Positions 1 through 64,000 of a stretch of 64,000 bases of DNA are shown here, in pieces. Numbering within the stretch: the first letter of the stretch is position 1; the number at the start of each line of letters is the position of its first letter. The notes beneath the pieces were generated by a model, which saw only the letters and a list, made by a program, of their open reading frames with translations, was not told where the DNA came from and did no database searches. The position numbers and the translations under genes are program-made. This DNA comes from a phage, in sequence record PZ445451.1; one strand, given 5' to 3'.

Positions 1-1
1 T

Positions 2-193
2 GGAATCTCCCAGGTAGTAGCAGTTATCACCGAGAAGAAAGGGGATGATCTTCACTCCTCATTGAATAGCTGGGCGGTCGCTAACTTTGGGCAATGGTCG
101 AGCGTTGAGTACATCGAATCCTACCAGGTGCCAACGATTAGCCTGACCGATCTCAACGTTGATCGTCTGTTATGCCTGGATCAATTAAACTAA
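2..193 (+). CDS. 3' end of an upstream gene (partial, unknown product)
   Basis: Frame open from window edge to TAA at 191-193; visibly GC-richer than the AT-rich region that follows. Confidence 0.3.
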   Translation, partial: GISQVVAVITEKKGDDLHSSLNSWAVANFGQWSSVEYIESYQVPTISLTDLNVDRLLCLDQLN

Positions 194-201
194 AAATAAT
201 A

Positions 202-229
202 TTGACAAGACAACTAAAATTAGTAAAAT
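202..229 (+). promoter_or_regulatory. sigma70-like early promoter (TTGACA-16-TAAAAT)
   Basis: Exact -35 TTGACA at 202-207, 16 bp spacer, -10 TAAAAT at 224-229, directly upstream of gene at 281. Confidence 0.5.
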
Positions 230-239
230 GTAATTCATA

Positions 240-259
240 GGGCGGCAATAGTGCCGCCC
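240..259 (+). repeat. GC-rich stem-loop (GGGCGGCA-ATAG-TGCCGCCC) in 5' leader; member of a recurring hairpin family
   Basis: 8 bp perfect stem between promoter and RBS; near-identical copy at 3478-3497. Confidence 0.55.
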
Positions 260-280
260 CTAGTAAGAGAGATTATCAAA

Positions 281-496
281 ATGGCTAATATCCGCACCTT
301 GTTAAAAAATGCAAAGCAAGTTTTATTTTCAGATGACGAGTATTTCAACAAAGACATTACAGGCGTGAAAAATTTAAAAGACGTGAAGGATGTTATCGGT
401 ATCCGTGGATCTTTACGTAAAGGTGACATATACGGTAACAAGGTGCAATATAAACTGTCAAAAGATTATGATTTTACTTTGACAATTATTTCATAA
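281..496 (+). CDS. hypothetical early protein (72 aa)
   Basis: Track ORF 251-496 trimmed to in-frame ATG 281 preceded by AGAGAG RBS. Confidence 0.55.
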   Translation: MANIRTLLKNAKQVLFSDDEYFNKDITGVKNLKDVKDVIGIRGSLRKGDIYGNKVQYKLSKDYDFTLTIIS

Positions 497-541
497 AACT
501 ACTTGTAAACCTGGTAAAATAAAGTAAACTATATTCATCAA

Positions 542-563
542 GGCGGTGGAATAGCCCACCGCC
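542..563 (+). repeat. GC-rich stem-loop (GGCGGTGG-AATAGC-CCACCGCC) immediately upstream of RBS
   Basis: 8 bp stem, no U-tract, followed by AAGAGAAGAGGA RBS. Confidence 0.5.
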
Positions 564-587
564 TAACAAAGAGAAGAGGAAAACATC

Positions 588-758
588 ATGATCACTTTCA
601 CTACCCGTGAAGCCGCTCGCAACGTTGCACGTAAAGTTAACGCCGCCAACCTGGGCGCTACGCTTAAAGCCCCGGTGAAAGATGAATCAGGAAAATGGAT
701 CTTTCCTGGTCTGCGTCACGCTGATAAGCTGGGAACATTAACGTTAAAAAATAAATAA
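588..758 (+). CDS. small hypothetical protein (56 aa), below the 60-aa track cutoff
   Basis: ATG 588 with strong RBS; hand-translated MITFTTREAARNVARKVNAANLGATLKAPVKDESGKWIFPGLRHADKLGTLTLKNK; stop 756-758. Confidence 0.4.
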   Translation: MITFTTREAARNVARKVNAANLGATLKAPVKDESGKWIFPGLRHADKLGTLTLKNK

Positions 759-765
759 TATCCGC

Positions 766-794
766 TTGACAGTAGCATCGTTTATAAGTAAAGT
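766..794 (+). promoter_or_regulatory. sigma70-like early promoter (TTGACA-17-TAAAGT)
   Basis: Exact TTGACA 766-771, 17 bp spacer, TAAAGT 789-794. Confidence 0.5.
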
Positions 795-803
795 AACAAC
801 AAC

Positions 804-824
804 GGCGGGAAATGGTTTCCCGCC
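804..824 (+). repeat. stem-loop GGCGGGAAA-TGG-TTTCCCGCC in 5' leader (hairpin family)
   Basis: 9 bp perfect stem; same core recurs at 3112, 4847 and 5706. Confidence 0.55.
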
Positions 825-844
825 ATCAATAAAGAGATAAGATT

Positions 845-1204
845 ATGAAATCAGTAAAAGCAATTAAAACTTACATTGTGTCGGCTATTTCTTTTGATGG
901 TACTACAACCGAAAAAGAAAAAATCACCGAACTGATGCGCCGTTTTAACTCTGAATACTGGTATCAATCTAATCGTGATCGTTATAATAACAATATGGTA
1001 CAAGCTGTTAAAAGCTGGTTACAAGGTTTACCGTCAGATATCAATATCGCTTTTAATTATAACGAGATCGATCAATTATTAATTGAATGGAAGTACATAA
1101 AAGAAACAAGCAAAGAAACAACCGTTACCCGTGAGCGGGAAAATTATTGGTTATATATTGCAAGCATGATCGTAACTTTGGCAAAATATCATAACGTAGC
1201 GTAA
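845..1204 (+). CDS. hypothetical early protein (119 aa)
   Basis: Track ORF; AAAGAG RBS; promoter plus leader hairpin upstream. Confidence 0.6.
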   Translation: MKSVKAIKTYIVSAISFDGTTTEKEKITELMRRFNSEYWYQSNRDRYNNNMVQAVKSWLQGLPSDINIAFNYNEIDQLLIEWKYIKETSKETTVTRERENYWLYIASMIVTLAKYHNVA

Positions 1205-1218
1205 TCGAGAGGAAAAAC

Positions 1219-1356
1219 ATGAACGCATCACAGCAGATCGAAAAATTCAACCGCAACAAAGCGAGTAAAGATTGGAACGAAGAGATCACCAAGAAAGGCG
1301 ACAAGCGGAACAAAACAAAAAGAGATCGCAGCAGCAAAAGATACTGGAACGAATAA
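1219..1356 (+). CDS. small basic protein (45 aa), not in track
   Basis: ATG 1219 after GAGAGGAAAAAC RBS; Lys/Arg-rich; followed by terminator. Confidence 0.4.
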   Translation: MNASQQIEKFNRNKASKDWNEEITKKGDKRNKTKRDRSSKRYWNE

Positions 1357-1363
1357 CAAAAAA

Positions 1364-1384
1364 GGGCGCAATAAGCGCCCTTTT
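1364..1384 (+). terminator. rho-independent terminator
   Basis: GGGCGC-AATAA-GCGCCC stem followed by TTTT. Confidence 0.6.
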
Positions 1385-1474
1385 AGCTTATATAGAGGCT
1401 TGTTGCTTATAGGCAAGGGTAACGCCAGGATAAGCCTATAAACCACGTTAGACGGCTTTACAGGAGCTTTAAAA

Positions 1475-1657
1475 ATGAAATTAGAGGAAATAAGCAAGGC
1501 ACTAGCCCAGGGGCAAAGGTTATGCGCCCGATATCGTGATCAATATGGCTTCATAACTAGCGGCGTGATCCTGGGGATGGAAGGCAATAAGATTTTTATT
1601 GACACGTTGAAAAACGTTGTATATAGTGACAATATAATCTCAATAAAACATATATGA
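1475..1657 (+). CDS. hypothetical protein (60 aa)
   Basis: Track ORF; CAGGAG RBS. Confidence 0.5.
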   Translation: MKLEEISKALAQGQRLCARYRDQYGFITSGVILGMEGNKIFIDTLKNVVYSDNIISIKHI

Positions 1658-1665
1658 GGCAAGAA

Positions 1666-2067
1666 ATGAAAAAATTATTGATCGCTGGTTTACTCTCTTT
1701 TGGCATGGTTGGAACATCTAGCGCGGCGATATCCTCCACAGTAGCAGAATTAAGCGCCGTTGATGCAATGGAAAACGTCATGATCATTAATAATGCGATC
1801 CCCGATGAAATCATGGAGGATTCACACATGATCGCTTATGGTGCTGTTACACAACTAACGGCAAAAATAGATAAATCTATTGTTAATGGCTTAAATGAAG
1901 ATGTACCATGTGAAATTATTACCAGTGTGCTCACTACTCAAAATTTTACGCCGTGGCTAAAAAGTATTCAAAAAGTACACAGTACAGCCGCAGATCGTAG
2001 CAATGAAAAACTAGTGTCAGCACTTGCAACGTATACCCTAGCAAAATGCACCGAAATAAAAGATTGA
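1666..2067 (+). CDS. secreted/periplasmic protein with N-terminal signal peptide
   Basis: Track ORF 1654-2067; ATG 1666 has a GAGG RBS; MKKLLIAGLLSFGMVGTSSAA looks like a Sec signal. Confidence 0.5.
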   Translation: MKKLLIAGLLSFGMVGTSSAAISSTVAELSAVDAMENVMIINNAIPDEIMEDSHMIAYGAVTQLTAKIDKSIVNGLNEDVPCEIITSVLTTQNFTPWLKSIQKVHSTAADRSNEKLVSALATYTLAKCTEIKD

Positions 2068-2114
2068 CAACATAGAAAGCACGTTATAAGATACACACAA
2101 CAAAGGAGAACTAC

Positions 2115-2417
2115 ATGAACGGCATAGCTAAAACGTTTTTTCTTTTTTCTGGTGTAAATGATCCATCAATAAAAGTCGATAGCGTAAAAGAAAACAATAC
2201 TATCACCGCTAAATTGTTTCAAGATGAAACAAATAACGTGCTAATCATTAATCTTAAAGAAATAACAAAAGGTTATTATACTATTGCTTACCATGCGATC
2301 TATAATGCTGGTACTAGTGAGGAAGTGCAAACAAGCAACAACGAAAGCGCGGCGCTACCTGGTGATCTGGTGCTGGGCGTTATCAGTTTAATTGTCAATG
2401 ATTTTTTTAAGGAGTAA
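2115..2417 (+). CDS. hypothetical protein (100 aa)
   Basis: Track ORF; AAAGGAGAA RBS. Confidence 0.55.
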   Translation: MNGIAKTFFLFSGVNDPSIKVDSVKENNTITAKLFQDETNNVLIINLKEITKGYYTIAYHAIYNAGTSEEVQTSNNESAALPGDLVLGVISLIVNDFFKE

Positions 2418-2421
2418 AACC

Positions 2422-2517
2422 ATGCCCTATTTACATTTATTTTTCGGTATCTTATTGACAGGATCTTTTTTCTTCTGTATGCTTGTTTCTATTGTAAACC
2501 ACGTTTTAAAACATTAA
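2422..2517 (+). CDS. small hydrophobic peptide (31 aa), not in track
   Basis: ATG 2422 after AAGGAG RBS; single predicted TM helix. Confidence 0.3.
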   Translation: MPYLHLFFGILLTGSFFFCMLVSIVNHVLKH

Positions 2518-2526
2518 GGAAACAGC

Positions 2527-2646
2527 ATGAAAATTATTCCCGTACAGTATAGCGTAATAAATCCAGCATATGAGGAAGGAAGGAAAACAAGCATGGCTTT
2601 ATGTTGTATTGCTACTATAGCCATGTTATTATACACTGTGTTTTAA
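2527..2646 (+). CDS. small membrane protein (39 aa), not in track
   Basis: ATG 2527 after AAGGAAACAGC; hydrophobic C-terminus. Confidence 0.3.
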   Translation: MKIIPVQYSVINPAYEEGRKTSMALCCIATIAMLLYTVF

Positions 2647-2675
2647 TAGGTTTTATAGTTGTACGCTTTAAAGGC

Positions 2676-2703
2676 TTGACAATTTTTTGTTATGCTTTAA
2701 AAT
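2676..2703 (+). promoter_or_regulatory. sigma70-like early promoter (TTGACA-16-TAAAAT)
   Basis: Exact consensus hexamers at 2676-2681 and 2698-2703. Confidence 0.5.
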
Positions 2704-2746
2704 ATATCTTGAAAACGGCAAAGGCCGCAAACAAAAGGGTAAAATT

Positions 2747-3070
2747 ATGAAATCTGTGATCGGTGTTTATTTGGATAATTCTGATTTTTTCTATCATCGC
2801 GCTCGTTTCCTTGATGCTATTGATATGATAGAATCAGGCTTTAAAGAATACCGCCTTGCACATGATGACCTGGAAGCATTACAGGGCAATAGTGTTTTTA
2901 CATTGCAAGCGAAAGCACTATGTAAAAGCCGGATCGACATTGCGAGCAAAAAGATAGAACGCGGCATGTCCTGGTTGCGCACCGCAGAAATCAACATGGG
3001 GCAATGGTACGGCAAAAACTTAGAAAATAAACATACCTTTGTCAATGTAGAAAATATTGAAGATTATTGA
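2747..3070 (+). CDS. hypothetical early protein (107 aa)
   Basis: Track ORF 2687-3070 trimmed to ATG 2747 downstream of the promoter. Confidence 0.55.
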   Translation: MKSVIGVYLDNSDFFYHRARFLDAIDMIESGFKEYRLAHDDLEALQGNSVFTLQAKALCKSRIDIASKKIERGMSWLRTAEINMGQWYGKNLENKHTFVNVENIEDY

Positions 3071-3099
3071 TTGACAGCACATCTAACGAGTAGTATATT
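3071..3099 (+). promoter_or_regulatory. sigma70-like early promoter (TTGACA-17-TATATT)
   Basis: Exact TTGACA 3071-3076; -10 at 3094-3099. Confidence 0.5.
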
Positions 3100-3111
3100 G
3101 TATCTCATAGA

Positions 3112-3132
3112 GCGGGGAAATGGTTTCCCCGC
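3112..3132 (+). repeat. stem-loop GCGGGGAAA-TGG-TTTCCCCGC in 5' leader (hairpin family)
   Basis: 9 bp stem immediately before RBS AAGAGATAAG. Confidence 0.55.
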
Positions 3133-3152
3133 CTTAAAAGAAGAGATAAGCT

Positions 3153-3437
3153 ATGAAGATCACAAAAGCACTTTCCAACTATGCAGCACGTCGCGGATTA
3201 TGCTTATCCGTTGAAAACTTAGGGAAAGAAGATTTTTTGTGTTTTTGGGAGCTTGAAAATGAAAGTGAATGGTTGTTCTCTTATTCTATCTGCGAAGATC
3301 AAAACGGTTGTTTGTTAACCTGGCGCGGTAATATCTATCTACCGGAAGAAATCAAAGAAGAATTGCCAGGCACGATCATGACTGAGAAACAGCTTAAGGA
3401 AGTGATTAATTTTGTAGGGCAAAACATTAAAAAATAA
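3153..3437 (+). CDS. hypothetical early protein (94 aa)
   Basis: Track ORF; promoter, leader hairpin and RBS upstream. Confidence 0.6.
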   Translation: MKITKALSNYAARRGLCLSVENLGKEDFLCFWELENESEWLFSYSICEDQNGCLLTWRGNIYLPEEIKEELPGTIMTEKQLKEVINFVGQNIKK

Positions 3438-3438
3438 T

Positions 3439-3467
3439 TTGACACTAGGCAAACAACGTAGTAAAGT
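3439..3467 (+). promoter_or_regulatory. sigma70-like early promoter (TTGACA-17-TAAAGT)
   Basis: Exact TTGACA 3439-3444. Confidence 0.5.
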
Positions 3468-3477
3468 TTATCACATA

Positions 3478-3497
3478 GGGCGGCAATAGTGCCGCTC
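3478..3497 (+). repeat. stem-loop GGGCGGCA-ATAG-TGCCGCTC (hairpin family, copy of 240-259)
   Basis: Near-identical to the hairpin at 240-259. Confidence 0.55.
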
Positions 3498-3518
3498 ATA
3501 ACAGAAGAGAAACAAATC

Positions 3519-3689
3519 ATGATCCCGACTATGTTTTATGTATCGCGCAAAGGTCACAATATTTTTTGGTCTGAAGATTTAAATGAAGCCATGACGTTTG
3601 CCCGTGATCGTGTTGCTATCGGTGGCGTTAACATTACTGTAACCGATGAAAACGGCATTGAATACTATAACGGCGACGATGAAGAGTAA
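3519..3689 (+). CDS. hypothetical protein (56 aa)
   Basis: Track ORF 3489-3689 trimmed to ATG 3519 after GAAGAGAAACAAATC RBS. Confidence 0.5.
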   Translation: MIPTMFYVSRKGHNIFWSEDLNEAMTFARDRVAIGGVNITVTDENGIEYYNGDDEE

Positions 3690-3696
3690 TTAATAA

Positions 3697-3717
3697 GGCG
3701 GGGGAGTATTCCCCGCC
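3697..3717 (+). repeat. intercistronic GC-rich stem-loop (GGCGGGGGA-GTA-TTCCCCGCC)
   Basis: 9 bp stem between stop of previous gene and RBS of next; no promoter in between. Confidence 0.5.
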
Positions 3718-3736
3718 GTCAATAAAGAGGTAAATC

Positions 3737-4006
3737 ATGAAAATATCTTTGGACGTTGCAATCAAGGCCATCGAATCCGGTTACACCCTGGTAAAAGATG
3801 ATAAGGCTAAAATAGTGCATCATGTTAACAAGGAAACAGGCGAAAGCATGATCACATATAAAGCCGCCTACTTTCTCCAATCAGTAGCAGATCCGCGCGT
3901 ACAACGCCAGGTTACAGCGGCTATTGCTAAAAAATTATGTGCTTTACAGGGCACAAGTTTTAACGAGATCGCCCCGTGTTTTGACTGGTCGAGCTTGAAA
4001 AAATAG
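3737..4006 (+). CDS. hypothetical protein (89 aa)
   Basis: Track ORF; AAAGAGG RBS. Confidence 0.6.
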   Translation: MKISLDVAIKAIESGYTLVKDDKAKIVHHVNKETGESMITYKAAYFLQSVADPRVQRQVTAAIAKKLCALQGTSFNEIAPCFDWSSLKK

Positions 4007-4007
4007 T

Positions 4008-4035
4008 TTGACAATATGCTGTTATCTGGTAAAGT
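4008..4035 (+). promoter_or_regulatory. sigma70-like early promoter (TTGACA-16-TAAAGT)
   Basis: Exact TTGACA 4008-4013. Confidence 0.5.
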
Positions 4036-4088
4036 GTACGACATAGGGCGAGGCAATAAGGCAACGCCCATTAATGAGGGGTAGAATC

Positions 4089-4193
4089 ATGTTAGAGAAA
4101 ATTTTCACGGTTGTAATAGTGGGCCTGGCGTTATCGGTTGGATTGGTTGCAACTATGGCTAACATGATCCTATCTTCCCACGGTATTGGATAA
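4089..4193 (+). CDS. small hydrophobic membrane peptide (34 aa), not in track
   Basis: ATG 4089 after GAGGGGTAGAATC; MLEKIFTVVIVGLALSVGLVATMANMILSSHGIG. Confidence 0.35.
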   Translation: MLEKIFTVVIVGLALSVGLVATMANMILSSHGIG

Positions 4194-4203
4194 GGTGAAT
4201 CAA

Positions 4204-4419
4204 ATGATCACGAATAAGACAGGTAAAACAGAATTTTTACGCAGCTTGCAAATAGGTAAACCTGAGATCTGGCATTGCACTAAATCCGCGCATAATGAAA
4301 TGAAAGATTTTACCGCTACTTTACAACGTGTTAAAATATCTATCACACAGAAAAAAGCCTTGTTAGTAGTAGAAAACGAGATCCCGCAAACCATTATTAT
4401 TGTCGAGCGTACAGCATGA
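4204..4419 (+). CDS. hypothetical protein (71 aa)
   Basis: Track ORF 4186-4419 trimmed to ATG 4204 (AAGGTG RBS). Confidence 0.5.
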   Translation: MITNKTGKTEFLRSLQIGKPEIWHCTKSAHNEMKDFTATLQRVKISITQKKALLVVENEIPQTIIIVERTA

Positions 4420-4802
4420 AAACTGAAATCATTAACGAAATGATCAACGGCTATAAAGAAGCCTTTATTTTTGCCGAACCAGCGACGGATCACAATGGGG
4501 AATATATTGAGAATCTAGACGATTATGATTTTTCTCCTAGCGCCCTGAAACGTATTACCAGCGATGTGACCGCCTTTTGTAGTGCCAATGTTGCCGCTAT
4601 CTCTGAGGCAATGAGCGACGGCGCTACAGCAAACCAGATCGGGAATGATTTACATTTTACCCGTAACGGTCACGGCGTAGGTTTTTGGGATCGCCCTGAA
4701 ATATACACTACTAACACCGCCAACCGTTTAACTGATGCAGCTAAATTAATGCCATTGGTGCATGCTTACATTGGTGAAGATAATTTGATTTATATTGACT
4801 AA
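4416..4802 (+). CDS. hypothetical protein (128 aa)
   Basis: Track ORF; start overlaps upstream stop (ATGA). Confidence 0.6.
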   Translation: MKTEIINEMINGYKEAFIFAEPATDHNGEYIENLDDYDFSPSALKRITSDVTAFCSANVAAISEAMSDGATANQIGNDLHFTRNGHGVGFWDRPEIYTTNTANRLTDAAKLMPLVHAYIGEDNLIYID

Positions 4803-4807
4803 AAGTG

Positions 4808-4836
4808 TTGACACCGATCCCCAATATGTTATTATT
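4808..4836 (+). promoter_or_regulatory. sigma70-like early promoter (TTGACA-17-ATTATT)
   Basis: Exact TTGACA 4808-4813. Confidence 0.45.
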
Positions 4837-4846
4837 TACCACGTAA

Positions 4847-4865
4847 GCGGGAAATGGTTTCCCGC
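4847..4865 (+). repeat. stem-loop GCGGGAAA-TGG-TTTCCCGC in 5' leader (hairpin family)
   Basis: Same core as 804-824 and 5706-5724. Confidence 0.55.
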
Positions 4866-4889
4866 CAGGTAATCAAAAAGGTAAATACT

Positions 4890-5279
4890 ATGCGCAACCT
4901 GGTTTCTGTTTCTAACGTTGAAAAATTTCAATCTTTACAGGGTATCGTTAACAACGTAGCGCCTTTTTTAGTCAACGGCTTGATTGCAAAGATGAAAAAT
5001 AAACATCATGCGGCATGGTCTGCTTACTGCTTTGATAATGATGAAAAAGCGGCTGAAATGATGCTAAATATGCTGTTAGACAGTGTAGAATCATCTTTAC
5101 CGGAAAACATCGCAGAAGAGATCACCTATCGTTATAATATGGCGATCACTTACCAGGAGGTTGCGCAATTTAATATGATGGACGATGACGAACAACAGGA
5201 TCAGGAAATGTTTTGGGAGTATGCTGATCGTCAATCGGCTTTTGATGAAAAATTAGCGATGTATTATAACGAATATTAA
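4890..5279 (+). CDS. hypothetical acidic protein (129 aa)
   Basis: Track ORF 4854-5279 trimmed to ATG 4890 (AAAAAGG RBS). Confidence 0.6.
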   Translation: MRNLVSVSNVEKFQSLQGIVNNVAPFLVNGLIAKMKNKHHAAWSAYCFDNDEKAAEMMLNMLLDSVESSLPENIAEEITYRYNMAITYQEVAQFNMMDDDEQQDQEMFWEYADRQSAFDEKLAMYYNEY

Positions 5280-5296
5280 TACACGGTAAAAGAAAG

Positions 5297-5319
5297 GGGC
5301 GCACTAAGCGCCCTTTTTT
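5297..5319 (+). terminator. rho-independent terminator
   Basis: GGGCGC-ACTAA-GCGCCC stem followed by TTTTTT. Confidence 0.65.
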
Positions 5320-5664
5320 GTATTCTTTTTTCACGATGGAAACAACACGTAAAGAATAGGCGTAAAGGTGGCGTAAAACCATCTAAAACCGACTGTAACC
5401 GCTTAAACAAGGTAGGAATGATTAATCACCTTACCAGGGTGAAAAAGCTGTTATAAAGCTACCTAGAGCGTTTAAAGCACATAGGGAATAATTTGCTTTT
5501 TATCTTGCCTTTTATCCTGCTTTTGATTATTATTATGGAACGGGCGGCACCTGGGGACAGGGGAAGATAATCACCGGAAGATCCCGCTATATATTGATAG
5601 CTAATACCTATTAAACAACAAAACATCAAAGGAATAAACTATCAAATCTTTACAATCCTACCTA

Positions 5665-5693
5665 TTGACACAGGATCACCCTTATACTAATAT
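5665..5693 (+). promoter_or_regulatory. sigma70-like early promoter (TTGACA-17-TAATAT)
   Basis: Exact TTGACA 5665-5670. Confidence 0.5.
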
Positions 5694-5705
5694 GTATCCC
5701 GTAGG

Positions 5706-5724
5706 GCGGGAAATGGTTTCCCGC
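5706..5724 (+). repeat. stem-loop GCGGGAAA-TGG-TTTCCCGC in 5' leader (hairpin family)
   Basis: Identical core to 4847-4865. Confidence 0.55.
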
Positions 5725-5743
5725 TTGATATAGGAATCATACC

Positions 5744-5977
5744 ATGATCGAACAAATTAAAAGCACTACACCAAATGTTAACGGCAATGTTTCACACTTT
5801 ATCGGTGATAATGAAAGGGGCACACCATACGCCGCCGTAACCGTGCAACCTAATGGCGATTATTGGTTTACCGTGTACGGATCATACTCTTTCGGACGCC
5901 CGGCACATGATAAGATCTTGCAAGCGGTTAAACCTGCGGGGAAGAATATCACAGCAGAAAAATTTTATAAAAAATAG
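5744..5977 (+). CDS. hypothetical protein (77 aa)
   Basis: Track ORF; promoter, leader hairpin and RBS upstream. Confidence 0.6.
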   Translation: MIEQIKSTTPNVNGNVSHFIGDNERGTPYAAVTVQPNGDYWFTVYGSYSFGRPAHDKILQAVKPAGKNITAEKFYKK

Positions 5978-6052
5978 CTTGCTTTATTTCTTCTGTTAAC
6001 TTATAGTTATCGCGTAGGGCAAACAATTTTAAACGGTAAACGAGGAATCACC

Positions 6053-6436
6053 ATGAGCAATATCATCAACCTGGCAGCGACTGTAAACGGTAAAGATTTT
6101 AACGGCGCTGTAGACCGTGATCCTATGTGGTGCTTATCAGTGTTTAAAGGCGACCTGGTTGAAGTTAGAACAACCGAAGGCTATAGCGATGATTATAAAT
6201 GCGAGATCCATTTACATAACTGGTACACGGGGAAAACTTATGCGCTGAATCACGCATTTATCGGGAAAATTGAATATCGCGAAATGATCGACGAAGAAAC
6301 GGGGCAAGATTTTAGCGATTATGTTTATATCCGTTCAGAAACATTAGCCGAACGCTTGATCGAGAAAATGAAAGCAAAAAATAAAATTAATTTAGCTCAT
6401 TGGCTTGATATAACAAATGATCCGGCTTACAAGTAA
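6053..6436 (+). CDS. hypothetical protein (127 aa)
   Basis: Track ORF; CGAGGAATCACC RBS. Confidence 0.6.
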   Translation: MSNIINLAATVNGKDFNGAVDRDPMWCLSVFKGDLVEVRTTEGYSDDYKCEIHLHNWYTGKTYALNHAFIGKIEYREMIDEETGQDFSDYVYIRSETLAERLIEKMKAKNKINLAHWLDITNDPAYK

Positions 6437-6451
6437 ATAACATTTCACACC

Positions 6452-6478
6452 AGGGCGCACAAAGCGCCCTTTCTTTTT
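6452..6478 (+). terminator. rho-independent terminator
   Basis: AGGGCGC-ACAAA-GCGCCCT stem followed by TTCTTTTT. Confidence 0.65.
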
Positions 6479-6566
6479 ACCTAAATAAAGATGATAGCTT
6501 TTACCTATCAAAAACGTTCACCGAAAAAAGTGAATAGATCGCGGTATCGAGCTAATCAAGGAGCAG

Positions 6567-6707
6567 ATGAACAACCATACCATGAAGATCATAAGGCGCT
6601 TACAACGTGTTTTAGACCGCTTATTTTTAATTTCTCAATGTAACTATCGGGCAAAAACAGCCTTTTTCTTGTCTTTCCTCTTAAATGATAATCATTCTTA
6701 TTTATAG
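6567..6707 (+). CDS. possible small protein (46 aa), not in track
   Basis: ATG 6567 after CAAGGAGCAG RBS; 3' end overlaps a Fur-box-like repeat. Confidence 0.25.
   Translation: MNNHTMKIIRRLQRVLDRLFLISQCNYRAKTAFFLSFLLNDNHSYL
6684..6700. promoter_or_regulatory. Fur-box-like motif AATGATAATCATTCTTA (direct-repeat copy 1)
   Basis: Matches the core of the enterobacterial Fur consensus GATAATGATAATCATTATC; repeated at 6742-6758. Confidence 0.35.
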
Positions 6708-6739
6708 CTGATTATTTATGCAATAAACTGCATAATGCA

Positions 6740-6757
6740 ATAATGATAATCATTCTT
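6740..6757. promoter_or_regulatory. Fur-box-like motif ATAATGATAATCATT (15/15 to consensus positions 2-16)
   Basis: Exact 15-mer match to the Fur consensus core. Confidence 0.4.
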
Positions 6758-7512
6758 AACTTATGACCATCTAACCTATAAAATAATAAGTTATCTAACT
6801 AAATTAAAACTAATTATCCCACCTTTATTTATAACTTACTTTTACTATCTCATTGATAACCTTATATTAAACAACAATAACCAATATAAATCATTACTAA
6901 GCTAACTATAATCTATCTAACCCTTAAAACTATAACTATAATCTATCGAATTGTTGCACAAAGTAACTATTAAATTGTTAGTAACTTTACTAAATAATTA
7001 ATATCCTATCTATTTATGATCTAATCTTTACCTTACTATCTATTACCTAAATAACCATTTCATACAGAAATTATTTCATACAATAACTATAACAAGAAAT
7101 ATAATTCGCAAGCGTATCATTAGCAGCCTATGCCGGACACATAGGCGGCTAATAATAACGCAACTACACACCCCACATAATAACCATCACCGATAGTTAT
7201 TATTTGTGCTTATGTAGCTTGCAACAATTGCAAGCGCAACAATATACATGGTATATTGTATCCCTTACATTGTTGCGGTGCGTTATTATTAGCTAATGTT
7301 TGGAACATTGGCTATAATATAAGCTACATATAATAAGCTATACAATAATAAACATAATGAATAATGACACTGATGATCATAATGCGCCACCTTCCAGGGG
7401 GCGCTATGTGAACACAAAGAAATCTTTCTTGTCAAGAAAAATATCACCATTATTGCGCAAAATTATTTATATCTGAACAGATGATTTTTCATACTATTGC
7501 CCCCTATAGTAT

Positions 7513-7546
7513 CCCTATTTGTTGTAATGTATTCCCCTATTTGTTG
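7513..7546. repeat. direct repeat CCCTATTTGTTG x2
   Basis: 12-mer at 7513-7524 and again at 7535-7546. Confidence 0.5.
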
Positions 7547-7619
7547 AGCCTACTCTCTTAAAAGCGCAATAAATTAGAATTATCTTGATTTTTAGGTAGT
7601 TTTATAGTATAGAAAATAT

Positions 7620-7638
7620 GCAAATGATAATCATTATC
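7620..7638. promoter_or_regulatory. Fur-box-like motif GCAAATGATAATCATTATC (17/19 to consensus)
   Basis: TGATAATCATTATC is an exact 14-mer match to the 3' part of the Fur consensus. Confidence 0.4.
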
Positions 7639-7805
7639 AGCTATCTTCCACAGGTGGCACTATTTCACGCCAGATCATTTCATTTGGCAAGGTGTATATA
7701 GATGTTTAGAAATGCCAAGCCATTGATTTACTTAGAATTTATCTGTTTTGTTGTGAGTAGTGCCTTTCTTGCTCAGAAAATAATCAAAAGTCTTATAAGT
7801 CATTG

Positions 7806-7833
7806 AATGATAATGCAAATGATAATTATTCTC
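7806..7833. promoter_or_regulatory. overlapping GATAAT-hexamer array (Fur-box-like)
   Basis: AATGATAATGCAAATGATAATTATTCTC; two overlapping partial Fur-like sites. Confidence 0.3.
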
Positions 7834-7955
7834 ATTGATATTTGAGGGGGACGGTCGGCAGAAATCGGGGGCGCTAAAAATCGCGTTAAGCACCTCTCGC
7901 AAGCGAGCAGTATTTTGCGGCAAGTTATTGATATTATTGGCTTTACGCTTATGGA

Positions 7956-8063
7956 AAGGGGGTGTGTCGAAATAAATCGGGTATACCGGAAAATTTTTGT
8001 GGCATAGATATTTATTTGTCTATATTATGTACAAAGGGGTGTGTTAAAAATAATAGGTATATA
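7956..8063. repeat. pair of ~30 bp direct repeats (iteron-like) AAAGGGG(G)TGTGT..AAATAA..GGTATA
   Basis: Copy 1 at 7956-7987, copy 2 at 8033-8063, inside a 1.8 kb AT-rich non-coding region. Confidence 0.45.
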
Positions 8064-8292
8064 TAGAATAATTGATAGGGAAATCCTATACTAATCCCTC
8101 CATTAATGATGTTCCTAGGTTGCTGTTCTTGTAACAGATGAAAAGACGCTGTATGATGTGTGGCATGAGACGTAAATTTATAAGATGCAAATAATGCTTG
8201 CATTGAATAGAAATGTCTGTATAGTGGTTTGCATACCGCGCACGACGCGTTTCCATTTTCAATAAAATGTTAGCATTATGGGGAGGTAGAAA

Positions 8293-8754
8293 ATGAGACA
8301 ACTATCTATACTGGAAGCACATGTGCAATGTGTTGCAGATTATGTCAAAGAACACTCAAGTTTGTTGGATGTAACCTGTGCAGTGCAAAATGATGTAGGT
8401 ATTGTCTGTGTGCGACATATCTTATCTGAAACTCGTTATGAAGTATTTCGTGCCAAGTTGTTTGGATGTGATCAAGTGCATGTAAACTTCTTGGATTCCA
8501 ATTTTCGTTATGCTTTAGAAAATATTGATGATTATCTTCCTTGCTCTCCGACCGGATATGTGATGATAGCAGCAAATGAAGTAACACCAAACAACAGTGA
8601 GCGGGAAACTTTGTTACGGAAGAAAATACGCCAACTGCAAGTGTTGAATGAACTGAAAGAAGAGATTGAAAAAGAACTGAAAGAAGATTTTGGTATGCTT
8701 CCAAAAGACGCTTTGAAATGGTTTGATGAACTAGGAGAGGAAAGTTATGAATAA
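8293..8754 (+). CDS. hypothetical early protein (153 aa); paralog of the 14507-14758 product
   Basis: Track ORF; GGGGAGG RBS; HSSLLDVTCAVQNDVGIVCVRHILSETRYEVF resembles HTSLLKVMVVVKDGIGQVNVQHVLSDTVYNVF. Confidence 0.65.
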   Translation: MRQLSILEAHVQCVADYVKEHSSLLDVTCAVQNDVGIVCVRHILSETRYEVFRAKLFGCDQVHVNFLDSNFRYALENIDDYLPCSPTGYVMIAANEVTPNNSERETLLRKKIRQLQVLNELKEEIEKELKEDFGMLPKDALKWFDELGEESYE

Positions 8755-8923
8755 AGAAACTACTGTGTACTTAGTAACAAAGAATACCCCAGGCTGGAGC
8801 CAATGCAGCACTGTCCCTTACAAGATCTGTGCAACATTAGAACTAGCACAACGTGCAGAAGCAGAAGTGAATGCCATGCAATACAGCTATGGTGAAATCA
8901 TTCCTTTTACTCTTGAACAATAA
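8747..8923 (+). CDS. small hypothetical protein (58 aa), not in track
   Basis: ATG 8747 overlapping upstream stop; GAGAGGAAAG RBS. Confidence 0.4.
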   Translation: MNKETTVYLVTKNTPGWSQCSTVPYKICATLELAQRAEAEVNAMQYSYGEIIPFTLEQ

Positions 8924-8934
8924 GGAGTTGTGTA

Positions 8935-9387
8935 ATGTTTGAAATTGGTAAAGTGTATCGTTTTAAAAACCCATCTTATATCCGTAAGTTTGCTAACGTG
9001 TCTGAGTGCAATAGCAGGATTGCTTCTTTTTTAGGTGATTCATATTTTCGTGTATTAGATGTGGATGATTGGTATGGTGTCACTGCTTTGCAATCCTTAG
9101 CAGGAGAACAAGAAATTATCGCTCAAAATGAAGGAGACTTTCTTCAGTGTTACACGTTGCTTGCAAAAAGTGAGTTTGAGTATTTTGTAGAAGTCTTAGA
9201 GGAAGCACCAAAAAGTAAACACGAAGAGAAATACCTGCTTGTAGTGGATGGAGTTCCGATCATGGAAACCATCTCCCGTGAGGAAGTTGAAAAAGAGGCG
9301 AAACGTTACAAGCTGGATCGTACACAGAGTGTAGTTGAAGTCTATTCTCTTGTTGGTGTTGCAGATATTAGTGTGAACATCGTATAA
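8935..9387 (+). CDS. hypothetical protein (150 aa)
   Basis: Track ORF; AAGGAG RBS. Confidence 0.65.
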   Translation: MFEIGKVYRFKNPSYIRKFANVSECNSRIASFLGDSYFRVLDVDDWYGVTALQSLAGEQEIIAQNEGDFLQCYTLLAKSEFEYFVEVLEEAPKSKHEEKYLLVVDGVPIMETISREEVEKEAKRYKLDRTQSVVEVYSLVGVADISVNIV

Positions 9388-9390
9388 TAT

Positions 9391-9603
9391 ATGTGTAATG
9401 ACAGATACATTCTTCGTGTATCTGATAAGTCTCCTATGTTTGACTGGCGGGGTTGGTGGCTACTAGCTCCGATGCAAGGTCTGACAGACGTGGAAAAGGA
9501 GGCTTATGTGTATACAAAAGAAGAGATAGAAGATAGCCTTTATTTGACAGATAACATTAAGAATGGTATCTTTGAGTGTAAATTGAAAGGAGAGGAAGAA
9601 TGA
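9391..9603 (+). CDS. hypothetical protein (70 aa)
   Basis: Track ORF; tightly packed in operon. Confidence 0.5.
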   Translation: MCNDRYILRVSDKSPMFDWRGWWLLAPMQGLTDVEKEAYVYTKEEIEDSLYLTDNIKNGIFECKLKGEEE

Positions 9604-9899
9604 CTATTACAGAAAAACTGCGCTGTATTGCAAAGCAAAGTGGAGAAGGTTTATGGTTTCCTATTGAGGAAATTATTCAGGACTGTTATGATCAGGCTAA
9701 GACTGGCAAATACTCCAAAGCATTTAAACCATCTGTTTTCGGTTTGGATGACTATCCAAAAAATGAACAAGCAAAGAAACGACAAGTTGATTTGATTGAT
9801 CTTGCTATGGAAGCACTACGAGAGCATGGGCTTAGTAAGGTGTATGCTTTAAACACCAAAGAGGGCTTTGTAGATTCAGTGATCGTAGACTGGTATTAA
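9600..9899 (+). CDS. hypothetical protein (99 aa)
   Basis: Track ORF; ATGA start/stop overlap. Confidence 0.6.
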   Translation: MTITEKLRCIAKQSGEGLWFPIEEIIQDCYDQAKTGKYSKAFKPSVFGLDDYPKNEQAKKRQVDLIDLAMEALREHGLSKVYALNTKEGFVDSVIVDWY

Positions 9900-9908
9900 G
9901 GAGAAGTC

Positions 9909-10277
9909 ATGCAAGAAAATAATAAAGTGTGTAGCATGAAAAGCAGCCCATATTTGCTACAATTTTATGAGTGGTGGTTAGAACAAGAAGATACAAACTT
10001 TAGCAAAAAGCATTATGGTCTTTGCACGTGTCTTGTAGACTTCTTATACAATATTGCTTGGATAAAAGATGTTGAGAATGTATCAAAGCTCCAATCCTCT
10101 GTACGAGAGGAAATGAAGGAACAATTTAAGAAAGCGGGTTTGAACCATTTACATCCGTTTAATACGGATTTCTCGCACTACTTTACGGAAACAGAGCTAG
10201 GCATTGCACACCTTAATAAAGAACGTGTACAATGGGTGATTGATCGTATTCGTGATATGGAGGAATACAATGGTTAA
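9909..10277 (+). CDS. hypothetical protein (122 aa); paralog of the 10901-11485 N-terminal region
   Basis: Shared LLQFY..FSK..LHPFN..HLN.KR..WV motifs. Confidence 0.6.
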   Translation: MQENNKVCSMKSSPYLLQFYEWWLEQEDTNFSKKHYGLCTCLVDFLYNIAWIKDVENVSKLQSSVREEMKEQFKKAGLNHLHPFNTDFSHYFTETELGIAHLNKERVQWVIDRIRDMEEYNG

Positions 10278-10488
10278 GTTTAAAACTTTCTGTGCAATCA
10301 CTGTTTGTCTTATTCTTGCATACGTGTTATTCTCTGGTATCGTTCGTTTAGGTGAGTATATGGCAAGAGAAGCTCGTGAAAGTGCAGCTAAAAAAGAACA
10401 GTGTATTGTGTTCAAGCATCAAAGAGATGCTGAAAAGTTTCTCGCACTTGATTGCAATCGTTATGTATCATATCAAATGTATGAGTAA
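10270..10488 (+). CDS. small membrane-anchored protein (72 aa); paralog of the 14982-15206 product
   Basis: Track ORF 10240-10488 trimmed to ATG 10270; N-terminal TM helix; KEQCIVFKHQRDAEKFL resembles KEKCIILKHKRQAEDFL. Confidence 0.55.
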   Translation: MVKFKTFCAITVCLILAYVLFSGIVRLGEYMAREARESAAKKEQCIVFKHQRDAEKFLALDCNRYVSYQMYE

Positions 10489-10497
10489 GGAGAATTT

Positions 10498-10722
10498 ATG
10501 GTAAAACGTTTGGAATGGGATGCGTGTACTGCTCACGCTTGTCACTGCGATATTGTTGAAGATCCTAATGGAGAAATGGTGTATTATGAAGATTACGAAG
10601 CATTGCACAATGCTGTGATTGCTTTACTGGATGATATTAGCTCACGCTATCCAGGACAACAATTCACGTGTCCACATATCCAACTATTAGCCGAACTTAC
10701 GGAGTATCCAAGTGTTCCATAA
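10498..10722 (+). CDS. hypothetical protein (74 aa); paralog of the 15867-16130 product
   Basis: CDIVEDPNGEMVYYEDYEALHNAVIAL resembles CDIVPDPEGDYVLLADYNKLEERLLAV. Confidence 0.55.
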   Translation: MVKRLEWDACTAHACHCDIVEDPNGEMVYYEDYEALHNAVIALLDDISSRYPGQQFTCPHIQLLAELTEYPSVP

Positions 10723-10723
10723 T

Positions 10724-10891
10724 ATGGGTGTCCCTGAACAACTGCTCTTTATTGTAGGATTAGTAGGCTTATTGGCGGCTGGCGCTAAAGCCGCTTCTCA
10801 CACGCATCACATAATGTTAAGATTTCTATTCCTGCTCCCTTCTATCCTCGTACTACTAGTCATACTGATCGATAACATTTTGCATAATTAA
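10724..10891 (+). CDS. small hydrophobic membrane protein (55 aa), not in track
   Basis: ATG 10724 one base after upstream stop; two hydrophobic segments. Confidence 0.35.
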   Translation: MGVPEQLLFIVGLVGLLAAGAKAASHTHHIMLRFLFLLPSILVLLVILIDNILHN

Positions 10892-10900
10892 GGAGAGGTT

Positions 10901-11485
10901 ATGAGTAAAATTATACCAAGCAGTTATGAATTATTACAGTTTTATGTGTATTATATAGACTGGGTTAGTAGATTGAATGTTAAAGACAATGCGATGTTTA
11001 GTAAAAACATCTGTTTAACAGAAAGTATCTTCCGTTACTGGCACACAGGTAGAAAGTGTACACACAGTGAAGCTATGCGCATTGTAGGAGAATATCTGGA
11101 GCAATTGCAAAAAGCAGAACTTCCTGTCCTTCACCCATTCAATGAATCTAAAGAAGAATTAGAACAAGAATGTAGGGAAGGTAAGTGCCATTTGAATGAA
11201 AAACGTATCGAATGGGTGAGGCAACGTTTAGCCGATGCAGGGAATCCTCCTAGTGACTCTGACTATACGTGGTATGATGTAGAGGGTTTAGTTCAAGGTT
11301 TTGAGGCTTGTGCTATAGGTAATACCAACTTTGCCAAAGTTTTATGCGAGGTTTATGATCTGGCAGATAAAATCCGAAATCACGGATGGAAACAAGAGCA
11401 TAAAGAATCATATGAACGCCTTGACAAGATTTTCAAACAGATCTATTCTAACCACAAAGAGATGTTCCAAATGGAGGATGTGTAA
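10901..11485 (+). CDS. hypothetical protein (194 aa)
   Basis: Track ORF; AAGGAGAGG RBS. Confidence 0.65.
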   Translation: MSKIIPSSYELLQFYVYYIDWVSRLNVKDNAMFSKNICLTESIFRYWHTGRKCTHSEAMRIVGEYLEQLQKAELPVLHPFNESKEELEQECREGKCHLNEKRIEWVRQRLADAGNPPSDSDYTWYDVEGLVQGFEACAIGNTNFAKVLCEVYDLADKIRNHGWKQEHKESYERLDKIFKQIYSNHKEMFQMEDV

Positions 11486-12171
11486 TGAAAGAGATTATGT
11501 TTGAAGGGCATCGTTACGAAGTTCCAGACAATGCAAATTTCATGGCTCGTGATATCACTGGAGATGTGTTCTGGTTTGAAGATGAACCTGTGTTTTCTTC
11601 GAACAAACACTGGTTTTCACAACAATCTTCTTCGGAAAATATGACTTTTGGTTATGTAGAACCTAAAGTACGTTGCAAAGCAGCTTCTTCTTTGGTAAAA
11701 ATTTCCCAAGATGACCAAGAAAATACTCAAGATGTTGTTAGTGCACTACTGAAGTACATTGCAGAACTTGAAAATAAAATTAAAGAAGCAGAAACTAAGG
11801 TGAAAGCACGATCAGCAATCATTGAAGCTATGTCTGAACGTATTTTAGAACTAGAAGATTTGTGTGGAGAGGCTTATCAAGTGGTTGGGGCACTGGCTTG
11901 TGAAGCACAAATGTTTGAAACTTCAGAACAAGTTTCACATATGTTAGATAATTTGAGTGAATGTAAAATGATTCATGATGATGTATTGCCATTTTGTTGC
12001 AATGTTAACAAAACAGAGCAAACAGAAGATTCAGAAACAGTTTATGTTCCGCTAATGTGTGTTCCAGATCATCTGAAAGGTGTATTCTCTTGTAAATGGT
12101 CACTGTTGAGCGTTAATAATTGTGGTGAAAACTATTCTGCTAACATTGAATTGCTAAAACACGTTAAATAA
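11485..12171 (+). CDS. hypothetical protein with central coiled-coil (228 aa)
   Basis: Track ORF; start overlaps upstream stop. Confidence 0.65.
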   Translation: MKEIMFEGHRYEVPDNANFMARDITGDVFWFEDEPVFSSNKHWFSQQSSSENMTFGYVEPKVRCKAASSLVKISQDDQENTQDVVSALLKYIAELENKIKEAETKVKARSAIIEAMSERILELEDLCGEAYQVVGALACEAQMFETSEQVSHMLDNLSECKMIHDDVLPFCCNVNKTEQTEDSETVYVPLMCVPDHLKGVFSCKWSLLSVNNCGENYSANIELLKHVK

Positions 12172-12181
12172 GGAGAGTGAT

Positions 12182-12586
12182 ATGTGGTCTGTTAAAATCA
12201 AATATAATGCGCAGTATTATGGTGGAAAACCTTACGAAGTTGTTATTTGTGATTGTATCTCTGAAGAAGTTGCACAGCTTTGTGGCGCTGGTGTTAGTGA
12301 AGCTATGAACAAAATGCATAACTCGACTGTGCGTTACCTGGATCAAGATATTCCAGAAGATGTAAATGACTATGCTTACGAAGTTATTTATAGTGAAGGT
12401 AAGAAGCTCTCTATTGAAGATGCACTTAAAGCACTACCTGCTATGTGCAACCCGACACCAGAAGCAGTTAAAGAGATTTTACCAGAATCCAACCCCGATG
12501 AATATGCTGCTATGGTTGCTTCAGACATGTGGAATCTCTGTCGAGAAACTATGATTAAAAATCTGGTGGAAATGGCACATGAGTAA
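12182..12586 (+). CDS. hypothetical protein (134 aa)
   Basis: Track ORF; AAGGAGAG RBS. Confidence 0.65.
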   Translation: MWSVKIKYNAQYYGGKPYEVVICDCISEEVAQLCGAGVSEAMNKMHNSTVRYLDQDIPEDVNDYAYEVIYSEGKKLSIEDALKALPAMCNPTPEAVKEILPESNPDEYAAMVASDMWNLCRETMIKNLVEMAHE

Positions 12587-12797
12587 AACGCACTTTATAC
12601 ATCCGTTTGATCCAAGGAACAAGGCGGTTATACACCGCCGTTGGACTGAAACGCGCATTACAAAATGTCCTGTGCCAGCAGCACAGGAATATAACAAAAC
12701 ATATAAAGCAGAATTTGTGGAGTACACCTTTGTAAATAACAAAGGGAAGGAGGTTTATGTTCCAGAATACTGCCTTTGGATAAAATGGGAGGAATAA
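12579..12797 (+). CDS. hypothetical protein (72 aa)
   Basis: Track ORF overlapping its neighbours. Confidence 0.5.
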   Translation: MSKTHFIHPFDPRNKAVIHRRWTETRITKCPVPAAQEYNKTYKAEFVEYTFVNNKGKEVYVPEYCLWIKWEE

Positions 12798-12964
12798 TGC
12801 AAACATTTTTTATCGACAAGTTCAATAAAAATATGAACACGTGGATGGCAACATTCACTATGCAATTTGCATCGTTTAAAGAAGCTCAAGAATGGTGCGA
12901 TCAACACAAGGATTTTGACTTTTACTATCAAATCAATCCGAATCTCTCTCCAGAGGAGAAATAA
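12797..12964 (+). CDS. hypothetical protein (55 aa)
   Basis: Track ORF 12776-12964 trimmed to ATG 12797 (GGAGGAATA RBS). Confidence 0.45.
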   Translation: MQTFFIDKFNKNMNTWMATFTMQFASFKEAQEWCDQHKDFDFYYQINPNLSPEEK

Positions 12965-12965
12965 T

Positions 12966-13310
12966 ATGTTGGCTGATATTGAAATCCTTATGTACCGACA
13001 AGGTATGATCAAAATGTGGCTAGATTCTTTTAGCAACATATACTGCACAGTACGATCAGCAGACGAGCGTAAAACGCTTATTTTATCTGCTATTGTTGAT
13101 AAACAACGTTTCTTCAAAGAAATTTTGCAAACAGGCTTCTCCGATGCAGGAGTAGAGATTGCAACGCTTAGTCTTGGAGTGCTGTCTTACTTGGAATCCG
13201 TTGTTTTATATGTCTTCTCTTTAGAAGAACACTTGCAATTTGAAGCATTAAAACTTATCTTAGATGCTGCAATTGACATAGAACAAAATCGAATTGATTC
13301 TTTTGAATAA
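12966..13310 (+). CDS. hypothetical protein (114 aa)
   Basis: Track ORF 12867-13310 trimmed to ATG 12966. Confidence 0.55.
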   Translation: MLADIEILMYRQGMIKMWLDSFSNIYCTVRSADERKTLILSAIVDKQRFFKEILQTGFSDAGVEIATLSLGVLSYLESVVLYVFSLEEHLQFEALKLILDAAIDIEQNRIDSFE

Positions 13311-13326
13311 AAATAAGGAGGAAACT

Positions 13327-13785
13327 ATGCAAGAGGTTAAACATTATCCACATGGTCGTAGTTTTGTAGCTGTATGGCATGTTCCTGCTCGTAATGAACT
13401 ATTTTGTGCATCTTTTCATTACAAAGATGGACAATATTTCACCTATGACGAGACGATGGATGATTTTATCCCAGAGTGCGATCATGGGTATACACCAATG
13501 TTCTTTAAACGTATGAAAGCTCGTTTCTTCGTTACAGATGTTGATGGTGAACCTACTTGGCACATCGAAGAAGATTGGCAAGATTCTGTGGATATTAAAG
13601 AAGCCCCAGAATGGGCTACATTACTGGTACACGTCAAAACCCCTACTCTTGACGTTATGGCGTGGGTTAATCATGATGATACCCATTACCAATACATAAA
13701 TGGTAGCACAGAGATTTCTGGTGAGATTATTGGTCGTTGGAAGCCTACGAATCAGGTTGCTATTGTCGGGTATAAGACAGTATAA
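13327..13785 (+). CDS. hypothetical protein (152 aa)
   Basis: Track ORF 13294-13785 trimmed to ATG 13327 (AAGGAGGAAACT RBS). Confidence 0.65.
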   Translation: MQEVKHYPHGRSFVAVWHVPARNELFCASFHYKDGQYFTYDETMDDFIPECDHGYTPMFFKRMKARFFVTDVDGEPTWHIEEDWQDSVDIKEAPEWATLLVHVKTPTLDVMAWVNHDDTHYQYINGSTEISGEIIGRWKPTNQVAIVGYKTV

Positions 13786-13786
13786 T

Positions 13787-13981
13787 ATGAAAAAGAGTGT
13801 AGATTGGGATGATTTATCCGATTTTGAAAAATGGTTCTTAGGTAGTGGTTGTTATGCAGATGGGGATCTCGAAAGAGATCCTTCTGGAAACTACACTATG
13901 CCATTAACCCAAGGTTTTTATGAGTGCTGGTGCGCAGCACAAAACAACGTACTGAATAAGGAGACAACACAATGCAATTAA
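13787..13981 (+). CDS. hypothetical protein (64 aa)
   Basis: Track ORF 13700-13981 trimmed to ATG 13787. Confidence 0.5.
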   Translation: MKKSVDWDDLSDFEKWFLGSGCYADGDLERDPSGNYTMPLTQGFYECWCAAQNNVLNKETTQCN

Positions 13982-14211
13982 ACATCGGACAACCAATTTT
14001 TGATGCAGATACTGGTCAATATGCAGTGATTGTTGCTCGTATGAGCGGTGATGACCTTATTGTTTCAGAACTACTCGGATCCGATCCGCAACTGCGCGTA
14101 GTATGTGACCTATATCTTCGAGACGAAAGTGATCGCATTGCACTGAAAGAAGATGGTATGCTCTACTACACCTGGACTAGAGATCCTGGGGTAACGGAGG
14201 TAGAGGTATAA
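13972..14211 (+). CDS. hypothetical protein (79 aa)
   Basis: Track ORF; AAGGAGACAAC RBS. Confidence 0.55.
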   Translation: MQLNIGQPIFDADTGQYAVIVARMSGDDLIVSELLGSDPQLRVVCDLYLRDESDRIALKEDGMLYYTWTRDPGVTEVEV

Positions 14212-14510
14212 TGGTAAGGAATAGGGGTTTACATAAAAGAAGACACCTTACTTACTGGCATCGTAAAGTACATGAACCTGTATCAAAGAAAGAATGGCAA
14301 TATCTGCCTTATGGGAAGGAGCGAAGAAAGTATTTGTTAGCTCATTTAAGGGTACATGGTTCTCTTCCTGTTAACAGTAAGTGGCAATTGCAAACAGCTT
14401 ATGACGAAGATATGAAATATCTGTTAAAGAGAGGCATTATTTGCCTTGTTAAGATTGGACGATGGAAATCTCGTCAATCTTATATCGTACTTAAACAGGA
14501 GAAACGATGA
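14211..14510 (+). CDS. basic protein (99 aa), possibly nucleic-acid binding
   Basis: Track ORF; Lys/Arg-rich. Confidence 0.55.
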   Translation: MVRNRGLHKRRHLTYWHRKVHEPVSKKEWQYLPYGKERRKYLLAHLRVHGSLPVNSKWQLQTAYDEDMKYLLKRGIICLVKIGRWKSRQSYIVLKQEKR

Positions 14511-14758
14511 ATATCAAAGATGTTGTAGCATACGTAGAAGATGAAGTTAAAAACCATACAAGTTTACTGAAAGTAATGGTTGTGGTTAAAGATGGTATTG
14601 GACAAGTAAACGTACAACATGTCTTATCTGACACTGTATATAATGTGTTTGAATGTAAAGAAACACCTCATGGAGTACGTGTGGTTTATATTGATAACAA
14701 TTTCAAAGAATGTGTGAGACATACCTTAGAAAATGAACTAAGGATCACAATCTTATGA
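14507..14758 (+). CDS. hypothetical protein (83 aa); paralog of the 8293-8754 product
   Basis: Track ORF; see paralogy note at 8293. Confidence 0.6.
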   Translation: MNIKDVVAYVEDEVKNHTSLLKVMVVVKDGIGQVNVQHVLSDTVYNVFECKETPHGVRVVYIDNNFKECVRHTLENELRITIL

Positions 14759-14928
14759 GTTATTATGTTGTACCTTATGCCAATAAGTGGAGAGTAAGAG
14801 AAACTTGTTTTCTATTCTCCTGGTGGGCTACGTTCGGAGATGGTTGTGGGAATGATACAGGAAAGCCTGTAGAGTACGACACAAAAGAAGAATGTGAACA
14901 GTGGATAAAATTAACACAAAGATGTTGA
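14755..14928 (+). CDS. small Cys/Trp-rich protein (57 aa), not in track
   Basis: ATG 14755 overlaps upstream stop (ATGA); frame runs to TGA 14926-14928. Confidence 0.4.
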   Translation: MSYYVVPYANKWRVRETCFLFSWWATFGDGCGNDTGKPVEYDTKEECEQWIKLTQRC

Positions 14929-14953
14929 CACGATCTTAACTTCTTGTTAGTAT
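14925..14953 (+). promoter_or_regulatory. sigma70-like promoter (TTGACA-17-TAGTAT)
   Basis: Exact TTGACA 14925-14930. Confidence 0.45.
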
Positions 14954-14981
14954 CAATGTGTACTAACGATAAGGAGGGTTT

Positions 14982-15206
14982 ATGAAGTCTGTAAACAAGT
15001 TGCAACAATTTTTGTTATCAACAGCAATCTTTTTGCTTTTGTTGATTGGTATTCTGTATGGTGCATCTAATTTGTACAATCTACATAATGATGTAGAACA
15101 GAACAAAGAGAAGTGCATCATTCTGAAACACAAGAGACAAGCAGAAGATTTCTTAAAGAATAAGTGTTACAACTACATTGATTATGAGGAGACAAACAAT
15201 GATTAA
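14982..15206 (+). CDS. small membrane-anchored protein (74 aa); paralog of the 10270-10488 product
   Basis: Track ORF; AAGGAGGG RBS; N-terminal TM helix. Confidence 0.6.
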   Translation: MKSVNKLQQFLLSTAIFLLLLIGILYGASNLYNLHNDVEQNKEKCIILKHKRQAEDFLKNKCYNYIDYEETNND

Positions 15207-15441
15207 AGAATTAGGTATGCGAGTATACAGTGAGTGGACTCCAAGCAATGGCCCAGGAGTTGTTGCAGCTAAATGTATCAATGGTCGTATTGAGTACCTG
15301 GAAGGGTATGAAGATAATGAAGAGTTAGTAGATTATGCTAAATCTTTTATTGAAGATGATACAGACTTTATTGTGTTATATGATACAGGAGAGTTAGAGT
15401 ATGGATATGATGGAGATGGGGATATCTTTGAACTTCAATAA
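15199..15441 (+). CDS. acidic hypothetical protein (80 aa)
   Basis: Track ORF 15178-15441 trimmed to ATG 15199. Confidence 0.5.
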   Translation: MIKELGMRVYSEWTPSNGPGVVAAKCINGRIEYLEGYEDNEELVDYAKSFIEDDTDFIVLYDTGELEYGYDGDGDIFELQ

Positions 15442-15648
15442 GAGTAGTAAGTAAGGTATAAAGAGTATATAGTTAGTTATAGAGTTAGTAACATTACATA
15501 TACTCTTTCCATGTATAACATGGAATATTCTCTACCTCGCTATCGCTCGGTATATAAGATTAGGGTAGCATGTTTTTTACGAAAAGTAAAACTGTTTATA
15601 CCGATTGATAGCAGGTTTTTAATAGATTCTATCTATGAGGAGTAGAAA

Positions 15649-15867
15649 GTGTACAAATTATATAAAGGAAAAGATAAGTTTACGGGTAATACATCTGGTT
15701 TCTATGTAACACCACGTGGTGTTGCTGTGTTCGATTGGATCTCTGGTACGCCAGATCGTGAAATGATCTCTCTTGTAAAACTGTCAGAACAAGATTATAC
15801 TTACGGTGACATTACAACATTCTATTCTCGTGCAGAAAATCCAAAACTGATTGCGGAGTGGGAATAA
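15649..15867 (+). CDS. hypothetical protein (72 aa)
   Basis: Track ORF; GAGGAG RBS. Confidence 0.55.
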   Translation: MYKLYKGKDKFTGNTSGFYVTPRGVAVFDWISGTPDREMISLVKLSEQDYTYGDITTFYSRAENPKLIAEWE

Positions 15868-16130
15868 TGGTTACACGATATGATTTAGAGGTGTACAGCC
15901 AAGGTGCTGCTGGTCAATGTGATATTGTACCAGATCCAGAAGGAGACTATGTTCTTCTTGCTGATTACAACAAGCTAGAAGAAAGACTTCTGGCTGTGTA
16001 TGCTAAAGAGAACAAAACAATCTGCCCTTATTGCAATGGAATGGGTTGGGTGGTTGCAGATGTTGGACAAATGTATGAATGTGTACCGTGTAAAACCACA
16101 GGATTTATTGAAAAGGATACTGACAAATGA
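15867..16130 (+). CDS. hypothetical protein (87 aa); paralog of the 10498-10722 product
   Basis: Track ORF 15858-16130 trimmed to ATG 15867. Confidence 0.55.
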   Translation: MVTRYDLEVYSQGAAGQCDIVPDPEGDYVLLADYNKLEERLLAVYAKENKTICPYCNGMGWVVADVGQMYECVPCKTTGFIEKDTDK

Positions 16131-16375
16131 CTGTAGCAGATAAAATGAGAGAACTGGCAGAAAACGCAGAACTTAACAAAGCAAAAGAGAGTTTACAAAG
16201 CATCTACGCGTATATTGAAAGAGCAGCTAAAGATGGAGACAGAGAAGCTGCTATATACACGCTTTATCCAACTTTCGTAAAAGTTAGCTTGGATGCTGAA
16301 GGTTTTTCAACTTTTATTGATACAGAAACATCTCATTACGATGAAAACTTTACTCGAATAGTTATTCGATGGTAA
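16127..16375 (+). CDS. hypothetical protein (82 aa)
   Basis: Track ORF; ATGA overlap. Confidence 0.55.
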   Translation: MTVADKMRELAENAELNKAKESLQSIYAYIERAAKDGDREAAIYTLYPTFVKVSLDAEGFSTFIDTETSHYDENFTRIVIRW

Positions 16376-16390
16376 ATTTCTGATATTTAT

Positions 16391-16449
16391 GCGCCCTGGC
16401 TACCTGGGCGTAATAAATTCAGCTTATATTTGATCCGCGCCTTCGGCGC
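16391..16449 (+). repeat. two GC-rich hairpins in an intergenic spacer (no U-tract)
   Basis: CGCCC...GGGCG (16392-16410) and GCGCC-TTC-GGCGC (16437-16449). Confidence 0.4.
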
Positions 16450-16480
16450 TTAGGCAAAGCCACGCCACACAGGAGAGTTT

Positions 16481-16891
16481 ATGTTCAAATGGTTAAAAGA
16501 GTTTCTAACATCTTTGGCAGAACCTAAGCAAGATGTTATTAAAAGCTCTATCACAGGAAAACCGCTTGTTATAGTTACAGGCGGCTTTGGTCATGGGTTT
16601 TCTCTTAAACAAACAGATATAGGTTTACAGGGATCTTTGATTAGTTTTAGAATCACCCAACTAGGAGATAATAGACAAACAATCTTAGACCTTTTCAATG
16701 GGGAATTTGATGACTATTTATCTAAGAGTGGTAAAGAACGTCTGATCGAGCATATAAAACACCGCTATGAGCATGGTGGTTACTACTTAGATACAAAACG
16801 TAATGCACAAGGTGATCTTGACATAGTTCGTATAGCGTGGGATAATGAATTTAAAACTAAACTTGGTAAACTTCTGGAGGAGTTATGGTAA
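16481..16891 (+). CDS. hypothetical protein (136 aa)
   Basis: Track ORF; CAGGAGAG RBS. Confidence 0.65.
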   Translation: MFKWLKEFLTSLAEPKQDVIKSSITGKPLVIVTGGFGHGFSLKQTDIGLQGSLISFRITQLGDNRQTILDLFNGEFDDYLSKSGKERLIEHIKHRYEHGGYYLDTKRNAQGDLDIVRIAWDNEFKTKLGKLLEELW

Positions 16892-17067
16892 ATATTAAAA
16901 CAGGTGATATTGTACGTCTTGCCAGTGAAGAAATGTTAATGACTGTAATGGTATCTACTTACGATACTTGCGAAGTGGTGTGGTTTGATGTTAATGAGCA
17001 ACTACAGAAAGCTACATTTGATAAACGTATGCTTCGTAAAGTTGAAGAAGTGAAGGAGGAAGAATAA
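16885..17067 (+). CDS. hypothetical protein (60 aa)
   Basis: Track ORF; GGAGGAG RBS. Confidence 0.5.
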   Translation: MVNIKTGDIVRLASEEMLMTVMVSTYDTCEVVWFDVNEQLQKATFDKRMLRKVEEVKEEE

Positions 17068-17068
17068 T

Positions 17069-17281
17069 ATGGGAATGTTGCTTCGTGTTTTTGTGTTTCT
17101 TATGTTCTGGATTATCGTTGGTAACGGTATTGTATTTTTGATTTTTCCTGAAGTGATGACAGGTAATGAAAATAAGGCAGTGCCTTACATTATGCTTATC
17201 GGTTACGGTATTGGTACACTTGGACTACTGTTTGCTGATTGGTTAATCAATACTTTGTTCTCTAAGTACAGGAACAACTAA
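17069..17281 (+). CDS. integral membrane protein (70 aa, two TM helices)
   Basis: Track ORF; hydrophobic throughout. Confidence 0.55.
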   Translation: MGMLLRVFVFLMFWIIVGNGIVFLIFPEVMTGNENKAVPYIMLIGYGIGTLGLLFADWLINTLFSKYRNN

Positions 17282-17282
17282 T

Positions 17283-17555
17283 ATGTCGGAAAACTTACCT
17301 AATGTTTTCTTTTGTTTTGTAGATTGTGTTACACAAGAAATTATAGTTGACGAAGAAGGTATGTTTACTTATTTTGCATCTGAAGAAGAGGCAAAACTAT
17401 CAGTTATGAAATGTATAAGCCAACTATCAGTACCTGCTGTCAACAGGTTCGGTATTGCACAGGTGTATAAAACAGTAACAGAGTTTACACCAGATCGAAA
17501 ACTAACTTTTCTTAACGTTCACTTTGTTTGTAAGTTTAGTGAACTACGACATTAA
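17283..17555 (+). CDS. hypothetical protein (90 aa)
   Basis: Track ORF. Confidence 0.55.
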   Translation: MSENLPNVFFCFVDCVTQEIIVDEEGMFTYFASEEEAKLSVMKCISQLSVPAVNRFGIAQVYKTVTEFTPDRKLTFLNVHFVCKFSELRH

Positions 17556-17568
17556 ATCAGGAGTAAAA

Positions 17569-18168
17569 ATGAAAGAATATTGGAGTGGTGAGAAGGGCTT
17601 ACTAAAGCCAGGAATGCTTTTACGAGTAAAGAACATGTTGATCACACAAGATTACATAATGCCTAATCCTGGAGCATTAGTAGAATTCCTTACTGCGCGA
17701 GATCAACCTGGGATTGGTGAAATGTGGATTGTAACGTGGATATCTCTCGATGGTAAATTGCGCGTTGCTCCTATTGACCCAAAACACTTAGAATCTCCTT
17801 ACGCCAGTATTGATCCTCGGATCATAGATTTGGCTAGAGTTTATAAAGCTCGGACTGGTGTAGAATTAAATGTGGAAATTTTAAATCAATGTATTGACTT
17901 CTTACCGGAAAAAGTGCATAATGCTCAACAAGAAGGTAACGGTTTAGAAGTTGTTCTTCTTAATGATGGGATGTTCTCTGGTTTGGCATCCGTAGATTTT
18001 CCAATAACATTAAGATTGTTACCTGGAGAATATGTACTGGATGAAGATACTATTGCTATATCCTCTAAAATTTTAGAACTCATTCCAGGTGCAAGGTGTG
18101 TTGGTGATACATCTTCCTTGCTGTTTACTCTGAATGAAGAAGCCATTATAGTTAAAAAGGAGAAGTAA
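17569..18168 (+). CDS. hypothetical protein (199 aa)
   Basis: Track ORF 17524-18168 trimmed to ATG 17569 (CAGGAG RBS). Confidence 0.65.
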   Translation: MKEYWSGEKGLLKPGMLLRVKNMLITQDYIMPNPGALVEFLTARDQPGIGEMWIVTWISLDGKLRVAPIDPKHLESPYASIDPRIIDLARVYKARTGVELNVEILNQCIDFLPEKVHNAQQEGNGLEVVLLNDGMFSGLASVDFPITLRLLPGEYVLDEDTIAISSKILELIPGARCVGDTSSLLFTLNEEAIIVKKEK

Positions 18169-18273
18169 ATGATGACGTTTATTGTTGGTGTTGTTGTTGG
18201 TTATTTTGGTCACAAGTACCAAGATGTTATCATCGATAAAGTTGACGAAGTAATCGAAAAATTTAAACACTAA
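18169..18273 (+). CDS. small hydrophobic peptide (34 aa), not in track
   Basis: ATG 18169 right after upstream stop; AAGGAGAAG RBS. Confidence 0.3.
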   Translation: MMTFIVGVVVGYFGHKYQDVIIDKVDEVIEKFKH

Positions 18274-18323
18274 TTTTTAAAAGGCTGTACTGCTGTGCAG
18301 CCTATCTTTCAAAGGAGAGTAAA

Positions 18324-18497
18324 ATGTTCAAAGATACCCATTATAAATGTGTACATTGTGGTAAATCTTTTGGTGATCACAAAGCTAAAACATTCAATTG
18401 TCCACGAAAAGGGCGAGGTAGCTTTAAAGGTTTTAATCCATCCCACGTTTATTCTCCCAACTACGAGAAACCAGAAGAAGAAAAATTTGTAATCTGA
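18324..18497 (+). CDS. small zinc-ribbon protein (57 aa; C-x2-C ... C-x-R-K-G)
   Basis: ATG 18324 after AAAGGAGAG RBS; preferred over the overlapping track ORF 18295-18492, which starts at a GTG inside a hairpin and has no RBS. Confidence 0.45.
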   Translation: MFKDTHYKCVHCGKSFGDHKAKTFNCPRKGRGSFKGFNPSHVYSPNYEKPEEEKFVI

Positions 18498-18506
18498 GGA
18501 GGCAAT

Positions 18507-18794
18507 ATGGAACTAGTGCAAGAAGTTTATGAAAAACTGAAAGAAGAGAATCTTGATTGGCCTGAACATGCTCTTATTGTCGTCAAAGATACTAATGGTG
18601 AAATAAAATTCTCAAGTGTAAGTGAAGATGATGTTGTTTTAAGTCCTACAGGATATTATATGAGAGGTGTTACGTGTCTATTCAACACCAAAGTGTATCC
18701 TGAAATTAAACTTAGTTACGGTGAACCTGATCATCCAGAAATCGTTACACGTAATGAATATGAAAATTATTATTTTGCTCGTGAAAGCAAATAA
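18507..18794 (+). CDS. hypothetical protein (95 aa)
   Basis: Track ORF; GAGGAGG RBS. Confidence 0.6.
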   Translation: MELVQEVYEKLKEENLDWPEHALIVVKDTNGEIKFSSVSEDDVVLSPTGYYMRGVTCLFNTKVYPEIKLSYGEPDHPEIVTRNEYENYYFARESK

Positions 18795-18802
18795 GGAAAA
18801 CT

Positions 18803-19126
18803 ATGCAAAAAATAAACACTGGTTCTCGTCCTAAACAGAAGCAAACAAAAGCAAGGGTATCTTATGTTGACAACTCTTGTTATAATTTCAAAAATGTTAA
18901 AGAAGTTATCATTGATGAAAAAGAAGGTTTGATTCACATTTCATCTGAACGTTTGAAAGGTAGTGTTACTCTTCGTGAGAATGTATCTATACCTATGAAA
19001 TTTGTGGCTACACTCTGTGTTGATAAACCAGATGTTGTTAACTACTATGTGTTCCGTGATAGTTGTATTTCATTACATAATAAGATTTTTAAATCTTCGC
19101 ACGTTAAAACAAAACACATTGTATAA
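18803..19126 (+). CDS. hypothetical protein (107 aa)
   Basis: Track ORF; AAGGAAAAC RBS. Confidence 0.6.
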   Translation: MQKINTGSRPKQKQTKARVSYVDNSCYNFKNVKEVIIDEKEGLIHISSERLKGSVTLRENVSIPMKFVATLCVDKPDVVNYYVFRDSCISLHNKIFKSSHVKTKHIV

Positions 19127-19132
19127 CACATA

Positions 19133-19156
19133 AACCCGCTTCGGCGGGTTTTCTTG
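19133..19156 (+). terminator. rho-independent terminator
   Basis: AACCCGC-TTCG-GCGGGTT stem followed by TTCTTG. Confidence 0.65.
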
Positions 19157-19200
19157 TATATGTGTTTTTATTTGTCTTAGCCTAAATAATAGGAGGTATT

Positions 19201-19422
19201 ATGTCTGTAGTTGTAGAAGGTAGTATTGGTTTCTTAGTAGATAACCCTCACCCTTTCGTGGTTAAGGTTCATATTCAAGAAAAGGTAAGCAACAATACGT
19301 GGTTGTGCTTGTTAGATAGTAAGATACACTCTTATACAGAGGTTTATCTTCATACTTGGCAAATTGGTACGATAACAGCAGAGGATGAATTGATAATTGA
19401 ATTATATGAACGAGATCTATAG
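19201..19422 (+). CDS. hypothetical protein (73 aa)
   Basis: Track ORF; AGGAGG RBS. Confidence 0.6.
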   Translation: MSVVVEGSIGFLVDNPHPFVVKVHIQEKVSNNTWLCLLDSKIHSYTEVYLHTWQIGTITAEDELIIELYERDL

Positions 19423-19502
19423 ATGACTTTACTAGAGAGTATCGTAGTGTTAATCATCTTTATCATTGTTGTCATAGGATATTTTACAGAAGACTAAAAT
19501 AA

Positions 19503-19536
19503 AGCCCCTAGAATCGCTTCTAGGGGCTTTTGTTTG
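19503..19536 (+). terminator. strong rho-independent terminator closing the plus-strand early block
   Basis: 11 bp stem AGCCCCTAGAA / TTCTAGGGGCT, TCGC loop, T-rich tail. Confidence 0.7.
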
Positions 19537-19597
19537 CATTAGATAGGGAAACGTATTACTAAAATAAAAAGTGCGTTAGAATTCGTTACAGGAGGTT

Positions 19598-19855
19598 TTA
19601 GGAATGCATAAAATCTTCTTCAGGGCAGGTTGAGAGATAAGAGATGCACGTTGGGACAACAACAACATTGTCTTTAAGGTTTTCAACCAAGCCTTTTGTA
19701 ATCCCAGCCACTGCCCCGTTAATATCTGCTTGACGGATACCAAAGCCTTGTTGTGCGGATAGATAACAAAATCCCTCACCTTTCTGTTGATTGTTATTGA
19801 AGTAATAAACGTAGTGCATCATAAAATGGTCTTTAACGATTTGTTCTGTGGTCAT
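19598..19855 (-). CDS. hypothetical protein (85 aa)
   Basis: Track ORF; AGGAGA RBS; last gene of the minus-strand block. Confidence 0.55.
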   Translation of the reverse strand: MTTEQIVKDHFMMHYVYYFNNNQQKGEGFCYLSAQQGFGIRQADINGAVAGITKGLVENLKDNVVVVPTCISYLSTCPEEDFMHS

Positions 19856-19870
19856 AATATTCTCCTATAA

Positions 19871-19890
19871 GAAAAGGGGCTTTCGCCCCC
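19871..19890 (-). terminator. GGGGC-TTTC-GCCCC hairpin terminator (minus orientation)
   Basis: Hairpin followed by a U-run on the minus strand, downstream of the Sir2-like gene; same hairpin type recurs at 31162 and 44251. Confidence 0.5.
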
Positions 19891-19899
19891 TTGGTTAAG

Positions 19900-20712
19900 T
19901 TATTTAGTCAAATGATCTTCTATCATTTTTATGAAAGCAGGATTGCTAAAAGCATCTGCGGCCTTTTCTCGATAAACAAAAACTCCTCTATCTTCGTAAA
20001 GAAGAGTTTCTTCGTAATTAATTCCTGGGTTAACAACAATCATTTTTGTACCCATACTAAGTGCAGGGAATAATTCCCAATTAAAATTGATAACTTGGTT
20101 TGAACATCCTACTACAACAACCAAATCTTGCATGGTCAAAGTATCAAACAAGTGAGCCATATCTGCATACAAAGGTGCAGCCTCACCAAAAAATACAACA
20201 TTAGGCTTCACCCAGTTGTAATCATCTATGTTTATACTGTTGTAACCAATATCTACCAGTGTTTTGTAGTCCCCAGGATGCATACGGTAAACTACTTCAG
20301 GAAGATATCCGTGCACGTGGATAACAGAATCCCTGTCTACACCTGCTCGCTCTAGTAGATCATCAACGTTTGTTGTCAAGTTTACTACTTGGTTAGGATA
20401 TTCCTTAAACCACTTTGCTATTTGAATATGTGCAGCATTAGGTTGTACATCTTTAAGCTCAACACGTCTTTTGTTATAAAATTCGTGTGTTTTGGCATAC
20501 AAATCCATACCGTTTTCGTCTACACCACCAACCACTGGAAGATCTGGTGATGTTCTCACACGATAACCTGCTTGGAAAGCTCCAATATCGCAGATCTCTT
20601 CTAAATCCCATTCTTCCCATAGGGCACGACCACTATCTGTGTCTGTTCGGAATGTTCGAATCCCACTGTCTGCACTTAAACCAGCTCCACTAACAAAAAT
20701 TACTCTTCGCAT
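19900..20712 (-). CDS. Sir2-family protein (sirtuin-like NAD+-dependent deacylase / ADP-ribosyltransferase / NADase), no zinc ribbon
   Basis: GAGLSADSGIRTFR matches the sirtuin GAGIS..SGIP.FR NAD-binding motif; TNVDDLLERAG and VIHVHG match the catalytic region; no C-x2-C pairs. Confidence 0.75.
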   Translation of the reverse strand: MRRVIFVSGAGLSADSGIRTFRTDTDSGRALWEEWDLEEICDIGAFQAGYRVRTSPDLPVVGGVDENGMDLYAKTHEFYNKRRVELKDVQPNAAHIQIAKWFKEYPNQVVNLTTNVDDLLERAGVDRDSVIHVHGYLPEVVYRMHPGDYKTLVDIGYNSINIDDYNWVKPNVVFFGEAAPLYADMAHLFDTLTMQDLVVVVGCSNQVINFNWELFPALSMGTKMIVVNPGINYEETLLYEDRGVFVYREKAADAFSNPAFIKMIEDHLTK

Positions 20713-21269
20713 TCAATATCCTCTTCGTAATCATCATCCCAAGAAGATGCGTCGTAACGCTCTTCCTCTTCGAAATCCCAGTTAATTTCTACCCCAAAAT
20801 CTAAAAACAATTTAACAATGTTTTCTGTAGAGTAGTATTTATCATAAGCATTAGCTAGTTCCCAATACTTATCACTCAATTTTTTATAAGTAGGATCATT
20901 ATAGTCATAATCTACTTTATAACTATAGTCATACATCTCTTGTTCAGCTTTAAGCATAGCTTCTGGTGTAAGAAGATTAGGGGACGGACGATTTCTTTCT
21001 TTTAACTTAGAAGCGATCCAGTTTGCAACATTCGCCACTTCACCATCTCGATTATCACCTAAACAACTTGCATAATCTCCATCTTCGTAAGTGCCTAAAT
21101 CCCCATTTACTTCATGTACAATAGATGAATACGATCCACACGTTTCACAATCTGAAAAAGTGTCTACTGTTGTAATATCAATAGATAAAACTGGTAAAGC
21201 CATAGCTTCTTTCACACAAGCCTCCTCATATAATAACATATCATCAAAACCCATATATCCTCCACACAA
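20700..21269 (-). CDS. highly acidic hypothetical protein (189 aa)
   Basis: Track ORF; Asp/Glu/Tyr-rich. Confidence 0.55.
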   Translation of the reverse strand: MCGGYMGFDDMLLYEEACVKEAMALPVLSIDITTVDTFSDCETCGSYSSIVHEVNGDLGTYEDGDYASCLGDNRDGEVANVANWIASKLKERNRPSPNLLTPEAMLKAEQEMYDYSYKVDYDYNDPTYKKLSDKYWELANAYDKYYSTENIVKLFLDFGVEINWDFEEEERYDASSWDDDYEEDIECEE

Positions 21270-21290
21270 ATAAAGCCCCTGATTGGGGCT
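21266..21290 (-). terminator. hairpin terminator (AGCCCC-TGATT-GGGGCT) in minus orientation
   Basis: Downstream of the 21309 gene; U-rich on the minus strand. Confidence 0.45.
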
Positions 21291-21308
21291 TTGGTTAAGT
21301 TTTACGGA

Positions 21309-21917
21309 TTATACCAGACTTTTAAGGTACTTGTCAAGGGCTTCTTGATCACCTTGACAAACATAGCAACGGAAGTCTTGAGCAGAAGGTTCTTTGTCCT
21401 CGTCCCAATCCCAATAAACCGTACCTTTATAACGTGAACCTGGGAACTCGAAATATGCTGTATGAGTAATATGATGTGGGCCACCCCAAAACTGTGTAAA
21501 AGTAAATTGAGGATACGCTGCTTTAACTGTATTTTCAAACCAAGTTTTACGATCTAATGCTTCGTTTATAAAATAAGCATGGCGTTCCATTTCATCCCAG
21601 TTTTTCCAAACGCATTTTTCATCCAGAGAAAAAACAAAATCTTCACTGTTGAATTCATCTGTATCTTCCAAAGTATCATAATCATGTGCACTAGGTATCC
21701 ACCATCCAGCTTCTAATAGTGCTTTCACGGGTACAAAACCTTTTTCAGCATATTGATCAAATTCTTTTACTCTACGTACAGTGCAGTATTCATCTTCACC
21801 ACCAATGTCCAGTAGACAAGCGCCTCTGCGTCTTGCTGCAAGACCATGTGTATCAAAAACTACAACGCTACCTTCACCATCTTCACGATCTACTTGATAT
21901 GCAACTTTTTGAGTCAT
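21309..21917 (-). CDS. hypothetical protein (202 aa)
   Basis: Track ORF; no motif recognised. Confidence 0.6.
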   Translation of the reverse strand: MTQKVAYQVDREDGEGSVVVFDTHGLAARRRGACLLDIGGEDEYCTVRRVKEFDQYAEKGFVPVKALLEAGWWIPSAHDYDTLEDTDEFNSEDFVFSLDEKCVWKNWDEMERHAYFINEALDRKTWFENTVKAAYPQFTFTQFWGGPHHITHTAYFEFPGSRYKGTVYWDWDEDKEPSAQDFRCYVCQGDQEALDKYLKSLV

Positions 21918-22040
21918 ATTACCCCCAATGTATATGGGAAATTACCCAAAAGATAAATTCCCAAAAACACCAACCAAGAAAAGTTAATGGAATTATAAAA
22001 GCTATCAGAGCAGTCTTCCAGCCTTTCCACAATGTTTCCA

Positions 22041-23030
22041 TTATTCCCCCATAGATTTAAGAATATGTGCAATGACAGGTATAGTCCAACCGTTGCCTAA
22101 CATCTTATATGCTTGTGTGTTACTACTCACTTTAAAGTAATCATCTGGAACACCTTGTAAGCGGCAACACTCTTTAACCGTTAACTTTCTATAATGTACG
22201 CCTTCACTCAATTTTTCAAAGGCATCTAGATATTTTCCAGGTGGAATGTAAGCTAGTAGTACGTCTTTAGGCACAGTCGTGAGGCAACGAGTTTTTTCAC
22301 TGTCCTGAACTTCCAAACAATGTACCAAACGATCAGTTTTAGATGTACTACGTTTGCCATTTTCATTAATTCTACGCCCATATATTGCTGCCGGATAAAA
22401 AACCAGTTGTCTGCGACTCTTTTCAAAATACTGTTCTATATTACCACCTTTGGCATAATTTGCATCTATGCAATAAGCCTTATCTCTGTCTACAATACTA
22501 TCATCTTCAATGATATCTTGCAACACTTCATTGGTAATATTCCAAGGTTTTATTTCCCAATTGCACCAGTATAAACGTTGCCTATTCTGTGCAGTGAAAT
22601 CTGCGGAGTTAATGAATACGGGATCAACACCTAAGTAACTTGTGATCACGTTTTCCCACTCCACCTTCATCTTAACGTTCTCAAGCATGAACTTAACATT
22701 AGGGTTAAACTTTTTAATATGTTCAAGAATTTCAACATACTCAAAGAACAGTTTAGATCGCGGATCTTGAAAGTTCAAACCCTTACCAGAAGAAGAGAAG
22801 CCTTGGCACGGGCTACCACCTAACAAAAGATCAATTTCTCCCCACGGGATATTCCATTCTCTCCATTTTGTAACATCACCTAATTGAACAATATCTGGAA
22901 AATTGGCTTGGCTTTCAGCTATGGCAAATTTGTCTAATTCTGAAGCATAATACTTATCTACTTCAATACCTGCGCTTTTTAGTGCAAGCATTCCTCCTGA
23001 CATACCATCAAAAAGACTTAAAACTTTCAT
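22041..23030 (-). CDS. DNA (cytosine-5)-methyltransferase
   Basis: Motif I FDGMSGG, catalytic PC motif GGSPCQGFS, ENV motif (MLENVK). Confidence 0.85.
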   Translation of the reverse strand: MKVLSLFDGMSGGMLALKSAGIEVDKYYASELDKFAIAESQANFPDIVQLGDVTKWREWNIPWGEIDLLLGGSPCQGFSSSGKGLNFQDPRSKLFFEYVEILEHIKKFNPNVKFMLENVKMKVEWENVITSYLGVDPVFINSADFTAQNRQRLYWCNWEIKPWNITNEVLQDIIEDDSIVDRDKAYCIDANYAKGGNIEQYFEKSRRQLVFYPAAIYGRRINENGKRSTSKTDRLVHCLEVQDSEKTRCLTTVPKDVLLAYIPPGKYLDAFEKLSEGVHYRKLTVKECCRLQGVPDDYFKVSSNTQAYKMLGNGWTIPVIAHILKSMGE

Positions 23031-23443
23031 TATTGCTTCTTCTCCTTAACACTAGCTGGTAACTCTACCTTGAGGCAGAAGTTTAAACGGTAAGCCTCAT
23101 TCTCATTTAAAAGTACAGATTCACACGATAACCAGAACAAGAGATCCTCAATACCAGGGCTGTTAAGCCAACAGTGCAGAAGAGAATGTTGTTCTATATC
23201 AATGTAATTTAGTAACAAGGCTTGTAAGGCATAACTAGTTCCTGTCGTTTTTGCTTTTTCAAGGATGATATTGTGTTTACTAACAACTTTCTTCCTAAGA
23301 CCAAACCATTTATTAACAACAACAGTCTCCTCTTGTAGTTGTTTTCTTATTTTCTCACATTCTTTAACTACAATCTGCATCTTATCCACTGCTGATTGAA
23401 GTTGTTCTTTTGTTGGGTTTACAAAATAGTCACTATAGTACAT
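23030..23443 (-). CDS. hypothetical protein (137 aa)
   Basis: Track ORF; start overlaps the methyltransferase gene. Confidence 0.55.
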   Translation of the reverse strand: MYYSDYFVNPTKEQLQSAVDKMQIVVKECEKIRKQLQEETVVVNKWFGLRKKVVSKHNIILEKAKTTGTSYALQALLLNYIDIEQHSLLHCWLNSPGIEDLLFWLSCESVLLNENEAYRLNFCLKVELPASVKEKKQ

Positions 23444-23528
23444 GCTAATCTTCTCCTCTTCTGTTTTTCTGTAGTTTATTTGAAAAAACTGGTCTTGTCA
23501 ACAAAAAACCCGCCGAAGCGGGTTTATA

Positions 23529-23786
23529 TTATTCTACAGGAACTTCTTCACCAAGAGAAACTTCTAAACGGAATGCTTTACTTTCAATACACTCACTACC
23601 TTTTAGAAAATCAAATTGCACTATAGACTGACTTAATAGAATAGATAGAATCACATCGCAATCTTCACTAGGAGCTAGATGTTTGTATTCTTCCTTCAAG
23701 GTAACATCATAAAAACATAAATCCCCTACTCCTAGTTCATCCCATCCTTCCCACGCATCTACAAAGTTAAACTCTAAACCTTTCAT
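23529..23786 (-). CDS. hypothetical protein (85 aa)
   Basis: Track ORF. Confidence 0.5.
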   Translation of the reverse strand: MKGLEFNFVDAWEGWDELGVGDLCFYDVTLKEEYKHLAPSEDCDVILSILLSQSIVQFDFLKGSECIESKAFRLEVSLGEEVPVE

Positions 23787-24307
23787 ACAACCTCCTCGTA
23801 ATTGTTATTGTGTTTTACTGTCTCAACATACAATAAAGATTCCATCTGTAATACATTACCAGAAATAATAAACCCATAAGCCATTTCAGATGTGTCTATA
23901 TCATATGCCCCGTCTTCCGGTTTAGCAAAGTGTAAAACTATTTCATCTGGGTTTTCTTCATCCCATATTTTAGAAATTTTTCGAACCAGAATATTAGCTA
24001 AAATAGTTGACATTCGGGATAAAGCTGTATCCTCGTATCTTTTAAAACCTAACCAATAGAGGTTAAGAATTTCTACTTCTTCTTGTGTTAAGTTTTTGTC
24101 TAAAGTAATCAGATCTGTAGGATACATCGTTTTTGTTGAACCTACTATTACAAAACCTGGAGTGTTATGAAAAACAATCTTAACTTTATCACGTATGAAG
24201 TTTAAACCTTGTGCCTCAACTATATATTGTATTGTAGGTACAATATCGTTTGTTACATCAATAAAGCTATCTTTAATGACGCTTATATTATTTCTGGACA
24301 AGACCAT
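23783..24307 (-). CDS. hypothetical protein (174 aa)
   Basis: Track ORF. Confidence 0.6.
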   Translation of the reverse strand: MVLSRNNISVIKDSFIDVTNDIVPTIQYIVEAQGLNFIRDKVKIVFHNTPGFVIVGSTKTMYPTDLITLDKNLTQEEVEILNLYWLGFKRYEDTALSRMSTILANILVRKISKIWDEENPDEIVLHFAKPEDGAYDIDTSEMAYGFIISGNVLQMESLLYVETVKHNNNYEEVV

Positions 24308-24866
24308 TCTCCTCTAAAATAGGTTTAATAAATTCGAAGATTTGTTTTTTACTTTTACCTCGAATATTAAAACAAGGAACATTAAACTTTTTAGCCAACA
24401 TCCAAGCTGTTCTTGTACCACCTAAAGGATCTCCATTTTTATCTGTATTTGCACAAGCTAAAAGAAAACAAGATGGTTTTGGATTCTCAAGATCTCTGCC
24501 AAGAACTTGGTGGATATTTCTTTGATGTAATTTTTTAGCACCTTGAGATAATCTGTCCCAAGCTGGATGCAATTCTTTTGCATATTGCAAGGTTAGAGCA
24601 TAGTTTACACTATCTGGTCTGTCAAGAACAATAACCTCTCCTTCTATCTCATTACCTTTAAACGAAGGCCAAGGAATGTATATTTCTTTCTTTGTATTGT
24701 TTCCACTATCATATACCCCGCATTCAAATGCGGAATCTGCACCTTCTGCTTTACCAGATCGCAAAATGAACCATGTAGATAACCATTTTGCAACAGCTAC
24801 CATAGTGTCCCATTCTTCGTCTGTAATATCTCTGCTACCAACACCTGTGTAGAATAAATCGCTCAT
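24288..24866 (-). CDS. SLOG/DprA(Smf)-like Rossmann-fold protein (possible nucleotide-binding)
   Basis: Track ORF 24288-24983 trimmed to Met40 (GGAGAA RBS); GVGSRD ... RSGKAEGADSAFECG resembles the DprA/SLOG glycine-rich motif. Confidence 0.45.
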   Translation of the reverse strand: MSDLFYTGVGSRDITDEEWDTMVAVAKWLSTWFILRSGKAEGADSAFECGVYDSGNNTKKEIYIPWPSFKGNEIEGEVIVLDRPDSVNYALTLQYAKELHPAWDRLSQGAKKLHQRNIHQVLGRDLENPKPSCFLLACANTDKNGDPLGGTRTAWMLAKKFNVPCFNIRGKSKKQIFEFIKPILEENGLVQK

Positions 24867-24876
24867 GGTTTTCTCC

Positions 24877-25197
24877 TTAACAAGTAATATTGGGAATAAT
24901 ACTGGGAGTAACAATTGGAGTAATAGGGTACGTAAACCAAGGGCTTCCAATTTCCCAAGGACTATAAGGTGTACGAGGATCAAATGGAGGCGTTACTTGA
25001 GGCTTTTTCCAAATCTCCGCTAGTTGTTTCTTCCATTTATCCCTTGCTGTATCGTTATCTTCATCCAACTGTTCGTCATTATCTTTTATTTCTGATTTTG
25101 GAAATAAAAGCTCTTTGACTAACTCAACGTCTTCCGTTTCAATAGTAGTTTCTTTCGTAATATTCCCTACCGTCTCTTTAATTGTGACTTTATACAT
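24877..25197 (-). CDS. hypothetical protein with Pro-rich C-terminus (106 aa)
   Basis: Track ORF. Confidence 0.5.
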   Translation of the reverse strand: MYKVTIKETVGNITKETTIETEDVELVKELLFPKSEIKDNDEQLDEDNDTARDKWKKQLAEIWKKPQVTPPFDPRTPYSPWEIGSPWFTYPITPIVTPSIIPNITC

Positions 25198-25943
25198 TAG
25201 TCCTCCTCTAAAGTAGAATAAAATTGTAACGTATTTGAATCATCAAAATATGCAAAGGTTAAATTACCATTGAAGCAAGATCCTGTATCCATATATACCC
25301 TATTACTGCTAATTACAGGTTTAGGAACATAAGAATGCCCGTGAAATACATAATCTACTCCTGAAACTCTAGGAAGAAGAATCCCTTCAAGGGCGCAATC
25401 TATCATATCACGATCCCACATTAAAGATTCTGTGAATCGAGATACTTGCTCTTTATTCATATTCAAACAAAATGGCAAAACTTCTGTCACTGGTAAATGT
25501 TCCAAAACTGAAGGATACCCACCGTGAATAAAGCCTAGTTTCATATCACGATAATTGACAACAAGTACAACAGGTAAATCTTCTAGCATCAAAGCAAGAG
25601 CAGTTGCACCCTCTTCTCCACACTCGTCTAGAACTGTATGGCCTCCGTTCTGAAACCAACATTCGTAATATCGTCTATCACCTTCTAGCAACCCTTTAAT
25701 CATCATATCTTCATGATTTCCACGAATACCATAACGATTTAGCTTTCTGGTGAATTCAACAACACAACGAAAATTCTGCTTGCCGCGATCTGTAAGATCT
25801 CCTAAAGATACAACAACATCTTGATCTCGGATACCTAAAGTATTAACACCTTTCTGGTACAAATCAAAGCAACCATGTAAATCACCAATAATAAACAGGT
25901 CTTGATCATCTTTTACACTAATTTCTTGATATACTAGCATCAA
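25197..25943 (-). CDS. Ser/Thr protein phosphatase (calcineurin-like metallophosphoesterase, lambda-PPase type)
   Basis: GDLHGC, GDLTDRG and GNHED metallophosphatase motifs. Confidence 0.8.
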   Translation of the reverse strand: MMLVYQEISVKDDQDLFIIGDLHGCFDLYQKGVNTLGIRDQDVVVSLGDLTDRGKQNFRCVVEFTRKLNRYGIRGNHEDMMIKGLLEGDRRYYECWFQNGGHTVLDECGEEGATALALMLEDLPVVLVVNYRDMKLGFIHGGYPSVLEHLPVTEVLPFCLNMNKEQVSRFTESLMWDRDMIDCALEGILLPRVSGVDYVFHGHSYVPKPVISSNRVYMDTGSCFNGNLTFAYFDDSNTLQFYSTLEED

Positions 25944-26266
25944 CTCTCCTCAAAATCCATAAGTATAAAGATATTAACTTTACCTTCTATATTATGTTCT
26001 ACAACAAGATCTGCAAATTCTTTGTAGGCTTTTTCTTCTATTTGTTCAATGTGAGACGCTACATCTTTGTATATAGCGTCACCATCTACTTTAACAAGGA
26101 GGAATAGAGATCTTACTTCAATCTCTTTATTTTTACGGGGTAGAAAATCGACGGCTTCTTGTATACGCCAGCCGAGATACCCTGGAGTCCTTTGAATATC
26201 CTCCAAATGACTTTCTAAGATTTCCCTTCCTTTGTCTATTAAAGCCTGTTCTGTCGTTATTTTCAT
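25940..26266 (-). CDS. hypothetical protein (108 aa)
   Basis: Track ORF; ATGA overlap. Confidence 0.55.
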   Translation of the reverse strand: MKITTEQALIDKGREILESHLEDIQRTPGYLGWRIQEAVDFLPRKNKEIEVRSLFLLVKVDGDAIYKDVASHIEQIEEKAYKEFADLVVEHNIEGKVNIFILMDFEES

Positions 26267-26276
26267 CCCCTTCTCC

Positions 26277-26849
26277 TTAATGTGTTAATGAAACTGCATA
26301 ACTAAACACAGGTTCAGATATTACATCGGCTACAGTAATAAAAACGTCCTCGTCTTGCGTTGTTTCTACACGACATACAGTTACACCATTTACCACGAAT
26401 TCAACGCAATGTGGAATATCTTCACAAACGAAGGTAGTGTAAGTAACACCCAAAGCATCATACAAAGATTTAACAGTGTTTGCAAGTGCCGCAGTTTCTT
26501 CTTTTTCTGAGACAATGAATGCTGTAACAATAAGATTGTTTGCATAGTTTAGACTGTCCTCTATAGCCAATGATTTACAAGGTAGTAATGCAAAATATTT
26601 ACCTGGTTTAATCAGACCTGCTTCCCATTGATTCAAAATTGCCTGGGATGGTTTAGTAATATAAAATAGATTTTCACTTGGGTTATCAATATTACTTCTG
26701 GCGATACAACGTGAAGGATTATTAATATCAAATACATGATCAAAATCTACACAAACAGGTAAACTGAAAGGTGTAAATTTTTTACCTAATAATCCTATGG
26801 CTGATAATATGTTTGCTGTGCTTATCTTCCCGTTAAAAGCTAAACGCAT
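26277..26849 (-). CDS. hypothetical protein (190 aa)
   Basis: Track ORF. Confidence 0.6.
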   Translation of the reverse strand: MRLAFNGKISTANILSAIGLLGKKFTPFSLPVCVDFDHVFDINNPSRCIARSNIDNPSENLFYITKPSQAILNQWEAGLIKPGKYFALLPCKSLAIEDSLNYANNLIVTAFIVSEKEETAALANTVKSLYDALGVTYTTFVCEDIPHCVEFVVNGVTVCRVETTQDEDVFITVADVISEPVFSYAVSLTH

Positions 26850-26860
26850 ATTTAACTCCT

Positions 26861-27064
26861 TTAACTAGCGACCGTAACTTCCGAACTTTCTTCTTTCGTA
26901 CTGTCTACGATATGCCTGGTGGCAATATACGAGACTTGCCAGTTACCATCTGGTGTAGTCTCAATAAGTACCCTATCTACTTCGAGAAAATGCAAAAATT
27001 CCACCATCGCTCGCTTCGATAGGAATTGTTTTTTAACAGTCTCCTCAAAAGATTGAACTGCCAT
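26861..27064 (-). CDS. hypothetical protein (67 aa)
   Basis: Track ORF. Confidence 0.5.
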   Translation of the reverse strand: MAVQSFEETVKKQFLSKRAMVEFLHFLEVDRVLIETTPDGNWQVSYIATRHIVDSTKEESSEVTVAS

Positions 27065-27073
27065 GTTTCCTCC

Positions 27074-27736
27074 TTATTTAATATTCAATTTTGCACAAAG
27101 ACGTTGTACCGCTTTGGCATCGAACAAACTCCCACGAATAGTTCTCTTTCCTGATTCATTCAGATGCTTTGCAATCGTCATATATGGCGTTTTACAAGCT
27201 CTGTATGCAACTAAAGAATCTTTTAAAGAAAGCGCAAACTCTCTTGAGCGTTTTGCTTCTTCCGTTTTCGTATAGTCTGTTCTTTTGTATTTAGGGTTTG
27301 CTGCACCAAGAAGCGTTCCCTTCGCTTTTGCTACCTTAAGGCTCTTCTTAACACGATCAGATATTGCACGAGCCTCTTCTTCTGCCAGAACTGCTAAAAT
27401 ATTTATTATCATATTTTCAGCGGAGGGCATAGTTGCTATTCGTACATTAATCATCTCTAACAAGGTTGCAACAGAAGCTGTGTTACGTCCAAGACGGTCA
27501 ACCTTAGCAACAACAAGTGTAGCACCTGTTTCTTTGCAAAGATTAACAGCTTTTACAAGCTCTCTACGTTGCTTCCAATCGCCTTTACCCGAATAAAACT
27601 CTGCAAAGCTACCTACAATAGTATAATTTTCTTGTGAATCCAGGAAGCGTTGAATATCTGCTTCCTGTGATTCTATACCATACTGGTTGCCTTGTTGTTT
27701 CTTCTTAGAAAGTCGATGATATAGTACAAACTTCAT
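27074..27736 (-). CDS. serine recombinase (resolvase/invertase family)
   Basis: N-terminal YHRLS..Q catalytic-Ser region, VAKVDRLGRN resolvase motif, C-terminal HTH-like tail. Confidence 0.7.
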   Translation of the reverse strand: MKFVLYHRLSKKKQQGNQYGIESQEADIQRFLDSQENYTIVGSFAEFYSGKGDWKQRRELVKAVNLCKETGATLVVAKVDRLGRNTASVATLLEMINVRIATMPSAENMIINILAVLAEEEARAISDRVKKSLKVAKAKGTLLGAANPKYKRTDYTKTEEAKRSREFALSLKDSLVAYRACKTPYMTIAKHLNESGKRTIRGSLFDAKAVQRLCAKLNIK

Positions 27737-27793
27737 AATACCCTCCTGTTCTGTTACAGGAAGTATGCACTACCTTAATGTTAAAGTCAACAG

Positions 27794-28009
27794 TTAAGTA
27801 GTGGTAATATCATCCTCTTGAATACCAGGGTCAACTTCTGCAAAGATAGCCTCTACAGGAATTTCTTCACCTGCTATTCTAGAAAGAAGCACTGAACCAA
27901 TAGCTTTTGCGTGTTCTTCGGATTCCGCATAAACATTAGTTCCTGTGTCTTTTTTCTTAGTTTCGTTAAAATATACCAGATAGTAATTGTATGCCATTAT
28001 TCTTCCCAA
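27794..28009 (-). CDS. hypothetical protein (71 aa)
   Basis: Track ORF. Confidence 0.5.
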   Translation of the reverse strand: MGRIMAYNYYLVYFNETKKKDTGTNVYAESEEHAKAIGSVLLSRIAGEEIPVEAIFAEVDPGIQEDDITTT

Positions 28010-28248
28010 TCGTTGTTACGAGCACTTTCAAGAACCTTGACAACTTCTGCATACTCTACAGCTAAACCAGCACACACTTCAGCTTGTTTTGCAATTGCTT
28101 GTTTAAAGAACATAGCGATTGCAACACTCTGTGTTGTGTGAATGTTATCTGCTTTAGTTGATACATGAAGATCAAAATCTTCTTCATCAAAGGTGAGTTC
28201 CATAGTAACAATAAATTTCTCGGTCATAAAAATGCTCCTCTTAAACAA
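27997..28248 (-). CDS. hypothetical protein (83 aa)
   Basis: Track ORF. Confidence 0.5.
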   Translation of the reverse strand: MFKRSIFMTEKFIVTMELTFDEEDFDLHVSTKADNIHTTQSVAIAMFFKQAIAKQAEVCAGLAVEYAEVVKVLESARNNDWEE

Positions 28249-28750
28249 AATAGAAAGGTTGAGTTAAACCCAGCCTGTTTTTTGGGTCGTAGACGTACCA
28301 AGCATATGCTGTCTTATCAGTACCACCTGCAACAAAAGATGGTCGTTCAGCAAGAACAATCAAATTTGTTGGTGGATTCTGTTTATGGAATTCCCTTCGT
28401 TTAATAGACTCTAGGAACCCAAGACGCAACAAGTATATGCAAACGTCTGCTTCTTTTAAGCTCTTTTGCAAGAACTCAAGTGCAAGTCTGAATGGTGGAT
28501 TTGTGATTATAATATCCGGCTTAGTATGCCATTCGTGGTTAAAATAATCCTTCCCTTCTTCTAACTCACAATATTCTGATCCTTCTGGAAAATGTTGATA
28601 AATTGCAGCAGCAGCGCCTTTACACGGTTCTGCAAAAATAAAACCTTCTTCTTTAAGGTTATTAAAATCTATTACACTAAATAATGCATTTATACATTTT
28701 TGTGGAGTAGGATAGTAATCAGTTGGTGGACGATCATACTTATTTGCCAC
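28241..28750 (-). CDS. small DNA N6-adenine methyltransferase (phage Dam-like, NPPF motif)
   Basis: DYYPTP near N-terminus and IIITNPPF catalytic motif. Confidence 0.6.
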   Translation of the reverse strand: MANKYDRPPTDYYPTPQKCINALFSVIDFNNLKEEGFIFAEPCKGAAAAIYQHFPEGSEYCELEEGKDYFNHEWHTKPDIIITNPPFRLALEFLQKSLKEADVCIYLLRLGFLESIKRREFHKQNPPTNLIVLAERPSFVAGGTDKTAYAWYVYDPKNRLGLTQPFYFV

Positions 28751-29168
28751 TATTTAAAATCTCCTCTTTTGTGATTTCAGGGTTTTCTTCAAAAACCATA
28801 ATATCTCTTAAGAACGTTAATTCTTCCATAGATACTGGTATTGTATCTTCTTCTGTTTTTCGTTTACATAAATCGTCAAGAAAGTTTTTAACGCTTTCTG
28901 ACACATCGTAAAATTTCAACAGTTGATAATCACAGGAGAAGATCCTATCTAGTTCTAACATTCTTTCTAAGATATTTTCTGTGTTGCCGTACAACACACG
29001 AACCTCTCCGAAAGGGTTGACTAAATATTGTGAATTTCTGAACCATCCCTTTTTAGATACAGTGTAACGCTGTTCTGCTAAACTTTCAATAAAATTTTTA
29101 GCCCTTTTACAGTTTTGTTCTAAAGAGTAGTAGGCTTTTTCTACAAAGATTACAGGTACTGGTAACAT
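28740..29168 (-). CDS. hypothetical protein (142 aa)
   Basis: Track ORF. Confidence 0.55.
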   Translation of the reverse strand: MLPVPVIFVEKAYYSLEQNCKRAKNFIESLAEQRYTVSKKGWFRNSQYLVNPFGEVRVLYGNTENILERMLELDRIFSCDYQLLKFYDVSESVKNFLDDLCKRKTEEDTIPVSMEELTFLRDIMVFEENPEITKEEILNSGK

Positions 29169-29208
29169 ATCTCCTCCTAATAACCCCCGTGAGGGGGTTT
29201 ATGTTAGA

Positions 29209-29862
29209 TTAATTATCAGAGGATACTTTATCAAGTTTTTCAGAGACTGTCAATACTTTTTCTTGTGATTCTTTCATTTCTGCTAAAATACTTTCAGCTT
29301 CATCACTATCAGGATCACCAGTCAACAGCATACTAATTAGTTGCTCCTTGCTGAAGTTCAGAATATCTTCCGCTGTTAGCTCCAGTTGTTCTTCAATCTC
29401 TTCGACAAAAGTTTCACCGCCTGAAAAAGCATCTCGTAGTTTTGCAACTTCCATCGCTTCTTCTGGGGTTGCCCCAGCGTCTAAAGCTGCTAAAGCAAAA
29501 TCTGCCCCACTACCAACAGCATAGTAATCTTCAGTTAAAGGATATGCTCGCGTTGGATTATTACCCTCGTGCATATAAATTTTACCGTCTGGGTGAACAA
29601 CCAATGCCACAAACTCTTCATCTTCTTTATCAGGATCTGACTGGATCACCAAACCTGGGATTGTCTCTTGTGCTGCCTGGCACTGTAAGTTTTGTTCGAA
29701 CCAAGAAAAGAAAGTCAGGATAGAAGACAGACGTCCTGCACCACCAACAAGGTAATCCCCAATTTTACGCACTTTCTTAAAATTTAAAGTGTCTACTCGA
29801 TTACCTACTGTTACTTTACCGTCAGATAGAATTTTGTTATGTGTTGCAATAATTGTTGTCAT
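29209..29862 (-). CDS. HslV/proteasome beta-subunit-like Ntn-hydrolase peptidase with acidic C-terminal extension
   Basis: MTTIIA start (Thr nucleophile after Met removal), KKVRKIGD, GGAG and YAVGSGADFALAAL resemble E. coli HslV. Confidence 0.6.
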   Translation of the reverse strand: MTTIIATHNKILSDGKVTVGNRVDTLNFKKVRKIGDYLVGGAGRLSSILTFFSWFEQNLQCQAAQETIPGLVIQSDPDKEDEEFVALVVHPDGKIYMHEGNNPTRAYPLTEDYYAVGSGADFALAALDAGATPEEAMEVAKLRDAFSGGETFVEEIEEQLELTAEDILNFSKEQLISMLLTGDPDSDEAESILAEMKESQEKVLTVSEKLDKVSSDN

Positions 29863-30353
29863 TGTACTTCCTCCTGTAGTGTTTTAAGGACTGCTTTACC
29901 ACCGCTTACATACTTACGGAGGTAATCAATAGCTCTTAGTGTTTCTTTATCCACAAGAATTTTATTAGTTCTTGTCAATGGATGATTCAGTAAGTCACTG
30001 CAATTTCTTACTAACATAGATTTCTTGTGAAAGATACTGCTAAGAAAAAGAAGTTTAGAATCTTCTTCATCAATCAGGAGTAATTCTGAATTAGACCCAG
30101 CTACATTTATTATACACTCAAACAAGCCTTCTTGACTATCAGATAATTCCTGGTAATATTTAGTTAGCCAATCCTCTCCTTTTAACCAACTAAAAAACAT
30201 CTGAACTTTTTGCAAAGTTGTCATGTTCTCTAAACGAAGAGATATTTCTTTTTCAATCTTGTCAATATAAATCTGTCTAAACTCATTCGGCTTAACTAAG
30301 CCAGCTTGATAGCATTCATCAATACCATTGCGATCAATCTCAATTAGCGTCAT
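29859..30353 (-). CDS. hypothetical protein (164 aa)
   Basis: Track ORF; ATGA overlap with the HslV-like gene. Confidence 0.55.
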   Translation of the reverse strand: MTLIEIDRNGIDECYQAGLVKPNEFRQIYIDKIEKEISLRLENMTTLQKVQMFFSWLKGEDWLTKYYQELSDSQEGLFECIINVAGSNSELLLIDEEDSKLLFLSSIFHKKSMLVRNCSDLLNHPLTRTNKILVDKETLRAIDYLRKYVSGGKAVLKTLQEEVQ

Positions 30354-30389
30354 TTAACCTCCATAATAGGCATCCTTGCCTTGTAATTA

Positions 30390-31142
30390 TTAATATACTT
30401 CCGTGATGAACTGAGACAAACGGGAACGTTGGTTATCAGCAGTTGTCATTTCAACATAACCAATAAAATCTACAATAGCTTCCCTTTCTCCTTCTTCGTT
30501 AATAGGAACAACACGATCTAACAAATCACCTAACCCGTTAGCTCTTCGTTTAATTGCATATGTTTGATTAACATCGCCCATAATGACAATACGTGTATTA
30601 AGACCTGCTCGCTCAAGGAGAAGTTTTACTGTGTTTGGTGACATAAGTTGAACTTCATCAATAAGAATAATGCTGTTATCCCACGTAGCACCTAGTGCAT
30701 AGTTCGGAATATTAAGTTCAATTTTGCCACTTGCAATATCGTTTTCCAATTTATTTGCAGTCATAAACTGTTGGAAAATTCTTTTAGTTGACTCGTAGTG
30801 TGCTGCTAGTTTATCAGTCTTATCTCCAGATAAGAAACCGATTTGGTCATCACCTACTTCTGTCGGGTTTTTAAGGAAAATCAACTTTCTGAAGTCACCA
30901 GCTTTAAGCATTTGCAATGCTTTCCATAGTGCTGTTGTCGTTTTTCCTGTTCCTGCTGGGGCATTAACAATGGTTAAATCATTCCAAACCATGCTTCTTA
31001 CAATAGCTTCTTGATTCCCAACAGGGGTAAATTCATCAAGACGGTAATCATCATTTCCTACTGCTTTAGCCGCATAACGACTGGCACGTTTGTCATCATT
31101 GGCTGCTGATTGACGACGAGCCTTTGCGGTTTTATTTCCCAT
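30390..31142 (-). CDS. phoH: PhoH-like ATPase
   Basis: Walker A GTGKTT and PhoH-type length and motifs. Confidence 0.8.
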   Translation of the reverse strand: MGNKTAKARRQSAANDDKRASRYAAKAVGNDDYRLDEFTPVGNQEAIVRSMVWNDLTIVNAPAGTGKTTTALWKALQMLKAGDFRKLIFLKNPTEVGDDQIGFLSGDKTDKLAAHYESTKRIFQQFMTANKLENDIASGKIELNIPNYALGATWDNSIILIDEVQLMSPNTVKLLLERAGLNTRIVIMGDVNQTYAIKRRANGLGDLLDRVVPINEEGEREAIVDFIGYVEMTTADNQRSRLSQFITEVY

Positions 31143-31154
31143 GTTTGCACTCCT

Positions 31155-31175
31155 TATAAAAGGGGCTTTCGCCCC
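31155..31175 (-). terminator. GGGGC-TTTC-GCCCC hairpin terminator (works in both orientations)
   Basis: Palindromic hairpin flanked by A-run and T-run. Confidence 0.5.
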
Positions 31176-31180
31176 TTTGT

Positions 31181-31681
31181 TTAGTTATAAGCGTCTAATG
31201 TTCCAGTTTTAAGCACCTGAATTACACGCTCTGCGCGATTAGGCGTTTGGCGATACCATTTACTTTTACGTAAATTTATAGAGGCTTGAGTATAATATGA
31301 ATTACTCACTAAAGTCAAGCTATTTTTGAAAGATTCTGCACCTTTCAATCCCATTTGAAATACCATATTAATAATAGCCATTTTACGATTAGAACTTACT
31401 TTATCGTAAATAGGAGATAATATGGTGCTTGAATGGATTTGTTGTATCGCTTTCTTTACGTCACTCTCAAAGATTCTTCTAGCTTCCGCTTCAGTAATAA
31501 CTCCATTGGTTTTTCTACCTACTAAGTTATCAAGAATGCGTATAGCTTCTGCTTTATCTTTGAGTTTTGTCAGAAGGTGTCCAATACCAACTGTCCAATA
31601 CCCTTCGGTATCAGGATATACAGTTAGCTTTAGTCCTTCATCAAAACGTAACATATCAAACACATCAACTACTTTAGCCAT
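31181..31681 (-). CDS. T4-type lysozyme (endolysin)
   Basis: MLRFDEGLKLTVYPDTEGYWTVGIGHLLTK closely matches T4 lysozyme (catalytic Glu, Asp and Thr context). Confidence 0.9.
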   Translation of the reverse strand: MAKVVDVFDMLRFDEGLKLTVYPDTEGYWTVGIGHLLTKLKDKAEAIRILDNLVGRKTNGVITEAEARRIFESDVKKAIQQIHSSTILSPIYDKVSSNRKMAIINMVFQMGLKGAESFKNSLTLVSNSYYTQASINLRKSKWYRQTPNRAERVIQVLKTGTLDAYN

Positions 31682-31693
31682 GTTTTCCTTATA

Positions 31694-31837
31694 TTAGTCG
31701 CCATCCCCATGATCTAGCTCTTGAAACAGTAGGTGTTCAGGAGACATTTCACGTTTAGGCTTCGTCTTTTTAGTTTGGGACTTAAGCTCTGTTGCCAAAG
31801 CACGAGAAAAGATCTTACGTTTCTGTTTACCTTTCAT
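31694..31837 (-). CDS. small basic protein (47 aa), not in track
   Basis: ATG at 31837 (minus) after GGAG RBS; Lys/Arg-rich. Confidence 0.35.
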   Translation of the reverse strand: MKGKQKRKIFSRALATELKSQTKKTKPKREMSPEHLLFQELDHGDGD

Positions 31838-31841
31838 ATTG

Positions 31842-32108
31842 TTACTCCGCAATCTGAGCCATGAATTCACGTAGTTCAGAAAAACCTCCTACGTGGGTTA
31901 GCTGTTCACCATCTTCCACAAAAATCTGAGGAAATGTGCGTGGTAGAACACCTGTTTTCTCTAAAACCAGATTCTGAATCTGATCTAAAGAATAGTCTTC
32001 ATCTAAGGTAAGGTATTTAAAATCCTGTTCACGCTGTTCCAGTAGAATCTTAGCGTTAGTGCAGAAAGGACAATTTGGTTTACCGTAGATAATAAAATTC
32101 ATTTTCAC
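31842..32108 (-). CDS. glutaredoxin-like protein (redoxin for ribonucleotide reductase)
   Basis: CPFC active site near N-terminus; 88 aa; sits in the RNR neighbourhood. Confidence 0.8.
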   Translation of the reverse strand: MKMNFIIYGKPNCPFCTNAKILLEQREQDFKYLTLDEDYSLDQIQNLVLEKTGVLPRTFPQIFVEDGEQLTHVGGFSELREFMAQIAE

Positions 32109-32935
32109 TCCTTGTTTAAAAGTATAGTTAAAGTTCTTACAATACCGCTATCAACACTTCGCGGATTTAAAGTAGGATCTGTTTTTAAATAAGATGTTGC
32201 TGGTCTGACTGCTTTGGAATTATAGGTTGAAGCAGATACAGGATTAACTGTAACAGACAAATCTATAACAAGAAATATCTTTCGTGCAAAATCATACCAA
32301 GAAATATAATCTGCACCTGCATAGTGTACAATTTTACTATTTACACCATCTTTTACAAGTTTAAAAATTGTTTCTGCAAGATCAGGTGCATAAGTAGGAC
32401 ATGATAAATGATCACATACTACATTAAATTCTTTTTGACCACCGTTGTAGCGTTCCAACATAGTTTTCAAAAAGTTATGTCCAAATTCACTATAAACAGA
32501 AGCTGTTCTGATAATAAGTGCTGTAGGACAAACTGCTTGTACTAAAGTTTCACCTAATTGTTTACTGTAACCGTAGGTGTTCAAGGGGTTTGTTTTACTC
32601 TCTTCTGTGCCAGCAACATGTCCATCAAAAACATAGTCTGTTGAAATATGTACAAACTGTATCAGTAAATCATTACATGCTTTGGCAATGTTTGTTGCAC
32701 CGTATGCATTAACATTTATACAGGTGTTAACATCTTCTTCAGCTTTATCTACTGCCGTGTAAGCCGCACAATTCACAACAACATCAGGCACGTGCTGTAC
32801 AAGACTATTCATAACATCTTTAAAGTTGGTAATGTCTATATCACTTGCTTCAATCAAAATAACATCTTCGGGCGCAACTTTTGCCAAAGACTGTCCTAAT
32901 TGACCTTTTGAACCAAAGACTAAAAATTTTGTCAA
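32105..32935 (-). CDS. rmlD: dTDP-4-dehydrorhamnose reductase
   Basis: N-terminal GSKGQLG Rossmann motif; last gene of an rmlBACD-order cluster. Confidence 0.8.
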   Translation of the reverse strand: MTKFLVFGSKGQLGQSLAKVAPEDVILIEASDIDITNFKDVMNSLVQHVPDVVVNCAAYTAVDKAEEDVNTCINVNAYGATNIAKACNDLLIQFVHISTDYVFDGHVAGTEESKTNPLNTYGYSKQLGETLVQAVCPTALIIRTASVYSEFGHNFLKTMLERYNGGQKEFNVVCDHLSCPTYAPDLAETIFKLVKDGVNSKIVHYAGADYISWYDFARKIFLVIDLSVTVNPVSASTYNSKAVRPATSYLKTDPTLNPRSVDSGIVRTLTILLNKE

Positions 32936-33486
32936 AATATGATCTCCTTTAGTGTTTTGGCTTCCTGATCTTTTTGTGACAAGATAGGTTTAAAATTAAT
33001 ATCATTAAAGATTAAATCAAAACCCCAATCTATATTGATATCTGGATCATTCCACGCAAGACTACACTCTGAAGTCGGATCGTAATATTCCGTACATTTG
33101 TATTCAAAATCAGCAATATCACTAATCACAACAAAACCATGAGCGAAACCAGGAGGAATCCAAAATTGTGTTTTATTCTTTTCAGATAAGAGAACACCTA
33201 CCCATTCTCCAAATGTTGGACTACCAACTCTAATATCTACAGCAACATCATAAACTTCACCACGAACACAACGTACTAACTTCCCTTGTGGGTTTTTCTT
33301 TTGAAAATGAAGCCCACGTAGAACTCCTCGGATAGAACGTGAATGGTTATCTTGGACAAAGTTTTGTTTACCTATGTATTGATCATATAAAGCCTGATTA
33401 AAACTTTCTAAGAAAAAGCCACGTTCATCTCCGTAAACGTCAGGTTGAATGATCAACAAATCTTCGATTTTTGTTGCTTGAATCAT
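32932..33486 (-). CDS. rmlC: dTDP-4-dehydrorhamnose 3,5-epimerase
   Basis: RGLHFQ cupin motif; ~184 aa. Confidence 0.85.
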   Translation of the reverse strand: MIQATKIEDLLIIQPDVYGDERGFFLESFNQALYDQYIGKQNFVQDNHSRSIRGVLRGLHFQKKNPQGKLVRCVRGEVYDVAVDIRVGSPTFGEWVGVLLSEKNKTQFWIPPGFAHGFVVISDIADFEYKCTEYYDPTSECSLAWNDPDINIDWGFDLIFNDINFKPILSQKDQEAKTLKEIIF

Positions 33487-33498
33487 TTAATTCCCCCT

Positions 33499-34368
33499 TT
33501 ATTTTAATTTAAGTAAATACTTACCGTAGTCTGTTTTACTTAAAACCTCTCCAGAACTTTTTACAGAGTCTAAAGTAATCCATTCATTTTTAAAAGCAAT
33601 CTCTTCCAGGCATGCAACCTTCATACCTTGTTGCTTCTCTATTGCATGAACAAATTGAGATGCTTCCATAAGACTTTCATGTGTTCCTGTATCCAGCCAA
33701 GTGAAACCTCTTCCTAGTTTACAGACACGTAAAGTCTTTTCTTTCCAGTACATCTCATTTATATCCGTAATCTCTAACTCCCCTCTAGCAGAAGGTTTAA
33801 CGCTCTTAGCTTTCTGTATAACAGAATTATCGTAAAAGTACAAGCCTGTGATTGCGTAGTTGCTTTTTGGTGTTTTTGGTTTTTCTTCAATACTCACCAC
33901 TGTACCTTCAGAATCAAACTCAACAACACCAAATCTTTCAGGATCATTTACGTGATACCCAAAAATATTAGCTCCACCATTCTTTTCAATATGTTCTTTA
34001 GCAGAATCTAAAATGCTACCAAAACTCTGACCAAAGAACAAATTATCACCTAGAACAAGTGCTACAGAATCTTCACCAATAAAGTTCTCACCAATAATAA
34101 ATGCTTCTGCTAAACCTTTTGGGCTGTTCTGTACTGCATACTGTAGGGAAATACCAAAAGAAGAACCATCACCTAAAAGATTTACAAAATTAATTTGATC
34201 TTCTGGTGTTGTAATTATTAGTATTTCCCTAATTCCAGAAAGCATTAGGACAGAGAGTGGATAATAAATCATAGGCTTATCGTAAATTGGTAATAGTTGT
34301 TTACTAACCCCTTTAGTAACTGGGTAAAGTCTTGTTCCGCTACCACCTGCTAAGATAATACCTTTCAT
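33499..34368 (-). CDS. rmlA: glucose-1-phosphate thymidylyltransferase
   Basis: [18 protein letters not shown] nucleotidyltransferase signature. Confidence 0.9.
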
Positions 34369-34376
34369 ACTCCTCC

Positions 34377-35366
34377 TTAAACTTTATTTTCCCACCACTC
34401 TTTGTTATCTACATACCAATCAATGGTTGAATAAAGTTTTTCTTCAAATGTGCCTTTAGCTTTCCACCCTAATTCCTTTTCAATCTTATAAGGATTCACT
34501 TCATATCTTAGATCATGTCCAGGTCTATCTGTAACCATCTCAATTAGGCTACAAGCATCTGTTTCAGATGGATACACCGCATCCATATAATCACAAATCA
34601 TATAGATTACATCAATATTAGTTCTAGGGTTTCTGCTCCCAATATTATATGTTTCTCCAGATTTGCCTTTAGTTACTACTAGGTGTAATGCTTCTGCGTG
34701 ATCGTCAACGTATAACCAGTCTCTTACTTGAAGACCATTGCCATAAACAGGGATTGGTTTATTCATCAAGATATTTGTTATCGTTTTAGGTATCAGTTTT
34801 TCTGGATGATGATATGCTCCAAAATTATTTGAACAATTTGTTATAACTGTCGGAATACCATAAGTACGATGCCACGCTCTTACCAAATGATCGCTTGCTG
34901 CCTTAGATGCAGCATATGGACTACTTGGCTTATAAGGATTCTGTTCTGTAAACGGATAATCCCCTTCTTCCATATCACCATACACTTCATCTGTTGAAAT
35001 ATGATGAAACATTTTAAGATTTGATTTATCTCCCATTAAACGAACAGCTTCTAGAAGATTAAATGTTCCAACAATATTTGAATTTATAAAAACACTCGGT
35101 GATGCTATTGAATTATCTACGTGACTTTCTGCTGCAAGATGCATTATATAATCTGGGTTAACATCTGCCACAATCTTAGCAGTTAACTGAGCATTTGTCA
35201 AGTCAACACGACAAAACTTTACATTAGGTGTTTCTGATAAATTTCTAGGGTCTGAAGCGTAACCCCATTTATCTATAACGTAAATATCATTCTTAGTATT
35301 TTTAGCCAGGAAACGAACTACTGCACTTCCAATAAAGCCTAAACCACCTGTTACTAAGTATTTCAT
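34377..35366 (-). CDS. rmlB: dTDP-glucose 4,6-dehydratase
   Basis: GGLGFIGS Rossmann motif, YAASKAA catalytic YxxxK, SDR-extended length. Confidence 0.9.
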
Positions 35367-35560
35367 TTAGTCTCCTTCCAATTATTCCCTTCAGTAAAAA
35401 TAATACCTTCATAAAACAACCATCTGGAACCTTTTTCAACAGGAACAGGAATCTCTTCTTCAGTAAAGTTATAAACCTCTCTAGCATCTTCTAAAAGTGA
35501 TGCAAATGTTTTTGGACTTACTGTTACGCGAGGAGCATTGATCAGTTGATCTAGCATCAT
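35363..35560 (-). CDS. hypothetical protein (65 aa)
   Basis: Track ORF 35363-35653 trimmed to Met32 to remove overlap. Confidence 0.4.
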   Translation of the reverse strand: MMLDQLINAPRVTVSPKTFASLLEDAREVYNFTEEEIPVPVEKGSRWLFYEGIIFTEGNNWKETK

Positions 35561-35573
35561 TCTACTATCCTCC

Positions 35574-35900
35574 TTACCAAACGTGTTGAGAAATAATAGT
35601 TTCCGTTTCAATGTTATATTTTTCAAGAAGTTGTGCGTAGGCTTCTTTTGCATTCTTATTTAGTTGCTCAAGATCTACAGCTATACTTCCTTCGCCACCT
35701 TCTAAATAAATGCCATATATGCAATAAGATTCATCAGCATCATAGAAAGGAGAGATACGGCTTAAATCAAGACCTTCTTGTAAGAACCAATTAAAATCTC
35801 CATCAAATTCTTCTTCAATTCTAGGATCTTCTCCTACAGCCTCTTCCCATTTATTAAAAGGTGCACCCTGTAACATACGCCATTCAGTGGCAACTCCCAT
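35574..35900 (-). CDS. hypothetical acidic protein (108 aa)
   Basis: Track ORF. Confidence 0.55.
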   Translation of the reverse strand: MGVATEWRMLQGAPFNKWEEAVGEDPRIEEEFDGDFNWFLQEGLDLSRISPFYDADESYCIYGIYLEGGEGSIAVDLEQLNKNAKEAYAQLLEKYNIETETIISQHVW

Positions 35901-36036
35901 TATCTTCCTCCTCTTCTTTTTCTTCCGTGTGAACGAAGCCTAAACCGTTACAATTCCAACACGGAATAAATTGTTCCATACTAACAATAAAATTCCCAGT
36001 ACCACCGCAGATAGGACAAATACTTACATCATCCAT
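35884..36036 (-). CDS. DnaJ-type zinc-finger micro-protein (50 aa; CPICGGTG ... CWNCNGLG), not in track
   Basis: Two C-x2-C-x-G-x-G repeats; ATG at 36036 (minus); stop overlaps the next start. Confidence 0.4.
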   Translation of the reverse strand: MDDVSICPICGGTGNFIVSMEQFIPCWNCNGLGFVHTEEKEEEEDNGSCH

Positions 36037-36038
36037 TA

Positions 36039-36245
36039 TTAAAGCTCCTCAATCTTTTCTAACATCTGTTTTAACTCATTCTCTGTTAACAGAATTTCTG
36101 TGATACCATCATAAGTTTCTACCATCAGAGTAAAACATTTTTCTCCATCTGAACACACAAAAGCACCACCTTCATCTTCTGTTAAGTCAGAATTAATATC
36201 CACATCAACAAAATCAATCATCTTTTTCTCCTTTGATAATTTCAA
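36039..36245 (-). CDS. hypothetical acidic protein (68 aa)
   Basis: Track ORF. Confidence 0.5.
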   Translation of the reverse strand: MKLSKEKKMIDFVDVDINSDLTEDEGGAFVCSDGEKCFTLMVETYDGITEILLTENELKQMLEKIEEL

Positions 36246-36432
36246 ACTTGGCTACACCATTAACTATAATGTGACCGCAAGACATAACTCCTAGCCAATG
36301 ATCACCATTCTTTTTTAAACGTTTACCGTAAACATCACAGAAACCATTCTGTAATTCGGAAGCCTCATAAGAGGCTCCCTTTTCGAAAACGTCTTTGAAG
36401 TCAGAAATTAATCCAACACAAAGTAGTTTCAT
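36214..36432 (-). CDS. hypothetical protein (72 aa)
   Basis: Track ORF. Confidence 0.5.
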   Translation of the reverse strand: MKLLCVGLISDFKDVFEKGASYEASELQNGFCDVYGKRLKKNGDHWLGVMSCGHIIVNGVAKFEIIKGEKDD

Positions 36433-37517
36433 TAGAAGTCTAACTCCTCGTCATCACTTACATCTTTATTTGCTGAATTCAGTTTGTAAGCTGTAATTTG
36501 GATCTCCTGTGCTGCTGCTTGAATTTGATCTGGATTTAACCAAACATCCATCCAAGGCAGTGGACTTTTCTTCGGTGCACGGAATTTGTGTTTCATTTTC
36601 AGTCTGCGATAGATAGGCGCGGCATTGAAGTAAACCCAAAGTTTGAACAACTCTGCGTTACCACCAACGATAACCCTTCCTTCACTAAACAGATAGTCAC
36701 ACCAATCTTCCTCTTGTCCAACTACCGTATCAAGAATTTCTGTCAGAACGTCGATATTATCTTCGTATACTTTTCTCCAGACAGGATCTTTCAGCAGTGC
36801 ATCAATAATAGCATAATCCATTTTAACGTGCAATAGTTCATCCAACATAATTTTTTGAATAAGTTTAGCTGCACCTACAAACAGTTGCTGCTCTGCTAAG
36901 GCAAATGTTGCAGCAAAAGATGATATGAATTGAATGCCTTCCAGACCGATAAGTGCAATCATTCCTTTCAGAATCAGTAGACGAAGGTTATCATCCTTCT
37001 CAATCAGACCTAGAGCATATTTATGTCCTGCCTCTGCCAGATCACTCATTATCTCTTCAACTATACCCATCCTCTGGAAGATTCTTTCGTTCTCCATAAT
37101 CTGATCGATAACTTCATTTGGATTAGGGATACACTGACGAATAATTTCAGAATATGTCAAAGCGTGTAAAACTTCCATTTCTGATTGCTTCATCATCATT
37201 GCACATGCTTCGTTGTTGCTTAAAAATGGTGCAAACAAAGTGATGATTGATTTAGCAAGTGAATCATTTTCCCACTGGAAAGATAGGTTTTTGATCATAA
37301 CATCATAGTTGCTTTTAGAACAAGCTACGAAATCTTTTCGTGTCTGATCTAAGTTTACTTCGTTTTCATCCCAATCTTGCTGTTTTTGTAGTTTGTACAG
37401 GCGATGCATTTCTGGGTATGTTACGTTAATAGAATCAAAAATACCTAACTGTTCGCCCAAAAATACAGGGTAGAAACCTTCTTTGTAAGTGTCGTTGTAT
37501 AAATTAATTGCTGCCAT
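36432..37517 (-). CDS. nrdB: ribonucleotide reductase class Ia small (beta) subunit
   Basis: Ferritin-like di-iron protein with E..H motifs; immediately downstream of nrdA. Confidence 0.85.
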   Translation of the reverse strand: MAAINLYNDTYKEGFYPVFLGEQLGIFDSINVTYPEMHRLYKLQKQQDWDENEVNLDQTRKDFVACSKSNYDVMIKNLSFQWENDSLAKSIITLFAPFLSNNEACAMMMKQSEMEVLHALTYSEIIRQCIPNPNEVIDQIMENERIFQRMGIVEEIMSDLAEAGHKYALGLIEKDDNLRLLILKGMIALIGLEGIQFISSFAATFALAEQQLFVGAAKLIQKIMLDELLHVKMDYAIIDALLKDPVWRKVYEDNIDVLTEILDTVVGQEEDWCDYLFSEGRVIVGGNAELFKLWVYFNAAPIYRRLKMKHKFRAPKKSPLPWMDVWLNPDQIQAAAQEIQITAYKLNSANKDVSDDEELDF

Positions 37518-37839
37518 TTAAATCCTCCACAATATCACACATTGCTTTTATTGTATCAATGTGTTCTCTCTCCATACCATTCTCTATGTAAGCCTTCTCT
37601 AATGCGTTCCATACACTCTTTGTGAGTAGTACAGTAACCTCTCCCTCATATCTTGCCCTGGTTAAAGCATACCAGGTAGCTTCGGGATCATTGGAAGCCC
37701 ATATTTCAACACTGGAAAATTGAAAACCTGCAATATGATGACAACACCAATCGAATGTAAAATCTTTACTATCTACCAGTGTATAATTGCCCCAACGCCT
37801 TTGTGGTGTTGCCCCAGGTAATACAACTAATGTAGGCAT
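37504..37839 (-). CDS. hypothetical protein (111 aa)
   Basis: Track ORF 37504-37881 trimmed to Met15 (AAGGAGG RBS). Confidence 0.5.
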   Translation of the reverse strand: MPTLVVLPGATPQRRWGNYTLVDSKDFTFDWCCHHIAGFQFSSVEIWASNDPEATWYALTRARYEGEVTVLLTKSVWNALEKAYIENGMEREHIDTIKAMCDIVEDLNGSN

Positions 37840-37880
37840 ATTCCTCCTTAAGAAATGGGGGACAAAGCCCCCTAGCTTCA

Positions 37881-40142
37881 TTACATCTTACAAGACTCAC
37901 AACCGGATTCTTCATCCTCTTGAGCGAGTGAGGTTGCTGATTTTGTTCGACTATTTAGATAGTACAAAGATTTACCACCAAGTTTTGCAAACTGAAGGAT
38001 ATATTGCATTTCTGATTTAATGGATAAACGACCACCTTCCATCTTAGAATAGTCAATCCACTTGTCACATGATGCACCTTGATCTAAGAATTTAGTCAAC
38101 AGTCCATATGCTTCAGCCATATCTTTATCTGGCGTATCCCAAGCCGATTGGTAAATATCTTTTAGTTTATCGTAATCTGGCACAATAAACAAGACATTAC
38201 CTTTTTGGCTTTGTTTATAAACTATAGTATCACGTACAGGATACACAGAGTTAGTCGTATTACTTACAAGACTACTGGACTCATTCGGAGCAATAGCTGC
38301 TAATACACTATTTCGGATACCACCTTGTGCAATTATATCTTGTCGTAAACCTTCCCAATCCATTTTAAGTTTAAAATTGCCAATATCGTCTACAGCTTTA
38401 GCGTAGGTATCAATAGGCAACCATCCTTCAGGCCATTTGGTTTTATGCATCCATTCTGCATTACCTTTCTCTTTTGCCAAACGAAGAGAAGCTCTTGCTA
38501 ACCAGTAATAATGTATTTCTGCTAATTCGTGAATTAGTTTTTTGCCGTAAGGATCTGAATAAGTAACAAAATTACTTGCCAGATAATGTGCAAGGTTTGT
38601 AATACCTACACCGATAGACCTACGTGCTTTAGCAGTGATTTCGTTATGTTTAAACGGATACTGCATTGTTTCAATCACATTATCAATAGTTAGAACGGTA
38701 TAATATGCAACATCTTCATATTCTTCTGGTGTAACACGACCAGCTACAATAGAAGACAGGAAGCATAATGCCAATTCTTGGTCTTCTGTATTCTCACCTG
38801 TGAAAAGATCAGTCATATTGTGAAATGCTTTCGTAGGTAAGAAAATTTCTTGGCACAAGTTTGACTGGTAAATAACATCCTTAAACGGAGTATGCTTATT
38901 AACATTATCCGCAAAGAACATATAAATACGTCCTGTTTCTGCTCTTTGTGTAATAATTTCTGCCAGAAGATCTCGTGCTTTTACAAACTTCTTCTTAATT
39001 CGTTTGCGACTAACTTTTTCATATACTTCTTCAAACTCTTCCTCGCTTTTATAAAGCGCCTCATAGAGTTCTGGTGCTTCGTCATAACTGACTAGCATCC
39101 AATCTTTACCTTTTGCTGCACGGCGCAGGAAAGCATTGTTTACTACAATAGAGTAATCAAGTTTATCTACTCGTTTTTCACTAACAGTAGTTGGATTTTT
39201 CAAACGTACCAGATCTTCAAAATCAGGTTCCAATATTGTAAACGTTACTGTTGCACTTCCACCACGGCTTGCTTGTTTTGATGCTCCAACACTTGTTTCC
39301 ATCCATTTCAGATATGGTAAAAGACCACCGTGAACTATACGGTTGTTCTTAACACCTTGTCCTGTAGCACGGGTTTGGAGGTTAACACCAATACCTGCAT
39401 TATTCAATGTATATTCATGAGCAAGATAGTTAGCAATTGCTAAAGATTCTGCTGTATCATCTGCTCTAAACAGACAACAAGAAGCACTACCTTTAATCTT
39501 AGTACGCAAAGTTGTTAAATAAGGTGATGGTAAATTAATCTTAAGATCACTTACGTAGGTATATAGACGTTTAATGTCTTCTACTCTGCGATCTTTTGGT
39601 TGAATTTCCATTACCTTCATTGCTACACCAATGAATAAAAACTGTGGTGATTCAAAAACCACATCATTGATCGCATCTTTCACAAGATACTTATCAACCA
39701 TCTGGCGCAGTACGGAATAACCATAAGTTAGGTTTTTATCATGATTGATAATTTTACCAATCTCAATAATTTCTTCTTCTGTATAATCCATTTTCCCCCA
39801 ATAGCCTTTACTTACAGACATATTGTAGAAATCCAGGAGGGAGGGGATATTGTGATATCCCCCATGAGCCTGTTTATAGATCATACCAAGAAGTAACCGA
39901 CCTGCCATATCACTATATGCCTGATCTTTCTTATCAATACATGCTGCTATCATAGCTTTATGTAAATCACGAGTAGGCACACCGTCGTAACAACGTTTAA
40001 CAGCTTCGAGTTCAATTTCAGACCAATTTAATTTACCAGCAGCAAACTCTGACCATTTACGAAGTTTTTCTGGATTAAATTCTTCTTTCTTGCCGTTTGT
40101 TTTTGTTACATAACGGATAGATTTGCTTAGATACTGAGTCAC
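37881..40142 (-). CDS. nrdA: ribonucleotide reductase class Ia large (alpha) subunit with N-terminal ATP-cone
   Basis: 753 aa; ATP-cone-like N-terminus; catalytic Cys/Asn/Glu region; C-terminal CxxC tail. Confidence 0.9.
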   Translation of the reverse strand: MTQYLSKSIRYVTKTNGKKEEFNPEKLRKWSEFAAGKLNWSEIELEAVKRCYDGVPTRDLHKAMIAACIDKKDQAYSDMAGRLLLGMIYKQAHGGYHNIPSLLDFYNMSVSKGYWGKMDYTEEEIIEIGKIINHDKNLTYGYSVLRQMVDKYLVKDAINDVVFESPQFLFIGVAMKVMEIQPKDRRVEDIKRLYTYVSDLKINLPSPYLTTLRTKIKGSASCCLFRADDTAESLAIANYLAHEYTLNNAGIGVNLQTRATGQGVKNNRIVHGGLLPYLKWMETSVGASKQASRGGSATVTFTILEPDFEDLVRLKNPTTVSEKRVDKLDYSIVVNNAFLRRAAKGKDWMLVSYDEAPELYEALYKSEEEFEEVYEKVSRKRIKKKFVKARDLLAEIITQRAETGRIYMFFADNVNKHTPFKDVIYQSNLCQEIFLPTKAFHNMTDLFTGENTEDQELALCFLSSIVAGRVTPEEYEDVAYYTVLTIDNVIETMQYPFKHNEITAKARRSIGVGITNLAHYLASNFVTYSDPYGKKLIHELAEIHYYWLARASLRLAKEKGNAEWMHKTKWPEGWLPIDTYAKAVDDIGNFKLKMDWEGLRQDIIAQGGIRNSVLAAIAPNESSSLVSNTTNSVYPVRDTIVYKQSQKGNVLFIVPDYDKLKDIYQSAWDTPDKDMAEAYGLLTKFLDQGASCDKWIDYSKMEGGRLSIKSEMQYILQFAKLGGKSLYYLNSRTKSATSLAQEDEESGCESCKM

Positions 40143-40153
40143 TTCCTCTCCTA

Positions 40154-40414
40154 TTAATTGTGCATGTTTAGAACATCTACATCATAACCGCCACGCATCT
40201 CATTATATAAGCCATTTGCGTATAGAAAACCTTCAAAATGATCTATACCTTCAAAACCTTTTGCCTTTGCTTTGCGGTCTGCTTCTTGTCTTTTTGGGGA
40301 TAATCTTTTAGATGTATCAAGGATAACTGTTACATTGCAACCTAATGTTTCATCAAAATAGACTTCAATTTCACAGCCTTCATATTTATTACTTTCTGTC
40401 ATTTGGCCTCTCAA
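40154..40414 (-). CDS. hypothetical protein (86 aa)
   Basis: Track ORF. Confidence 0.5.
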   Translation of the reverse strand: MRGQMTESNKYEGCEIEVYFDETLGCNVTVILDTSKRLSPKRQEADRKAKAKGFEGIDHFEGFLYANGLYNEMRGGYDVDVLNMHN

Positions 40415-40825
40415 TTAGAATTCAGAATCATCATCTCGTGATGGATCATGTTCATTTCCGAAGTCTTCCATTTTGATATGAGAGCTACCCCAACCTGTAA
40501 AATCTTCTTCTCCAAAGTGCAAAATATCTACACCTTGATAGATTCGCTTATATTTATAGTCTTGTCGAACTGGGAAAGTATACAATGTAGTATTTGCAAA
40601 CACCACACGTCGATTGTTGTTACTACGAATATTAACACCACGTTCTACTGTATAATGTCCATCGGTAGACATACCAAGCATTACTAATGCTGCTCGCAAT
40701 GTAGTGTTATGATACTCGTGAGGAATTTTTCCTCCGTGTTTTTTAGCCATTTCTTTCCAGATCGGTGTAGCCTTAATGGTAGACATACTTACGGTCGCCC
40801 AAACGGTTGTATTAATTAGTGACAT
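40415..40825 (-). CDS. hypothetical protein (136 aa)
   Basis: Track ORF. Confidence 0.55.
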   Translation of the reverse strand: MSLINTTVWATVSMSTIKATPIWKEMAKKHGGKIPHEYHNTTLRAALVMLGMSTDGHYTVERGVNIRSNNNRRVVFANTTLYTFPVRQDYKYKRIYQGVDILHFGEEDFTGWGSSHIKMEDFGNEHDPSRDDDSEF

Positions 40826-40923
40826 AAATTCTCCTTCTCTCTTTTTAAGGAGAGCTACGCTCTCCTAACGTTAGCCTATACTACACGAATCTCAATTAAA
40901 AGTCAACTATAATTTTAAGTTGA

Positions 40924-41895
40924 TCACCATTTTGTATGGTTAGTCAAAAGTTGACGATGTTGAATCCAACCACAGAAGTTTCCACTCCACAAACGATGTT
41001 TACGATCCATATGTGTAATACCTTCTTCCCAAGAGGTAGGGAACGGAGGAATATTAATACCACCTTTCTGTTGTTTTAATCCTGACAAATCCATTTCTTT
41101 CATTGGCGTTGCCTGGTGTTCAAACGGAGATGCATGTACCTTTTGTCCAGACAGCAAACGAGAATAGATATCCAATGCTTTATCTTTGGTATCATTCAAT
41201 TTACGATAACTTACCTGAGCGCAACAAGAAGCTGAAATAGCTTTTGCTTCCTCTTCTGTCAACATTTTCTCGTTGGAGAAGGTTTCACCCAAGAAATAAC
41301 GGATCATACCAGTTTCTGGATCTCGATCACGATTAACGTAAGGTGTATGCCATTCCCCTGGGAAAAGAAGATATGGTTCAGAAGATTCATACAGTTTTTT
41401 AATTTCTTTAGCAAGAGCCTCAATAGTAGGATCTGCATCAGCATCTACGCGCAACCACAAGAAGTTTTCTAGCTCTGTAGTGGTTACTACAGTCTTCATA
41501 CGCTGGAATGGTTCTAGTAGGCGGTTTGCAACCTGTTTATGATAACCAGCAAGGGCAAACTCTTCTGCAAAACGTGCAGCACTTAGCGCAGCCAAGTCCC
41601 ACCATTCTTTTGCAGTGTAACCTGCATCAATCAGGGCATCGTGATCTGTGCCTTTATCTTGCATACCTGGTTGGTTAGCACCAAAACGATAAGGACGTGC
41701 TGGAGATTGCCGTACCATTTCAATTAGAGTTTTAACAGGGATAGCTCGACTTGATGCGGCATTACGAGAAAACAAACGATGCGTCATCAATTCAGAGTGA
41801 ATGATTCGAGGATATTCAAGTTCAAAGGTAACAATATCCTTACCTTCAGATGTTTGAGAGTGTGCAATAATTTTTGCTGAAATAGAGTTTGTCAT
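40924..41895 (-). CDS. thyX: flavin-dependent thymidylate synthase
   Basis: ThyX signature RHR..S.....S.R (HRLFSRNAASSRAIP). Confidence 0.85.
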   Translation of the reverse strand: MTNSISAKIIAHSQTSEGKDIVTFELEYPRIIHSELMTHRLFSRNAASSRAIPVKTLIEMVRQSPARPYRFGANQPGMQDKGTDHDALIDAGYTAKEWWDLAALSAARFAEEFALAGYHKQVANRLLEPFQRMKTVVTTTELENFLWLRVDADADPTIEALAKEIKKLYESSEPYLLFPGEWHTPYVNRDRDPETGMIRYFLGETFSNEKMLTEEEAKAISASCCAQVSYRKLNDTKDKALDIYSRLLSGQKVHASPFEHQATPMKEMDLSGLKQQKGGINIPPFPTSWEEGITHMDRKHRLWSGNFCGWIQHRQLLTNHTKW

Positions 41896-41904
41896 TATTT
41901 CTCC

Positions 41905-42495
41905 TTAAGGTAGTAAAATACTTTCAATTTCTTCCCACTGATTATCTAAACCAGTGATAATTACATTAGGAAGTTTCTTTAACTTTTCCAAGTATGGATC
42001 TTCGTAAATAGTGTTGAAATATATTTTCAACGTTTCATCTGGAAATAGGACAAGATTTTCAGCCCTATCGTCAATAGTTACGTCGCAAGGTAATAAGTAT
42101 TTTTCTTTTGTTGCGAAAAAGCCATTACCAGATGTTCTACTAAAGTCCACTTTATCTAAAGATCGTGTTACGTGTCTATATTTAGAACTAAGGTGTCCAC
42201 CCTTAGTGTGGCTTGCTATAGATATATTAGCTCCATTTGCAATTATACGATGAACAACATCTGTACTATTAGGTACTACTCCCATAGTATCATATAGATG
42301 TTGGTTATCCCAAAAAGAGTAAGGATCTACACCAAATTGCTTTTTAAAATCAGGAAAATATTTCGTAATATCATAATGCACAGTCTTATGTGCCTTATCA
42401 AATTTGATATTAGATCTACTTACCGCATTTAACCAACTCAACCATTCTACATCGGCAGGAGCTATTACTAAATCCCAATCACATACTAGACGCAT
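41905..42495 (-). CDS. hypothetical protein in the nucleotide-metabolism cluster (197 aa)
   Basis: Track ORF 41905-42609 trimmed to Met39 (GGAG RBS) to limit overlap with tdk. Confidence 0.5.
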   Translation of the reverse strand: MRLVCDWDLVIAPADVEWLSWLNAVSRSNIKFDKAHKTVHYDITKYFPDFKKQFGVDPYSFWDNQHLYDTMGVVPNSTDVVHRIIANGANISIASHTKGGHLSSKYRHVTRSLDKVDFSRTSGNGFFATKEKYLLPCDVTIDDRAENLVLFPDETLKIYFNTIYEDPYLEKLKKLPNVIITGLDNQWEEIESILLP

Positions 42496-43042
42496 TATTT
42501 CTCCTGTTATAACATTTTCTACACATTGTTTCGTAAATGTCTTCTCCTCCAATAACAATCTGTTCTTTAGAGTCGATAAGTCTAGCATTGAAAATAGCTT
42601 TTCTTCCACATTTACAAATGCTTTTCAATTCTGTAATTGAATCTGCTATGGCTAATAACCGTTCAGAACCTTCAAACAATTCTGTAGCAAAATCTGTTTT
42701 AAGCCCATAACAGAATACAGGAATATCGTAATTATCTACCACATCTCCAAGAATGTCAACCATATCTTTAGTTAGGAATTGTGATTCGTCCACAAATACT
42801 GCATCTACTGGATTTTCTTTAAGTTGTGTATAAATTTCCAGCATATCTTCTTTTGTTTTAACTGGTTTTGCTTCCTCTTTAATACCTATCCTAGAAGCAA
42901 TAGCACAACCAGACCTGGTATCTAAAGCTGAAGTTAAAAGAAGAACTTTCATATTTCTTTCTTTATAGTTCCAAGCTGTTTGTAGCAGATGTGTGCTTTT
43001 ACCACTGTTCATCGGACTATATCGGAAATAAAGTTTAGCCAT
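42479..43042 (-). CDS. tdk: thymidine kinase
   Basis: P-loop MNSGKST and C-terminal zinc-ribbon Cys pairs typical of type II thymidine kinases. Confidence 0.85.
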   Translation of the reverse strand: MAKLYFRYSPMNSGKSTHLLQTAWNYKERNMKVLLLTSALDTRSGCAIASRIGIKEEAKPVKTKEDMLEIYTQLKENPVDAVFVDESQFLTKDMVDILGDVVDNYDIPVFCYGLKTDFATELFEGSERLLAIADSITELKSICKCGRKAIFNARLIDSKEQIVIGGEDIYETMCRKCYNRRNNASSM

Positions 43043-43087
43043 ATTTTCTCCTCTAACGCTCCCATTTGTGGGAGCGATAATACTTTA

Positions 43088-43663
43088 TTATTTCTCTTCG
43101 TCAAGAAGAATTTTTACTATTTGTTTTCTTCGCTTACTTACTGTACTTTCTGGTGAAATTCCGCGCTTCGTTAGCCAATTTTTATCCTTTTTAGACTGGC
43201 ATAAAGCTATCGCTTCCTTCTCCGCTTTTGCTTCCCTGAATGTCATATCGTGCTTGTCAGCATAAGCCAGGATAGCGTTACACTGCTTACAAACTACACG
43301 CAGGTCGTCTTCTGTTACGTACAATAAGCGTAAAACAAAACTTGGAATATCTTCATAACAGGTTAATGTACCTGCTGCATTAATATGGTCTACTTGAAAG
43401 TCTTTCATACCTCCTGTATGTCCACACAATTCACATTTACAATTCCAAACCTGTTTCGGTTTGCCTGTTTTCTTATCTAAGACTATATTTCCATCTTTAT
43501 CCAACCTATCAGCTTTAAACCGTACAGATTGGATCTTTTTTATCTTATTCGGGTGTCGCACCCATGCTTTCCTTAAGCAACCCCTTAAATATGTATAAAA
43601 GGCTGCTTGAGTTTTCCAAGGTGTTCCATCTCCCCAAATAACTTTAGGTTCTTTATTTTCCAA
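43088..43663 (-). CDS. HNH-family endonuclease (probable homing endonuclease)
   Basis: CELCGH ... DHI ... CKQCN HNH-like zinc/His motif; free-standing inside the nucleotide-metabolism block. Confidence 0.55.
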   Translation of the reverse strand: MENKEPKVIWGDGTPWKTQAAFYTYLRGCLRKAWVRHPNKIKKIQSVRFKADRLDKDGNIVLDKKTGKPKQVWNCKCELCGHTGGMKDFQVDHINAAGTLTCYEDIPSFVLRLLYVTEDDLRVVCKQCNAILAYADKHDMTFREAKAEKEAIALCQSKKDKNWLTKRGISPESTVSKRRKQIVKILLDEEK

Positions 43664-43847
43664 TAGTGCTCACCTTTTTAGCTACATAATCTCCAGGTGG
43701 AATGTTATATTTAAAGAAAAGCATACGGTCTAAACCAGCCTTACACATGTTCTCTGGGATTGTGATTGTATATAAGAGTTTATCTCCACGTTTATTGTAT
43801 ATTTTATATACTTCACCCTCTCCGTATTGTTTACCGTGAGAAGCCAT
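43653..43847 (-). CDS. hypothetical protein (64 aa)
   Basis: Track ORF. Confidence 0.5.
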   Translation of the reverse strand: MASHGKQYGEGEVYKIYNKRGDKLLYTITIPENMCKAGLDRMLFFKYNIPPGDYVAKKVSTIGK

Positions 43848-44232
43848 CTACACTCTCCTTCAATGTTTCAATAGCATCTGCTGCTTCAATATACTTACCT
43901 TTGTACATTGCTTTTAAAGCCTTACGAACAAGATCATCGTCTGTGTATAAATCAATTAGCTGATTAGCTAACTCAATTTTTACAGGATTTTTTAAGTTAG
44001 GGTAGGCTTCATACAACATATTGTAATACTTATCACTTAATTCTTTTTCAATATGAATAACGTGAATCGCTTTGTTTAGGTTGATCACACGATCACCTTT
44101 GTTTCGACAAGCATACTTAGCTAACTTAGTGAAACAAGGAGTTGCACCAATTAGATATGCAAGTTCCAAAGGTTGCATACGCATACGTTTGTAGTGATCA
44201 CCATCAATTTGAATATCCAGTGCTGTAGTCAT
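43831..44232 (-). CDS. hypothetical protein (133 aa), possibly DUF3310-like
   Basis: Track ORF; weak resemblance recalled from memory. Confidence 0.5.
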   Translation of the reverse strand: MTTALDIQIDGDHYKRMRMQPLELAYLIGATPCFTKLAKYACRNKGDRVINLNKAIHVIHIEKELSDKYYNMLYEAYPNLKNPVKIELANQLIDLYTDDDLVRKALKAMYKGKYIEAADAIETLKESVDGFSR

Positions 44233-44241
44233 AAATCCTCC

Positions 44242-44270
44242 AAAAATAAAGGGGCTTTCGCCCCTTTTTA
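44242..44270. terminator. GGGGC-TTTC-GCCCC hairpin (bidirectional terminator type)
   Basis: Hairpin 44251-44264 flanked by A-run and T-run. Confidence 0.5.
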
Positions 44271-45233
44271 TTAAATTCCAATAACAGTGTTTACACGCTT
44301 CTCTTTGCTACGCAAATTAACACGTCCACGAGACAGGCTATTACATGATGTGCATCTTAGCACTTGGAATGTACTAACCGCTGTTGTGTAAACCTTACCA
44401 GGAACAACTTCAAGGTGCTCTTTACCGCAACGAGGACAACGAAGTTTTTCATCGTCATAGAATGCAGATACGTTAGGATGTTGTGGAATCCATGCACGAA
44501 GTTTGATGTAAAGATCTCTAAGAGAAACAACATCACCATCGTTGTATGTTTGCATACGGAAGAAGGCATGTCTATCCCCTTCACAACATGCTTTCCACAA
44601 AGGAAAACCTTCATTATCAAGTTTAAAGTTTTCTGTATCAAAATACAAACACATTTCTTTAAGCGCATTAGAAGGTAGTGCAAACTGCTTCTTAGCTGCC
44701 TTGAGTGTATCAATTACAACATAGTGTGATGGTGGCTCCATACCGTGAAAAGCAAAACGTTGGTTAATATAAGCCTTATCAAACTTAATACCATTGTGTG
44801 CGATCACAATATCTGCATCGTCAAGCAAGTGCCAGAGATCTTGACATAATTCCCAATCATCTGTATGATCTATGTCAAACAAAGGGTAATTGCTAAGGTT
44901 CTTACCTTCTACTTCCCCTGTTTCTAAATCAGCAGATGAATAGGAAAGCAAGTAACCTCGACGAATAACTTGTTCAGGTGCAATAAAGGCTTTGAAACGT
45001 GAGAAGCTATACACAATCTCCGGTGCTGTCTCTACGTCAATAATTTTAATTACTGGCCCACCTTTATCTTGCGGAGCACCTCGATGTGGTGAATTTACAC
45101 GAGCTAAGTAATCATTTACTGTGCTCTTCTTAGTAGAACTTCCCAACACCTCTTGTGCAATCTTACGCGAAGAATAACCTTGTGCTTTCATAGATACAAT
45201 CAAGGCTTTCTGTTCGTCTGTTAATTTACTCAA
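44271..45233 (-). CDS. DEDD-family 3'-5' exonuclease with N-terminal HTH and C-terminal zinc ribbon
   Basis: VIAHNGIKFDKAYINQRF exonuclease motif; C-terminal RCPRCG ... CTSCNS. Confidence 0.55.
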   Translation of the reverse strand: MSKLTDEQKALIVSMKAQGYSSRKIAQEVLGSSTKKSTVNDYLARVNSPHRGAPQDKGGPVIKIIDVETAPEIVYSFSRFKAFIAPEQVIRRGYLLSYSSADLETGEVEGKNLSNYPLFDIDHTDDWELCQDLWHLLDDADIVIAHNGIKFDKAYINQRFAFHGMEPPSHYVVIDTLKAAKKQFALPSNALKEMCLYFDTENFKLDNEGFPLWKACCEGDRHAFFRMQTYNDGDVVSLRDLYIKLRAWIPQHPNVSAFYDDEKLRCPRCGKEHLEVVPGKVYTTAVSTFQVLRCTSCNSLSRGRVNLRSKEKRVNTVIGI

Positions 45234-46264
45234 TGTTCCTCCTGCTCTGAAATATATGCTTGTAGCATACTTTCAAAAGTTGTTTCATCATTCGCCCAAC
45301 GTTTCATATATACCAACTGAAAAATTGTCTCTATCCATTCATCAGTTGTCATTTCTACTTCTTCACCATCCCAAGAAGTAAATTTAACGCCATCTGGGAA
45401 CCATTCATAATACTGATCTTTAACTGTCTGAAAAAGTTCAGCCTGTGTTTTACATTTGGAAATAAGATTAAAGCAAGTAATATCTCCAAACTTAACATCG
45501 AAATCTTGGTAAGGTCGAATACTATCTGTCTTATCGCCCATTAGCATTTGATAAGCTAACCAGTAACTACCCCAACCCTTAACTTCTTTTTTCTTACCTT
45601 TTTCTACGATCCAGATATCACCAATAGATTCATCAATCAGAATAACACAAGGATTTTTATAAACACCATCCTCTTTATAAAAGTTAAAGAGTAAACTTGG
45701 TGTGTGTAAGCTATCTTTGTCGATAGATGCTACAATATGAGAAAACTTACCAGTTTCCTTGTAGGCTTTATACCCTGCATATCCATAGATTTCTAAAGCA
45801 TCATCTGCCTCAATACCAGTAACAACGTCACCGTTATGTTTTTCAACTAGATAATCTTTAGTATCTGATAATTGGATTGGTCTTAAATCTGATCGTTCTG
45901 ATTTATATTCTTTTGGCATTTTGAAAGAATGCCGGAATGTTTTTCCTACCCCGATGACACCGCAATACTTTTGAAGTTTTAGGTGATCCACCATCTGGGT
46001 TATTTTTGTCTTTGCAGCTTGAAACGTAAAAGAAATATTCTCTGGGACTATTTGAACATCTTTTATTTCAAAATCTTCCTTGGAGAACAACTTCTTACCA
46101 GCAGCTTCGCGTTGCGCGTTAAGTGCTCCTAACCATCCTCCAATATTTTTTGAAGATTTACCCCAAAAATCTGTTCTTGTTTCAAACTCTTTTACATTAC
46201 CGGAAGCCTTGTGTACAGCGTGGATTTTTCTTTGTTCTAAAGCTGAAGACGCTTGGAACGCCAC
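45230..46264 (-). CDS. 5'-3' exonuclease / flap endonuclease (T4 RNase H / T5 D15-like)
   Basis: GIEADDALEIYGYAGY matches the G-x-EADD motif of FEN/5'-nuclease domains. Confidence 0.6.
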   Translation of the reverse strand: MAFQASSALEQRKIHAVHKASGNVKEFETRTDFWGKSSKNIGGWLGALNAQREAAGKKLFSKEDFEIKDVQIVPENISFTFQAAKTKITQMVDHLKLQKYCGVIGVGKTFRHSFKMPKEYKSERSDLRPIQLSDTKDYLVEKHNGDVVTGIEADDALEIYGYAGYKAYKETGKFSHIVASIDKDSLHTPSLLFNFYKEDGVYKNPCVILIDESIGDIWIVEKGKKKEVKGWGSYWLAYQMLMGDKTDSIRPYQDFDVKFGDITCFNLISKCKTQAELFQTVKDQYYEWFPDGVKFTSWDGEEVEMTTDEWIETIFQLVYMKRWANDETTFESMLQAYISEQEEH

Positions 46265-46356
46265 TTGATCGTAGTCTATTGCAAGAATTGTGTTCTCGTC
46301 AACATATTTGTGCAGGTCTTCCGGTTGGATTAAAATGTAACCGCTAATATTACCTC

Positions 46357-46569
46357 CTATTCATCATCTGAACTCTCTGTTGAGAATGTTCGTGTGTAGG
46401 GACACTGACGACTTGCAGAAACCTCTATAACCTTGTCGTACATACCGTTAGAGTAAAAACAGTATTTTGTACTTCCAGAAACTTGTTCTCCAGAATTAAT
46501 TAAAGTTATTTGACCAGCATAAGAATAAGAACTGATTACTAAAAGTAAACCGACAAGAAGTTTTTTCAT
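46357..46569 (-). CDS. small secreted protein with signal peptide (70 aa)
   Basis: MKKLLVGLLLVISSYSYA signal peptide. Confidence 0.55.
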   Translation of the reverse strand: MKKLLVGLLLVISSYSYAGQITLINSGEQVSGSTKYCFYSNGMYDKVIEVSASRQCPYTRTFSTESSDDE

Positions 46570-46644
46570 TGGTGTGTCTCCTTAAAAGCCCACCTAACTA
46601 AGTAGGTAGGCATATTAACACATATTAAATTAGTAAGTCAAGTA

Positions 46645-47529
46645 TTATTTTTGAATAGTTGACTTAATAAGGTCTTGCATAATACCACGGATTTCATTAA
46701 AGCACAGAAGGACAGATGCTTCAAAAGATCCTTCTTCGTCGTTAAAGTATTTAGGGAATTTAATGCCACTTAACTTAAATTCTTTATCAACAATAAAGTT
46801 AACGAAACCGTCATATTCCAGACCAATGGCAACAACGTGCTTACCATCTTCCATAAGTTCTACTGCACGAGATTCGTAAAGGGATTCTTTACTCCATACA
46901 ACCACACCTTCAGAATCTTCAAGTTTAATATAATTACCCAGGGTCAGTCGTTCAGCCTCATGTTCTTCTAAGATGGTATCAAAACCTTTAATAATGGCTT
47001 CTTCGTGTACACTAAACGGCAGAACTGGGAAAGTACCCAACACCTCACGAAGAAATACAGCAATATCTTCACTAATTTTCTTAGAACCATTAAGAACATA
47101 GGTAATACTGTTTTCCGTGTCTACAACAACATAGTTATAGAAGTCATCTGCCTCTGTTTCTGGAAGCAGAGAAAACACGATATCAGCCTCAATTGCTTTT
47201 TTACTTTCTTTGTCCAAGAAAAACTCTTTAGTAGGATTTGCAGCAATAAACTCTTGTTCCATCTCCTGGAGTTTTTCATTAAGAATGCGTTTAACTTTCT
47301 TCTTGTTAACTTTCTTAACAGACTGCCCTACTTTAATAACCTCTAAACCAGAGAACACTTTTACATAGGAACCATCATCTTCAAAACGAACAAGACCAAT
47401 GGTATGTGCTTGTTGCCCCTGTGCCACAACAAAATCCAGCGGTTTGTCTGTTACTGTGTTCAGTGCTGAAATAGACAGACCATCACCAGAAATCAGGGTT
47501 ACGCAAGATTTGAAATTTTTAGCAAACAT
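46645..47529 (-). CDS. RdgC-like recombination-associated protein
   Basis: Track ORF 46645-47550 trimmed to Met8 (GAGGAG RBS); SLLP ... DT.N ... PV.P.S pattern aligns with E. coli RdgC as recalled. Confidence 0.5.
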   Translation of the reverse strand: MFAKNFKSCVTLISGDGLSISALNTVTDKPLDFVVAQGQQAHTIGLVRFEDDGSYVKVFSGLEVIKVGQSVKKVNKKKVKRILNEKLQEMEQEFIAANPTKEFFLDKESKKAIEADIVFSLLPETEADDFYNYVVVDTENSITYVLNGSKKISEDIAVFLREVLGTFPVLPFSVHEEAIIKGFDTILEEHEAERLTLGNYIKLEDSEGVVVWSKESLYESRAVELMEDGKHVVAIGLEYDGFVNFIVDKEFKLSGIKFPKYFNDEEGSFEASVLLCFNEIRGIMQDLIKSTIQK

Positions 47530-47539
47530 AGTTTTCTCC

Positions 47540-47818
47540 TCAAATAACAACTACAAAATATTTTACACCATCATATTCGACAATATGATCAGGATATTTA
47601 AATCCTTTATAAGATTTACCAAACAGACTAACAGCCTCATTAGCTTTGTTTTGCGGATTACTCAACCACTGTTCTTCTGTGTAAAACTTAAATTCTGTTC
47701 TCTTACCTTCTTTTTCTAAACCAACAATTTCCTGTGTGATATCTTCAATACCTGCATTCTTCAAGGATTTGATTACCTGACGCAAACCGTGTTTAAAGAT
47801 ATCTTCTGCTGTTAACAT
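47540..47818 (-). CDS. hypothetical protein (92 aa)
   Basis: Track ORF. Confidence 0.55.
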   Translation of the reverse strand: MLTAEDIFKHGLRQVIKSLKNAGIEDITQEIVGLEKEGKRTEFKFYTEEQWLSNPQNKANEAVSLFGKSYKGFKYPDHIVEYDGVKYFVVVI

Positions 47819-47854
47819 AATACCTCCAATAAGCCCCCGAAGGGGCTTTATTTC

Positions 47855-48577
47855 TTAAGCAATGATTGCTGCGATATTAGGTTTAACAAAGGTAGATGGC
47901 TTCATAATTTTACCTTTGTCATCAAAGAATACATATACCTTTTGAACTTCGTTATATACAGCATGTACCCCAGTATAAGAACCTTCTGCACGATCTTTGC
48001 TTCGCATCTCGATAGCATCACACTCTTTTTCAAGAGCTTCAACAATATCTTTAGTTTCCCAAATAGCCAGGAGTTGCTTCTTGGTAGGATACTTGGACTC
48101 ATTGCTATTCAACACTTCACGCATAACCTTCTTCTCGTTATAAACAGAACGTACCAAAGTATCTCGTGCCATGCGTGTAAGTGTAAGAGACATTAGGGCA
48201 AATTGCAAGTCATTTTCTACCATTTTATCAAATTCAATGATAACATCGTAAATGTTTTCTGCCAGAACATCTCCTGTCGGCATTTCCAGAGCTTTATCAA
48301 CACCTTCTTTACCAAAGAACATAAATGCCAGGTAGGATGCTACCACAAAAATATCTGCTGCTGCATCAAGTAATTCAACGTGATCATTTTCCTGTGCTGC
48401 TGCTTGGAACTCTTTAAGTTCTTCTCGTACAAAAGAAAGTTGAGCTTCAAACATCTCTTGAGTAAATTCTGGAGTTACTCCACCACGTGCCTTAGCATTC
48501 CAAGCAACAATTTGATCGGCAGCTTTGATAAAGAAGCTATTGTCCACTTTTACTTGTTTGAAAAAATTCTCGATCAT
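47855..48577 (-). CDS. putative all-alpha NTP pyrophosphohydrolase (MazG-like)
   Basis: EELKEFQAA ... ELLDAAADIF acidic helices reminiscent of MazG; weak. Confidence 0.35.
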   Translation of the reverse strand: MIENFFKQVKVDNSFFIKAADQIVAWNAKARGGVTPEFTQEMFEAQLSFVREELKEFQAAAQENDHVELLDAAADIFVVASYLAFMFFGKEGVDKALEMPTGDVLAENIYDVIIEFDKMVENDLQFALMSLTLTRMARDTLVRSVYNEKKVMREVLNSNESKYPTKKQLLAIWETKDIVEALEKECDAIEMRSKDRAEGSYTGVHAVYNEVQKVYVFFDDKGKIMKPSTFVKPNIAAIIA

Positions 48578-48586
48578 TGTTTCTCC

Positions 48587-48778
48587 TTATTTAAAATATT
48601 GTTTTGTAAATTCCACCAGATATACAACAACTGCACCCATTTGTACACCTGTTGCACCGTAGACAATCATCAGACTAGCCTTCTGCCACCATGTTGGGTG
48701 AGGGAAAGTTGATGCGACAATTATACCACAAGCAACGATAGAAAGCAACACAAGAATCAAAATAACTTCAATGCTCAC
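48587..48778 (-). CDS. small integral membrane protein (63 aa)
   Basis: Two hydrophobic helices. Confidence 0.5.
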   Translation of the reverse strand: MSIEVILILVLLSIVACGIIVASTFPHPTWWQKASLMIVYGATGVQMGAVVVYLVEFTKQYFK

Positions 48779-48789
48779 TGCAACCTCCT

Positions 48790-49419
48790 TTATGTTTTAA
48801 TCTTGCCAAAATACAATACTTCAGCTTCCTGTCTTGCTGATATAGCATCTTCAATATCAATAAATGCTCCAAGACGGATATCTTTTCCTTGATAGGATAT
48901 ACGAGCAATCCATCTTTTTTCTTTCTCGCTCCACACAACACCTGTTTTACCAGAAGTGTTATTTTTCTGTTTTCGTGTATTGTATGACTGGACAGACCTT
49001 GTAGCCCAGCGACAATTTTCTTTACTGTAATCTTTTTCCGAGTCTATTCTGTCAAGAGATAAACCTTTAGGTCTATCTCCCATATCCTCAAAGAATGCAG
49101 AGAATGAATTTCTCCAAGCATCACAAACCTTAATACCACGACCACCGTAGTATTCAAAGTGAGTATTGTTTTTGTTATAGCATCTCCCTAACATAGCTTC
49201 CCACGATTTGTATGCTCCTGTTTGTGTTGTTTTCGGTCTACACTTGGAACAATAAGAACTTCTATTCTTCCTAAGTGTTTCCATAGTTACCGTGCAAATA
49301 TTACCACAATCACAAGAACAAGTAAAACGTCTTTTGCCATGTTTGTCCCTTTCAATCTCTTCTAAGACAGTATAACAACCGCATTTCTTACCTACAAGGT
49401 CTACTCTCTTGGCTCCCAT
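48790..49419 (-). CDS. HNH homing endonuclease with C-terminal AP2 DNA-binding domain
   Basis: LDRIDSEKDYSKENCRWATRSVQ (HNH_3-type) plus AP2-like GVVWSEKEKRWIARISYQGKDIRLGAF. Confidence 0.75.
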   Translation of the reverse strand: MGAKRVDLVGKKCGCYTVLEEIERDKHGKRRFTCSCDCGNICTVTMETLRKNRSSYCSKCRPKTTQTGAYKSWEAMLGRCYNKNNTHFEYYGGRGIKVCDAWRNSFSAFFEDMGDRPKGLSLDRIDSEKDYSKENCRWATRSVQSYNTRKQKNNTSGKTGVVWSEKEKRWIARISYQGKDIRLGAFIDIEDAISARQEAEVLYFGKIKT

Positions 49420-50516
49420 GTTCCCTCCACCATTTCCCGTAAACGGACACCTGTTGGTTTCGTAGGTATTCCACCATCGGAAAACTCTTCATACTCAATC
49501 TCAACAAATTTACCAATTAACATTTCGGCATTTTCTGCTTTACGATAGTTAATGGTTTCATCTGAATCCTTACGCATCAGGAATTCGACTACTTTACCAT
49601 TTTCCATCTCGCCTGTCAATACCCCGTCACCATTTTTATCACGCTTTGCACTTACCACTTTAACTTCAAGAGTCTGCCGTGGTTTACGTTTAATAACATC
49701 ATAAGAACGTTTATCAAACTCGTAAACACCTTGTGCGTTACGATACACCACACCTTCCGCTTTTTCACGTAGAGCTTTTGCATAGAATTCATCAAACTGC
49801 TCTTGGTTTTCAATGTATTCTGTATGTACTACACAAATAAGTTCATCTAAACCTTTATCTTCAACAACTTCTTTTAGAGCAGCTAAAACTTGAACCCTCT
49901 TCTCAAATGGTACAGATGGCACAGGAACATCATATACATAGTATTTAAGAAGCGGAGTGTTAGCATTATGCTTTTTCCACGCACTATTAATTTGTTGAAG
50001 GCTAAGGACACCCAAGCCAGCAAAAACTTCACCGTCAAGAGGATGACCAACTACTTCTTTAATGAAGGTTGGAATTTCTTTCCAGTGAGGTGGAAGTTTA
50101 TATACCTCCCCAGCTTTAGATAAACATTCACCTTGCATGTTAATCATTGAACGTAAACCATTCAATTTATATTGTGCATAACCTGGGAACAAAACACGAT
50201 CAGCATAATCTTTATAATCCTGACATTTCATGGGTGTGGAAGGAACATGGTTTTCAGCTTCCTCTTTTGTTTTATAATACCCATTCTTAAGTTGCTTTGT
50301 CCATTTGGCAAGAGCTTCTATTTCAGCTTGTTCTTCTGCTGTTGTTTCATTTGAGCGACCAACATTTTTAGGTTCTGCTGTATAAGATTTGCTAGTAATC
50401 TTTCCACCTAATTGACCATGAGCAACAGTTACAACACTACCTTCGGTATAGACTGACCACTGTTTAATTTTACCTGTAGAAGTTTTACCATATAATGTAG
50501 GATTAGTTTGTTTCAT
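49401..50516 (-). CDS. putative polynucleotide ligase (covalent nucleotidyltransferase, K-x-N-G-x-R motif)
   Basis: Track ORF 49401-50564 trimmed to Met17 (GGAGG RBS); YKLNGLR resembles ligase motif I KxDGxR. Confidence 0.45.
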   Translation of the reverse strand: MKQTNPTLYGKTSTGKIKQWSVYTEGSVVTVAHGQLGGKITSKSYTAEPKNVGRSNETTAEEQAEIEALAKWTKQLKNGYYKTKEEAENHVPSTPMKCQDYKDYADRVLFPGYAQYKLNGLRSMINMQGECLSKAGEVYKLPPHWKEIPTFIKEVVGHPLDGEVFAGLGVLSLQQINSAWKKHNANTPLLKYYVYDVPVPSVPFEKRVQVLAALKEVVEDKGLDELICVVHTEYIENQEQFDEFYAKALREKAEGVVYRNAQGVYEFDKRSYDVIKRKPRQTLEVKVVSAKRDKNGDGVLTGEMENGKVVEFLMRKDSDETINYRKAENAEMLIGKFVEIEYEEFSDGGIPTKPTGVRLREMVEGTWEPRE

Positions 50517-50706
50517 CTTTAACCTCCAGTTGCGAAAGAACCCATTTAGCCATTTCAATTTCACCGTGTAGTCTGCCTAGTTCATAGGCATCATCAATAT
50601 TACCACCAGTGTAATCATCCACCATAAAGTAAGGATCTTCGCTACTATTAGGTGCGTTTGCAATTCTCGTTAGTTCTTCAATAAATGTCATAGTTACCCT
50701 TACCAA
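50503..50706 (-). CDS. hypothetical protein (67 aa)
   Basis: Track ORF. Confidence 0.5.
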   Translation of the reverse strand: MVRVTMTFIEELTRIANAPNSSEDPYFMVDDYTGGNIDDAYELGRLHGEIEMAKWVLSQLEVKDETN

Positions 50707-50924
50707 TTATACACAAGAGTTTGAATCTCTTCCATCAAATCTTCAAGATCTGTATCAACGTATTCAGAAGATGTTGCCATAAAGTATGTAATCATTGTGA
50801 ACCCTTCCGAAGAAAGAGCATCAAGAATATCATTAAACATATCTTCCATTTCAGTATTCTCACCAAATGAGAATAACATTTGTTGATCTTCGCTTACACC
50901 TTTAACATAGATAGCTGTACTCAT
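50700..50924 (-). CDS. hypothetical acidic protein (74 aa)
   Basis: Track ORF. Confidence 0.5.
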   Translation of the reverse strand: MSTAIYVKGVSEDQQMLFSFGENTEMEDMFNDILDALSSEGFTMITYFMATSSEYVDTDLEDLMEEIQTLVYNW

Positions 50925-50927
50925 ATA

Positions 50928-51248
50928 TTAATCCTTAAGACGTTCATTTAAATCTGCAATAACATCACCTAAATCTTCACATTCCAGTGTTAACTCTGAA
51001 ACTTGTCCACTCAAATAACAAACTTCTTCATTTAGATCTGAAATAATGTTTTCTAATGAATCTACTTGATCCTCATATGAACGTTTTGTTTCTTCAAGTT
51101 CTTCCGTAAGATCATTAATCAAACGGAGCAAAGATAAGATATAGCCGTCTCCTGTCTCGTTCCTCCACTCACTTCCGTAGCGATAAATAATAATTTCACC
51201 ATTATCGACTACTGTAAAATACTTGCCTTCACCAGAATAAATTTCCAT
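50928..51248 (-). CDS. hypothetical coiled-coil protein (106 aa)
   Basis: Track ORF. Confidence 0.55.
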   Translation of the reverse strand: MEIYSGEGKYFTVVDNGEIIIYRYGSEWRNETGDGYILSLLRLINDLTEELEETKRSYEDQVDSLENIISDLNEEVCYLSGQVSELTLECEDLGDVIADLNERLKD

Positions 51249-51257
51249 ACACTCTCC

Positions 51258-51662
51258 TTATTGTAGCTTAAGTGAACTGCGAAGACGTTTCTCTTGCTGA
51301 TCACGAATATGTTGTGGAACCTCATGAATTGAGTCGTTACCGTGCCTATTTTCAACAACTAAAGAGATAACTTGATAACCAAACTCTTCAGCAAGAGTTA
51401 AATAAGGTTTAAGTTCTTTCTCTGTGGTTGAAGTGTTAGAGACAATAATCTTTTTAGTATTAGATGCCATAGCATCACGAACAATACTCTGACACCATGC
51501 GTGTGCTTTACCTACATTCTCTGGCTTCCAATCGTAAACACCACTTTCTGTGTAATGATATTGATCTGCCTCACAGATAGGCCAATAACCTTCAGAAATA
51601 ATTTCTGCTACTGTAGATTTACCTGCACCTGAAACACCACGTAAAATGATAAGTTGTTTCAT
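51258..51662 (-). CDS. polynucleotide 5'-kinase (T4 Pnk kinase-domain-like P-loop protein)
   Basis: MKQLIILRGVSGAGKSTVAEII resembles the T4 Pnkp N-terminus ([23 protein letters not shown]); IIVSNT matches the downstream motif. Confidence 0.65.
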   Translation of the reverse strand: MKQLIILRGVSGAGKSTVAEIISEGYWPICEADQYHYTESGVYDWKPENVGKAHAWCQSIVRDAMASNTKKIIVSNTSTTEKELKPYLTLAEEFGYQVISLVVENRHGNDSIHEVPQHIRDQQEKRLRSSLKLQ

Positions 51663-52595
51663 TTAGCCTCCAAAGAAGTTTTCTATTTCTTTACGTCGCT
51701 CTTGTGGATCTAGAGCAGCCCATTGAACCTTCGTAAAGTTATTTCGAAGCCATTCTAGCAAAGTATAATATTCTTCGTCAACAATTTGTTTAGCATTGTT
51801 TGGGTTGTCCCAAATCATATCCCACTTCTTATTGCCACCACGCATAAGGAACTTCTTAGCAAGATAGTATGGTGACTTAATCTTTAAGAGTAAGTTAAAC
51901 GGATAGTTTGTTTCACGAACAACAAAGCCTTCGTGTCTACAATGTTTAGACATTTCAACAACATCTGAAAATTTAATCATCGGATAAACTTCAGGACGTT
52001 TAAATTTTGTAATAGATGCAATCCCATCAAGAACACCTTCAGGTAACATGAAACTTGTCCCATCAAGATTTTGAATTCTTGCTCCAATTAAGTATGCACC
52101 TGGTTCTTCTTCGACAATATGTGGATCAGAAGGATCACAGATTTCAAAAAGAAAAGTTGCTTTTGCACTTTCTGTCCACTTAATGAAATACTCTATGTCG
52201 TCACACTCGGAAACAATACGGTTCTTTGCCATAATTGCAAAATCTGATTCTAGGCTCCCTGTTGTTGATACAACAAGTTGCCCTTTGTACACACCTACAG
52301 ATGCCATAAAACCGTTTACTTTACGGACAGCATCTACAAGTTCGTCTGCTGGAAGATCTGTACCATTCTCAAAACGATTAAAGATTTTAGTAAAAGGCCA
52401 AATAACAACATTGTCTTCTGAGTCAACAACCAACCCACGGCAATCTAGAAGTCGTTTGTCAACGTTCCACAAATTATCCCAGAATACATTGTTTTTGTAT
52501 TTAAGTACAGCAAGACCAGCATACTCTCCAGATTTAACTTCTTTTTTATGCACTAAACCTTTTGCAATCAGGTCATCACAATTGAACTTAGCCAC
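51663..52595 (-). CDS. RNA ligase (T4 Rnl1-like nucleotidyltransferase)
   Basis: LLDCRGLVV ... PFTKIFNRFEN parallels T4 Rnl1 LECRGIMF ... PMEKFFNLNEN; lysine motif KVNG; stop/start contiguous with the kinase gene. Confidence 0.6.
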   Translation of the reverse strand: MAKFNCDDLIAKGLVHKKEVKSGEYAGLAVLKYKNNVFWDNLWNVDKRLLDCRGLVVDSEDNVVIWPFTKIFNRFENGTDLPADELVDAVRKVNGFMASVGVYKGQLVVSTTGSLESDFAIMAKNRIVSECDDIEYFIKWTESAKATFLFEICDPSDPHIVEEEPGAYLIGARIQNLDGTSFMLPEGVLDGIASITKFKRPEVYPMIKFSDVVEMSKHCRHEGFVVRETNYPFNLLLKIKSPYYLAKKFLMRGGNKKWDMIWDNPNNAKQIVDEEYYTLLEWLRNNFTKVQWAALDPQERRKEIENFFGG

Positions 52596-52596
52596 C

Positions 52597-53148
52597 TTAA
52601 TCTCCTTTGATTATCTTATGATGGTCTACAACAACAATATCACGCTTATCCATAATAGAGATGATTTCGTCAAAATGCAAGATTTTTCCGTGTGCATCCC
52701 AACCAACATCCAACATCTTCCCATACAAATGATCAGGGAATGATCCGTGAGAGTGTCCGTGTAGCATGATTGATCCATGCCCTTGTTTATTCCAGGCAGC
52801 CATAGGGTAATGGCTTAAGACGAAAAACAGCTTCTGATATTTCACTTCGTCATAATAAACCACTTCTCCATACTCTGCAAGCACTTTTCTGTGTTTACTG
52901 TAATCATGGTTCCCAACACAGTAAGTAATATTCCCTTGGAGACGGGAAGCAATCTTACGGGTATCTTCTTCAGTCCCGAAACAGAAGTCCCCAAGATGGT
53001 ACATCTTTACTCCTGGTGTTGTGGCACATTTATTCCATGCTTCGATCAGTGCTTCTGTCATATGCTCCATATTTTCCCACGGGCGATATTCAGGAGCAAA
53101 TTCTCGGATACGTTTGTGCATAAAATGCAAATCACTTGTAATAAACAT
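52597..53148 (-). CDS. calcineurin-like metallophosphoesterase (candidate RNA 3'-phosphatase / 2',3'-cyclic phosphodiesterase)
   Basis: DLHF, GDFCFG and GNHDY metallophosphatase motifs; stop/start contiguous with the RNA ligase gene. Confidence 0.7.
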   Translation of the reverse strand: MFITSDLHFMHKRIREFAPEYRPWENMEHMTEALIEAWNKCATTPGVKMYHLGDFCFGTEEDTRKIASRLQGNITYCVGNHDYSKHRKVLAEYGEVVYYDEVKYQKLFFVLSHYPMAAWNKQGHGSIMLHGHSHGSFPDHLYGKMLDVGWDAHGKILHFDEIISIMDKRDIVVVDHHKIIKGD

Positions 53149-53507
53149 TAGTATAATCCCTCGCTGAATAGTTCACTATCGTGACCATTTCTTTCATAAT
53201 TAATTTGTTTGGCGTTATCTGCAATGATATAAGCATCTTTGCGACTCCACCAGTTATAATACTGATCAATAAACCCTTGATTATCAGGTAAGCAAAACAG
53301 TTTATCAATCAATCCTGCATCTTTTAAAACATTAAGTTGTGCAGATAGTACAGGATTTGCATGCCTAACACAAGGAATAATTAACTCTTCGCCATTGTTG
53401 AGCATATACTTATTCGCAGCGCAGACTATAACACGTTGAGCATAGTGATCCTCACCAATCCAAGTAAGAGGTTGGTAACAAATATCATGTTGATTAGTAG
53501 CGCACAT
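53148..53507 (-). CDS. hypothetical protein (119 aa)
   Basis: Track ORF 53148-53510 (TTG) trimmed to the adjacent ATG. Confidence 0.55.
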   Translation of the reverse strand: MCATNQHDICYQPLTWIGEDHYAQRVIVCAANKYMLNNGEELIIPCVRHANPVLSAQLNVLKDAGLIDKLFCLPDNQGFIDQYYNWWSRKDAYIIADNAKQINYERNGHDSELFSEGLY

Positions 53508-53653
53508 CAATTTTCTTCATACTCTTCGTCTGTATGTATATCGTAAAAGCAATCTTCAAAAGTTGCAAGTGCTTTTTCTACATCGGGCCAATGGTTAGTG
53601 TGTTTGTATATATAAAACCCATCCCCTTCATCTACCCAAATAACATAAAGCAT
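53507..53653 (-). CDS. small acidic protein (48 aa), not in track
   Basis: ATG at 53653 (minus) after GGAGGTG RBS; stop overlaps the next start (TGATG). Confidence 0.4.
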   Translation of the reverse strand: MLYVIWVDEGDGFYIYKHTNHWPDVEKALATFEDCFYDIHTDEEYEEN

Positions 53654-53662
53654 AACACCTCC

Positions 53663-54037
53663 TTAATAGTTAACACGTTTAATTTCAACACCATAGGATG
53701 AAATAAAATTTTCCTTAGCTAACATATATTTACCAGCAGCAGAAGGGTTTGATGTATGGACATAGATAGTTTTAAGAGCATCCCATTCACCCGCATACAA
53801 CATACATTCTACGTCTAAGAATGCATGATATCCTTCCTGATCTTCTCCAAGATCATTATCGAAGTGTATCTCTGAGATATTATTGAAATTATCTTCATCT
53901 GAAACAAAAGATAACCAATCCTCAAAAGATTTTAACCAAATGGCATCCTCATAACCATAATCTTTAGGATCTCTTAAATCGTCTAACCAAAGAATTTTAG
54001 CCACTATCAACCCCCTTCCTGTTTCTCTTCTTTCCAA
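53663..54037 (-). CDS. hypothetical protein (124 aa)
   Basis: Track ORF. Confidence 0.55.
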   Translation of the reverse strand: MERRETGRGLIVAKILWLDDLRDPKDYGYEDAIWLKSFEDWLSFVSDEDNFNNISEIHFDNDLGEDQEGYHAFLDVECMLYAGEWDALKTIYVHTSNPSAAGKYMLAKENFISSYGVEIKRVNY

Positions 54038-54198
54038 GTTTTACCATTATCTACCAACTTCTTAGAAACAGCAAATCTTTCTCCATTGATATAAAACAAA
54101 TAAAGAATAAAGGATTTTCCTATAGTTACAATATCTACTACTTCTACACGCTTCACACCTTGCATGTATTTGGCTTTACCTGAATAAATAAGGAACAT
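54007..54198 (-). CDS. hypothetical protein (63 aa)
   Basis: Track ORF. Confidence 0.45.
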   Translation of the reverse strand: MFLIYSGKAKYMQGVKRVEVVDIVTIGKSFILYLFYINGERFAVSKKLVDNGKTWKEEKQEGG

Positions 54199-54476
54199 TA
54201 TTTATTCCTTTTGTTGTTGATCACATCTAAAGCTGTGTAAGGTTTGTTTGTACCGCTGTATTCAAGAATAATTGGTGCATGTTCATAGACAAACTCAAAA
54301 GTACCATATACAGAATCTGCAACTGAAATAAGCATTTCAGTGCCTTCATCGTTCTTAATTAATGAAAACCTTGCCCCTGGTTTATTGAGCACTTCATATT
54401 TCTTACCTGCTGTCAGCAAACCTGAATACCATTCATTTTGCACAACAGACAAACACTTCAGATAGGTTTTTCTCAT
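54198..54476 (-). CDS. hypothetical protein (92 aa)
   Basis: Track ORF. Confidence 0.55.
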   Translation of the reverse strand: MRKTYLKCLSVVQNEWYSGLLTAGKKYEVLNKPGARFSLIKNDEGTEMLISVADSVYGTFEFVYEHAPIILEYSGTNKPYTALDVINNKRNK

Positions 54477-54814
54477 TTCTTTTTGCTCCTTCTTTTAGGC
54501 TTCTCGTATAAACCTAACACAGCAGACTCTTTTGCACAGATAGGAACTGACTTCATTCCTCGTTTTTTGGCTTCTGGTAGATTCAAAACCCACCAGCCAA
54601 ACCAATACAATTCATCTTCTGTGAAAGGATCTGCCATAGGATCTGCATCACGTTCTTCAAATCTAGCAAGAGCTTCTTCTATCTTCTCTATTGGAGTATC
54701 AAAGACAAAAGCCTCTGTATCAAATTTTTGTTTCTTAGGAGCGGCTTTTGCCGCCCCATCTTTAGATGCGTGCTTTGTTACGGATCGCTTCTTCGGTGTT
54801 TTCGCCATCAACAA
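54473..54814 (-). CDS. hypothetical protein with basic Lys-rich N- and C-termini (113 aa)
   Basis: Track ORF. Confidence 0.5.
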   Translation of the reverse strand: MLMAKTPKKRSVTKHASKDGAAKAAPKKQKFDTEAFVFDTPIEKIEEALARFEERDADPMADPFTEDELYWFGWWVLNLPEAKKRGMKSVPICAKESAVLGLYEKPKRRSKKK

Positions 54815-55001
54815 CCTCCATGCGGTGTAAGAAATCTTGCTGGAATCGCCAATACTGTTGACCAGTCCTTACATCTTCGTAGATCACAACAGGATCAAAT
54901 ACTTTAGATACACCTGCTGGTTTAGGGAAGCCAACTACACGATATAAACCACCTTTGCTAATACAAGAATATGTTACATCAGTTAAAATTTCTTTTTTCA
55001 T
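54762..55001 (-). CDS. hypothetical protein (79 aa)
   Basis: Track ORF. Confidence 0.5.
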   Translation of the reverse strand: MKKEILTDVTYSCISKGGLYRVVGFPKPAGVSKVFDPVVIYEDVRTGQQYWRFQQDFLHRMEVVDGENTEEAIRNKARI

Positions 55002-55195
55002 TTCTTAATAAACTCCAATACAGGTACGTGATCAGCAGTCAAAGTTACACAATTGTAACTTACCTTTTCAACTTCAGAGAATGCTTCAACCCAAAGTAAG
55101 AAATTCTCTTTAGCTTCTTCATAATTCAATGTTGACTTAACAACATGGAACTCACCAAGAATTACTCTATAGATTGTTTGCATAGTTTGATTCAT
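54998..55195 (-). CDS. hypothetical protein (65 aa)
   Basis: Track ORF. Confidence 0.5.
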   Translation of the reverse strand: MNQTMQTIYRVILGEFHVVKSTLNYEEAKENFLLWVEAFSEVEKVSYNCVTLTADHVPVLEFIKK

Positions 55196-55261
55196 TTATT
55201 TTTCCTTTGTTTAAAATGTGTTAAACAATCGCAAATGCTTGTGACGCACTTTGTGACCCCA

Positions 55262-55630
55262 CTAATTAACGTCAGCACTATGATTGTTGAGAGTATAGGA
55301 TACTCCATCGCCCAAGTCAACATGAATCTCAACTCCTAACTGTCTTTCTAATGGTAAACGTTTTGAGAATTGATAATTACAAAGTTTACAATCTAAGTCA
55401 AGCAACTCATGTTTGCTTAAGCCTGGAATGATAACTTTGCTTCCCACTGTCCACTCAATACCTTCAAAGTTATCTCTTCTTTTCAAAATGTCAAGTAAGA
55501 AGATGATTTGTTGCCATTCCGTAGACAAGTCTTCTTCATAGAACGCAGAACAAAAAGTTTTATCATCGTAGAAAGCATACATTATGCCTCCATCTATTGT
55601 TTCACTTCTAACGTACCGTGTGACCCTCAT
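55262..55630 (-). CDS. hypothetical protein (122 aa); first gene of the minus-strand block
   Basis: Track ORF; GGAGGGAATAATG RBS. Confidence 0.6.
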   Translation of the reverse strand: MRVTRYVRSETIDGGIMYAFYDDKTFCSAFYEEDLSTEWQQIIFLLDILKRRDNFEGIEWTVGSKVIIPGLSKHELLDLDCKLCNYQFSKRLPLERQLGVEIHVDLGDGVSYTLNNHSADVN

Positions 55631-56040
55631 TATTCCCTCCTATACGGCTCTGTAACGAGCTAATGGCCTTTAAGATATGCAATCACCTTACCTCACAGTA
55701 AAACTCGTTACAATCGTTTTTAGGAGGTTCAGGTTGTACTTAAAAATAATCCAAAAAGGTGTTGACAAACGCAAAAAAGTATGCTACCCTAACCCCCGAA
55801 AAACGCCGAGCGCAGCGAGTGGGGTGTTATCTAATCTTGTGATACATGATCTAACAGACAACTGAGTAGTCTACATATAGCACTATGTTATGTCTCTAAT
55901 ACTAACACACATACTCTATACTAACAATAGATTCTTTATTAATTTTATTATTAATTAAATAATAAATATCTATTGACTTTAGATCTATCTGTAGGTAGAG
56001 TAGAGAACATAAAGTCCTAACTCAACTAAGGAGATAAAGA

Positions 56041-56934
56041 ATGAAAGTTAGTATTCTACATGGTGTTGATTGCTATGTTACTGATGTAGACGTTAAAGTG
56101 TTTACATTCTCTGGTGGAGAACAACATGTTCAATTAGATACGAATCTATCAGGTTTCAATCATGCTACAGACAGAATCTTACTCTCTTTAGAAGTAAGAT
56201 CTGCTAAAGACTTGATGACTTTGGTTATGACTAAGAATGCATTGGACAATATGCTATATCATAAACCATATTGTGTTGATTTGCTCATGTTGTATGTGCC
56301 ATATGCACGACAAGACAGAGTGTGTGAACCTGGGGAAGCATTCGGAGTTAAAGCATTTGCTTCTATAATTAATTCATTAAATTTCTCACGTGTTATAGTT
56401 GCTGATCCACATAGTGATGTTACTCCAGCAGTGTTTGACAGACTCTGTGTAATACCTCAAGAAGAGATTGCTTACGAAACTTTAAAGTGGAAGTTACGTA
56501 TGGAGAATTTTGCTCTTGTTAGTCCTGATGGTGGTGCTCTTAAGAAAATATTTAAATTATCTAAGAAAATGTCTTTAGATGTGTTCTGTGCAGAGAAGGT
56601 TAGAGATACTGCAACAGGTGCTATTGTTCGTACAGACATTTCTGTACAGGATTTCAATAAGCGTAACCTAATGATCGTAGATGATATCTGTGACGGCGGT
56701 AGAACTTTTATTGAATTGGCTAAAGTGCTACGTGCTCGTAACGCAGGTAAGATTGAGTTATATGTTACACACGGTATCTTTTCTAAAGGTCTTAAAGAGT
56801 TAAGTGAGCACTTTGACTGCATTCATTCTCTTAATGTGTGGGAAGATAACATCCAAGAAGATTCCGGTGTTCTTGTTAAGAATCAGTCGGATTTGCAACA
56901 ACAAATTGTATCTCCATACGTGTGGAATTTTTAA
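56041..56934 (+). CDS. ribose-phosphate pyrophosphokinase family protein (PRPP synthetase or Adps-type ADP-ribose pyrophosphate synthetase)
   Basis: YVPYARQDR, VSPDGG and MIVDDICDGGRT match the Prs ribose-5-P loop and PRPP-binding motif. Confidence 0.85.
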   Translation: MKVSILHGVDCYVTDVDVKVFTFSGGEQHVQLDTNLSGFNHATDRILLSLEVRSAKDLMTLVMTKNALDNMLYHKPYCVDLLMLYVPYARQDRVCEPGEAFGVKAFASIINSLNFSRVIVADPHSDVTPAVFDRLCVIPQEEIAYETLKWKLRMENFALVSPDGGALKKIFKLSKKMSLDVFCAEKVRDTATGAIVRTDISVQDFNKRNLMIVDDICDGGRTFIELAKVLRARNAGKIELYVTHGIFSKGLKELSEHFDCIHSLNVWEDNIQEDSGVLVKNQSDLQQQIVSPYVWNF

Positions 56935-57005
56935 ATAATACGTGTTGACAATAGGGAGTATGCTTAGTAAGATACTCCCACACTAACAAACAAGGAGACA
57001 TAACT

Positions 57006-58739
57006 ATGAATATTTTTGCACCTTTTGCTACTGATTGGTATAAACCTGGTCACAAGCAGATGTACAACCAAAATACAAAACTCATTTTCTCTAACTTAAC
57101 TCCTCGTAATGATAAAAACTTTGCAAACTACGCAGAACGTGAAGCACGTGGTGTAATTGTTTTAGGTATTCGTCGAGCAGTTACTGATGCTCTTGTAACT
57201 ATGTGGGATAGCTTCTTTAAAATGTCTCGTAGTGCAGCAGTAAATAAGTTTTATCGTATGTCTAAAAATGCATTAGGTGCTTCTGCTCCTTCTGCTGAAT
57301 GTTGGGGAGAATTGCACGATTTAGGTTATCTTCCGCTGGAAGTTCGATCTCTGCCAGAAGGTGTTTTGTGTCCTATTGGTGTTCCTGTGTTTACTGTGCA
57401 TAATACTTTAGAAAAATTCTTTTGGTTAACTAACTATGTGGAAACACTATTGTCAGATGAAACTTGGAAGACAATGACTAATGCTACAGCAGCTTTTCAG
57501 TATAAGCGTATTGCTATGGCATATGCGATGGCAACGTGTGATAATATTGATCACGTTAACTTCCAGTGTCATGATTTTAGCCTACGTGGTTTAAGTAATA
57601 TCGAAGATGGTTATAAGAGTGGTATCGCTCATTTGGCATCTTTCACAGGAACAGATAACATTCTGGCTATTGAGACTGTGCATGATTATTATGGTATTGA
57701 TTATGATCAGTTTGTTGCAGGTTCTATTCCGGCAACAGAACATTCAGTAGCAACGACTAACATTGGAGCTATTGTTGAAGATCTGAAGAAACATTTCCCA
57801 CATCTTAAAGATGATGTTGATGGGCTTCGTTATGTAGCAGAGAAAGAGTTTCTTCGCCGCTATATTGAAGAAATTGTTCCAGAAGGTTTTTGTTCATATG
57901 TAGCAGATTCTTATGATTACTGGGCTGTCTTGACTCGCATTCTGGTAGAATTGAAAGAATCCATTATGTCACGAAATGGTCGTCTTGTTATTCGTCCAGA
58001 TTCAGGAGATCCGGTTAAAGTTGTTGCAGGATACAATGTTGAATCTTTTGCTAACTATGAAGACCTTTTAAATAATGGTATTGCTACAGCCACTGAAGTA
58101 GTTCATTTGGTTGATGTTAATAAATATTACAATGTTCTTCAGGATTGCAGTGTTGCTGATTGTATTGATGAAACTTATGAGATTCCTTATTGTGAAGCAG
58201 TAGGTTCTATTCAAATCCTTTGGGAAGTGTTTGGTGGTACTATCAACCGAAAAGGCTACAAGGTTCTTGATCAGCACATCGGTATGATTTATGGTGATTC
58301 TATTACTGTTGAACGAGAACACGAGATCTTACGCCGACTGAAGAAGAAAGGTTTTGCAGCTTCCAATATTGTATTTGGTGTTGGTAGTTATACTTATCAG
58401 TTCAATACACGAGATACTTTTGGTTTTGCTGTTAAAGCAACAGGTAGTATCATCGGTGAACACGAAATTTTGGTAAGTAAGGAGCCTAAAACTGATCCTG
58501 GTAAACGATCTGCAAAAGGTTTTATTAAGGTTGTTAAGGATACAAATGGTAAACTTTCTCTTGTGGATAATCTTTCTTTTAAAGATATCCAAGATGAAGA
58601 CAATGAGTTAAAAGTTATCTTCAGGGATGGTACGGTTATTACACCACAAGTAGAAGGACGTGATGAAACATTTACTGATATCCGTAACCGTGTTGATGTA
58701 GAGGTTCTTCGTACTATGGGAACCATCCAGGTTGACTAA
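57006..58739 (+). CDS. nicotinamide phosphoribosyltransferase family protein (NadV/NAMPT or Namat-type)
   Basis: TDWYKPGH, PEGVLCPIGVPVFTVHNT, FWLTNYVETLL, HDFSLRGLSN and FTGTDNILA align with conserved NAMPT blocks. Confidence 0.85.
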   Translation: MNIFAPFATDWYKPGHKQMYNQNTKLIFSNLTPRNDKNFANYAEREARGVIVLGIRRAVTDALVTMWDSFFKMSRSAAVNKFYRMSKNALGASAPSAECWGELHDLGYLPLEVRSLPEGVLCPIGVPVFTVHNTLEKFFWLTNYVETLLSDETWKTMTNATAAFQYKRIAMAYAMATCDNIDHVNFQCHDFSLRGLSNIEDGYKSGIAHLASFTGTDNILAIETVHDYYGIDYDQFVAGSIPATEHSVATTNIGAIVEDLKKHFPHLKDDVDGLRYVAEKEFLRRYIEEIVPEGFCSYVADSYDYWAVLTRILVELKESIMSRNGRLVIRPDSGDPVKVVAGYNVESFANYEDLLNNGIATATEVVHLVDVNKYYNVLQDCSVADCIDETYEIPYCEAVGSIQILWEVFGGTINRKGYKVLDQHIGMIYGDSITVEREHEILRRLKKKGFAASNIVFGVGSYTYQFNTRDTFGFAVKATGSIIGEHEILVSKEPKTDPGKRSAKGFIKVVKDTNGKLSLVDNLSFKDIQDEDNELKVIFRDGTVITPQVEGRDETFTDIRNRVDVEVLRTMGTIQVD

Positions 58740-58810
58740 ATAAAAACTTCGTGATAAGATTAAGGTAAGGAGAGCCTGCAACTGCCCTGGATGGGCTTCA
58801 CGAAGGATTT

Positions 58811-59032
58811 ATGAAACAACATAATTTTTATTTTCGTTGCCGAGCCTGTAACAGACACTTGACTAATCACTCCCGTAGAGACAGGAATGGTAATATTCAA
58901 GAGTCGGATCTATGCTCAATTTGTACAAGTTTGGCATTCGACGACAGTCCCGAAAGGGTTTATCAACATCAAAGTGTAACTGATCTTCTTCTAAATTACA
59001 CAGCACCAGAGGAGGAATTAGATTTCACATAA
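58811..59032 (+). CDS. small zinc-ribbon protein (73 aa)
   Basis: Track ORF; CRAC ... CSIC Cys pairs. Confidence 0.5.
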   Translation: MKQHNFYFRCRACNRHLTNHSRRDRNGNIQESDLCSICTSLAFDDSPERVYQHQSVTDLLLNYTAPEEELDFT

Positions 59033-59045
59033 TTAAGGAAACAGT

Positions 59046-59156
59046 ATGTCTACAGAAATTATTTTTGGCTTATCTGTTTTTATTGCTATTGTATCTTTTG
59101 TATGCGGTTATACACTAGGTTACAGATCAAGAAAAAATATTGTAAAAACTAGTTGA
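59046..59156 (+). CDS. small hydrophobic peptide (36 aa), not in track
   Basis: ATG 59046 after AAGGAAACAGT; single TM helix. Confidence 0.3.
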   Translation: MSTEIIFGLSVFIAIVSFVCGYTLGYRSRKNIVKTS

Positions 59157-59211
59157 CAACATAGCTAGTTATTTGCTAAGATAAGCACAAGTTAAACAAA
59201 AGGAGAAAACT

Positions 59212-59478
59212 ATGACAGAAAAGACTTATGGTAAAGAATTGATTGAGAAGCACGTATTGATTGATAATAAAGGTGGAGCAATCTTTATTTTTGAACCTGA
59301 ATCAGTTCTTACTGAAAACGAAAATGGTAGCGTTAGCCTTAAAACAGAAAGTTTGGTAATTGACTTCCTTGCTCTTCTGGATGAAATGGGGCTTCCTCAC
59401 GAAGAAGAAGCAGCTATTGCTTTGATTGCAGTTCTTCTGGAGAAACGCGAAGCTGGTGAAATGACCCAGTATGCTTAA
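59212..59478 (+). CDS. hypothetical acidic protein (88 aa)
   Basis: Track ORF; AAAGGAGAAAAC RBS; promoter-like TTGACA at 59153. Confidence 0.6.
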   Translation: MTEKTYGKELIEKHVLIDNKGGAIFIFEPESVLTENENGSVSLKTESLVIDFLALLDEMGLPHEEEAAIALIAVLLEKREAGEMTQYA

Positions 59479-59485
59479 TATTCAA

Positions 59486-59561
59486 GGTTCCATAGCTCAC
59501 TGACGAGAGCGAACACCTCATAAGTGTCGAGGGCAGGGATTGTAACCCTGGGGAACCACCA
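59486..59561 (+). tRNA. tRNA-Met/Ile2 (anticodon CAT), atypical T-loop
   Basis: Hand-folded cloverleaf: 6/7 acceptor pairs, D-stem GCTC/GAGC, anticodon loop CTCATAA, T-stem CAGGG/CCCTG, loop ATTGTAA (non-canonical), CCA encoded. Confidence 0.5.
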
Positions 59562-59592
59562 TTTAAAAGGAGGTGTTATGCATCTCCTATAT

Positions 59593-59678
59593 GCAAGTGT
59601 GGTGGAATTGGTGATACACATTGTGCTTAAAACGCAACGCTTAAATGATTGAGGGTTCGAATCCCTCCACTTGCACCA
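59593..59678 (+). tRNA. tRNA-Leu (anticodon TAA), type II
   Basis: Acceptor GCAAGTG/CACTTGC, anticodon loop CTTAAAA, 13-nt variable arm, T-arm GAGGG-TTCGAAT-CCCTC, A73, CCA encoded. Confidence 0.75.
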
Positions 59679-59680
59679 AC

Positions 59681-59786
59681 GCCTAGTAGGGTATTTGGTA
59701 ATTCCGAGGCCATCAAAGCCTGAAAAATATGTTAGACCGCTTTGTCTAACTAAATACGAAATATGGTTCGATTCCATAACTAGGCT
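59681..59786 (+). ncRNA. aberrant tRNA-like element (~105 nt; perfect acceptor plus canonical T-arm but no standard D/anticodon arms)
   Basis: GCCTAGT (59681-87) pairs perfectly with ACTAGGC (59779-85); T-arm TATGG-TTCGATT-CCATA; internal hairpin GTTAGAC-CGCTTT-GTCTAAC. Confidence 0.3.
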
Positions 59787-59860
59787 TCAATTTAAATAGT
59801 AATTTTAGTAAAAAATATCTTGACATTTACTTAGTTTTTTTGTTATAGTCGTTATGAAAA

Positions 59861-59942
59861 CGGGGTGTATCTCACCTGACTTCTAATCAGGCGTTAACCG
59901 AGTAATTGGAGTATGCAGGTTCGAATCCTGTCACCCCGGCCA
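59861..59942 (+). tRNA. tRNA-Arg(TCT)-like RNA lacking a D-arm
   Basis: 7 bp acceptor, canonical anticodon arm CCTGA-CTTCTAA-TCAGG, canonical T-arm GCAGG-TTCGAAT-CCTGT, CCA encoded; only 7 nt between acceptor and anticodon stem and a 23-nt insert before the T-arm; TTGACA promoter at 59820. Confidence 0.45.
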
Positions 59943-60005
59943 AAAAGTTTTAAAAACTGCTTGACAAGCAAGATAGTTTTATGTTAGATTTAAAGTATGA
60001 TAACT

Positions 60006-60095
60006 GGAAGGTAGGGCGCAGCGGTGCGCAACCAGGTTTGAACCCTGGCCCATTGTAGCGATACGGTGATGGTTCGACTCCATTATCTTCCTCCA
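60006..60095 (+). tRNA. tRNA-Ser (anticodon TGA), type II
   Basis: Acceptor GGAAGGT, 3 bp D-stem, anticodon arm CCAGG-TTTGAAC-CCTGG, 19-nt variable arm, T-arm GATGG-TTCGACT-CCATT, CCA encoded. Confidence 0.7.
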
Positions 60096-60101
60096 AATTC
60101 A

Positions 60102-60266
60102 ATGAGTGATTTTATGAATTATAAAACTATTGGACAGGTTGTTACCGGAGTTAAGATTGTAAATAATAAAGTTGTTTATGAGTATTCTAATCTTCAACAA
60201 TCTGAAGATGGTAAGAATATTCGTATGGTAAAAGCAGAACAAAAAGATTCCGGTTGTTTTGAATAA
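60102..60266 (+). CDS. small protein embedded in the tRNA cluster (54 aa)
   Basis: Track ORF 60066-60266 trimmed to the first ATG beyond tRNA-Ser; weak RBS. Confidence 0.35.
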   Translation: MSDFMNYKTIGQVVTGVKIVNNKVVYEYSNLQQSEDGKNIRMVKAEQKDSGCFE

Positions 60267-60274
60267 TTAAGAAC

Positions 60275-60360
60275 GGTAGATTGGTGAAATGGTAGCCACA
60301 ACAGTTTGCTAAACTGTCGTCGGAAACGGCGTGTAGGTTCAAGTCCTACATCTACCGCCA
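60275..60360 (+). tRNA. tRNA-Ser (anticodon GCT), type II
   Basis: Acceptor GGTAGAT/ATCTACC, anticodon arm ACAGT-TTGCTAA-ACTGT, 15-nt variable arm, T-arm GTAGG-TTCAAGT-CCTAC, G73, CCA. Confidence 0.75.
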
Positions 60361-60495
60361 AGTTATCTTTAATGTAGCTTGTAATCTTACTTTAGCAGAG
60401 TAAATCTTCGGCAAGTGGCGGTAACCACTTTACCGATACCCCAATACTTCATAGCTAAGTGCCGCAAACACTGGCTATTTTAAAGATAATTTTAT

Positions 60496-60570
60496 ACATC
60501 GTTAGCCAAGCGGTAAGGCACTTGACTTTTAATCAAGGGAGCGAAGGTTCGAATCCTTCACGATGTACCA
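60496..60570 (+). tRNA. tRNA-Lys (anticodon TTT)
   Basis: Acceptor ACATCGT/ACGATGT, anticodon arm CTTGA-CTTTTAA-TCAAG, T-arm GAAGG-TTCGAAT-CCTTC, CCA. Confidence 0.7.
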
Positions 60571-60575
60571 AACAC

Positions 60576-60662
60576 GTAGGTATCGCATAGCGGCAATTGC
60601 TGGAGACTGTAAATCTCCTGCCCTTCGGGGCTTCGTTGGTTCGAGTCCAACTACCTGCACCA
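60576..60662 (+). tRNA. tRNA-Tyr (anticodon GTA), type II
   Basis: Acceptor GTAGGTA/TACCTGC, anticodon arm GGAGA-CTGTAAA-TCTCC, 16-nt variable arm, T-arm GTTGG-TTCGAGT-CCAAC, A73, CCA. Confidence 0.75.
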
Positions 60663-60669
60663 AATTAAA

Positions 60670-60754
60670 GATGGATTGGCCTAGTGGTTGGGCGACGGAC
60701 TGTTAATCCGTGAACGAAAGTTCTAGCAAGGTTCAAATCCTTGATCCATCGCCA
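60670..60754 (+). tRNA. type II (Ser-like scaffold, G73) tRNA carrying an Asn anticodon GTT
   Basis: Acceptor GATGGAT/ATCCATC, 3 bp D-stem, anticodon arm ACGGA-CTGTTAA-TCCGT, 15-nt variable arm GAACGAAAGTTCTAG, T-arm CAAGG-TTCAAAT-CCTTG, G73, CCA. Confidence 0.6.
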
Positions 60755-60833
60755 AATAGTGCTTGTAGAGTTAATAGAAACCTCTAGAATTTTCTAGAAT
60801 TGTAGGTATCAAATCCTACCAAGCAAATATTTT

Positions 60834-60908
60834 GCTCCTATCGTATAACGGCTATTACGGTTGCCTTGTAAGCAACTTATCAGGGTTCGAGTCCTTGTGG
60901 GAGCACCA
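60834..60908 (+). tRNA. tRNA-Thr (anticodon TGT)
   Basis: Acceptor GCTCCTA/TGGGAGC, anticodon arm GTTGC-CTTGTAA-GCAAC, T-arm CAGGG-TTCGAGT-CCTTG, CCA. Confidence 0.7.
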
Positions 60909-60925
60909 ATTTTAACTCTAAAGGA

Positions 60926-61255
60926 GTGTATGTGACAGAAAAAGAGTTAGAGAAATATTTTAATATCAATGTTTTCGATGGTTTTGATGATATCGAAGAT
61001 GTTGAAAGATATTATGAAGTAGAGTTAGATAAGGATAACATTGTAATTCTTTCTGCCACTTATGATTGTGCATATTATGAAGGCGAATCTCACGTTTATT
61101 TTTATGATATGAAAACATCTTTGTTTTATGAAGTACACGCATATCATTGTTCTTGTTATGGTTTAGAAGGTCAGTGGGAACCTGAAGAAATAGGTGATTT
61201 GGATTTTACTATTGCATATCTAAACAGACGTGGTGCATCTACTATTTTAAAATAA
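60926..61255 (+). CDS. hypothetical acidic protein (109 aa) inside the tRNA cluster
   Basis: Track ORF (GTG start) with AAGGAG RBS. Confidence 0.6.
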   Translation: MYVTEKELEKYFNINVFDGFDDIEDVERYYEVELDKDNIVILSATYDCAYYEGESHVYFYDMKTSLFYEVHAYHCSCYGLEGQWEPEEIGDLDFTIAYLNRRGASTILK

Positions 61256-61310
61256 ATATCAAAAGCCTCTTGACAAAGGGGCTAATAATATGTTAGAGTA
61301 ATATTGTTAA

Positions 61311-61385
61311 GCGGGTATAGTGTTAATGGTAGCATATGAGGTTTCCACCCTCCAGGTGCAGGTTCAAGTCCTGTTACTCGCTCCA
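61311..61385 (+). tRNA. tRNA-Gly (anticodon TCC)
   Basis: Acceptor GCGGGTA/TACTCGC, anticodon loop TTTCCAC, T-arm GCAGG-TTCAAGT-CCTGT, CCA; TTGACA promoter at 61270. Confidence 0.65.
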
Positions 61386-61484
61386 AGATTATTTAAATGG
61401 AATCGCTAGAGAAAATTTCTCTTTTCGCTCATGGTTTTCTCCTTCAAACTCTAGCGGTTCTTTTTAAATGATTTTTTAGTTTAT

Positions 61485-61559
61485 TGGAGATTAGCCTAGT
61501 GGGAAGGCAACGGCCTTTGAAGTCGTGATGACTAGGTTCGATTCCTAGATCTCCAGCCA
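61485..61559 (+). tRNA. tRNA-Gln (anticodon TTG)
   Basis: Acceptor TGGAGAT/ATCTCCA, anticodon arm ACGGC-CTTTGAA-GTCGT, T-arm CTAGG-TTCGATT-CCTAG, G73, CCA. Confidence 0.7.
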
Positions 61560-61566
61560 ATATTTA

Positions 61567-61642
61567 CAGTGCGTAGCGCAGTTGGTAGCGTGGGAGCTTT
61601 GGATGCTTCGGGTCGCAGGTTCGAGTCCTGCCGCACTGACCA
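61567..61642 (+). tRNA. tRNA-Pro (anticodon TGG)
   Basis: C1-G72 acceptor (typical of bacterial tRNA-Pro), anticodon arm GGAGC-TTTGGAT-GCTTC, T-arm GCAGG-TTCGAGT-CCTGC, A73, CCA. Confidence 0.75.
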
Positions 61643-61647
61643 AATTT

Positions 61648-61722
61648 GCAGAGATAGCTGAGACGGATTAGTGCTACCCTGAAAAGGTAGAAAGGATGGA
61701 TCGTTACCATCTCTCTGCACCA
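61648..61722 (+). tRNA. tRNA-Phe (anticodon GAA), atypical T-loop and weak D-stem
   Basis: Perfect 7 bp acceptor GCAGAGA/TCTCTGC, anticodon arm CTACC-CTGAAAA-GGTAG, T-stem GATGG/CCATC with loop ATCGTTA, CCA. Confidence 0.55.
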
Positions 61723-61799
61723 AATAACACCATCCAAGGAGTAGACTTGGTTAACTGTCAATATCACATTGAGGCTTCTTACAGTGGTGTACTTATTAT

Positions 61800-61884
61800 G
61801 GCTAAGTGGTGGAATGGTATACACGATACGCTTAGAACGTATTGCCCCAAGGGATTGTGAGTTCGAGTCTCACCTTAGCTACCA
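61800..61884 (+). tRNA. tRNA-Leu (anticodon TAG), type II
   Basis: Anticodon arm ATACG-CTTAGAA-CGTAT, 14-nt variable arm with CCC/GGG stem, T-arm GTGAG-TTCGAGT-CTCAC, A73, CCA. Confidence 0.7.
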
Positions 61885-61899
61885 AATTATTACAGATTG

Positions 61900-61978
61900 T
61901 GCGGGATAGAGGAGTCTGGTCGTCCTCGCCAGTTTCATATGCTGGAGATCATCGGTTCAAATCCGATTCCCGCCTCCA
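61900..61978 (+). tRNA. tRNA-Met or Ile2 (anticodon CAT) with 1:72 mismatch and 11-nt D-loop
   Basis: Acceptor TGCGGGA/TCCCGCC (U1xC72), D-stem GAGG/CCTC, anticodon arm CCAGT-TTCATAT-GCTGG, T-arm ATCGG-TTCAAAT-CCGAT, CCA. Confidence 0.6.
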
Positions 61979-62045
61979 ATAAATACCTCCCTTCTGGTGT
62001 AATGATTAAGTTACATTGACACTTCAAGGAACTCATAGCCGGGTA

Positions 62046-62119
62046 GATTTAAAAGAGTATGGTACTCAATATGGCTCCAAACCATAGATCAAGGGGTTCG
62101 ATTCCTCACCTTGCTGCCA
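62046..62119 (+). pseudogene. tRNA-Trp(CCA)-like element with unpaired acceptor stem (probable pseudo-tRNA)
   Basis: Good anticodon arm TATGG-CTCCAAA-CCATA and T-arm-like GGGG-TTCGATT-CCTC ending in CCA, but 5'/3' acceptor strands do not pair. Confidence 0.3.
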
Positions 62120-62124
62120 ATTAT

Positions 62125-62200
62125 TGTGGTATCGTACAGATGGTTAGTACACTCGACCGATAATCGAGAAACAACGGTTCGACTCCGTTTACCACGACCA
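62125..62200 (+). tRNA. tRNA-Ile (anticodon GAT)
   Basis: Acceptor TGTGGTA/TACCACG, D-stem GTAC/GTAC, anticodon arm CTCGA-CCGATAA-TCGAG, T-arm AACGG-TTCGACT-CCGTT, A73, CCA. Confidence 0.7.
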
Positions 62201-62311
62201 AACTCCGTGCCAGCGGTGTCTTCGAAGAACAAGCCTAGTTCCTTCTGAGATGGAGGGGTGCGACTCCTTAACGCACATACTACTACTACTAAATACTTAT
62301 CAGGAGATATT

Positions 62312-62581
62312 ATGTATACTTTAAAAGTAATTCGCAAGTTTCCTCAAGAAGAGGAAGTAAGAATTTATAACACTGTACCATTCGTAGTAAATGAAGAAGA
62401 ATTCTTTTATTGCTTAGAAGATGAAGTAATTATTCAATATCATTGGGAAGGTTACGACAGACAAGATGGTGTTGTAGCTTCTGTGCTTGCTGGTGATAGA
62501 GTGTTATTCATTCACAAAACTGAATCAGCATATTTAATGAATGATAAAGGACAAACTGTTAAAGTAATTAACAGACCATAA
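62312..62581 (+). CDS. hypothetical protein (89 aa)
   Basis: Track ORF 62258-62581 trimmed to ATG 62312 (CAGGAGAT RBS), which clears the tRNA region. Confidence 0.55.
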   Translation: MYTLKVIRKFPQEEEVRIYNTVPFVVNEEEFFYCLEDEVIIQYHWEGYDRQDGVVASVLAGDRVLFIHKTESAYLMNDKGQTVKVINRP

Positions 62582-62596
62582 AGAATTTTATAAAAG

Positions 62597-62617
62597 CCTC
62601 CTTTTTGGAGGTTTTTT
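62597..62617 (+). terminator. rho-independent terminator
   Basis: CCTCC-TTTTT-GGAGG stem followed by TTTTTT. Confidence 0.6.
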
Positions 62618-62687
62618 ATTATCTATAAAATAAAGATCTTTACAAAACGTATAAAATATGTTATCCTTAAGTAAGGAGGTGCATATT

Positions 62688-62978
62688 ATGCCTAAATTGA
62701 AAAGAGGTCGAGGTAGACCTACAGCCGAAATGCAACAGATTTATGCTATGGATGCTGCACAGGCGCAAGTAAAAGAAATTTTTGCTGGTCGTTATTTAGA
62801 TGCTATGCGTTACATTGCAGATCTTGTTGTAGATGAAAAGGCTTCTGCTAATATTAAGTTGACTGCTTCTAAGATCATCAAAGAACAAGTAGAAGAATGG
62901 CTGGAAGAACATTATGAATCTATGGAAGAAGAAGATATTCTTCCAGAAAATTCTCCCCCTCAAAAAATCGTTATCTAA
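62688..62978 (+). CDS. AT-hook-like DNA-binding protein (KRGRGRP motif), acidic C-terminus
   Basis: Track ORF 62658-62978 trimmed to ATG 62688 (AAGGAGG RBS). Confidence 0.5.
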   Translation: MPKLKRGRGRPTAEMQQIYAMDAAQAQVKEIFAGRYLDAMRYIADLVVDEKASANIKLTASKIIKEQVEEWLEEHYESMEEEDILPENSPPQKIVI

Positions 62979-63024
62979 TTCTCCTCTCTTGGGAACTTTG
63001 TTCCCCCTCTCCTTGTTAATTAAC

Positions 63025-63056
63025 ACCCCTTTCCGAAAGGTTAGGGGGTTTTTTAT
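63025..63056 (+). terminator. rho-independent terminator
   Basis: CCCCT ... AGGGGG stem followed by TTTTTTATTTT. Confidence 0.55.
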
Positions 63057-63116
63057 TTTATACCTATTGCTTTTATATATGTTTTTATGATATGATTAAT
63101 ACAGGAGGACTATAAA

Positions 63117-63290
63117 ATGAGAAACTATGTAGCTAAACACGATTTTAATAGGGCTTCTTATCACAGAAATAAGAAGAACAGTTATTCGCGTAAATGGGAT
63201 CTGGAGGAAGAGTTAGACTATGATTACAGAAGAACAATGGAAGGAGATTTTGGAGAATGCACAACCGATGGTAGTGAAGAAGATAGTTAA
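63117..63290 (+). CDS. small hypothetical protein (57 aa), not in track
   Basis: ATG 63117 after ACAGGAGGAC RBS; a competing ORF (63220-63366, GGAGGAAGAG RBS) overlaps in another frame. Confidence 0.35.
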   Translation: MRNYVAKHDFNRASYHRNKKNSYSRKWDLEEELDYDYRRTMEGDFGECTTDGSEEDS

Positions 63291-63325
63291 TAATTCACCA
63301 AATCTGCCTAAAGTAAAATTTAAAG

Positions 63326-63757
63326 ATGATGATACTGACTATGTTAATAAACCTACTGAAGAATAAATGGGTTAGGTATTTTGTTCTTATTATAGCACTG
63401 TTTGGTGGTTTGTATGTTGGTTTAAACAAATTACACGATGACGTGTATGCACAAGGCTACAACGCAGGTATTGCTAAACAAGAACAAATATTACAACAAA
63501 ACCAAATTAAAGCAAAACAGCAATTCGATATCTTACAAGCAAAAGCAGATTCAGAAAGATCTAAATTGAATGAAAAAATTCATTCATTAACGAAACAAAG
63601 AAATGATCTTCTTACACAACTGGATAAGAAGAGTAATAACATAACACAAGAGAGAATAGATTATGCGAAAACATCTTCTGGCGCTATGTCTTGTTTTAGC
63701 CCTAATGATGACGGGTTGCGCATCATCAACAACAGCTTCCCAGCCTCTATTGATTGA
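63326..63757 (+). CDS. i-spanin-like protein (Rz-like: N-terminal TM helix plus coiled-coil periplasmic domain)
   Basis: Hydrophobic WVRYFVLIIALFGGLYVGL followed by Gln/Lys-rich coiled coil; start codon uncertain. Confidence 0.45.
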   Translation: MMILTMLINLLKNKWVRYFVLIIALFGGLYVGLNKLHDDVYAQGYNAGIAKQEQILQQNQIKAKQQFDILQAKADSERSKLNEKIHSLTKQRNDLLTQLDKKSNNITQERIDYAKTSSGAMSCFSPNDDGLRIINNSFPASID

Positions 63758-63992
63758 GCAGTGTAAAGCTGTAGCAACACAACAAATAAAAGCCCCTGAT
63801 TCTGTCAGTATGGAAAAACCATCTACCCCTGTTTTATATACTCCCAATCAAATAAAGAAAGGGGTTACAAGATCAGAGGTAGTGGATAATCAAACTTTAA
63901 ACAACGCTTTGTGGGAAAAAGATAGGATAAAACTTATCAGTTTACAAAACTATATTAAAACATTACAAAGTGAAGGAATAATTTCTAATTAG
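63663..63992 (+). CDS. o-spanin-like outer-membrane lipoprotein (Rz1-like), start embedded in the i-spanin gene in another frame
   Basis: MRKHLLALCLVLALMMTGC signal peptide with lipobox L-M-M-T-G-C. Confidence 0.5.
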   Translation: MRKHLLALCLVLALMMTGCASSTTASQPLLIEQCKAVATQQIKAPDSVSMEKPSTPVLYTPNQIKKGVTRSEVVDNQTLNNALWEKDRIKLISLQNYIKTLQSEGIISN

Positions 63993-64000
63993 GAGGAGAT

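Follow-up and report, generated by a model that had tools for sequence, protein, structure and literature searches.

A dTDP-L-rhamnose gene cluster in Escherichia phage PaulScherrer and its possible role as a sugar-donor supply for phage-encoded glycosyltransferases

The cluster described here lies in the genome of Escherichia phage PaulScherrer (Bas60; MZ501100.1), a virulent, phi92-like phage of E. coli. Within the window (i.e. the whole 64,000-nucleotide stretch that was analysed), four consecutive open reading frames, all on the minus strand and free of internal stops, encode dTDP-D-glucose 4,6-dehydratase (rmlB, 34377..35366, 329 aa, bas60_0213), glucose-1-phosphate thymidylyltransferase (rmlA, 33499..34368, 289 aa, bas60_0212), dTDP-4-dehydrorhamnose 3,5-epimerase (rmlC, 32932..33486, 184 aa, bas60_0211) and dTDP-4-dehydrorhamnose reductase (rmlD, 32105..32935, 276 aa, bas60_0210). 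The first three begin with ATG; rmlD begins with a TTG, 9 nt downstream of AAGGAG and overlapping the stop codon of rmlC (TTGA). Ribosome binding sites also precede rmlB (GGAAGGAG) and rmlA (AAGGAGG). The rmlD stop overlaps by 4 nt a glutaredoxin gene (grx, 31842..32108, minus strand; PF00462, E = 9e-12), which lies directly downstream and is transcribed in the same direction. At the other end, five small ORFs without known function separate rmlB from the gene for NrdB (36432-37517 in the window), beyond which lie those for NrdA (37881-40142), a ThyX-like protein (40924-41895) and thymidine kinase (42479-43042). A first-pass annotation had placed the rml genes between glutaredoxin and nrdB/nrdA/thyX/tdk; its gene set and flanks hold, with the five small ORFs as an addition, but the strand had to be corrected to minus. 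A scan for promoters and terminators between 29 and 44 kb returned no more sites than shuffled sequence, so the limits of the operon are not defined by this approach.

The rml cluster is already known, and its genes are neither new nor surprising for specialists, even if they had initially been presented as a fresh finding. They are annotated in GenBank as bas60_0210-0213, and the identical feature has been published for phi92, phAPEC8 and other Stephanstirmvirinae (Olsen 2020, PMC7552041; Maffei 2021, PMC8594841), of which PaulScherrer is one such genome; a DNA search found 56 phage records that match the cluster at 95-100% identity. The complete dTDP-rhamnose pathway has been termed "peculiar", with speculation about DNA glycosylation (Olsen 2020, PMC7552041), an idea restated in PMC10844046. 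Published evolution experiments with Bas60 report no changes in this phage and make no mention of its rml or glycosyltransferase genes. The function of the module is thus a question acknowledged in the literature, and it concerns phages with an exceptionally broad host range that are held in therapy collections. New here are four adjacent glycosyltransferase genes, the joint occurrence profile of the rml genes and one of these glycosyltransferases (GT3), and the lack of a recognised hydroxymethylase or TET/JBP enzyme.

Enzyme identity was assessed per protein using the curated bit-score cut-offs of NCBIfam equivalog models. RmlB (TIGR01181, 443 bits against a cut-off of 365), RmlA (TIGR01207, 474 against 361) and RmlC (TIGR01221, 260 against 156) passed, as did RmlD marginally (TIGR01214, 254 against 224), and the Pfam matches of all four were concordant. 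The nearest solved structures of the first three are Salmonella enterica enzymes, namely RmlB 1G1A (E = 6e-117), RmlA 1IIM (E = 5e-125) and RmlC 1DZR (E = 6.5e-64). RmlD is closest to the Firmicute-type structures 1VL0 and 3SC6 (E ∼3e-44), with S. enterica 1KBZ at just 6e-35, and is at most ∼46% identical to its nearest named cellular homologues. Alignment to these structures confirmed the motifs quoted in the first-pass annotation and located further catalytic residues: RmlB keeps GGLGFIGS (GxxGxxG), T125-D126-E127 and Y151xxxK155 (1G1A); RmlA keeps the G-G-x-G-T-R motif, D108, K163 and D226 (1IIM); RmlC keeps RGLH60FQ, K69, Y129 and D173 (1DZR); and RmlD keeps T99 and Y121xxxK125 (1VL0). The four enzymes are probably active. 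Because RmlD passes its cut-off only narrowly, the C4 stereochemistry is not proven and the product may be L-rhamnose or 6-deoxy-L-talose; dTDP-beta-L-rhamnose is the predicted product, a prediction that hinges on the stereochemistry of the reductase at C4 and on the activity of the enzymes.

The order nrdA-nrdB-small ORFs-rmlB-rmlA-rmlC-rmlD-grx is kept in Phapecoctavirus ESCO5 and Citrobacter phage Tr1, with 55-79% protein identity across the Rml proteins of these relatives and catalytic columns that are invariant across phage genera. The rmlD-grx junction is common to ESCO5, ESCO37, Tr1 and KP13-26. Compared with phage Eryne, rmlB carries 16 synonymous differences and one non-synonymous difference, and many relatives at ∼98.5% DNA identity share a 100% identical RmlC. 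The rml genes have a GC3 of 0.20-0.23 and an overall GC content of 0.349, compared to 0.370 for the window. Among E. coli DNA, the best match to the cluster reached only 64-66% identity and never covered 80% of it, and the rmlD part was reached by none of the E. coli matches listed. These comparisons suggest a long residence of the rml genes under purifying selection.

The two halves of the pathway differ in how consistently they are retained. Counted as records labelled Escherichia and Klebsiella in the phage collection, respectively, RmlC was found in 106 and 8, RmlD in 107 and 8, and GT3 in 107 and 9; the Escherichia counts for RmlA and RmlB were 88 and 89, and the Klebsiella category was not listed for either. 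Many Stephanstirmvirinae relatives lack rmlA/rmlB through clean or microhomology deletions. Eryne has lost 557 bp in frame between 12-nt direct repeats, and with them the N-terminal 159 residues of RmlA; ESCO37 and Klebsiella phage KP13-26 carry rmlC-rmlD alone, without rmlB/rmlA, at the syntenic site; some 18 further Escherichia phage records have likewise lost rmlA. Both rmlC and rmlD were kept in the rmlA/rmlB-lacking relatives examined, and Eryne keeps all four glycosyltransferase genes despite its deletion. The conserved unit is thereby narrowed from the full pathway to rmlC and rmlD together with the genes for the glycosyltransferases. Eryne, ESCO37 and the Klebsiella phages, as natural variants without rmlA/rmlB, are ready-made controls. 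Since rmlA/rmlB are dispensable in culture, the module as a whole may be only conditionally useful.

No glycosyltransferase had been evident near the cluster in the first-pass annotation, which holds for the 64-kb window (tblastn) but not for the whole genome. The search of the remaining genome that it proposed found four adjacent glycosyltransferase genes, bas60_0048-0051, at 47.6-50.8 kb of the record, outside the window and ∼69 kb from the rml cluster, adjoining primase/helicase and DNA polymerase genes. All match glycosyltransferase PHROGs (E = 1e-79 to 1e-149). GT3, the one profiled across phages, weakly matches PF20691, a TET-associated glycosyltransferase family (E = 7e-5; 23.3 bits, cut-off 27.5), and gives a short match to a beta-glucosyl-HMC-alpha-glucosyltransferase PHROG; such matches to DNA glycosyltransferases were sub-threshold or ranked behind many non-DNA enzymes. 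Sequence searches against solved structures (with GT3, and with GT3 and GT1 profiles) gave no or just marginal matches, and fold searches returned generic GT-A and GT-B (GT4-type) neighbours that identify neither donor nor acceptor, those of GT1 including PglA, WlaC, PimA, WbnH and WaaG. From sequence or fold, dTDP-rhamnose specificity could be assigned to none of the four. None has a transmembrane segment (top 19-residue hydropathy 1.21). The neighbourhood of a Burkholderia homologue of GT1 was uninformative. The GT3 homologue in a distant phage contig of 135 kb directly adjoins an NDP-hexose 4,6-dehydratase-like gene, and the pair lies upstream of primase and DNA polymerase genes. A supposed unrelated rml-bearing phage, 'Acinetobacter phage MD-2021a', was rejected, as its contig comes from a bacterial chromosome (glnE, ilvE, aspS).

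We consider it probable that the rml cluster is a sugar-donor supply line for the phage glycosyltransferases, which would build a rhamnose-containing glycan. RmlB, RmlA, RmlC and RmlD would constitute a working, phage-adapted dTDP-L-rhamnose pathway, presumably transcribed leftward together with the nucleotide-metabolism genes, and its product would serve as donor for the four phage-encoded glycosyltransferases acting on an acceptor. Every E. coli host makes dTDP-4-keto-6-deoxy-D-glucose for enterobacterial common antigen via RffH and RffG, and rmlB/rmlA-like DNA was found in all 5426 complete E. coli genomes, typically twice in each (median 2). The conserved core, RmlC and RmlD, could convert this intermediate to dTDP-L-rhamnose, and rmlB and rmlA would be a dispensable booster that frees the supply from host flux. 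The suggestion in the first-pass annotation of a sugar donor for modifying something is thus strengthened, both by the four glycosyltransferase genes and by GT3 counts that approximate those of rmlC and rmlD. Because the two loci are ∼69 kb apart, the case for connecting the rml product with the glycosyltransferases depends on their joint occurrence in a single subfamily, which could be mere shared ancestry.

As to the acceptor, a protein or virion target, or one in the cell envelope, appears more likely than DNA. Tentatively, the Stephanstirmvirinae may carry a split, self-supplied system (rmlCD with or without rmlBA, plus four glycosyltransferases) that rhamnosylates virion proteins or another non-DNA target. 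If true, this would be the first case, among phages of Gram-negative bacteria, of virion or protein glycosylation with its own nucleotide-sugar pathway, with a possible bearing on the very broad range of hosts or on how these phages are recognised by the immune system during therapy.

Alternatively, the glycosyltransferases might use dTDP-rhamnose to modify glycans on the surface of the infected cell (LPS, O-antigen, enterobacterial common antigen or others), which could block superinfection or avoid trapping of progeny on debris. Phages of this group bind surface glycans (e.g. the NGR glycan and O-antigen), the fold neighbours of GT1 include enzymes for lipid-linked or envelope acceptors, and RmlC and RmlD tap the enterobacterial common antigen precursor. 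However, the four glycosyltransferases lack transmembrane segments, genes for a flippase, polymerase, ligase or GtrA/GtrB-like protein are missing from the annotations, and surface glycan made beforehand would outlast a short lytic cycle. Such remodelling of the envelope therefore strikes us as doubtful.

We regard as improbable the transfer of dTDP-rhamnose onto bases of the phage DNA, comparable to the glucosyl-hydroxymethylcytosine of T4, although it has been proposed before (PMC7552041, restated in PMC10844046) and was among the options raised in the first-pass annotation. The rml and glycosyltransferase loci both lie within nucleotide-metabolism or replication modules, the genome encodes a C5-cytosine methyltransferase, and GT3 has the two matches to DNA glycosyltransferases mentioned above; these, as noted, fall below threshold or are outranked. 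We know of no DNA modification based on a dTDP-sugar, which also counts against this reading. The ThyX-like thymidylate synthase and thymidine kinase point to canonical thymine. No dCMP/dUMP hydroxymethylase, TET/JBP or other 2OG oxygenase was recognised in a structure-based (Phold) annotation of Eryne, nor in Pfam scans of ∼40 larger, non-structural PaulScherrer ORFs, several of which had no match of any kind. Furthermore, PaulScherrer and its relatives have been described as "exceptionally susceptible" to restriction-modification systems (Maffei 2021, PMC8594841), so that restriction protection of the virion DNA is not seen. Bulk DNA modification is thus unlikely, and the phage DNA is probably not modified in this manner.

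The other first-pass alternative, diversion of the dTTP/dTDP pool, which the cluster would drain, buffer or regulate without having a glycosyl-donor role, would suit a location among nrdAB, thyX, tdk and grx. It is most unlikely, as rmlA, the sole dTTP-consuming step, has repeatedly been lost in relatives, whereas rmlC and rmlD, whose steps do not involve dTTP, were kept in those examined, and the glycosyltransferase genes offer an obvious use for the product. A recent acquisition of the cluster as a non-functional or neutral host cassette is equally hard to credit. It might be supposed from the closeness of RmlA, RmlB and RmlC to enterobacterial enzymes and from culture growth that does not need rmlA/rmlB, but is already contradicted by the conservation data (the low identity and partial coverage of E. 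coli DNA matches, the phage-like GC3, the position, protein identity and catalytic residues kept across genera, and the near absence of non-synonymous change relative to Eryne).

Our preferred reading, a sugar-donor supply for phage glycosyltransferases, can be placed against several known systems. The bacterial rfb/rml operon (rfbBDAC of S. enterica and E. coli, with RffH and RffG) comprises the same four enzyme families with the same catalytic residues. In contrast, the phage genes are ordered B-A-C-D and reside in a virulent phage between nrdAB and grx rather than in an O-antigen cluster, without an adjacent wzx, wzy or glycosyltransferase gene; the phage RmlD departs from the enterobacterial type (E = 6e-35 to 1KBZ), and the DNA is ∼65% identical to that of E. 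coli. An O-antigen module of the gtrABC type is not indicated, with no hydrophobic segment in the four glycosyltransferases and no gtrA- or gtrB-like gene annotated. The T-even system for glucosyl-hydroxymethylcytosine is similar in that phage glycosyltransferases are expressed with replication genes, but it involves a dCMP hydroxymethylase, host UDP-glucose and restriction resistance, none of which three holds for PaulScherrer.

Virion glycosylation in mycobacteriophages Che8, Corndog and Myrna was described by Freeman 2023, as related in PMC11256854 and PMC12363180. There, as in the predicted PaulScherrer system, the glycosyltransferase clusters lie outside the structural module. The only relatives of GT3 that the phage collection holds beyond the Stephanstirmvirinae come from mycobacteriophages of the cluster-F type, where these glycosyltransferases are encoded at the same right-end locus; the similarity is distant (E = 1e-6 to 1e-8) and is to another glycosyltransferase at the locus of Che8 gp108-110 in other cluster-F phages. 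Pairwise BLASTP of GT1, GT3 and GT4 against Che8 gp108-110 themselves gave nothing significant, so membership in a Che8-type virion glycosylation system is not claimed. To our knowledge, these mycobacteriophages lack a sugar-nucleotide pathway of their own. Giant viruses have such pathways, with UDP-L-rhamnose in Mimivirus and GDP-fucose/GDP-rhamnose in chloroviruses, and their 6-deoxyhexose pathways act with several of their own glycosyltransferases in capsid or fibril glycosylation. Although these viruses use UDP- or GDP-sugars and infect eukaryotic hosts, they share with PaulScherrer the combination of a virus-encoded 6-deoxyhexose donor pathway and several viral glycosyltransferases.

The window corresponds to positions 87101-150425 of the record of Escherichia phage PaulScherrer (Bas60 of the BASEL collection, MZ501100.1) joined to positions 1-675, i.e. 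it spans the record's ends, with a sole base mismatch (window 48652) among 43,262 bases compared. PaulScherrer is a 'phi92-like' Justusliebigvirus of the Stephanstirmvirinae. Window 32105-35366 was 100% identical to record 119205-122466, and 54 more records, phi92 among them, were 95-99% identical across this region. It comprises four contiguous minus-strand ORFs, transcribed in the order rmlB, rmlA, rmlC, rmlD. All four proteins passed NCBIfam equivalog cut-offs (RmlD narrowly, at 254 bits vs 224), Pfam matches agreed, and alignment with enzymes of known structure, followed by a check of individual residues, found nucleotide-binding and catalytic residues intact. A Shine-Dalgarno sequence precedes each gene, rmlC/rmlD and rmlD/grx (glutaredoxin) overlap by 4 nt, and rmlD starts with TTG. 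Glutaredoxin forms one flank; on the other, five small ORFs without assigned function are followed by NrdB, NrdA, a ThyX-like protein and thymidine kinase. The ThyX-like protein (window 40924-41895, minus strand; 323 aa) is long and divergent, scoring 36.9 bits on PF02511, and the adjoining 234-aa ORF (41905-42609) matched the NT5C deoxynucleotidase family below threshold. The first-pass annotation, which described a complete rmlB-rmlA-rmlC-rmlD pathway inside a nucleotide-metabolism block, had read a real cluster correctly.

The cluster is not a fresh finding, being already annotated in GenBank (bas60_0210-0213) and published. Olsen et al. (2020) described the complete dTDP-rhamnose pathway, called its location within the DNA-metabolism region 'peculiar' and proposed that hydroxymethylated nucleotides get glycosylated (PMC7552041). 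Maffei et al. 2021 found these phages 'exceptionally susceptible' to restriction-modification systems 'despite ... a putative dTDP glycosylation machinery' (PMC8594841), and a 2024 paper raised the 'rhamnose modification' idea again with the same caveat (PMC10844046). Our literature search found no paper testing the function of the phage rml cluster. The present analysis adds its core/accessory structure, the co-occurrence of rml with glycosyltransferase genes, and arguments against nucleotide-pool diversion and bulk DNA modification.

As judged by sequence comparison, the rml genes are long-resident, selected phage genes. ESCO5 (Phapecoctavirus) and Citrobacter phage Tr1 share with PaulScherrer the order nrdA-nrdB-small ORFs-rmlB-rmlA-rmlC-rmlD-grx-lysozyme-phoH, at protein identities of 63-79% (RmlB), 71-77% (RmlA), 63-78% (RmlC) and 55-58% (RmlD), and catalytic columns were invariant in the aligned phage Rml proteins. 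The rmlB genes of PaulScherrer and its close relative Eryne differ by 16 synonymous substitutions and a single non-synonymous one. GC3 of the rml genes is 0.20-0.23. The best E. coli DNA match was 64-66% identical, and none of the E. coli matches listed reached the rmlD part; the closest named cellular relatives of RmlD (≤ about 46% identity) came from Bacteroidota and other non-enteric bacteria. On these grounds they are not a recent cassette. Among Campylobacter-labelled phage records (MG065639, MG065645, MG065689, MG065656 and MG065650; named A150, A145, A110a, C3 and B15), the rml region of A150 and A145 was 98.4% identical in DNA to E. coli phi92-like or phapecocta-like phages, and protein identities in this region of A110a, C3 and B15 likewise matched such phages; these host labels are probably wrong. 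Another rml-carrying record, 'Acinetobacter phage MD-2021a' (CAKLQF020000003.1, 254 kb), was rejected as a bacterial chromosome: glnE, ilvE and aspS lie on it, and its rml genes belong to an outer-core-like locus.

The four genes are not equally retained. Only rmlC-rmlD occupy the syntenic site in ESCO37 (Phapecoctavirus) and Klebsiella phage KP13-26. In Eryne (Justusliebigvirus), an in-frame deletion has removed 557 bp between two copies of TTGAAGAAAAAC. RmlB residues 1-306 are thereby fused with RmlA residues 160-289, and the active site of RmlA is destroyed; the four glycosyltransferase genes of Eryne are all intact. Counting phage-collection records by host label (tblastn), Escherichia/Klebsiella totals were 106/8 for RmlC, 107/8 for RmlD and 107/9 for the glycosyltransferase GT3; RmlA and RmlB were found in 88 and 89 Escherichia-labelled records, the Klebsiella category not being listed for either. 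DNA resembling rmlB/rmlA was present in all 5426 of 5426 complete E. coli genomes, with two such places in the median genome, which fits the enterobacterial common antigen and O-antigen pathways, with RffG/RffH in every E. coli strain and RfbB/RfbA in many. We infer that rmlC and rmlD would be the indispensable part of the module, tapping dTDP-4-keto-6-deoxyglucose made by the host, while rmlB and rmlA may raise sugar-donor supply.

No glycosyltransferase gene was found in the window by tblastn. Four adjacent ones, bas60_0048-0051 (GT1-GT4; record 47580-50756, minus strand), lie elsewhere in PaulScherrer, adjoining DNA primase/helicase and DNA polymerase genes. GT1 is a paralogue of GT2, and each matches PHROG 7162 and, weakly, Glyco_trans_1-type Pfam families; for GT3 and GT4 the matches are to glycosyltransferase PHROGs other than this one. 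Transmembrane segments are absent from all four. Structures were modelled for database homologues, one 78% identical to GT3 and one 99% identical to GT1. The GT3-homologue model (pLDDT 88) has a GT-A fold, closest to GlfT2, polypeptide GalNAc-T1, K4CP, beta4GalT7 and TarP, with RmlT of L. monocytogenes, a dTDP-rhamnose user, also in its match list. The GT1-homologue model (pLDDT 95) has a GT-B fold of GT4 type, with PglA, BshA and PimA among its neighbours and T4 alpha- and beta-glucosyltransferases lower in the list. Neither predicted fold reveals donor or acceptor. On a distant 135-kb phage contig, a GT3 homologue directly adjoins an NDP-hexose 4,6-dehydratase-like gene upstream of primase and polymerase genes, an independent link between 6-deoxyhexose chemistry and GT3's glycosyltransferase group.

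The best-supported reading is that the cluster is a predicted donor pathway for the phage glycosyltransferases, whose target would be a protein or the virion, or the envelope. Bulk modification of phage DNA by the rml product, for which several ORFs without recognisable domain leave some room, is unlikely because the phages are restriction-sensitive (PMC8594841), neither the structure-based annotation of Eryne nor Pfam scans of about 40 PaulScherrer ORFs revealed a hydroxymethylase or TET/JBP enzyme, and matches to DNA glycosyltransferase families were sub-threshold or low-ranked. Diversion of dTTP by the cluster is unlikely, since the step that uses dTTP is the dispensable one. The window does encode a C5-cytosine DNA methyltransferase (22041-23030, minus strand; PF00145, E 4e-44) and, by annotation, a putative N6-adenine methyltransferase (28241-28750, minus strand), and PaulScherrer has several further methyltransferase-like genes, yet is reported as restriction-sensitive.

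Other neighbourhoods were also noted. At window 56041-58739 (plus strand), a NAMPT/NAPRTase-like gene (577 aa) comes after a PRPP-synthetase-like gene (297 aa) with Pribosyltran and Pribosyl_synth domains; the pair resembles NARP1, a pathway by which phages reconstitute NAD+ to counter defence systems that deplete NAD. Outside the window, and separated from bas60_0048-0051 by a few genes on their high-coordinate side, a minus-strand tellurite-resistance-type neighbourhood (record about 52.7-63.7 kb; L004, a stretch of the same record, 2762-13670) encodes TerD, TelA, TerC, a Macro domain protein, a ComF-like PRTase (PF15610), a HAD hydrolase and an AAA ATPase, unusual cargo in a virulent coliphage. 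Also outside (L004 30610-32565, plus strand), a 467-aa protein that combines four CapR domains with a T5orf172 domain adjoins a 183-aa NADAR-domain protein, for which the annotation reads YbiA-like N-glycosidase in PaulScherrer and DNA methyltransferase in Eryne.

With respect to known systems, mycobacteriophage glycosyltransferases were the only relatives that GT3 had in the phage collection beyond the Stephanstirmvirinae, and they occupy the locus that in Che8 holds the virion-glycosylating enzymes. These Che8 enzymes themselves had no significant similarity to GT1, GT3 or GT4 in BLASTP.

What the first reader, a model, noticed from the sequence alone, without database searches (positions are those of the whole stretch)
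49401..50516. Second ligase-like nucleotidyltransferase with an unusual K-L-N-G-L-R motif I
A 371-aa protein contains YKLNGLR where covalent nucleotidyltransferases have KxDGxR, with Asn in place of the usual Asp. It sits 0.7 kb from the RNA-repair cassette. It could be the phage DNA ligase, a second RNA ligase (as T4 has Rnl1 and Rnl2), or an inactive paralog.
Basis: inference. Interest (0 to 1): 0.4.

Follow-up and report, generated by a model that had tools for sequence, protein, structure and literature searches.

The report
Phage DNA ligase with Asn motif
This gene is the phage's single, already annotated ATP-dependent DNA ligase; its K-L-N-G-L-R active-site motif is a recurring variant of its ligase family and also occurs in the active African swine fever virus ligase, so it is ordinary.

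Summary
The ORF is real but lies on the minus strand (window 49401-50516, 371 aa, GGAGG ribosome-binding site). It contains Y-K117-L-N119-G-L-R122. The window is 100% identical to Escherichia phage PaulScherrer (Bas60, MZ501100.1), where the gene (bas60_0238) is already annotated "ATP-dependent DNA ligase".

Asn instead of Asp occurs in 107 of 121 close relatives and in 19 of 92 scorable family representatives. It has switched with Asp repeatedly. No second DNA ligase or paralogue exists in the genome, so this is the phage's DNA nick-sealing enzyme, not a second RNA ligase or a dead copy.

One side result is mildly new. The first 95 residues form a WGR-like domain, present in at least 4,092 protein clusters, that appears homologous to the ASFV ligase N-terminal domain described as "unique".

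The parts
49401..50516 (-). Complete CDS of the ATP-dependent DNA ligase (371 aa plus stop); equals bas60_0238 / QXV83973.1 of Escherichia phage PaulScherrer.
   Evidence: ORF list and translation; 100% megablast identity and GenBank annotation; PF01068 E 4e-11; phrog_114 E 9.5e-76.
50523..50527 (-). Shine-Dalgarno GGAGG, 6 nt upstream of the ATG at 50516.
   Evidence: Read directly from the sequence.
50232..50516 (-). N-terminal domain, residues 1-95: a four-stranded sheet (8-11, 17-25, 28-35, 40-46) packed on a long helix (60-77). It is WGR-like and equivalent to the ASFV ligase NTD.
50340..50369 (-). Loop K50-N-V-G-R-S-N-E-T-T59 before the long helix, aligned with ASFV ligase K85-N-L-G-K-K-N-A-T-T94. 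That ASFV loop contacts DNA.
   Evidence: phmmer and profile alignments. N51 is invariant; N56 is invariant in A2 and nearly invariant in A1; K50, G53 and T58 are nearly invariant. The ASFV paper reports that replacing loop residues 85-92 halves DNA binding.
49677..50231 (-). Adenylation (nucleotidyltransferase) domain, residues 96-280.
   Evidence: PF01068 matches residues 96-278; fold matches.
50151..50168 (-). Motif I, K117-L-N119-G-L-R122. K117 is the predicted AMP-accepting lysine and N119 replaces the canonical Asp.
   Evidence: Sequence. K, G and R invariant; position 119 is N 44 / D 9 in A1 and N 107 / D 14 in 121 sequences. Aligned with ASFV K151-R-N153-G-V-R.
50028..50036 (-). Motif III core, D161-G-E163.
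   Evidence: D161 and E163 are invariant.
49995..50000 (-). L173-Q174 at the start of helix 173-181, aligned with ASFV Leu211-Gln212. Leu211 takes the place of HsLIG1 Phe635 at the nick.
   Evidence: phmmer alignment. Both residues are invariant in 121 sequences. The Leu is kept in 7 of 8 distant phage relatives. ASFV paper.
49929..49940 (-). Motif IIIa, Y193-V-Y195-D196.
   Evidence: Y195 is invariant and D196 is present in 50 of 53.
49752..49757 (-). Motif IV core, E254-G255.
   Evidence: Invariant.
49683..49691 (-). Motif V, K276-R-K278.
   Evidence: K276 and K278 are invariant.
49404..49676 (-). C-terminal OB-fold domain, residues 281-371.
   Evidence: AF2 beta-barrel strands 281-360. PF14743 DNA_ligase_OB_2 is weak here (E 0.0024, below the cut-off) but matched at E<=0.01 in 79 of 104 family representatives. 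Fold matches.
49437..49466 (-). Motif VI region, P351-T352-K353-P-T-G-V-R-L-R360. T352/K353 occupy the positions of ASFV Leu402/Gln403 and HsLIG1 Arg871/Phe872.
   Evidence: Alignments. K353 and R360 are invariant. T352 co-varies with N119.

Best explanation
The gene encodes the single ATP-dependent DNA ligase of a phi92-like E. coli myovirus (PaulScherrer/Bas60, Stephanstirmvirinae). It has three domains: a WGR-like N-terminal DNA-binding domain (residues 1-95), a minimal adenylation domain (96-280) and an OB domain (281-371). The mechanism is inferred from the family and has not been assayed. K117 attacks ATP to form ligase-AMP. The three domains then encircle a nicked duplex, as in the closed ASFV ligase-DNA complexes that the model resembles. 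AMP is passed to the 5'-phosphate and the 3'-OH attacks to seal the nick. The enzyme would seal Okazaki-fragment and repair or recombination nicks for a phage that carries its own polymerase, primase-helicase and 5'-exonuclease. Asn119 replaces the motif I Asp. In human LIG1 and LIG4 that Asp makes a salt bridge to the motif VI Arg. This family has no such Arg (T352-K353 here), so the Asp has lost that partner and Asn is tolerated, as it is in the active ASFV enzyme.
Against: No member of this phage ligase family has been assayed, as far as the searched literature shows. Adenylylation, DNA specificity and cofactor choice are therefore inferred. In Chlorella virus ligase, D29A at this position is strongly defective (cited in PMC6035275), so the position is not irrelevant to catalysis. 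The Pfam OB_2 match for this particular protein is below the cut-off. E. coli LigA could in principle also serve the phage, so whether the gene is essential is unknown.
Confidence: 0.9

Rival explanations
1. It is a second RNA ligase (Rnl2-like or another nick-sealing RNA ligase) that works with the neighbouring kinase, phosphatase and Rnl1 RNA-repair genes.
For: It lies 741 bp from the RNA-repair genes on the same strand. 28 of 104 family representatives also give weak PF09414 RNA_ligase matches, as related nucleotidyltransferases often do. Some small DNA ligases, such as the Chlorella virus enzyme, can join DNA on RNA splints (my own knowledge).
Confidence: 0.04
2. It is a catalytically dead ligase paralogue, inactivated by the Asp-to-Asn change, that keeps only a DNA-binding or structural role.
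For: The motif I Asp is important in Chlorella virus ligase and human LIG4, where the alanine mutants are nearly inactive.
Against: It is not a paralogue, because it is the only ligase-type gene in the genome. The lysine nucleophile and all other motif residues are invariant over hundreds of sequences. Asn and Asp interchange repeatedly between close clusters. ASFV ligase, with the same Asn, ligates DNA, and reverting it (N153D, tested only in combination mutants) did not increase activity. Between Bas60 and Bas62 the gene shows 25 synonymous and 12 non-synonymous codon differences.
Confidence: 0.02
3. It is an active DNA ligase whose Asn119/Leu173 nick-site residues make it unusually mismatch-tolerant (error-prone), like the ASFV enzyme. 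This is a special case of the main explanation.
For: It shares two of the four 'unique' ASFV nick-site residues (Asn153 and Leu211, matching N119 and L173) plus the NTD.
Against: The other two residues differ: T352/K353 instead of Leu402/Gln403, and Gln403 was the most important for ASFV efficiency. The ASFV authors could not attribute low fidelity to these residues. A replicative phage ligase has no obvious need for low fidelity.
Confidence: 0.15

Closest known systems
African swine fever virus DNA ligase (AsfvLIG, NP419L; PDB 6IMJ/6IMK/6IML/6IMN)
   Different: Overall identity is only about 22-25%. The ASFV NTD is longer (120 aa against 95 aa, seven strands and three helices). Motif VI has T352-K353 instead of Leu402-Gln403. 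The host and biology differ: a eukaryotic virus repair ligase against a phage ligase. The NTD alone did not retrieve ASFV ligase in Foldseek.
Minimal ATP-dependent DNA ligases (Chlorella virus PBCV-1 ligase 2Q2T; bacterial Lig E 4D05/6GDR/8U6X)
   Different: Those enzymes have no N-terminal domain; they use a latch or nothing. They keep the canonical KxDGxR. The NF006592 score of 65.6 bits is far below its 200-bit cut-off.
WGR domain (Pfam PF05406; PARP-1/2/3, MolR-like proteins, uncharacterised bacterial WGR-NT-OB_2 ligases)
   Different: The Pfam WGR model does not score this protein and matches only 2 of 104 relatives weakly. The Trp-Gly-Arg triad reads H-G-Q here. There is an extra 10-15 residue K-N-x-G-x-x-N-E-T-T loop, which is absent from 2ra8.
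T4, T7 and T3 phage DNA ligases
   Different: T4 and the Rhizobium phage P10VF ligase use an alpha-helical DNA-binding domain. T7 and T3 have none. All have the canonical Asp in motif I (my own knowledge for T7: K-Y-D-G-V-R).

Membership tests
ATP-dependent DNA ligase (covalent nucleotidyltransferase superfamily, PF01068 + OB) | Adenylation domain recognised by the family model above its curated threshold | tested here: met
   PF01068 scores 43.4 bits against a 26.2-bit cut-off, E 4e-11. phrog_114 'ATP-dependent DNA ligase' matches at E 9.5e-76.
ATP-dependent DNA ligase (covalent nucleotidyltransferase superfamily, PF01068 + OB) | Motif I with the lysine nucleophile (KxDGxR) | tested here: met
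   K117, G120 and R122 are invariant. The third position is Asn here (N 107 / D 14 in the close clade), as in the active ASFV ligase. The Asp itself is absent, so the literal consensus is not matched at that one position.
ATP-dependent DNA ligase (covalent nucleotidyltransferase superfamily, PF01068 + OB) | Motifs III, IIIa, IV and V present and conserved | tested here: met
   D161/E163, Y195/D196, E254/G255 and K276/K278 are invariant or nearly so.
ATP-dependent DNA ligase (covalent nucleotidyltransferase superfamily, PF01068 + OB) | C-terminal OB-fold domain carrying motif VI | tested here: met
   The AF2 model has an OB barrel at residues 281-360 that superposes on DNA ligase OB domains. 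K353 and R360 are invariant. PF14743 is below threshold for this protein (E 0.0024) but matches at E<=0.01 in 79 of 104 relatives.
ATP-dependent DNA ligase (covalent nucleotidyltransferase superfamily, PF01068 + OB) | ATP-dependent self-adenylylation and sealing of 3'-OH/5'-PO4 nicks in duplex DNA | not testable with these tools
   This is a biochemical property. No assay of any member of this phage clade was found in the searched literature.
ASFV-type ligase architecture (alpha/beta NTD + AD + OB) | N-terminal mixed alpha/beta DNA-binding domain equivalent to AsfvLIG residues 1-120 | tested here: met
ASFV-type ligase architecture (alpha/beta NTD + AD + OB) | The four 'unique' nick-site residues Asn153, Leu211, Leu402 and Gln403 | tested here: not met
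   Two of the four are shared (N119, L173). The motif VI pair is T352/K353, not Leu/Gln.
ASFV-type ligase architecture (alpha/beta NTD + AD + OB) | Low ligation fidelity (mismatch tolerance) | not testable with these tools
   This requires mismatch-ligation kinetics.
WGR domain (PF05406) | Match to the Pfam WGR model at or above the gathering score | tested here: not met
   There is no WGR hit for residues 1-96 even at E<=10. Only 2 of 104 relatives match, with best E 0.0046.
WGR domain (PF05406) | WGR fold (antiparallel sheet packed on a C-terminal helix) and profile-level similarity to a bona fide WGR domain | tested here: met
RNA ligases Rnl1 / Rnl2 / Rnl3 / Rnl5 | Best sequence and fold similarity to RNA ligase adenylyltransferase domains, with their characteristic C- or N-terminal modules | tested here: not met
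Bacterial Lig E (NCBIfam NF006592) | Score above the equivalog cut-off; periplasmic minimal ligase without extra domains | tested here: not met
   The score is 65.6 bits against a 200-bit cut-off. The protein also has an extra 95-aa N-terminal domain.

The most novel reading that the evidence does not exclude
The N-terminal domain of the ASFV DNA ligase has been described as a 'completely novel' fold, and ASFV ligase as a singleton in ligase sequence space. On this reading it is a member of a very large, overlooked family of phage ligase N-terminal domains (at least 4,092 clusters at 50% identity) that are divergent WGR domains, the same break-sensing module used by PARP enzymes. Two of the four 'unique' ASFV nick-site residues (Asn in motif I and the Leu replacing Phe635) would then be family traits inherited from or shared with phage ligases. 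The ASFV enzyme would descend from a phage-type WGR-ligase lineage.
Probability: 0.6. Interest if true: 0.4.

Novelty: already known. Interest (0 to 1): 0.15.

Why it matters
The flagged feature itself matters little. It is the expected DNA ligase of a published phage genome, and its odd-looking motif has a precedent in a solved, active enzyme.

The by-product has modest value. It gives ligase specialists many phage enzymes, likely easy to express, that share the ASFV ligase architecture. These could be used to test what the Asn/Leu nick-site residues and the N-terminal domain do. It also challenges the idea that the ASFV NTD is a virus-unique drug target without relatives. Finally, it links ligase nick recognition to the WGR module of PARPs.

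Tried and rejected
- **Plus-strand reading.** Reading the finding's coordinates on the plus strand gives only stops. The gene is on the minus strand.
- **Pfam on the isolated NTD.** Even at E<=10 there was no WGR or other meaningful hit.
- **Literature search on motif I.** The search for 'KxDGxR' plus asparagine found nothing specific.
- **Rhizobium phage P10VF ligase (9FZX).** I considered it as a characterised relative, but it is T4-like with a helical DNA-binding domain, so it is not this family.
- **Lig E membership.** Rejected on the NCBIfam cut-off.
- **A second DNA ligase or paralogue in the genome.** None was found, either by annotation or by a profile scan of all ORFs of 60 aa or more.
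- **Longer GTG start at 50564.** Rejected because of the GGAGG site before the ATG and the lengths of the homologues.
- **N119/T352 co-variation.** I did not treat it as proof of contact, because the sequences are phylogenetically related and I could not read model coordinates.

Full report
**1. The observation**

Window 49401-50516 holds a 371-aa ORF, but on the minus strand. The plus-strand frame is full of stops. The ATG at 50516 has a GGAGG ribosome-binding site 6 nt upstream (50523-50527). Homologues are 365-373 aa long, so the 371-aa reading is right and the alternative GTG at 50564 is not needed.

The sequence Y-K117-L-N119-G-L-R122 is present at window 50151-50168. The gene starts 741 bp from a polynucleotide kinase ORF (51258-51662). 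That ORF adjoins an Rnl1-type RNA ligase (51663-52595, PF09511) and a metallophosphoesterase (52597-53148). Three small ORFs lie in between.

**2. Source and existing annotation**

The window is 100% identical to Escherichia phage PaulScherrer (Bas60, MZ501100.1; Stephanstirmvirinae, Justusliebigvirus). Window position equals record position minus 87,100, and the last 675 bases wrap to record position 1.

The gene is bas60_0238 / QXV83973.1 and is already annotated "ATP-dependent DNA ligase". The whole record lists one DNA ligase and one RNA ligase. I built an HMM from the ligase family and searched it against every ORF of 60 aa or more in the first 150,000 of the record's 150,425 bases. It found only this gene (E 1e-181; the next hit was at E 0.15). 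"Second ligase-like" is therefore true only in the sense that the other ligase is the RNA ligase. This gene is the phage's only DNA ligase.

**3. What it is**

- **Sequence families.** Pfam PF01068 (ATP-dependent DNA ligase domain) matches residues 96-278 above threshold (E 4e-11). PHROG 114, "ATP-dependent DNA ligase", matches at 9.5e-76.
- **Conserved motifs.** In an alignment of 53 homologues down to 45% identity, every catalytic signature is invariant or nearly so:

| Motif | Residues |
|---|---|
| I | K117, G120, R122 |
| III | D161, E163 |
| IIIa | Y195, D196 |
| IV | E254, G255 |
| V | K276, K278 |
| VI (OB domain) | K353, R360 |

- **Predicted fold.** The AlphaFold2 model is confident (pLDDT 94.1, pTM 0.82).
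  - Foldseek against the PDB puts the closed ASFV ligase-DNA complexes first (E 1e-25, TM 0.78-0.79), then Lig E, T4 and Chlorella virus ligases.
- **Distribution.** tblastn finds full-length relatives in 958 phage records, and those with a product name under the match are labelled DNA ligase. They include phi92-like, rV5-like, Felix-O1-like, Pakpunavirus, Nankokuvirus, Vibrio, Erwinia and Listeria phages.

The gene sits in a minus-strand block with a recombination protein, a 5'-exonuclease and a DnaQ-like exonuclease. The phage also has its own polymerase and primase-helicase. The best-supported function is the phage's nick-sealing DNA ligase for replication, repair and recombination.

**4. 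The Asn in motif I**

The closest solved relative, ASFV ligase, has K151-R-N153-G-V-R aligned exactly with K117-L-N119-G-L-R. That enzyme is active and has been crystallised on nicked DNA. Its authors list Asn153 among four "unique" nick-site residues. They note that in human LIG1 the corresponding Asp570 forms a salt bridge with Arg871 of motif VI. The same Asp-Arg pair exists in LIG4.

In the phage protein, T352-K353 occupy the positions of HsLIG1 Arg871/Phe872 (Leu402/Gln403 in ASFV). The Arg partner is therefore absent.

| Sequence set | Asn | Asp | Not scorable |
|---|---|---|---|
| Query plus the 120 closest clusters (45% identity or more) | 107 | 14 | 0 |
| 104 representatives of the wider NTD-bearing family | 19 | 73 | 12 (several interrupted by inteins) |

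- **Repeated switching.** Many Asn clusters have Asp clusters as nearest neighbours, so the switch has happened repeatedly.
- **Distant relatives.** Eight distant phage relatives (SE131, RP7, LPML1, VPMCC14, 4MG, phiN3, VCM, PAK_P4) all have KxDGxR, and most have Q-F at the two motif VI positions corresponding to T352-K353.
- **Co-variation.** In the close clade Asn goes with Thr352 (104 of 107), while Asp goes with Leu or Gln (12 of 14). This fits the known spatial contact of these two positions but is confounded by shared ancestry.

My inference is that Asn is a tolerated, lineage-typical variant and not a sign of inactivation. This step is inferred from homology and not shown.

**5. The N-terminal domain**

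Residues 1-95 have no Pfam match. They fold confidently as a four-stranded sheet packed on a long helix.

*Link to the ASFV NTD:*
- A profile of the NTD alone has ASFV ligase residues 74-111 as its best PDB hit (E 0.0033).
- K50, N51, G53, N56, T58, Q63 and A64, all invariant or nearly invariant in the family, are identical to ASFV K85, N86, G88, N91, T93, Q98 and A99. That ASFV segment is the beta7-alpha3 DNA-contact loop plus helix alpha3.

*Link to WGR domains:*
- 2ra8 is the only Foldseek hit below E 0.5 for the NTD alone (E 0.027, TM 0.58).
- 2ra8 is the second-best profile hit (E 0.004). The matched 2ra8 segment is a Pfam WGR domain (E 3e-19), and hhalign gives 94.6% probability.

*Family size and prior literature:*
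- The NTD profile finds 4,092 cluster representatives (E<=1e-3) among 1.84 billion proteins. Nearly all of the 150 best hits that were listed are either ligases of about 350-430 aa or shorter fragments.
- The ASFV paper calls its NTD "completely novel".
- A 2020 review treats ASFV ligase as a single node in sequence space, and mentions uncharacterised bacterial WGR-ligase fusions.
- I found no paper in the held library that connects these.

*Caveats:* the NTD alone did not retrieve ASFV ligase in Foldseek. The two profile E-values are marginal. I could not inspect coordinates.

**6. Rivals**

- **Second RNA ligase.** The fold scores argue against it, as do the DNA-ligase OB domain and the lack of any other DNA ligase. 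In other phages the homologues also sit beside unrelated neighbours.
- **Dead paralogue.** The invariant catalytic residues, the single-copy status and the active ASFV precedent argue against it.
- **Error-prone ligase like ASFV's.** This remains possible but unsupported. Only two of the four ASFV nick-site residues are shared, and the ASFV authors could not tie those residues to fidelity.

**7. Verdict**

The finding is a correctly spotted but ordinary gene, already annotated, and the "unusual" motif has a characterised precedent. Its novelty class is "already known" and its interest is low (0.15). The only new element is the likely three-way relationship between this large phage ligase family, the ASFV ligase NTD and WGR domains. 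I rate that at about 0.6 probability and moderate interest to ligase specialists.

Noticed in passing
window 48790-49419 (-), overlapping the ligase 3' end (49401-49419): bas60_0237 is annotated 'hypothetical protein' but is an HNH endonuclease (phrog_374, E 3e-72). Its own GGAGGG ribosome-binding site lies inside the ligase gene. It is absent from the sister phage JohannJBalmer (Bas62) and from most relatives. 30 of the 37 codon differences between the Bas60 and Bas62 ligases fall in the last 46 codons, which include motif VI. This looks like a free-standing homing endonuclease with a co-conversion or immunity tract in the ligase 3' end.
   Followed up: partly
proteins P0143, P0156, P0166, P0181, P0213, P0224, P0192 (homologues, not in the window): About 7-8 of 104 family representatives are 590-785 aa long because an intein with a LAGLIDADG endonuclease is inserted in the adenylation domain near motif I (Pfam Intein_splicing and LAGLIDADG_2). 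PaulScherrer itself has inteins in its DNA polymerase and UvrD helicase.
   Followed up: no
window 51258-53148 (-): This is an RNA-repair gene trio: a P-loop polynucleotide kinase (134 aa), an Rnl1-type RNA ligase (310 aa, PF09511) and a metallophosphoesterase (183 aa). The RNA ligase also has Asn in its lysine motif (K-V-N-G-F). PHROG labels its family 'RNA ligase and tail fiber protein attachment catalyst'.
   Followed up: partly
window 56041-58739 (+) (record 143141-145839): The phage encodes a PRPP synthetase and a nicotinamide phosphoribosyltransferase, i.e. NAD+ salvage. Elsewhere it encodes a sirtuin and a macrodomain protein. In Vequintavirinae (4MG, Seu621, KP12) a Sir2 gene lies directly next to the ligase homologue.
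   Followed up: no
loci L006, L009, L011, L012 (RP7, 4MG, VCM, PAK_P4 ligases): These relatives carry a 30-60 residue, probably helical, insertion right after the L173-equivalent helix, between motifs III and IIIa. It is absent from the Bas60 clade. In tblastn the 4MG-type genes therefore appear as two pieces.
   Followed up: no
window 63326-64000: The last 675 bases of the window equal positions 1-675 of the linear GenBank record (the spanin genes). The window therefore runs across the record's end.
   Followed up: yes
window 59593-62200 approx. (record 146693-149300): The record annotates a cluster of 14 tRNA genes downstream of the region studied. I did not examine it.
   Followed up: no

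Follow-up and report, generated by a model that had tools for sequence, protein, structure and literature searches.

A predicted RNA end-healing and sealing gene cassette in Escherichia phage PaulScherrer (Bas60)

Introduction

Phage-encoded tRNA repair is a classic counter to anticodon-nuclease defences, and tRNA-targeting defence is now known to be widespread. In phage T4, tRNA repair by Pnkp (gene pseT) and Rnl1 (gene rnlA) counters the anticodon nuclease PrrC; Asp35 of T4 Pnkp is the catalytic aspartate that activates the 5'-OH, and the two genes lie 1.4 kb apart. The phosphatase of T4 Pnkp is a HAD domain, and the phosphatase of Clostridium thermocellum Pnkp (CthPnkp) is a metallophosphoesterase, a precedent for replacement of the HAD enzyme. 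The bacterial CthPnkp/Hen1 and Capnocytophaga Pnkp1-Rnl-Hen1 systems unite a kinase of the Pnk type, a binuclear metallophosphoesterase that heals 3' ends and a ligase module that uses ATP, in single multidomain polypeptides or in stable complexes with the Hen1 methyltransferase. Fungal and plant Trl1 (Rnl6 clade) combines a GTP-dependent kinase, a 2H-type cyclic phosphodiesterase and a ligase in one polypeptide, and needs a 2'-phosphate and the separate Tpt1.

For phages, a type 2 sirtuin-centred RNA-repair neighbourhood has been described in Escherichia phage V5 and Proteus phage Mydo (Iyer, Burroughs, Anantharaman & Aravind 2022, Viruses 14:1977); its components are a tRNA ligase, a kinase, cREC, MazG, a calcineurin-like phosphoesterase and a sirtuin, the last proposed as an NAD+-dependent remover of 2'-phosphate. 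That proposal is a computational prediction, made without experiments.

Gene organization

The window analysed is a 64,000-nucleotide stretch of phage DNA (sequence record PZ445451.1). It contains three minus-strand genes, for a kinase, an RNA ligase and a phosphoesterase (Table 1), which form a translationally coupled operon, as indicated by their junctions: the start of the phosphoesterase gene is overlapped by the end of the next upstream gene (as TAATG); the TAA stop of the phosphoesterase gene is separated by 1 nt from the GTG of the ligase gene, with AAGGAG upstream; and the TAA stop of the ligase gene directly adjoins the ATG of the kinase gene, with GGAGG 5 nt before the ATG. The open reading frames and junctions agree exactly with the original prediction, which had placed three contiguous minus-strand genes with touching stops and starts at 51258-53148. 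The identical three CDS are present in GenBank record MZ501100.1 (Escherichia phage PaulScherrer, Bas60), where they are named "polynucleotide kinase", "RNA ligase" and "putative phosphoesterase". For each of the three, homologues number in the hundreds to thousands.

Table 1. Features of the kinase-ligase-phosphoesterase locus and related genes in the window
Feature	Position	Strand	Product or start	Basis and remarks
Sirtuin (SIR2)	19900-20712	-		Pfam SIR2 2.8e-22
MazG-like (PRA-PH) pyrophosphatase	47855-48577	-		Pfam PRA-PH 3.2e-7
ATP-dependent DNA ligase	49401-50516	-		Pfam DNA_ligase_A_M 4e-11; PHROG 114 4e-76
Kinase (bas60_0242)	51258-51662	-	134 aa; ATG start	
RNA ligase (bas60_0243)	51663-52595	-	310 aa; GTG start	
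Phosphoesterase (bas60_0244)	52597-53148	-	183 aa	
PHROG 839 protein	53148-53510	-	120 aa	PHROG 839 5e-47; same operon
Small ORF (bas60_0246)	53507-53653	-	48 aa	between PHROG 839 gene and cREC
cREC (cyclic-phosphate-processing receiver-like domain)	53663-54004	-		Pfam PF20274 cREC_REC 3e-14
Ribose-phosphate pyrophosphokinase (PRS)	56041-56934	+		Pfam and GenBank annotation
Nicotinamide phosphoribosyltransferase (NAMPT)	57006-58739	+		Pfam and GenBank annotation
15 tRNA genes	59486-62200	+	incl. Lys-UUU, Tyr-GUA, Asn-GUU	ARAGORN

Kinase

Profile and predicted-fold comparisons support bas60_0242 as a free-standing mini polynucleotide kinase of the T4/Clostridium Pnk clade, in keeping with its prediction as a P-loop protein like the T4 Pnkp kinase domain. 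The protein contains the P-loop GVSGAGKST (G9-x4-G14-K15-S16) and matches Pfam AAA_33 (5e-10) and PHROG 505 'polynucleotide kinase' (1.6e-9). Its profile matched, over the full length, Pnkp1 (6e-9, the best sequence match in the PDB) and T4 Pnk (8e-9), and also CthPnkp and mammalian PNKP; a weak match to nicotinamide riboside kinase (3e-4) was obtained as well. Alignment to T4 PseT by hhalign (probability 98.1%) covered residues 1-152, i.e. the kinase domain only, and within the 134 residues of the phage protein no phosphatase domain was found. For the AF2 model (pLDDT 92), the best 20 Foldseek matches in the PDB were all polynucleotide kinases (TM 0.74-0.79), with the CthPnkp kinase domain as the best structural match (TM 0.77-0.79).

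Residue D33 aligns with T4 D35 in both HMMER and hhalign and is invariant in two sets of homologues (29 and 33 sequences), and is the putative catalytic residue. The position of T4 R38 is occupied by H36 and is variable across the family, so that this kinase, unlike that of T4, has no R38 equivalent. R106 aligns with T4 R122 and is invariant among closer relatives only, being lost in distant members, and D110 stands where T4 has R126. What the family has instead is an invariant lid motif, H113-x-V-P.

RNA ligase

The product of bas60_0243 is supported, by sequence profiles and by its predicted fold, as an RNA ligase that is ATP-dependent and has an adenylyltransferase domain of the Rnl1 type. 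It matches Pfam RNA_lig_T4_1 (PF09511) with 52.4 bits (cut-off 28.3; 8e-14) over profile positions 2-227 of 227, and its profile matches T4 Rnl1 with 1.5e-10; by tblastn, T4 Rnl1 and this ligase family, which are too diverged, were not connected. The KVNG lysine motif noted in the original prediction of an Rnl1-like ligase is present as RKVNGF, in which K92-V-N-G95 constitutes motif I and K92 occupies the position of T4 K99; the further motifs are E151, G166-A-Y-L-I-G, E222-G223 and K238-I-K240, and all align with their T4 Rnl1 counterparts. The catalytic residues K92, E151, E222/G223 and K238/K240 do not vary among five diverse homologues or among 32 from the database. Also invariant are R53 and K70, the aligned counterparts of T4 R54 and K75; I71 aligns with T4 F76, and the invariant F72 with T4 F77.

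The AF2 model of the ligase (pLDDT 92) matched T4 Rnl1 with 2.4e-13 and Trl1-LIG with approximately 5e-13 (TM 0.62-0.64) in Foldseek, followed by Rnl3, Rnl2, Rnl5 and then DNA ligases; the latter scored 6e-5 or worse, at least eight orders of magnitude below T4 Rnl1 and Trl1. The model thus supports a clustering with T4 Rnl1 and the fungal Trl1 tRNA ligases, not with DNA ligases.

Residues 47-271 of the ligase align with T4 residues 48-265 only (hhalign), and for T4 residues 266-374, the C-domain with its specificity for the tRNA anticodon loop, no aligned counterpart was detected in the ligase, for which hhalign ends at T4 residue 265 and HMMER at 249. The phage protein is 64 residues shorter than T4 Rnl1 and terminates in a short helical module of approximately 66 residues (about 242-307); with no counterpart of the T4 tRNA-specificity domain detected, a tRNA substrate is an assumption. 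C-domains define the ligase clades, and the short, unmatched C-domain of the phage protein also sets it apart from Trl1. After motif V, K247, K248 and R252 are invariant and basic; T4 Rnl1 shows no such basic residues in the stretch aligned with them.

Phosphoesterase

The evidence supports bas60_0244 as a member of the Aquifex aq_1665 family of binuclear metallophosphoesterases. It had been predicted as a calcineurin-like phosphoesterase, and all six metal-binding motifs (DxH / GD / GNH / H / GH / GHxH) are indeed retained; their residues D6, H8, D54 (in G53-D54), N80 and H81 (after G79), H113, H132 (after G131) and H134 are invariant in 21 diverse homologues. The protein matches PHROG 547 (2.5e-55) and Aquifex aeolicus aq_1665 (PDB 1xm7; 6e-7 as a single sequence, 1.6e-23 as a profile). 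As a single sequence it scored 20.4 bits against Pfam Metallophos_2, below the cut-off of 27, so that membership in the superfamily rests on the profile match to 1xm7 and on the motifs.

The profile search of the PDB returned only aq_1665, then GpdQ (3e-3) and MJ0936 (9.5e-3), and no Pnkp or lambda phosphatase chains at E <=0.01. The enzyme is placed in the aq_1665 family and not with the CthPnkp/lambda-phosphatase type, to which this search gave no sequence match. By sequence, aq_1665 is the only relative with a solved structure, and the layout of motifs is shared; unlike the phage protein, it is a bacterial structural-genomics protein with no known link to RNA repair, and no function was assigned to it in the literature searched. 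The phage enzyme is the presumed healer of 2',3'-cyclic-phosphate or 3'-phosphate ends, which is the most weakly inferred step of the pathway proposed below.

Conserved linkage and gene fusions

Linkage was assessed in 84 diverse phage loci, with ligases 38-97% identical to the PaulScherrer ligase. In 78 of these loci a kinase gene lies with the ligase gene, at a median distance of 0 bp, and in 70 a phosphoesterase gene does, at a median of 235 bp; the full triad is present in 65 loci, on a single strand in 63 of them, and in at least six gene orders. The ligase family was found in 705 GenBank phage records, including rV5-like, phi92-like and Pseudomonas PAK_P1-like phages, and the kinase family in 622, with near-identical phyletic profiles and matching genus counts. 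Phages Mydo and FV3 carry orthologues with 41-74% identity.

Kinase-ligase fusions are encoded in 13 loci, nine of them as full-length ORFs of approximately 430 aa, and PHROG 8238 covers the kinase and ligase domains together. Among representative homologues of the phosphoesterase, the closest forms a fusion with an RNA ligase of the Rnl2/5 type, inside a syntenic cassette, and two further homologues are fused to a HAD_SAK_2 'RNA repair' domain; in the kinase-ligase fusion lineage, no phosphoesterase of this family was found within the available flanks. Together, the conservation of the neighbourhood and the gene fusions support a functional link between the predicted kinase, ligase and phosphoesterase.

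Neighbouring genes

Two genes upstream of the phosphoesterase gene lies cREC, a predicted metal-independent phosphoesterase and predicted accessory member of the cassette, which 12 of the 84 loci encode no more than 8 kb from the ligase. The genome also encodes a sirtuin, for which a single SIR2 gene was found, at a distance of 31 kb from the cassette; in phages FV3 and Mydo (rV5/Mydo phages), the SIR2 gene adjoins the ligase gene. With 12-13 of the 84 loci each, compared to 70-78 for phosphoesterase and kinase, cREC and the sirtuin are accessories and not core components. A MazG-like gene, a peripheral neighbour, is present in 15 of the loci. An ATP-dependent DNA ligase is encoded 1.1 kb from the RNA ligase, and within 8 kb of it in 46/84 loci; with this separate enzyme, the phage is not dependent on the RNA ligase for DNA sealing.

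The NAD+ salvage pair PRS and NAMPT (56041-58739) and the cassette are transcribed in diverging directions; NAMPT is encoded no more than 8 kb from the ligase in 40/84 loci and PRS in 38/84. The cREC, MazG-like, NAD+ salvage and distant sirtuin genes were absent from the first reading of the locus. That reading did include a phage tRNA set 6 kb away, for which 15 tRNA genes were found by ARAGORN, 6.3 kb from the cassette; at least one tRNA gene within 8 kb of the ligase is present in 38 of the 84 loci. The tRNA cluster would provide tRNA replacement alongside tRNA repair.

In the cassette operon, the PHROG 839 protein gave no Pfam match, and with a homologue in just three of the 84 loci it does not belong to the conserved cassette; a homologue of the 48-aa ORF occurs in only one.

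Comparison with described systems

The type 2 neighbourhood of Iyer et al. is matched by the T4-like tRNA ligase, cREC, nucleotide kinase, MazG-like and phosphoesterase genes, all within 47855-54004 on one strand. The PaulScherrer locus differs in that the sirtuin gene is remote, not adjacent, and in that the phosphoesterase is near-constant (70/84), not 'occasional', in ligase-centred loci, with cREC and sirtuin in the minority.

With T4 Pnkp and Rnl1, the cassette shares a homologous kinase domain, a homologous adenylyltransferase domain with the residues of motifs I, III, IV and V and the R54/K75 equivalents conserved, the proximity of the genes, and the predicted logic of healing both ends and then sealing. 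In contrast to T4, the kinase is separate and has no HAD phosphatase domain, and the presumed 3'-end enzyme is a metallophosphoesterase encoded by a gene of its own; the separate ORFs and the single-domain kinase thus bear out the predicted arrangement of three polypeptides with a metallophosphoesterase in place of the T4 HAD phosphatase. The unusualness that this was taken to imply was overstated, given the CthPnkp precedent, the existing annotation of the genes and the published neighbourhood. The Pnk-type kinase, binuclear metallophosphoesterase and ATP-dependent ligase module are likewise those of the CthPnkp/Hen1 and Pnkp1-Rnl-Hen1 systems, which differ by their multidomain polypeptides or Hen1 complexes and, for CthPnkp, by the phosphoesterase sub-family. 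The predicted kinase, cyclic phosphodiesterase and ligase activities are also those of Trl1, and Trl1-LIG fits the ligase model as closely as T4 Rnl1 does; unlike Trl1, the phage system is split and its phosphoesterase is of another type.

Proposed repair pathway and alternatives

The three genes probably encode the conserved core of a pathway by which the phage heals and seals RNA ends, functionally equivalent to T4 Pnkp and Rnl1 but made up of small separate proteins, a reading that is well supported computationally by clade membership, intact motifs, operon structure, linkage and fusions. We infer all enzymatic activities, that the substrate is RNA, and how the work at the 3' end is divided; in the literature, no biochemical or genetic characterization was found for any member of the three families. 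In the proposed pathway, metal-independent host ribonucleases (anticodon nucleases, toxin RNases) would cut tRNAs or other RNAs so that one end carries a 2',3'-cyclic phosphate and the other a 5'-OH. The Pnk-type kinase would transfer a phosphate from ATP to the 5'-OH, with D33 as general base and K15/S16 holding the nucleotide, and the metallophosphoesterase would open the cyclic phosphate and remove the phosphate to yield a 3'-OH, possibly assisted in the opening by cREC. The Rnl1-type ligase, adenylylated at K92, would then transfer AMP to the 5'-phosphate and seal the break. The nearby tRNA and NAD+ salvage genes may share a counter-defence purpose. The Listeria phage A511 locus described below also speaks for the pathway. 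Several observations weigh against it: the kinase has no T4 R38 equivalent and has D110 at the R126 position, no counterpart of the T4 Rnl1 C-domain was detected in the ligase, the phosphoesterase family extends far beyond the ligase family and its one structurally solved relative has no assigned function, and the kinase-ligase fusion lineage was found to lack this phosphoesterase in the flanks available.

An alternative 3'-end chemistry is raised by the cREC, MazG-like, NAD+ salvage and distant sirtuin genes. In a Trl1/Tpt1-like route, as put forward by Iyer et al. for the rV5 and Mydo neighbourhoods, cREC or the metallophosphoesterase would generate a 2'-phosphate/3'-OH end, the ligase would seal it, and the sirtuin would remove the junction 2'-phosphate at the expense of NAD+; NAMPT and PRS would refill NAD+, and the metallophosphoesterase and the MazG-like enzyme would clear ADP-ribose by-products. 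The NAD+-consuming step would explain the recurrent NAMPT and PRS neighbours, although NAD+-depleting defence systems account for these genes too. The location of cREC in the cassette operon, the presence of a sirtuin gene whose counterpart adjoins the ligase in FV3 and Mydo, and the equally good fit of the ligase model to Trl1-LIG also speak for this route, as does the position of K247/K248/R252 after motif V, the region of the RxxR 2'-phosphate-mimic site of Trl1, a correspondence that is positional, not alignment-based. The minority occurrence of cREC and sirtuin, their activities being predictions only, and the 31 kb between sirtuin and cassette in PaulScherrer argue against it, and we consider the route unlikely, if conceivable. 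Equally doubtful is its corollary, that the short ligase uses or tolerates a 2'-phosphate left by cREC and/or the metallophosphoesterase, possibly via K247/K248/R252, for removal by the sirtuin.

Kinase and phosphoesterase might instead act on nucleotides, NAD+/ADP-ribose metabolites or DNA ends, with the RNA ligase as a mere neighbour; examples are the phosphorylation of nicotinamide riboside, the breakdown of cyclic nucleotide immune signals, or the processing of DNA ends with the nearby DNA ligase, which recurs within 8 kb as noted. NAMPT and PRS are nearby here and lie directly after the kinase gene in phage PAK_P1, the phosphoesterase gene of Staphylococcus phage phiSA12 adjoins PRS and NAMPT without a ligase, and Iyer et al. 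label the kinase only 'nucleotide kinase'. The weak profile match to nicotinamide riboside kinase points the same way; polynucleotide kinases, however, are consistently the top sequence and fold matches of the kinase, above small-molecule kinases. The kinase-RNA ligase fusions and matching phyletic profiles, and the fusion of phosphoesterase relatives to an RNA ligase and to the RNA-repair HAD domain, also disagree with such a role, and a DNA ligase domain was found in none of the fusion proteins examined, which makes non-RNA substrates quite improbable. That the ligase acts mainly as a catalyst of tail-fibre attachment, the second activity of T4 gp63, is hardly credible: PHROG 562 and many GenBank records are indeed labelled 'RNA ligase and tail fiber protein attachment catalyst', but the label comes from T4 gp63, with homology in the ligase domain alone. 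For the T4 C-terminal region no counterpart was detected, and the gene, which lies among genes for nucleic-acid metabolism and not structural ones, is either closely linked to the kinase gene or fused with it.

Under the healing-and-sealing reading, the cassette very probably mends RNAs, such as tRNAs, that are cut by host defence nucleases, and with the ligase family in approximately 700 sequenced phages it is predicted to be a common counter-defence module. The PaulScherrer cassette is already annotated in GenBank and the type of cluster already published; with the prediction already public, the practical value is modest, and the fusion and synteny evidence provides a firmer basis for picking cassette proteins for biochemistry. 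If the Trl1/Tpt1-like reading were true, it would provide first functions for aq_1665 phosphoesterases, cREC and this sirtuin clade, and would define a ligase clade apart from those of Rnl1 to Rnl6.

Occurrence of the phosphoesterase family in other phages

The phosphoesterase family is much wider than the ligase family (1318 compared to 705 phage records) and comprises 11459 representative clusters. It occurs without a nearby ligase in Staphylococcus and Vibrio phages, and in Listeria phage A511 a member is encoded near an Rnl2-type ligase, RtcB and NADAR.

Genome context and gene organization

The region 51000-54100 of the window shows 100% identity to Escherichia phage PaulScherrer (Stephanstirmvirinae, Justusliebigvirus, phi92-like; named Bas60 in the BASEL collection), GenBank record MZ501100.1, whose coordinates minus 87100 give those of the window. 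The sole base differing from the record is at position 48652. The window spans the ends of the linear record, and its final 675 bases (63326-64000) are the first bases of MZ501100.1, with the spanin genes.

The cassette was originally predicted as three contiguous minus-strand genes with touching stops and starts, and the ORFs lie exactly so; the phage's own tRNA set is also present (see table). The kinase ATG directly follows the ligase stop codon TAA and is preceded by GGAGG, the ligase GTG lies one base after the phosphoesterase stop codon and is preceded by AAGGAG, and the phosphoesterase start is overlapped by the next upstream gene as TAATG; these junctions and upstream motifs point to translational coupling. 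A scan of 47500-56200 for promoters (32 predicted versus 29.5 in shuffled sequence) and terminators (5 versus 4.0) gave no excess and is therefore uninformative on transcription units, except for a bidirectional hairpin at 47823-47848. The MazG-like gene closes the minus-strand gene block, directly next to this hairpin.

Features of the window in and around the predicted RNA-repair cassette and elsewhere
Feature	Coordinates	Strand	Length	Remarks
SIR2-family sirtuin	within 19900-21254	-		SIR2 2.8e-22; 31 kb from cassette
Second metallophosphoesterase	25197-25940	-	247 aa	Pfam Metallophos 4.9e-13; 26 kb from cassette
Gene labelled 'putative aminoacyl-tRNA synthetase'	26277-26849			no Pfam match
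RmlA-, RmlB-, RmlC- and RmlD-like genes (dTDP-rhamnose set)	about 32105-35366	-		GenBank annotation
MazG-like PRA-PH pyrophosphatase	47855-48577	-	240 aa	PRA-PH 3.2e-7
HNH homing-type endonuclease	48790-49419	-		overlaps 3' end of DNA ligase gene by 19 nt
ATP-dependent DNA ligase	49401-50516	-		1.1 kb from RNA ligase
Kinase	51258-51662	-	134 aa
Ligase (bas60_0243)	51663-52595	-	310 aa	GTG start
Phosphoesterase	52597-53148	-	183 aa
PHROG-839 protein	53148-53510	-	120 aa	PHROG 839 5e-47; in operon, upstream of phosphoesterase
ORF	53507-53653	-	48 aa	in operon, between PHROG-839 and cREC genes
cREC protein	53663-54004	-		Pfam PF20274 3e-14; same operon, two genes upstream of phosphoesterase
Ribose-phosphate pyrophosphokinase (PRS) and nicotinamide phosphoribosyltransferase (NAMPT), NAD+ salvage pair	56041-58739	+		divergent from cassette, followed by tRNA cluster
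tRNA genes, n=15	59486-62200	+		ARAGORN

Downstream of the cassette are three small genes and the genes for DNA ligase, HNH endonuclease and MazG-like pyrophosphatase. Upstream, in the same operon, is a gene for a cyclic-phosphate-processing receiver-like (cREC) protein, which the original prediction did not mention; the activity of cREC is a prediction from the literature. The PHROG-839 protein has no match in Pfam or NCBIfam. In some related records a gene of the stretch 53148-53510 bears the name 'anti-restriction nuclease'.

The GenBank record names the cassette genes "polynucleotide kinase", "RNA ligase" and "putative phosphoesterase". The original observation is confirmed, and the core of its interpretation, a Pnk-like kinase, an Rnl1-like RNA ligase and a metallophosphoesterase, was already part of the deposited annotation. 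NCBIfam gave no useful match for any of the three proteins.

Ligase

Against Pfam RNA_lig_T4_1 the ligase scores 52.4 bits (cut-off 28.3) in an alignment that spans the entire model, and it belongs to PHROG 562, the T4 gp63 family. Its catalytic residues, K92/N94/G95 (motif I), E151 (III), E222/G223 (IV) and K238/K240 (V), as well as R53 and K70, are invariant in alignments of five diverse and 32 database homologues. A single-sequence search of PDB sequences gave nothing meaningful and a family profile was required, which matched T4 Rnl1 (1.5e-10); hhalign aligned the ligase with T4 RnlA at a probability of 96.9%. The AlphaFold model (pLDDT 92.1) has its best fold matches in T4 Rnl1 (2.4e-13) and fungal Trl1 ligase domains (about 5e-13), followed by archaeal Rnl3 (1e-9), Rnl2 (3e-6), Rnl5 (4e-5) and DNA ligases (6e-5 or worse). 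These matches, the invariant motifs and the ranking of folds identify bas60_0243 as a predicted RNA ligase of the tRNA-ligase branch. The alignments extend no further than T4 residue 265. The C-domain of T4 Rnl1 (109 residues), which confers tRNA specificity, has no detectable counterpart in the window ligase, whose C-terminus is a helical module of approximately 66 residues. Since C-domains define the ligase clades (Shuman's group), the protein is termed Rnl1-like here, and not Rnl1 in the strict sense; its specificity for tRNA is an assumption.

Among 185,579 prokaryotic species genomes the ligase was found at just seven loci, mostly on metagenome-assembled contigs. The family thus seems confined to phages, and bacterial operons were of no use as a separate line of evidence.

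Kinase

A single-sequence search with the kinase returned generic P-loop matches only. A family profile of 29 members ranked polynucleotide kinases first, i.e. Capnocytophaga Pnkp1 (6e-9) and, over the whole length, T4 Pnk (8e-9), with further matches to the tRNA kinase PSTK, the CthPnkp kinase domain and mammalian PNKP. The hhalign match to T4 PseT (98.1% probability) is confined to PseT residues 1-152, which are the kinase domain, and the 20 top fold matches of the structural model (pLDDT 92.1) are CthPnkp and T4 Pnk (TM 0.74-0.79). Membership in the Pnk clade, as judged by profiles and predicted fold, is solid. The P-loop and D33, aligned with T4 Asp35, are invariant. The position of T4 Arg38 is occupied by H36 and varies across the family, R106 (aligned with T4 Arg122) is lost in distant members, and T4 Arg126 corresponds to D110; an invariant H113-x-V-P stands in place of the T4 arginines. 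By these alignments, substrate binding is predicted to be non-canonical in its details.

Phosphoesterase

All six binuclear-metal motifs of the phosphoesterase (D6/H8, D54, N80/H81, H113, H132, H134) are invariant. Its family profile has one strong match, Aquifex aq_1665 (PDB 1XM7; 1.6e-23), for which no function is assigned in the literature searched; the profile did not match enzymes of the lambda-phosphatase type, e.g. the CthPnkp phosphatase, and Pfam Metallophos_2 scored under threshold. The family is wider than that of the ligase (1318 phage records, 11459 representative clusters) and its members are sometimes found without a nearby ligase. The phosphoesterase is the weakest link of the RNA-repair interpretation, and independent ties to RNA repair were therefore sought.

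Of 1.84 billion representatives the best match is P0241 (55% identity), in which the phosphoesterase is joined to a PF09414 RNA ligase. The 524-aa fusion, encoded on a 58-kb contig of JGI 3300004634 (locus L099, 6001-7575), includes an Rnl2/5-type ligase with the motif I KIHGTNG, and its cassette is syntenic with the window in the order cREC, 135-aa gene, phosphoesterase-ligase fusion, Rnl1-like ligase, kinase and DNA ligase; this phage therefore encodes two distinct RNA ligases next to each other. The ligase part of the fusion lacks BLASTP similarity to the window ligase and matches PF09414, and was therefore rejected as a member of the same family; a gene-calling artefact was likewise rejected, since translation of the locus, which lies within the syntenic cassette, yields the complete protein. 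Fusions to the HAD_SAK_2 "Swiss Army Knife RNA repair" domain occur in two other phosphoesterase homologues. In Listeria phage A511 (NC_009811.2, 12050-22592; locus L088), genes for RtcB, NADAR, an Rnl2-type ligase and a phosphoesterase of the same family lie within 5.4 kb, and this cluster looks like a counterpart of the module, with other ligases, in a phage of Gram-positive bacteria. In spite of the members without a nearby ligase, ties of the phosphoesterase family to predicted RNA-repair proteins recur. A PRS/NAMPT gene pair is found near a phosphoesterase of this family in Staphylococcus phage phiSA12.

Conservation of the cassette among phages

Phage loci with ligases 38-97% identical to that of the window (84 loci; 80 from IMG/VR, four from GenBank) were searched with iterated HMMs on the ORFs of each locus, and neighbours were counted within 8 kb of the ligase. 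The kinase was found at 78 loci (median gap 0 bp) and the phosphoesterase at 70 (median gap 235 bp), followed by ATP DNA ligase (46), NAMPT (40), PRS (38), at least one tRNA gene (38), MazG-like (15), sirtuin (13) and cREC (12). The triad of kinase, ligase and phosphoesterase is complete in 65/84 loci, on one strand in 63, and at least six gene orders are represented, hence the association has survived rearrangement. The conserved core is this triad, not the sirtuin/cREC set. Homologues of the PHROG-839 protein and of the 48-aa ORF occur in at most three loci each, and both were rejected as core parts. HNH genes beside ligase genes recur (16/84 loci).

Among GenBank phages the genus profiles of ligase (705 records) and kinase (622) are nearly alike. 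In 13 loci one ORF holds both kinase and ligase (nine full-length, about 430 aa), and PHROG 8238 covers both domains. An artefact of the iterated HMMs was rejected, since the kinase of the window, searched by itself, matches the first 120 residues of the full-length ORFs (1e-28 to 1e-32). The single-ORF lineage comprises IMG/VR loci L049, L053, L055, L057-L059 and L061-L066; an aq_1665-type phosphoesterase is absent within its available flanks.

Proposed function and alternatives

The best-supported reading, and in our view a likely one, is that three separate proteins heal and seal RNA in the manner of T4; their activities and substrates we infer throughout from the family membership, intact active sites, operon, linkage and fusions observed. 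The fusions also suggest that kinase, ligase and phosphoesterase may form a stable complex. The metallophosphoesterase would convert 2',3'-cyclic or 3'-phosphate ends to 3'-OH, the kinase would place a phosphate onto the 5'-OH, and the ligase would seal the ends via a K92-AMP intermediate.

For rV5 and Mydo phages an NAD+-linked route has been proposed, in which cREC or another esterase would produce ends with a 2'-phosphate and a sirtuin would remove this phosphate once the ends are ligated (Iyer et al. 2022). Several observations are in keeping with this main alternative: a cREC gene is present here, NAD+ salvage genes are neighbours, the modelled ligase is structurally as similar to Trl1 as to T4 Rnl1, and an invariant basic patch (K247, K248, R252) follows motif V, in a region that in Trl1 holds a binding site for a 2'-phosphate mimic; however, cREC and sirtuin are minority components of the related loci, and we consider this route unlikely. 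That kinase and phosphoesterase serve the metabolism of nucleotides, NAD+ or DNA ends is improbable given the kinase-ligase fusions, the fusions of the phosphoesterase to RNA-repair domains and the Pnk-first ranking of the kinase matches. Catalysis of tail-fibre attachment by the ligase goes back to an inherited annotation label and is hardly credible.

Among experimentally known systems, T4 Pnkp/Rnl1 is the closest to the cassette. CthPnkp is a precedent for a metallophosphoesterase in the place of an HAD domain; the window phosphoesterase is from a different family, that of aq_1665. The finding as such is already known, from the gene names in the genome's own record and from the exact neighbourhood type (tRNA ligase, cREC, nucleotide kinase, MazG and sirtuin, "occasionally" with a calcineurin-like phosphoesterase) described computationally for sister phages (Iyer et al. 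2022). The BASEL paper does not discuss the cassette genes, and no experimental work on the protein families was found in the literature searched. Added here are the triad as conserved core, the assignment of the phosphoesterase to a family recurrently fused to RNA-repair domains, and the missing T4 C-domain of the ligase.

Other genes of the window

The second metallophosphoesterase is unrelated to that of the cassette, and its homologues occur in 3/84 ligase loci only. Two genes are labelled 'putative aminoacyl-tRNA synthetase' in GenBank, one of which (184 aa; also no Pfam match) follows the sirtuin gene. The window also includes a dTDP-rhamnose gene set.
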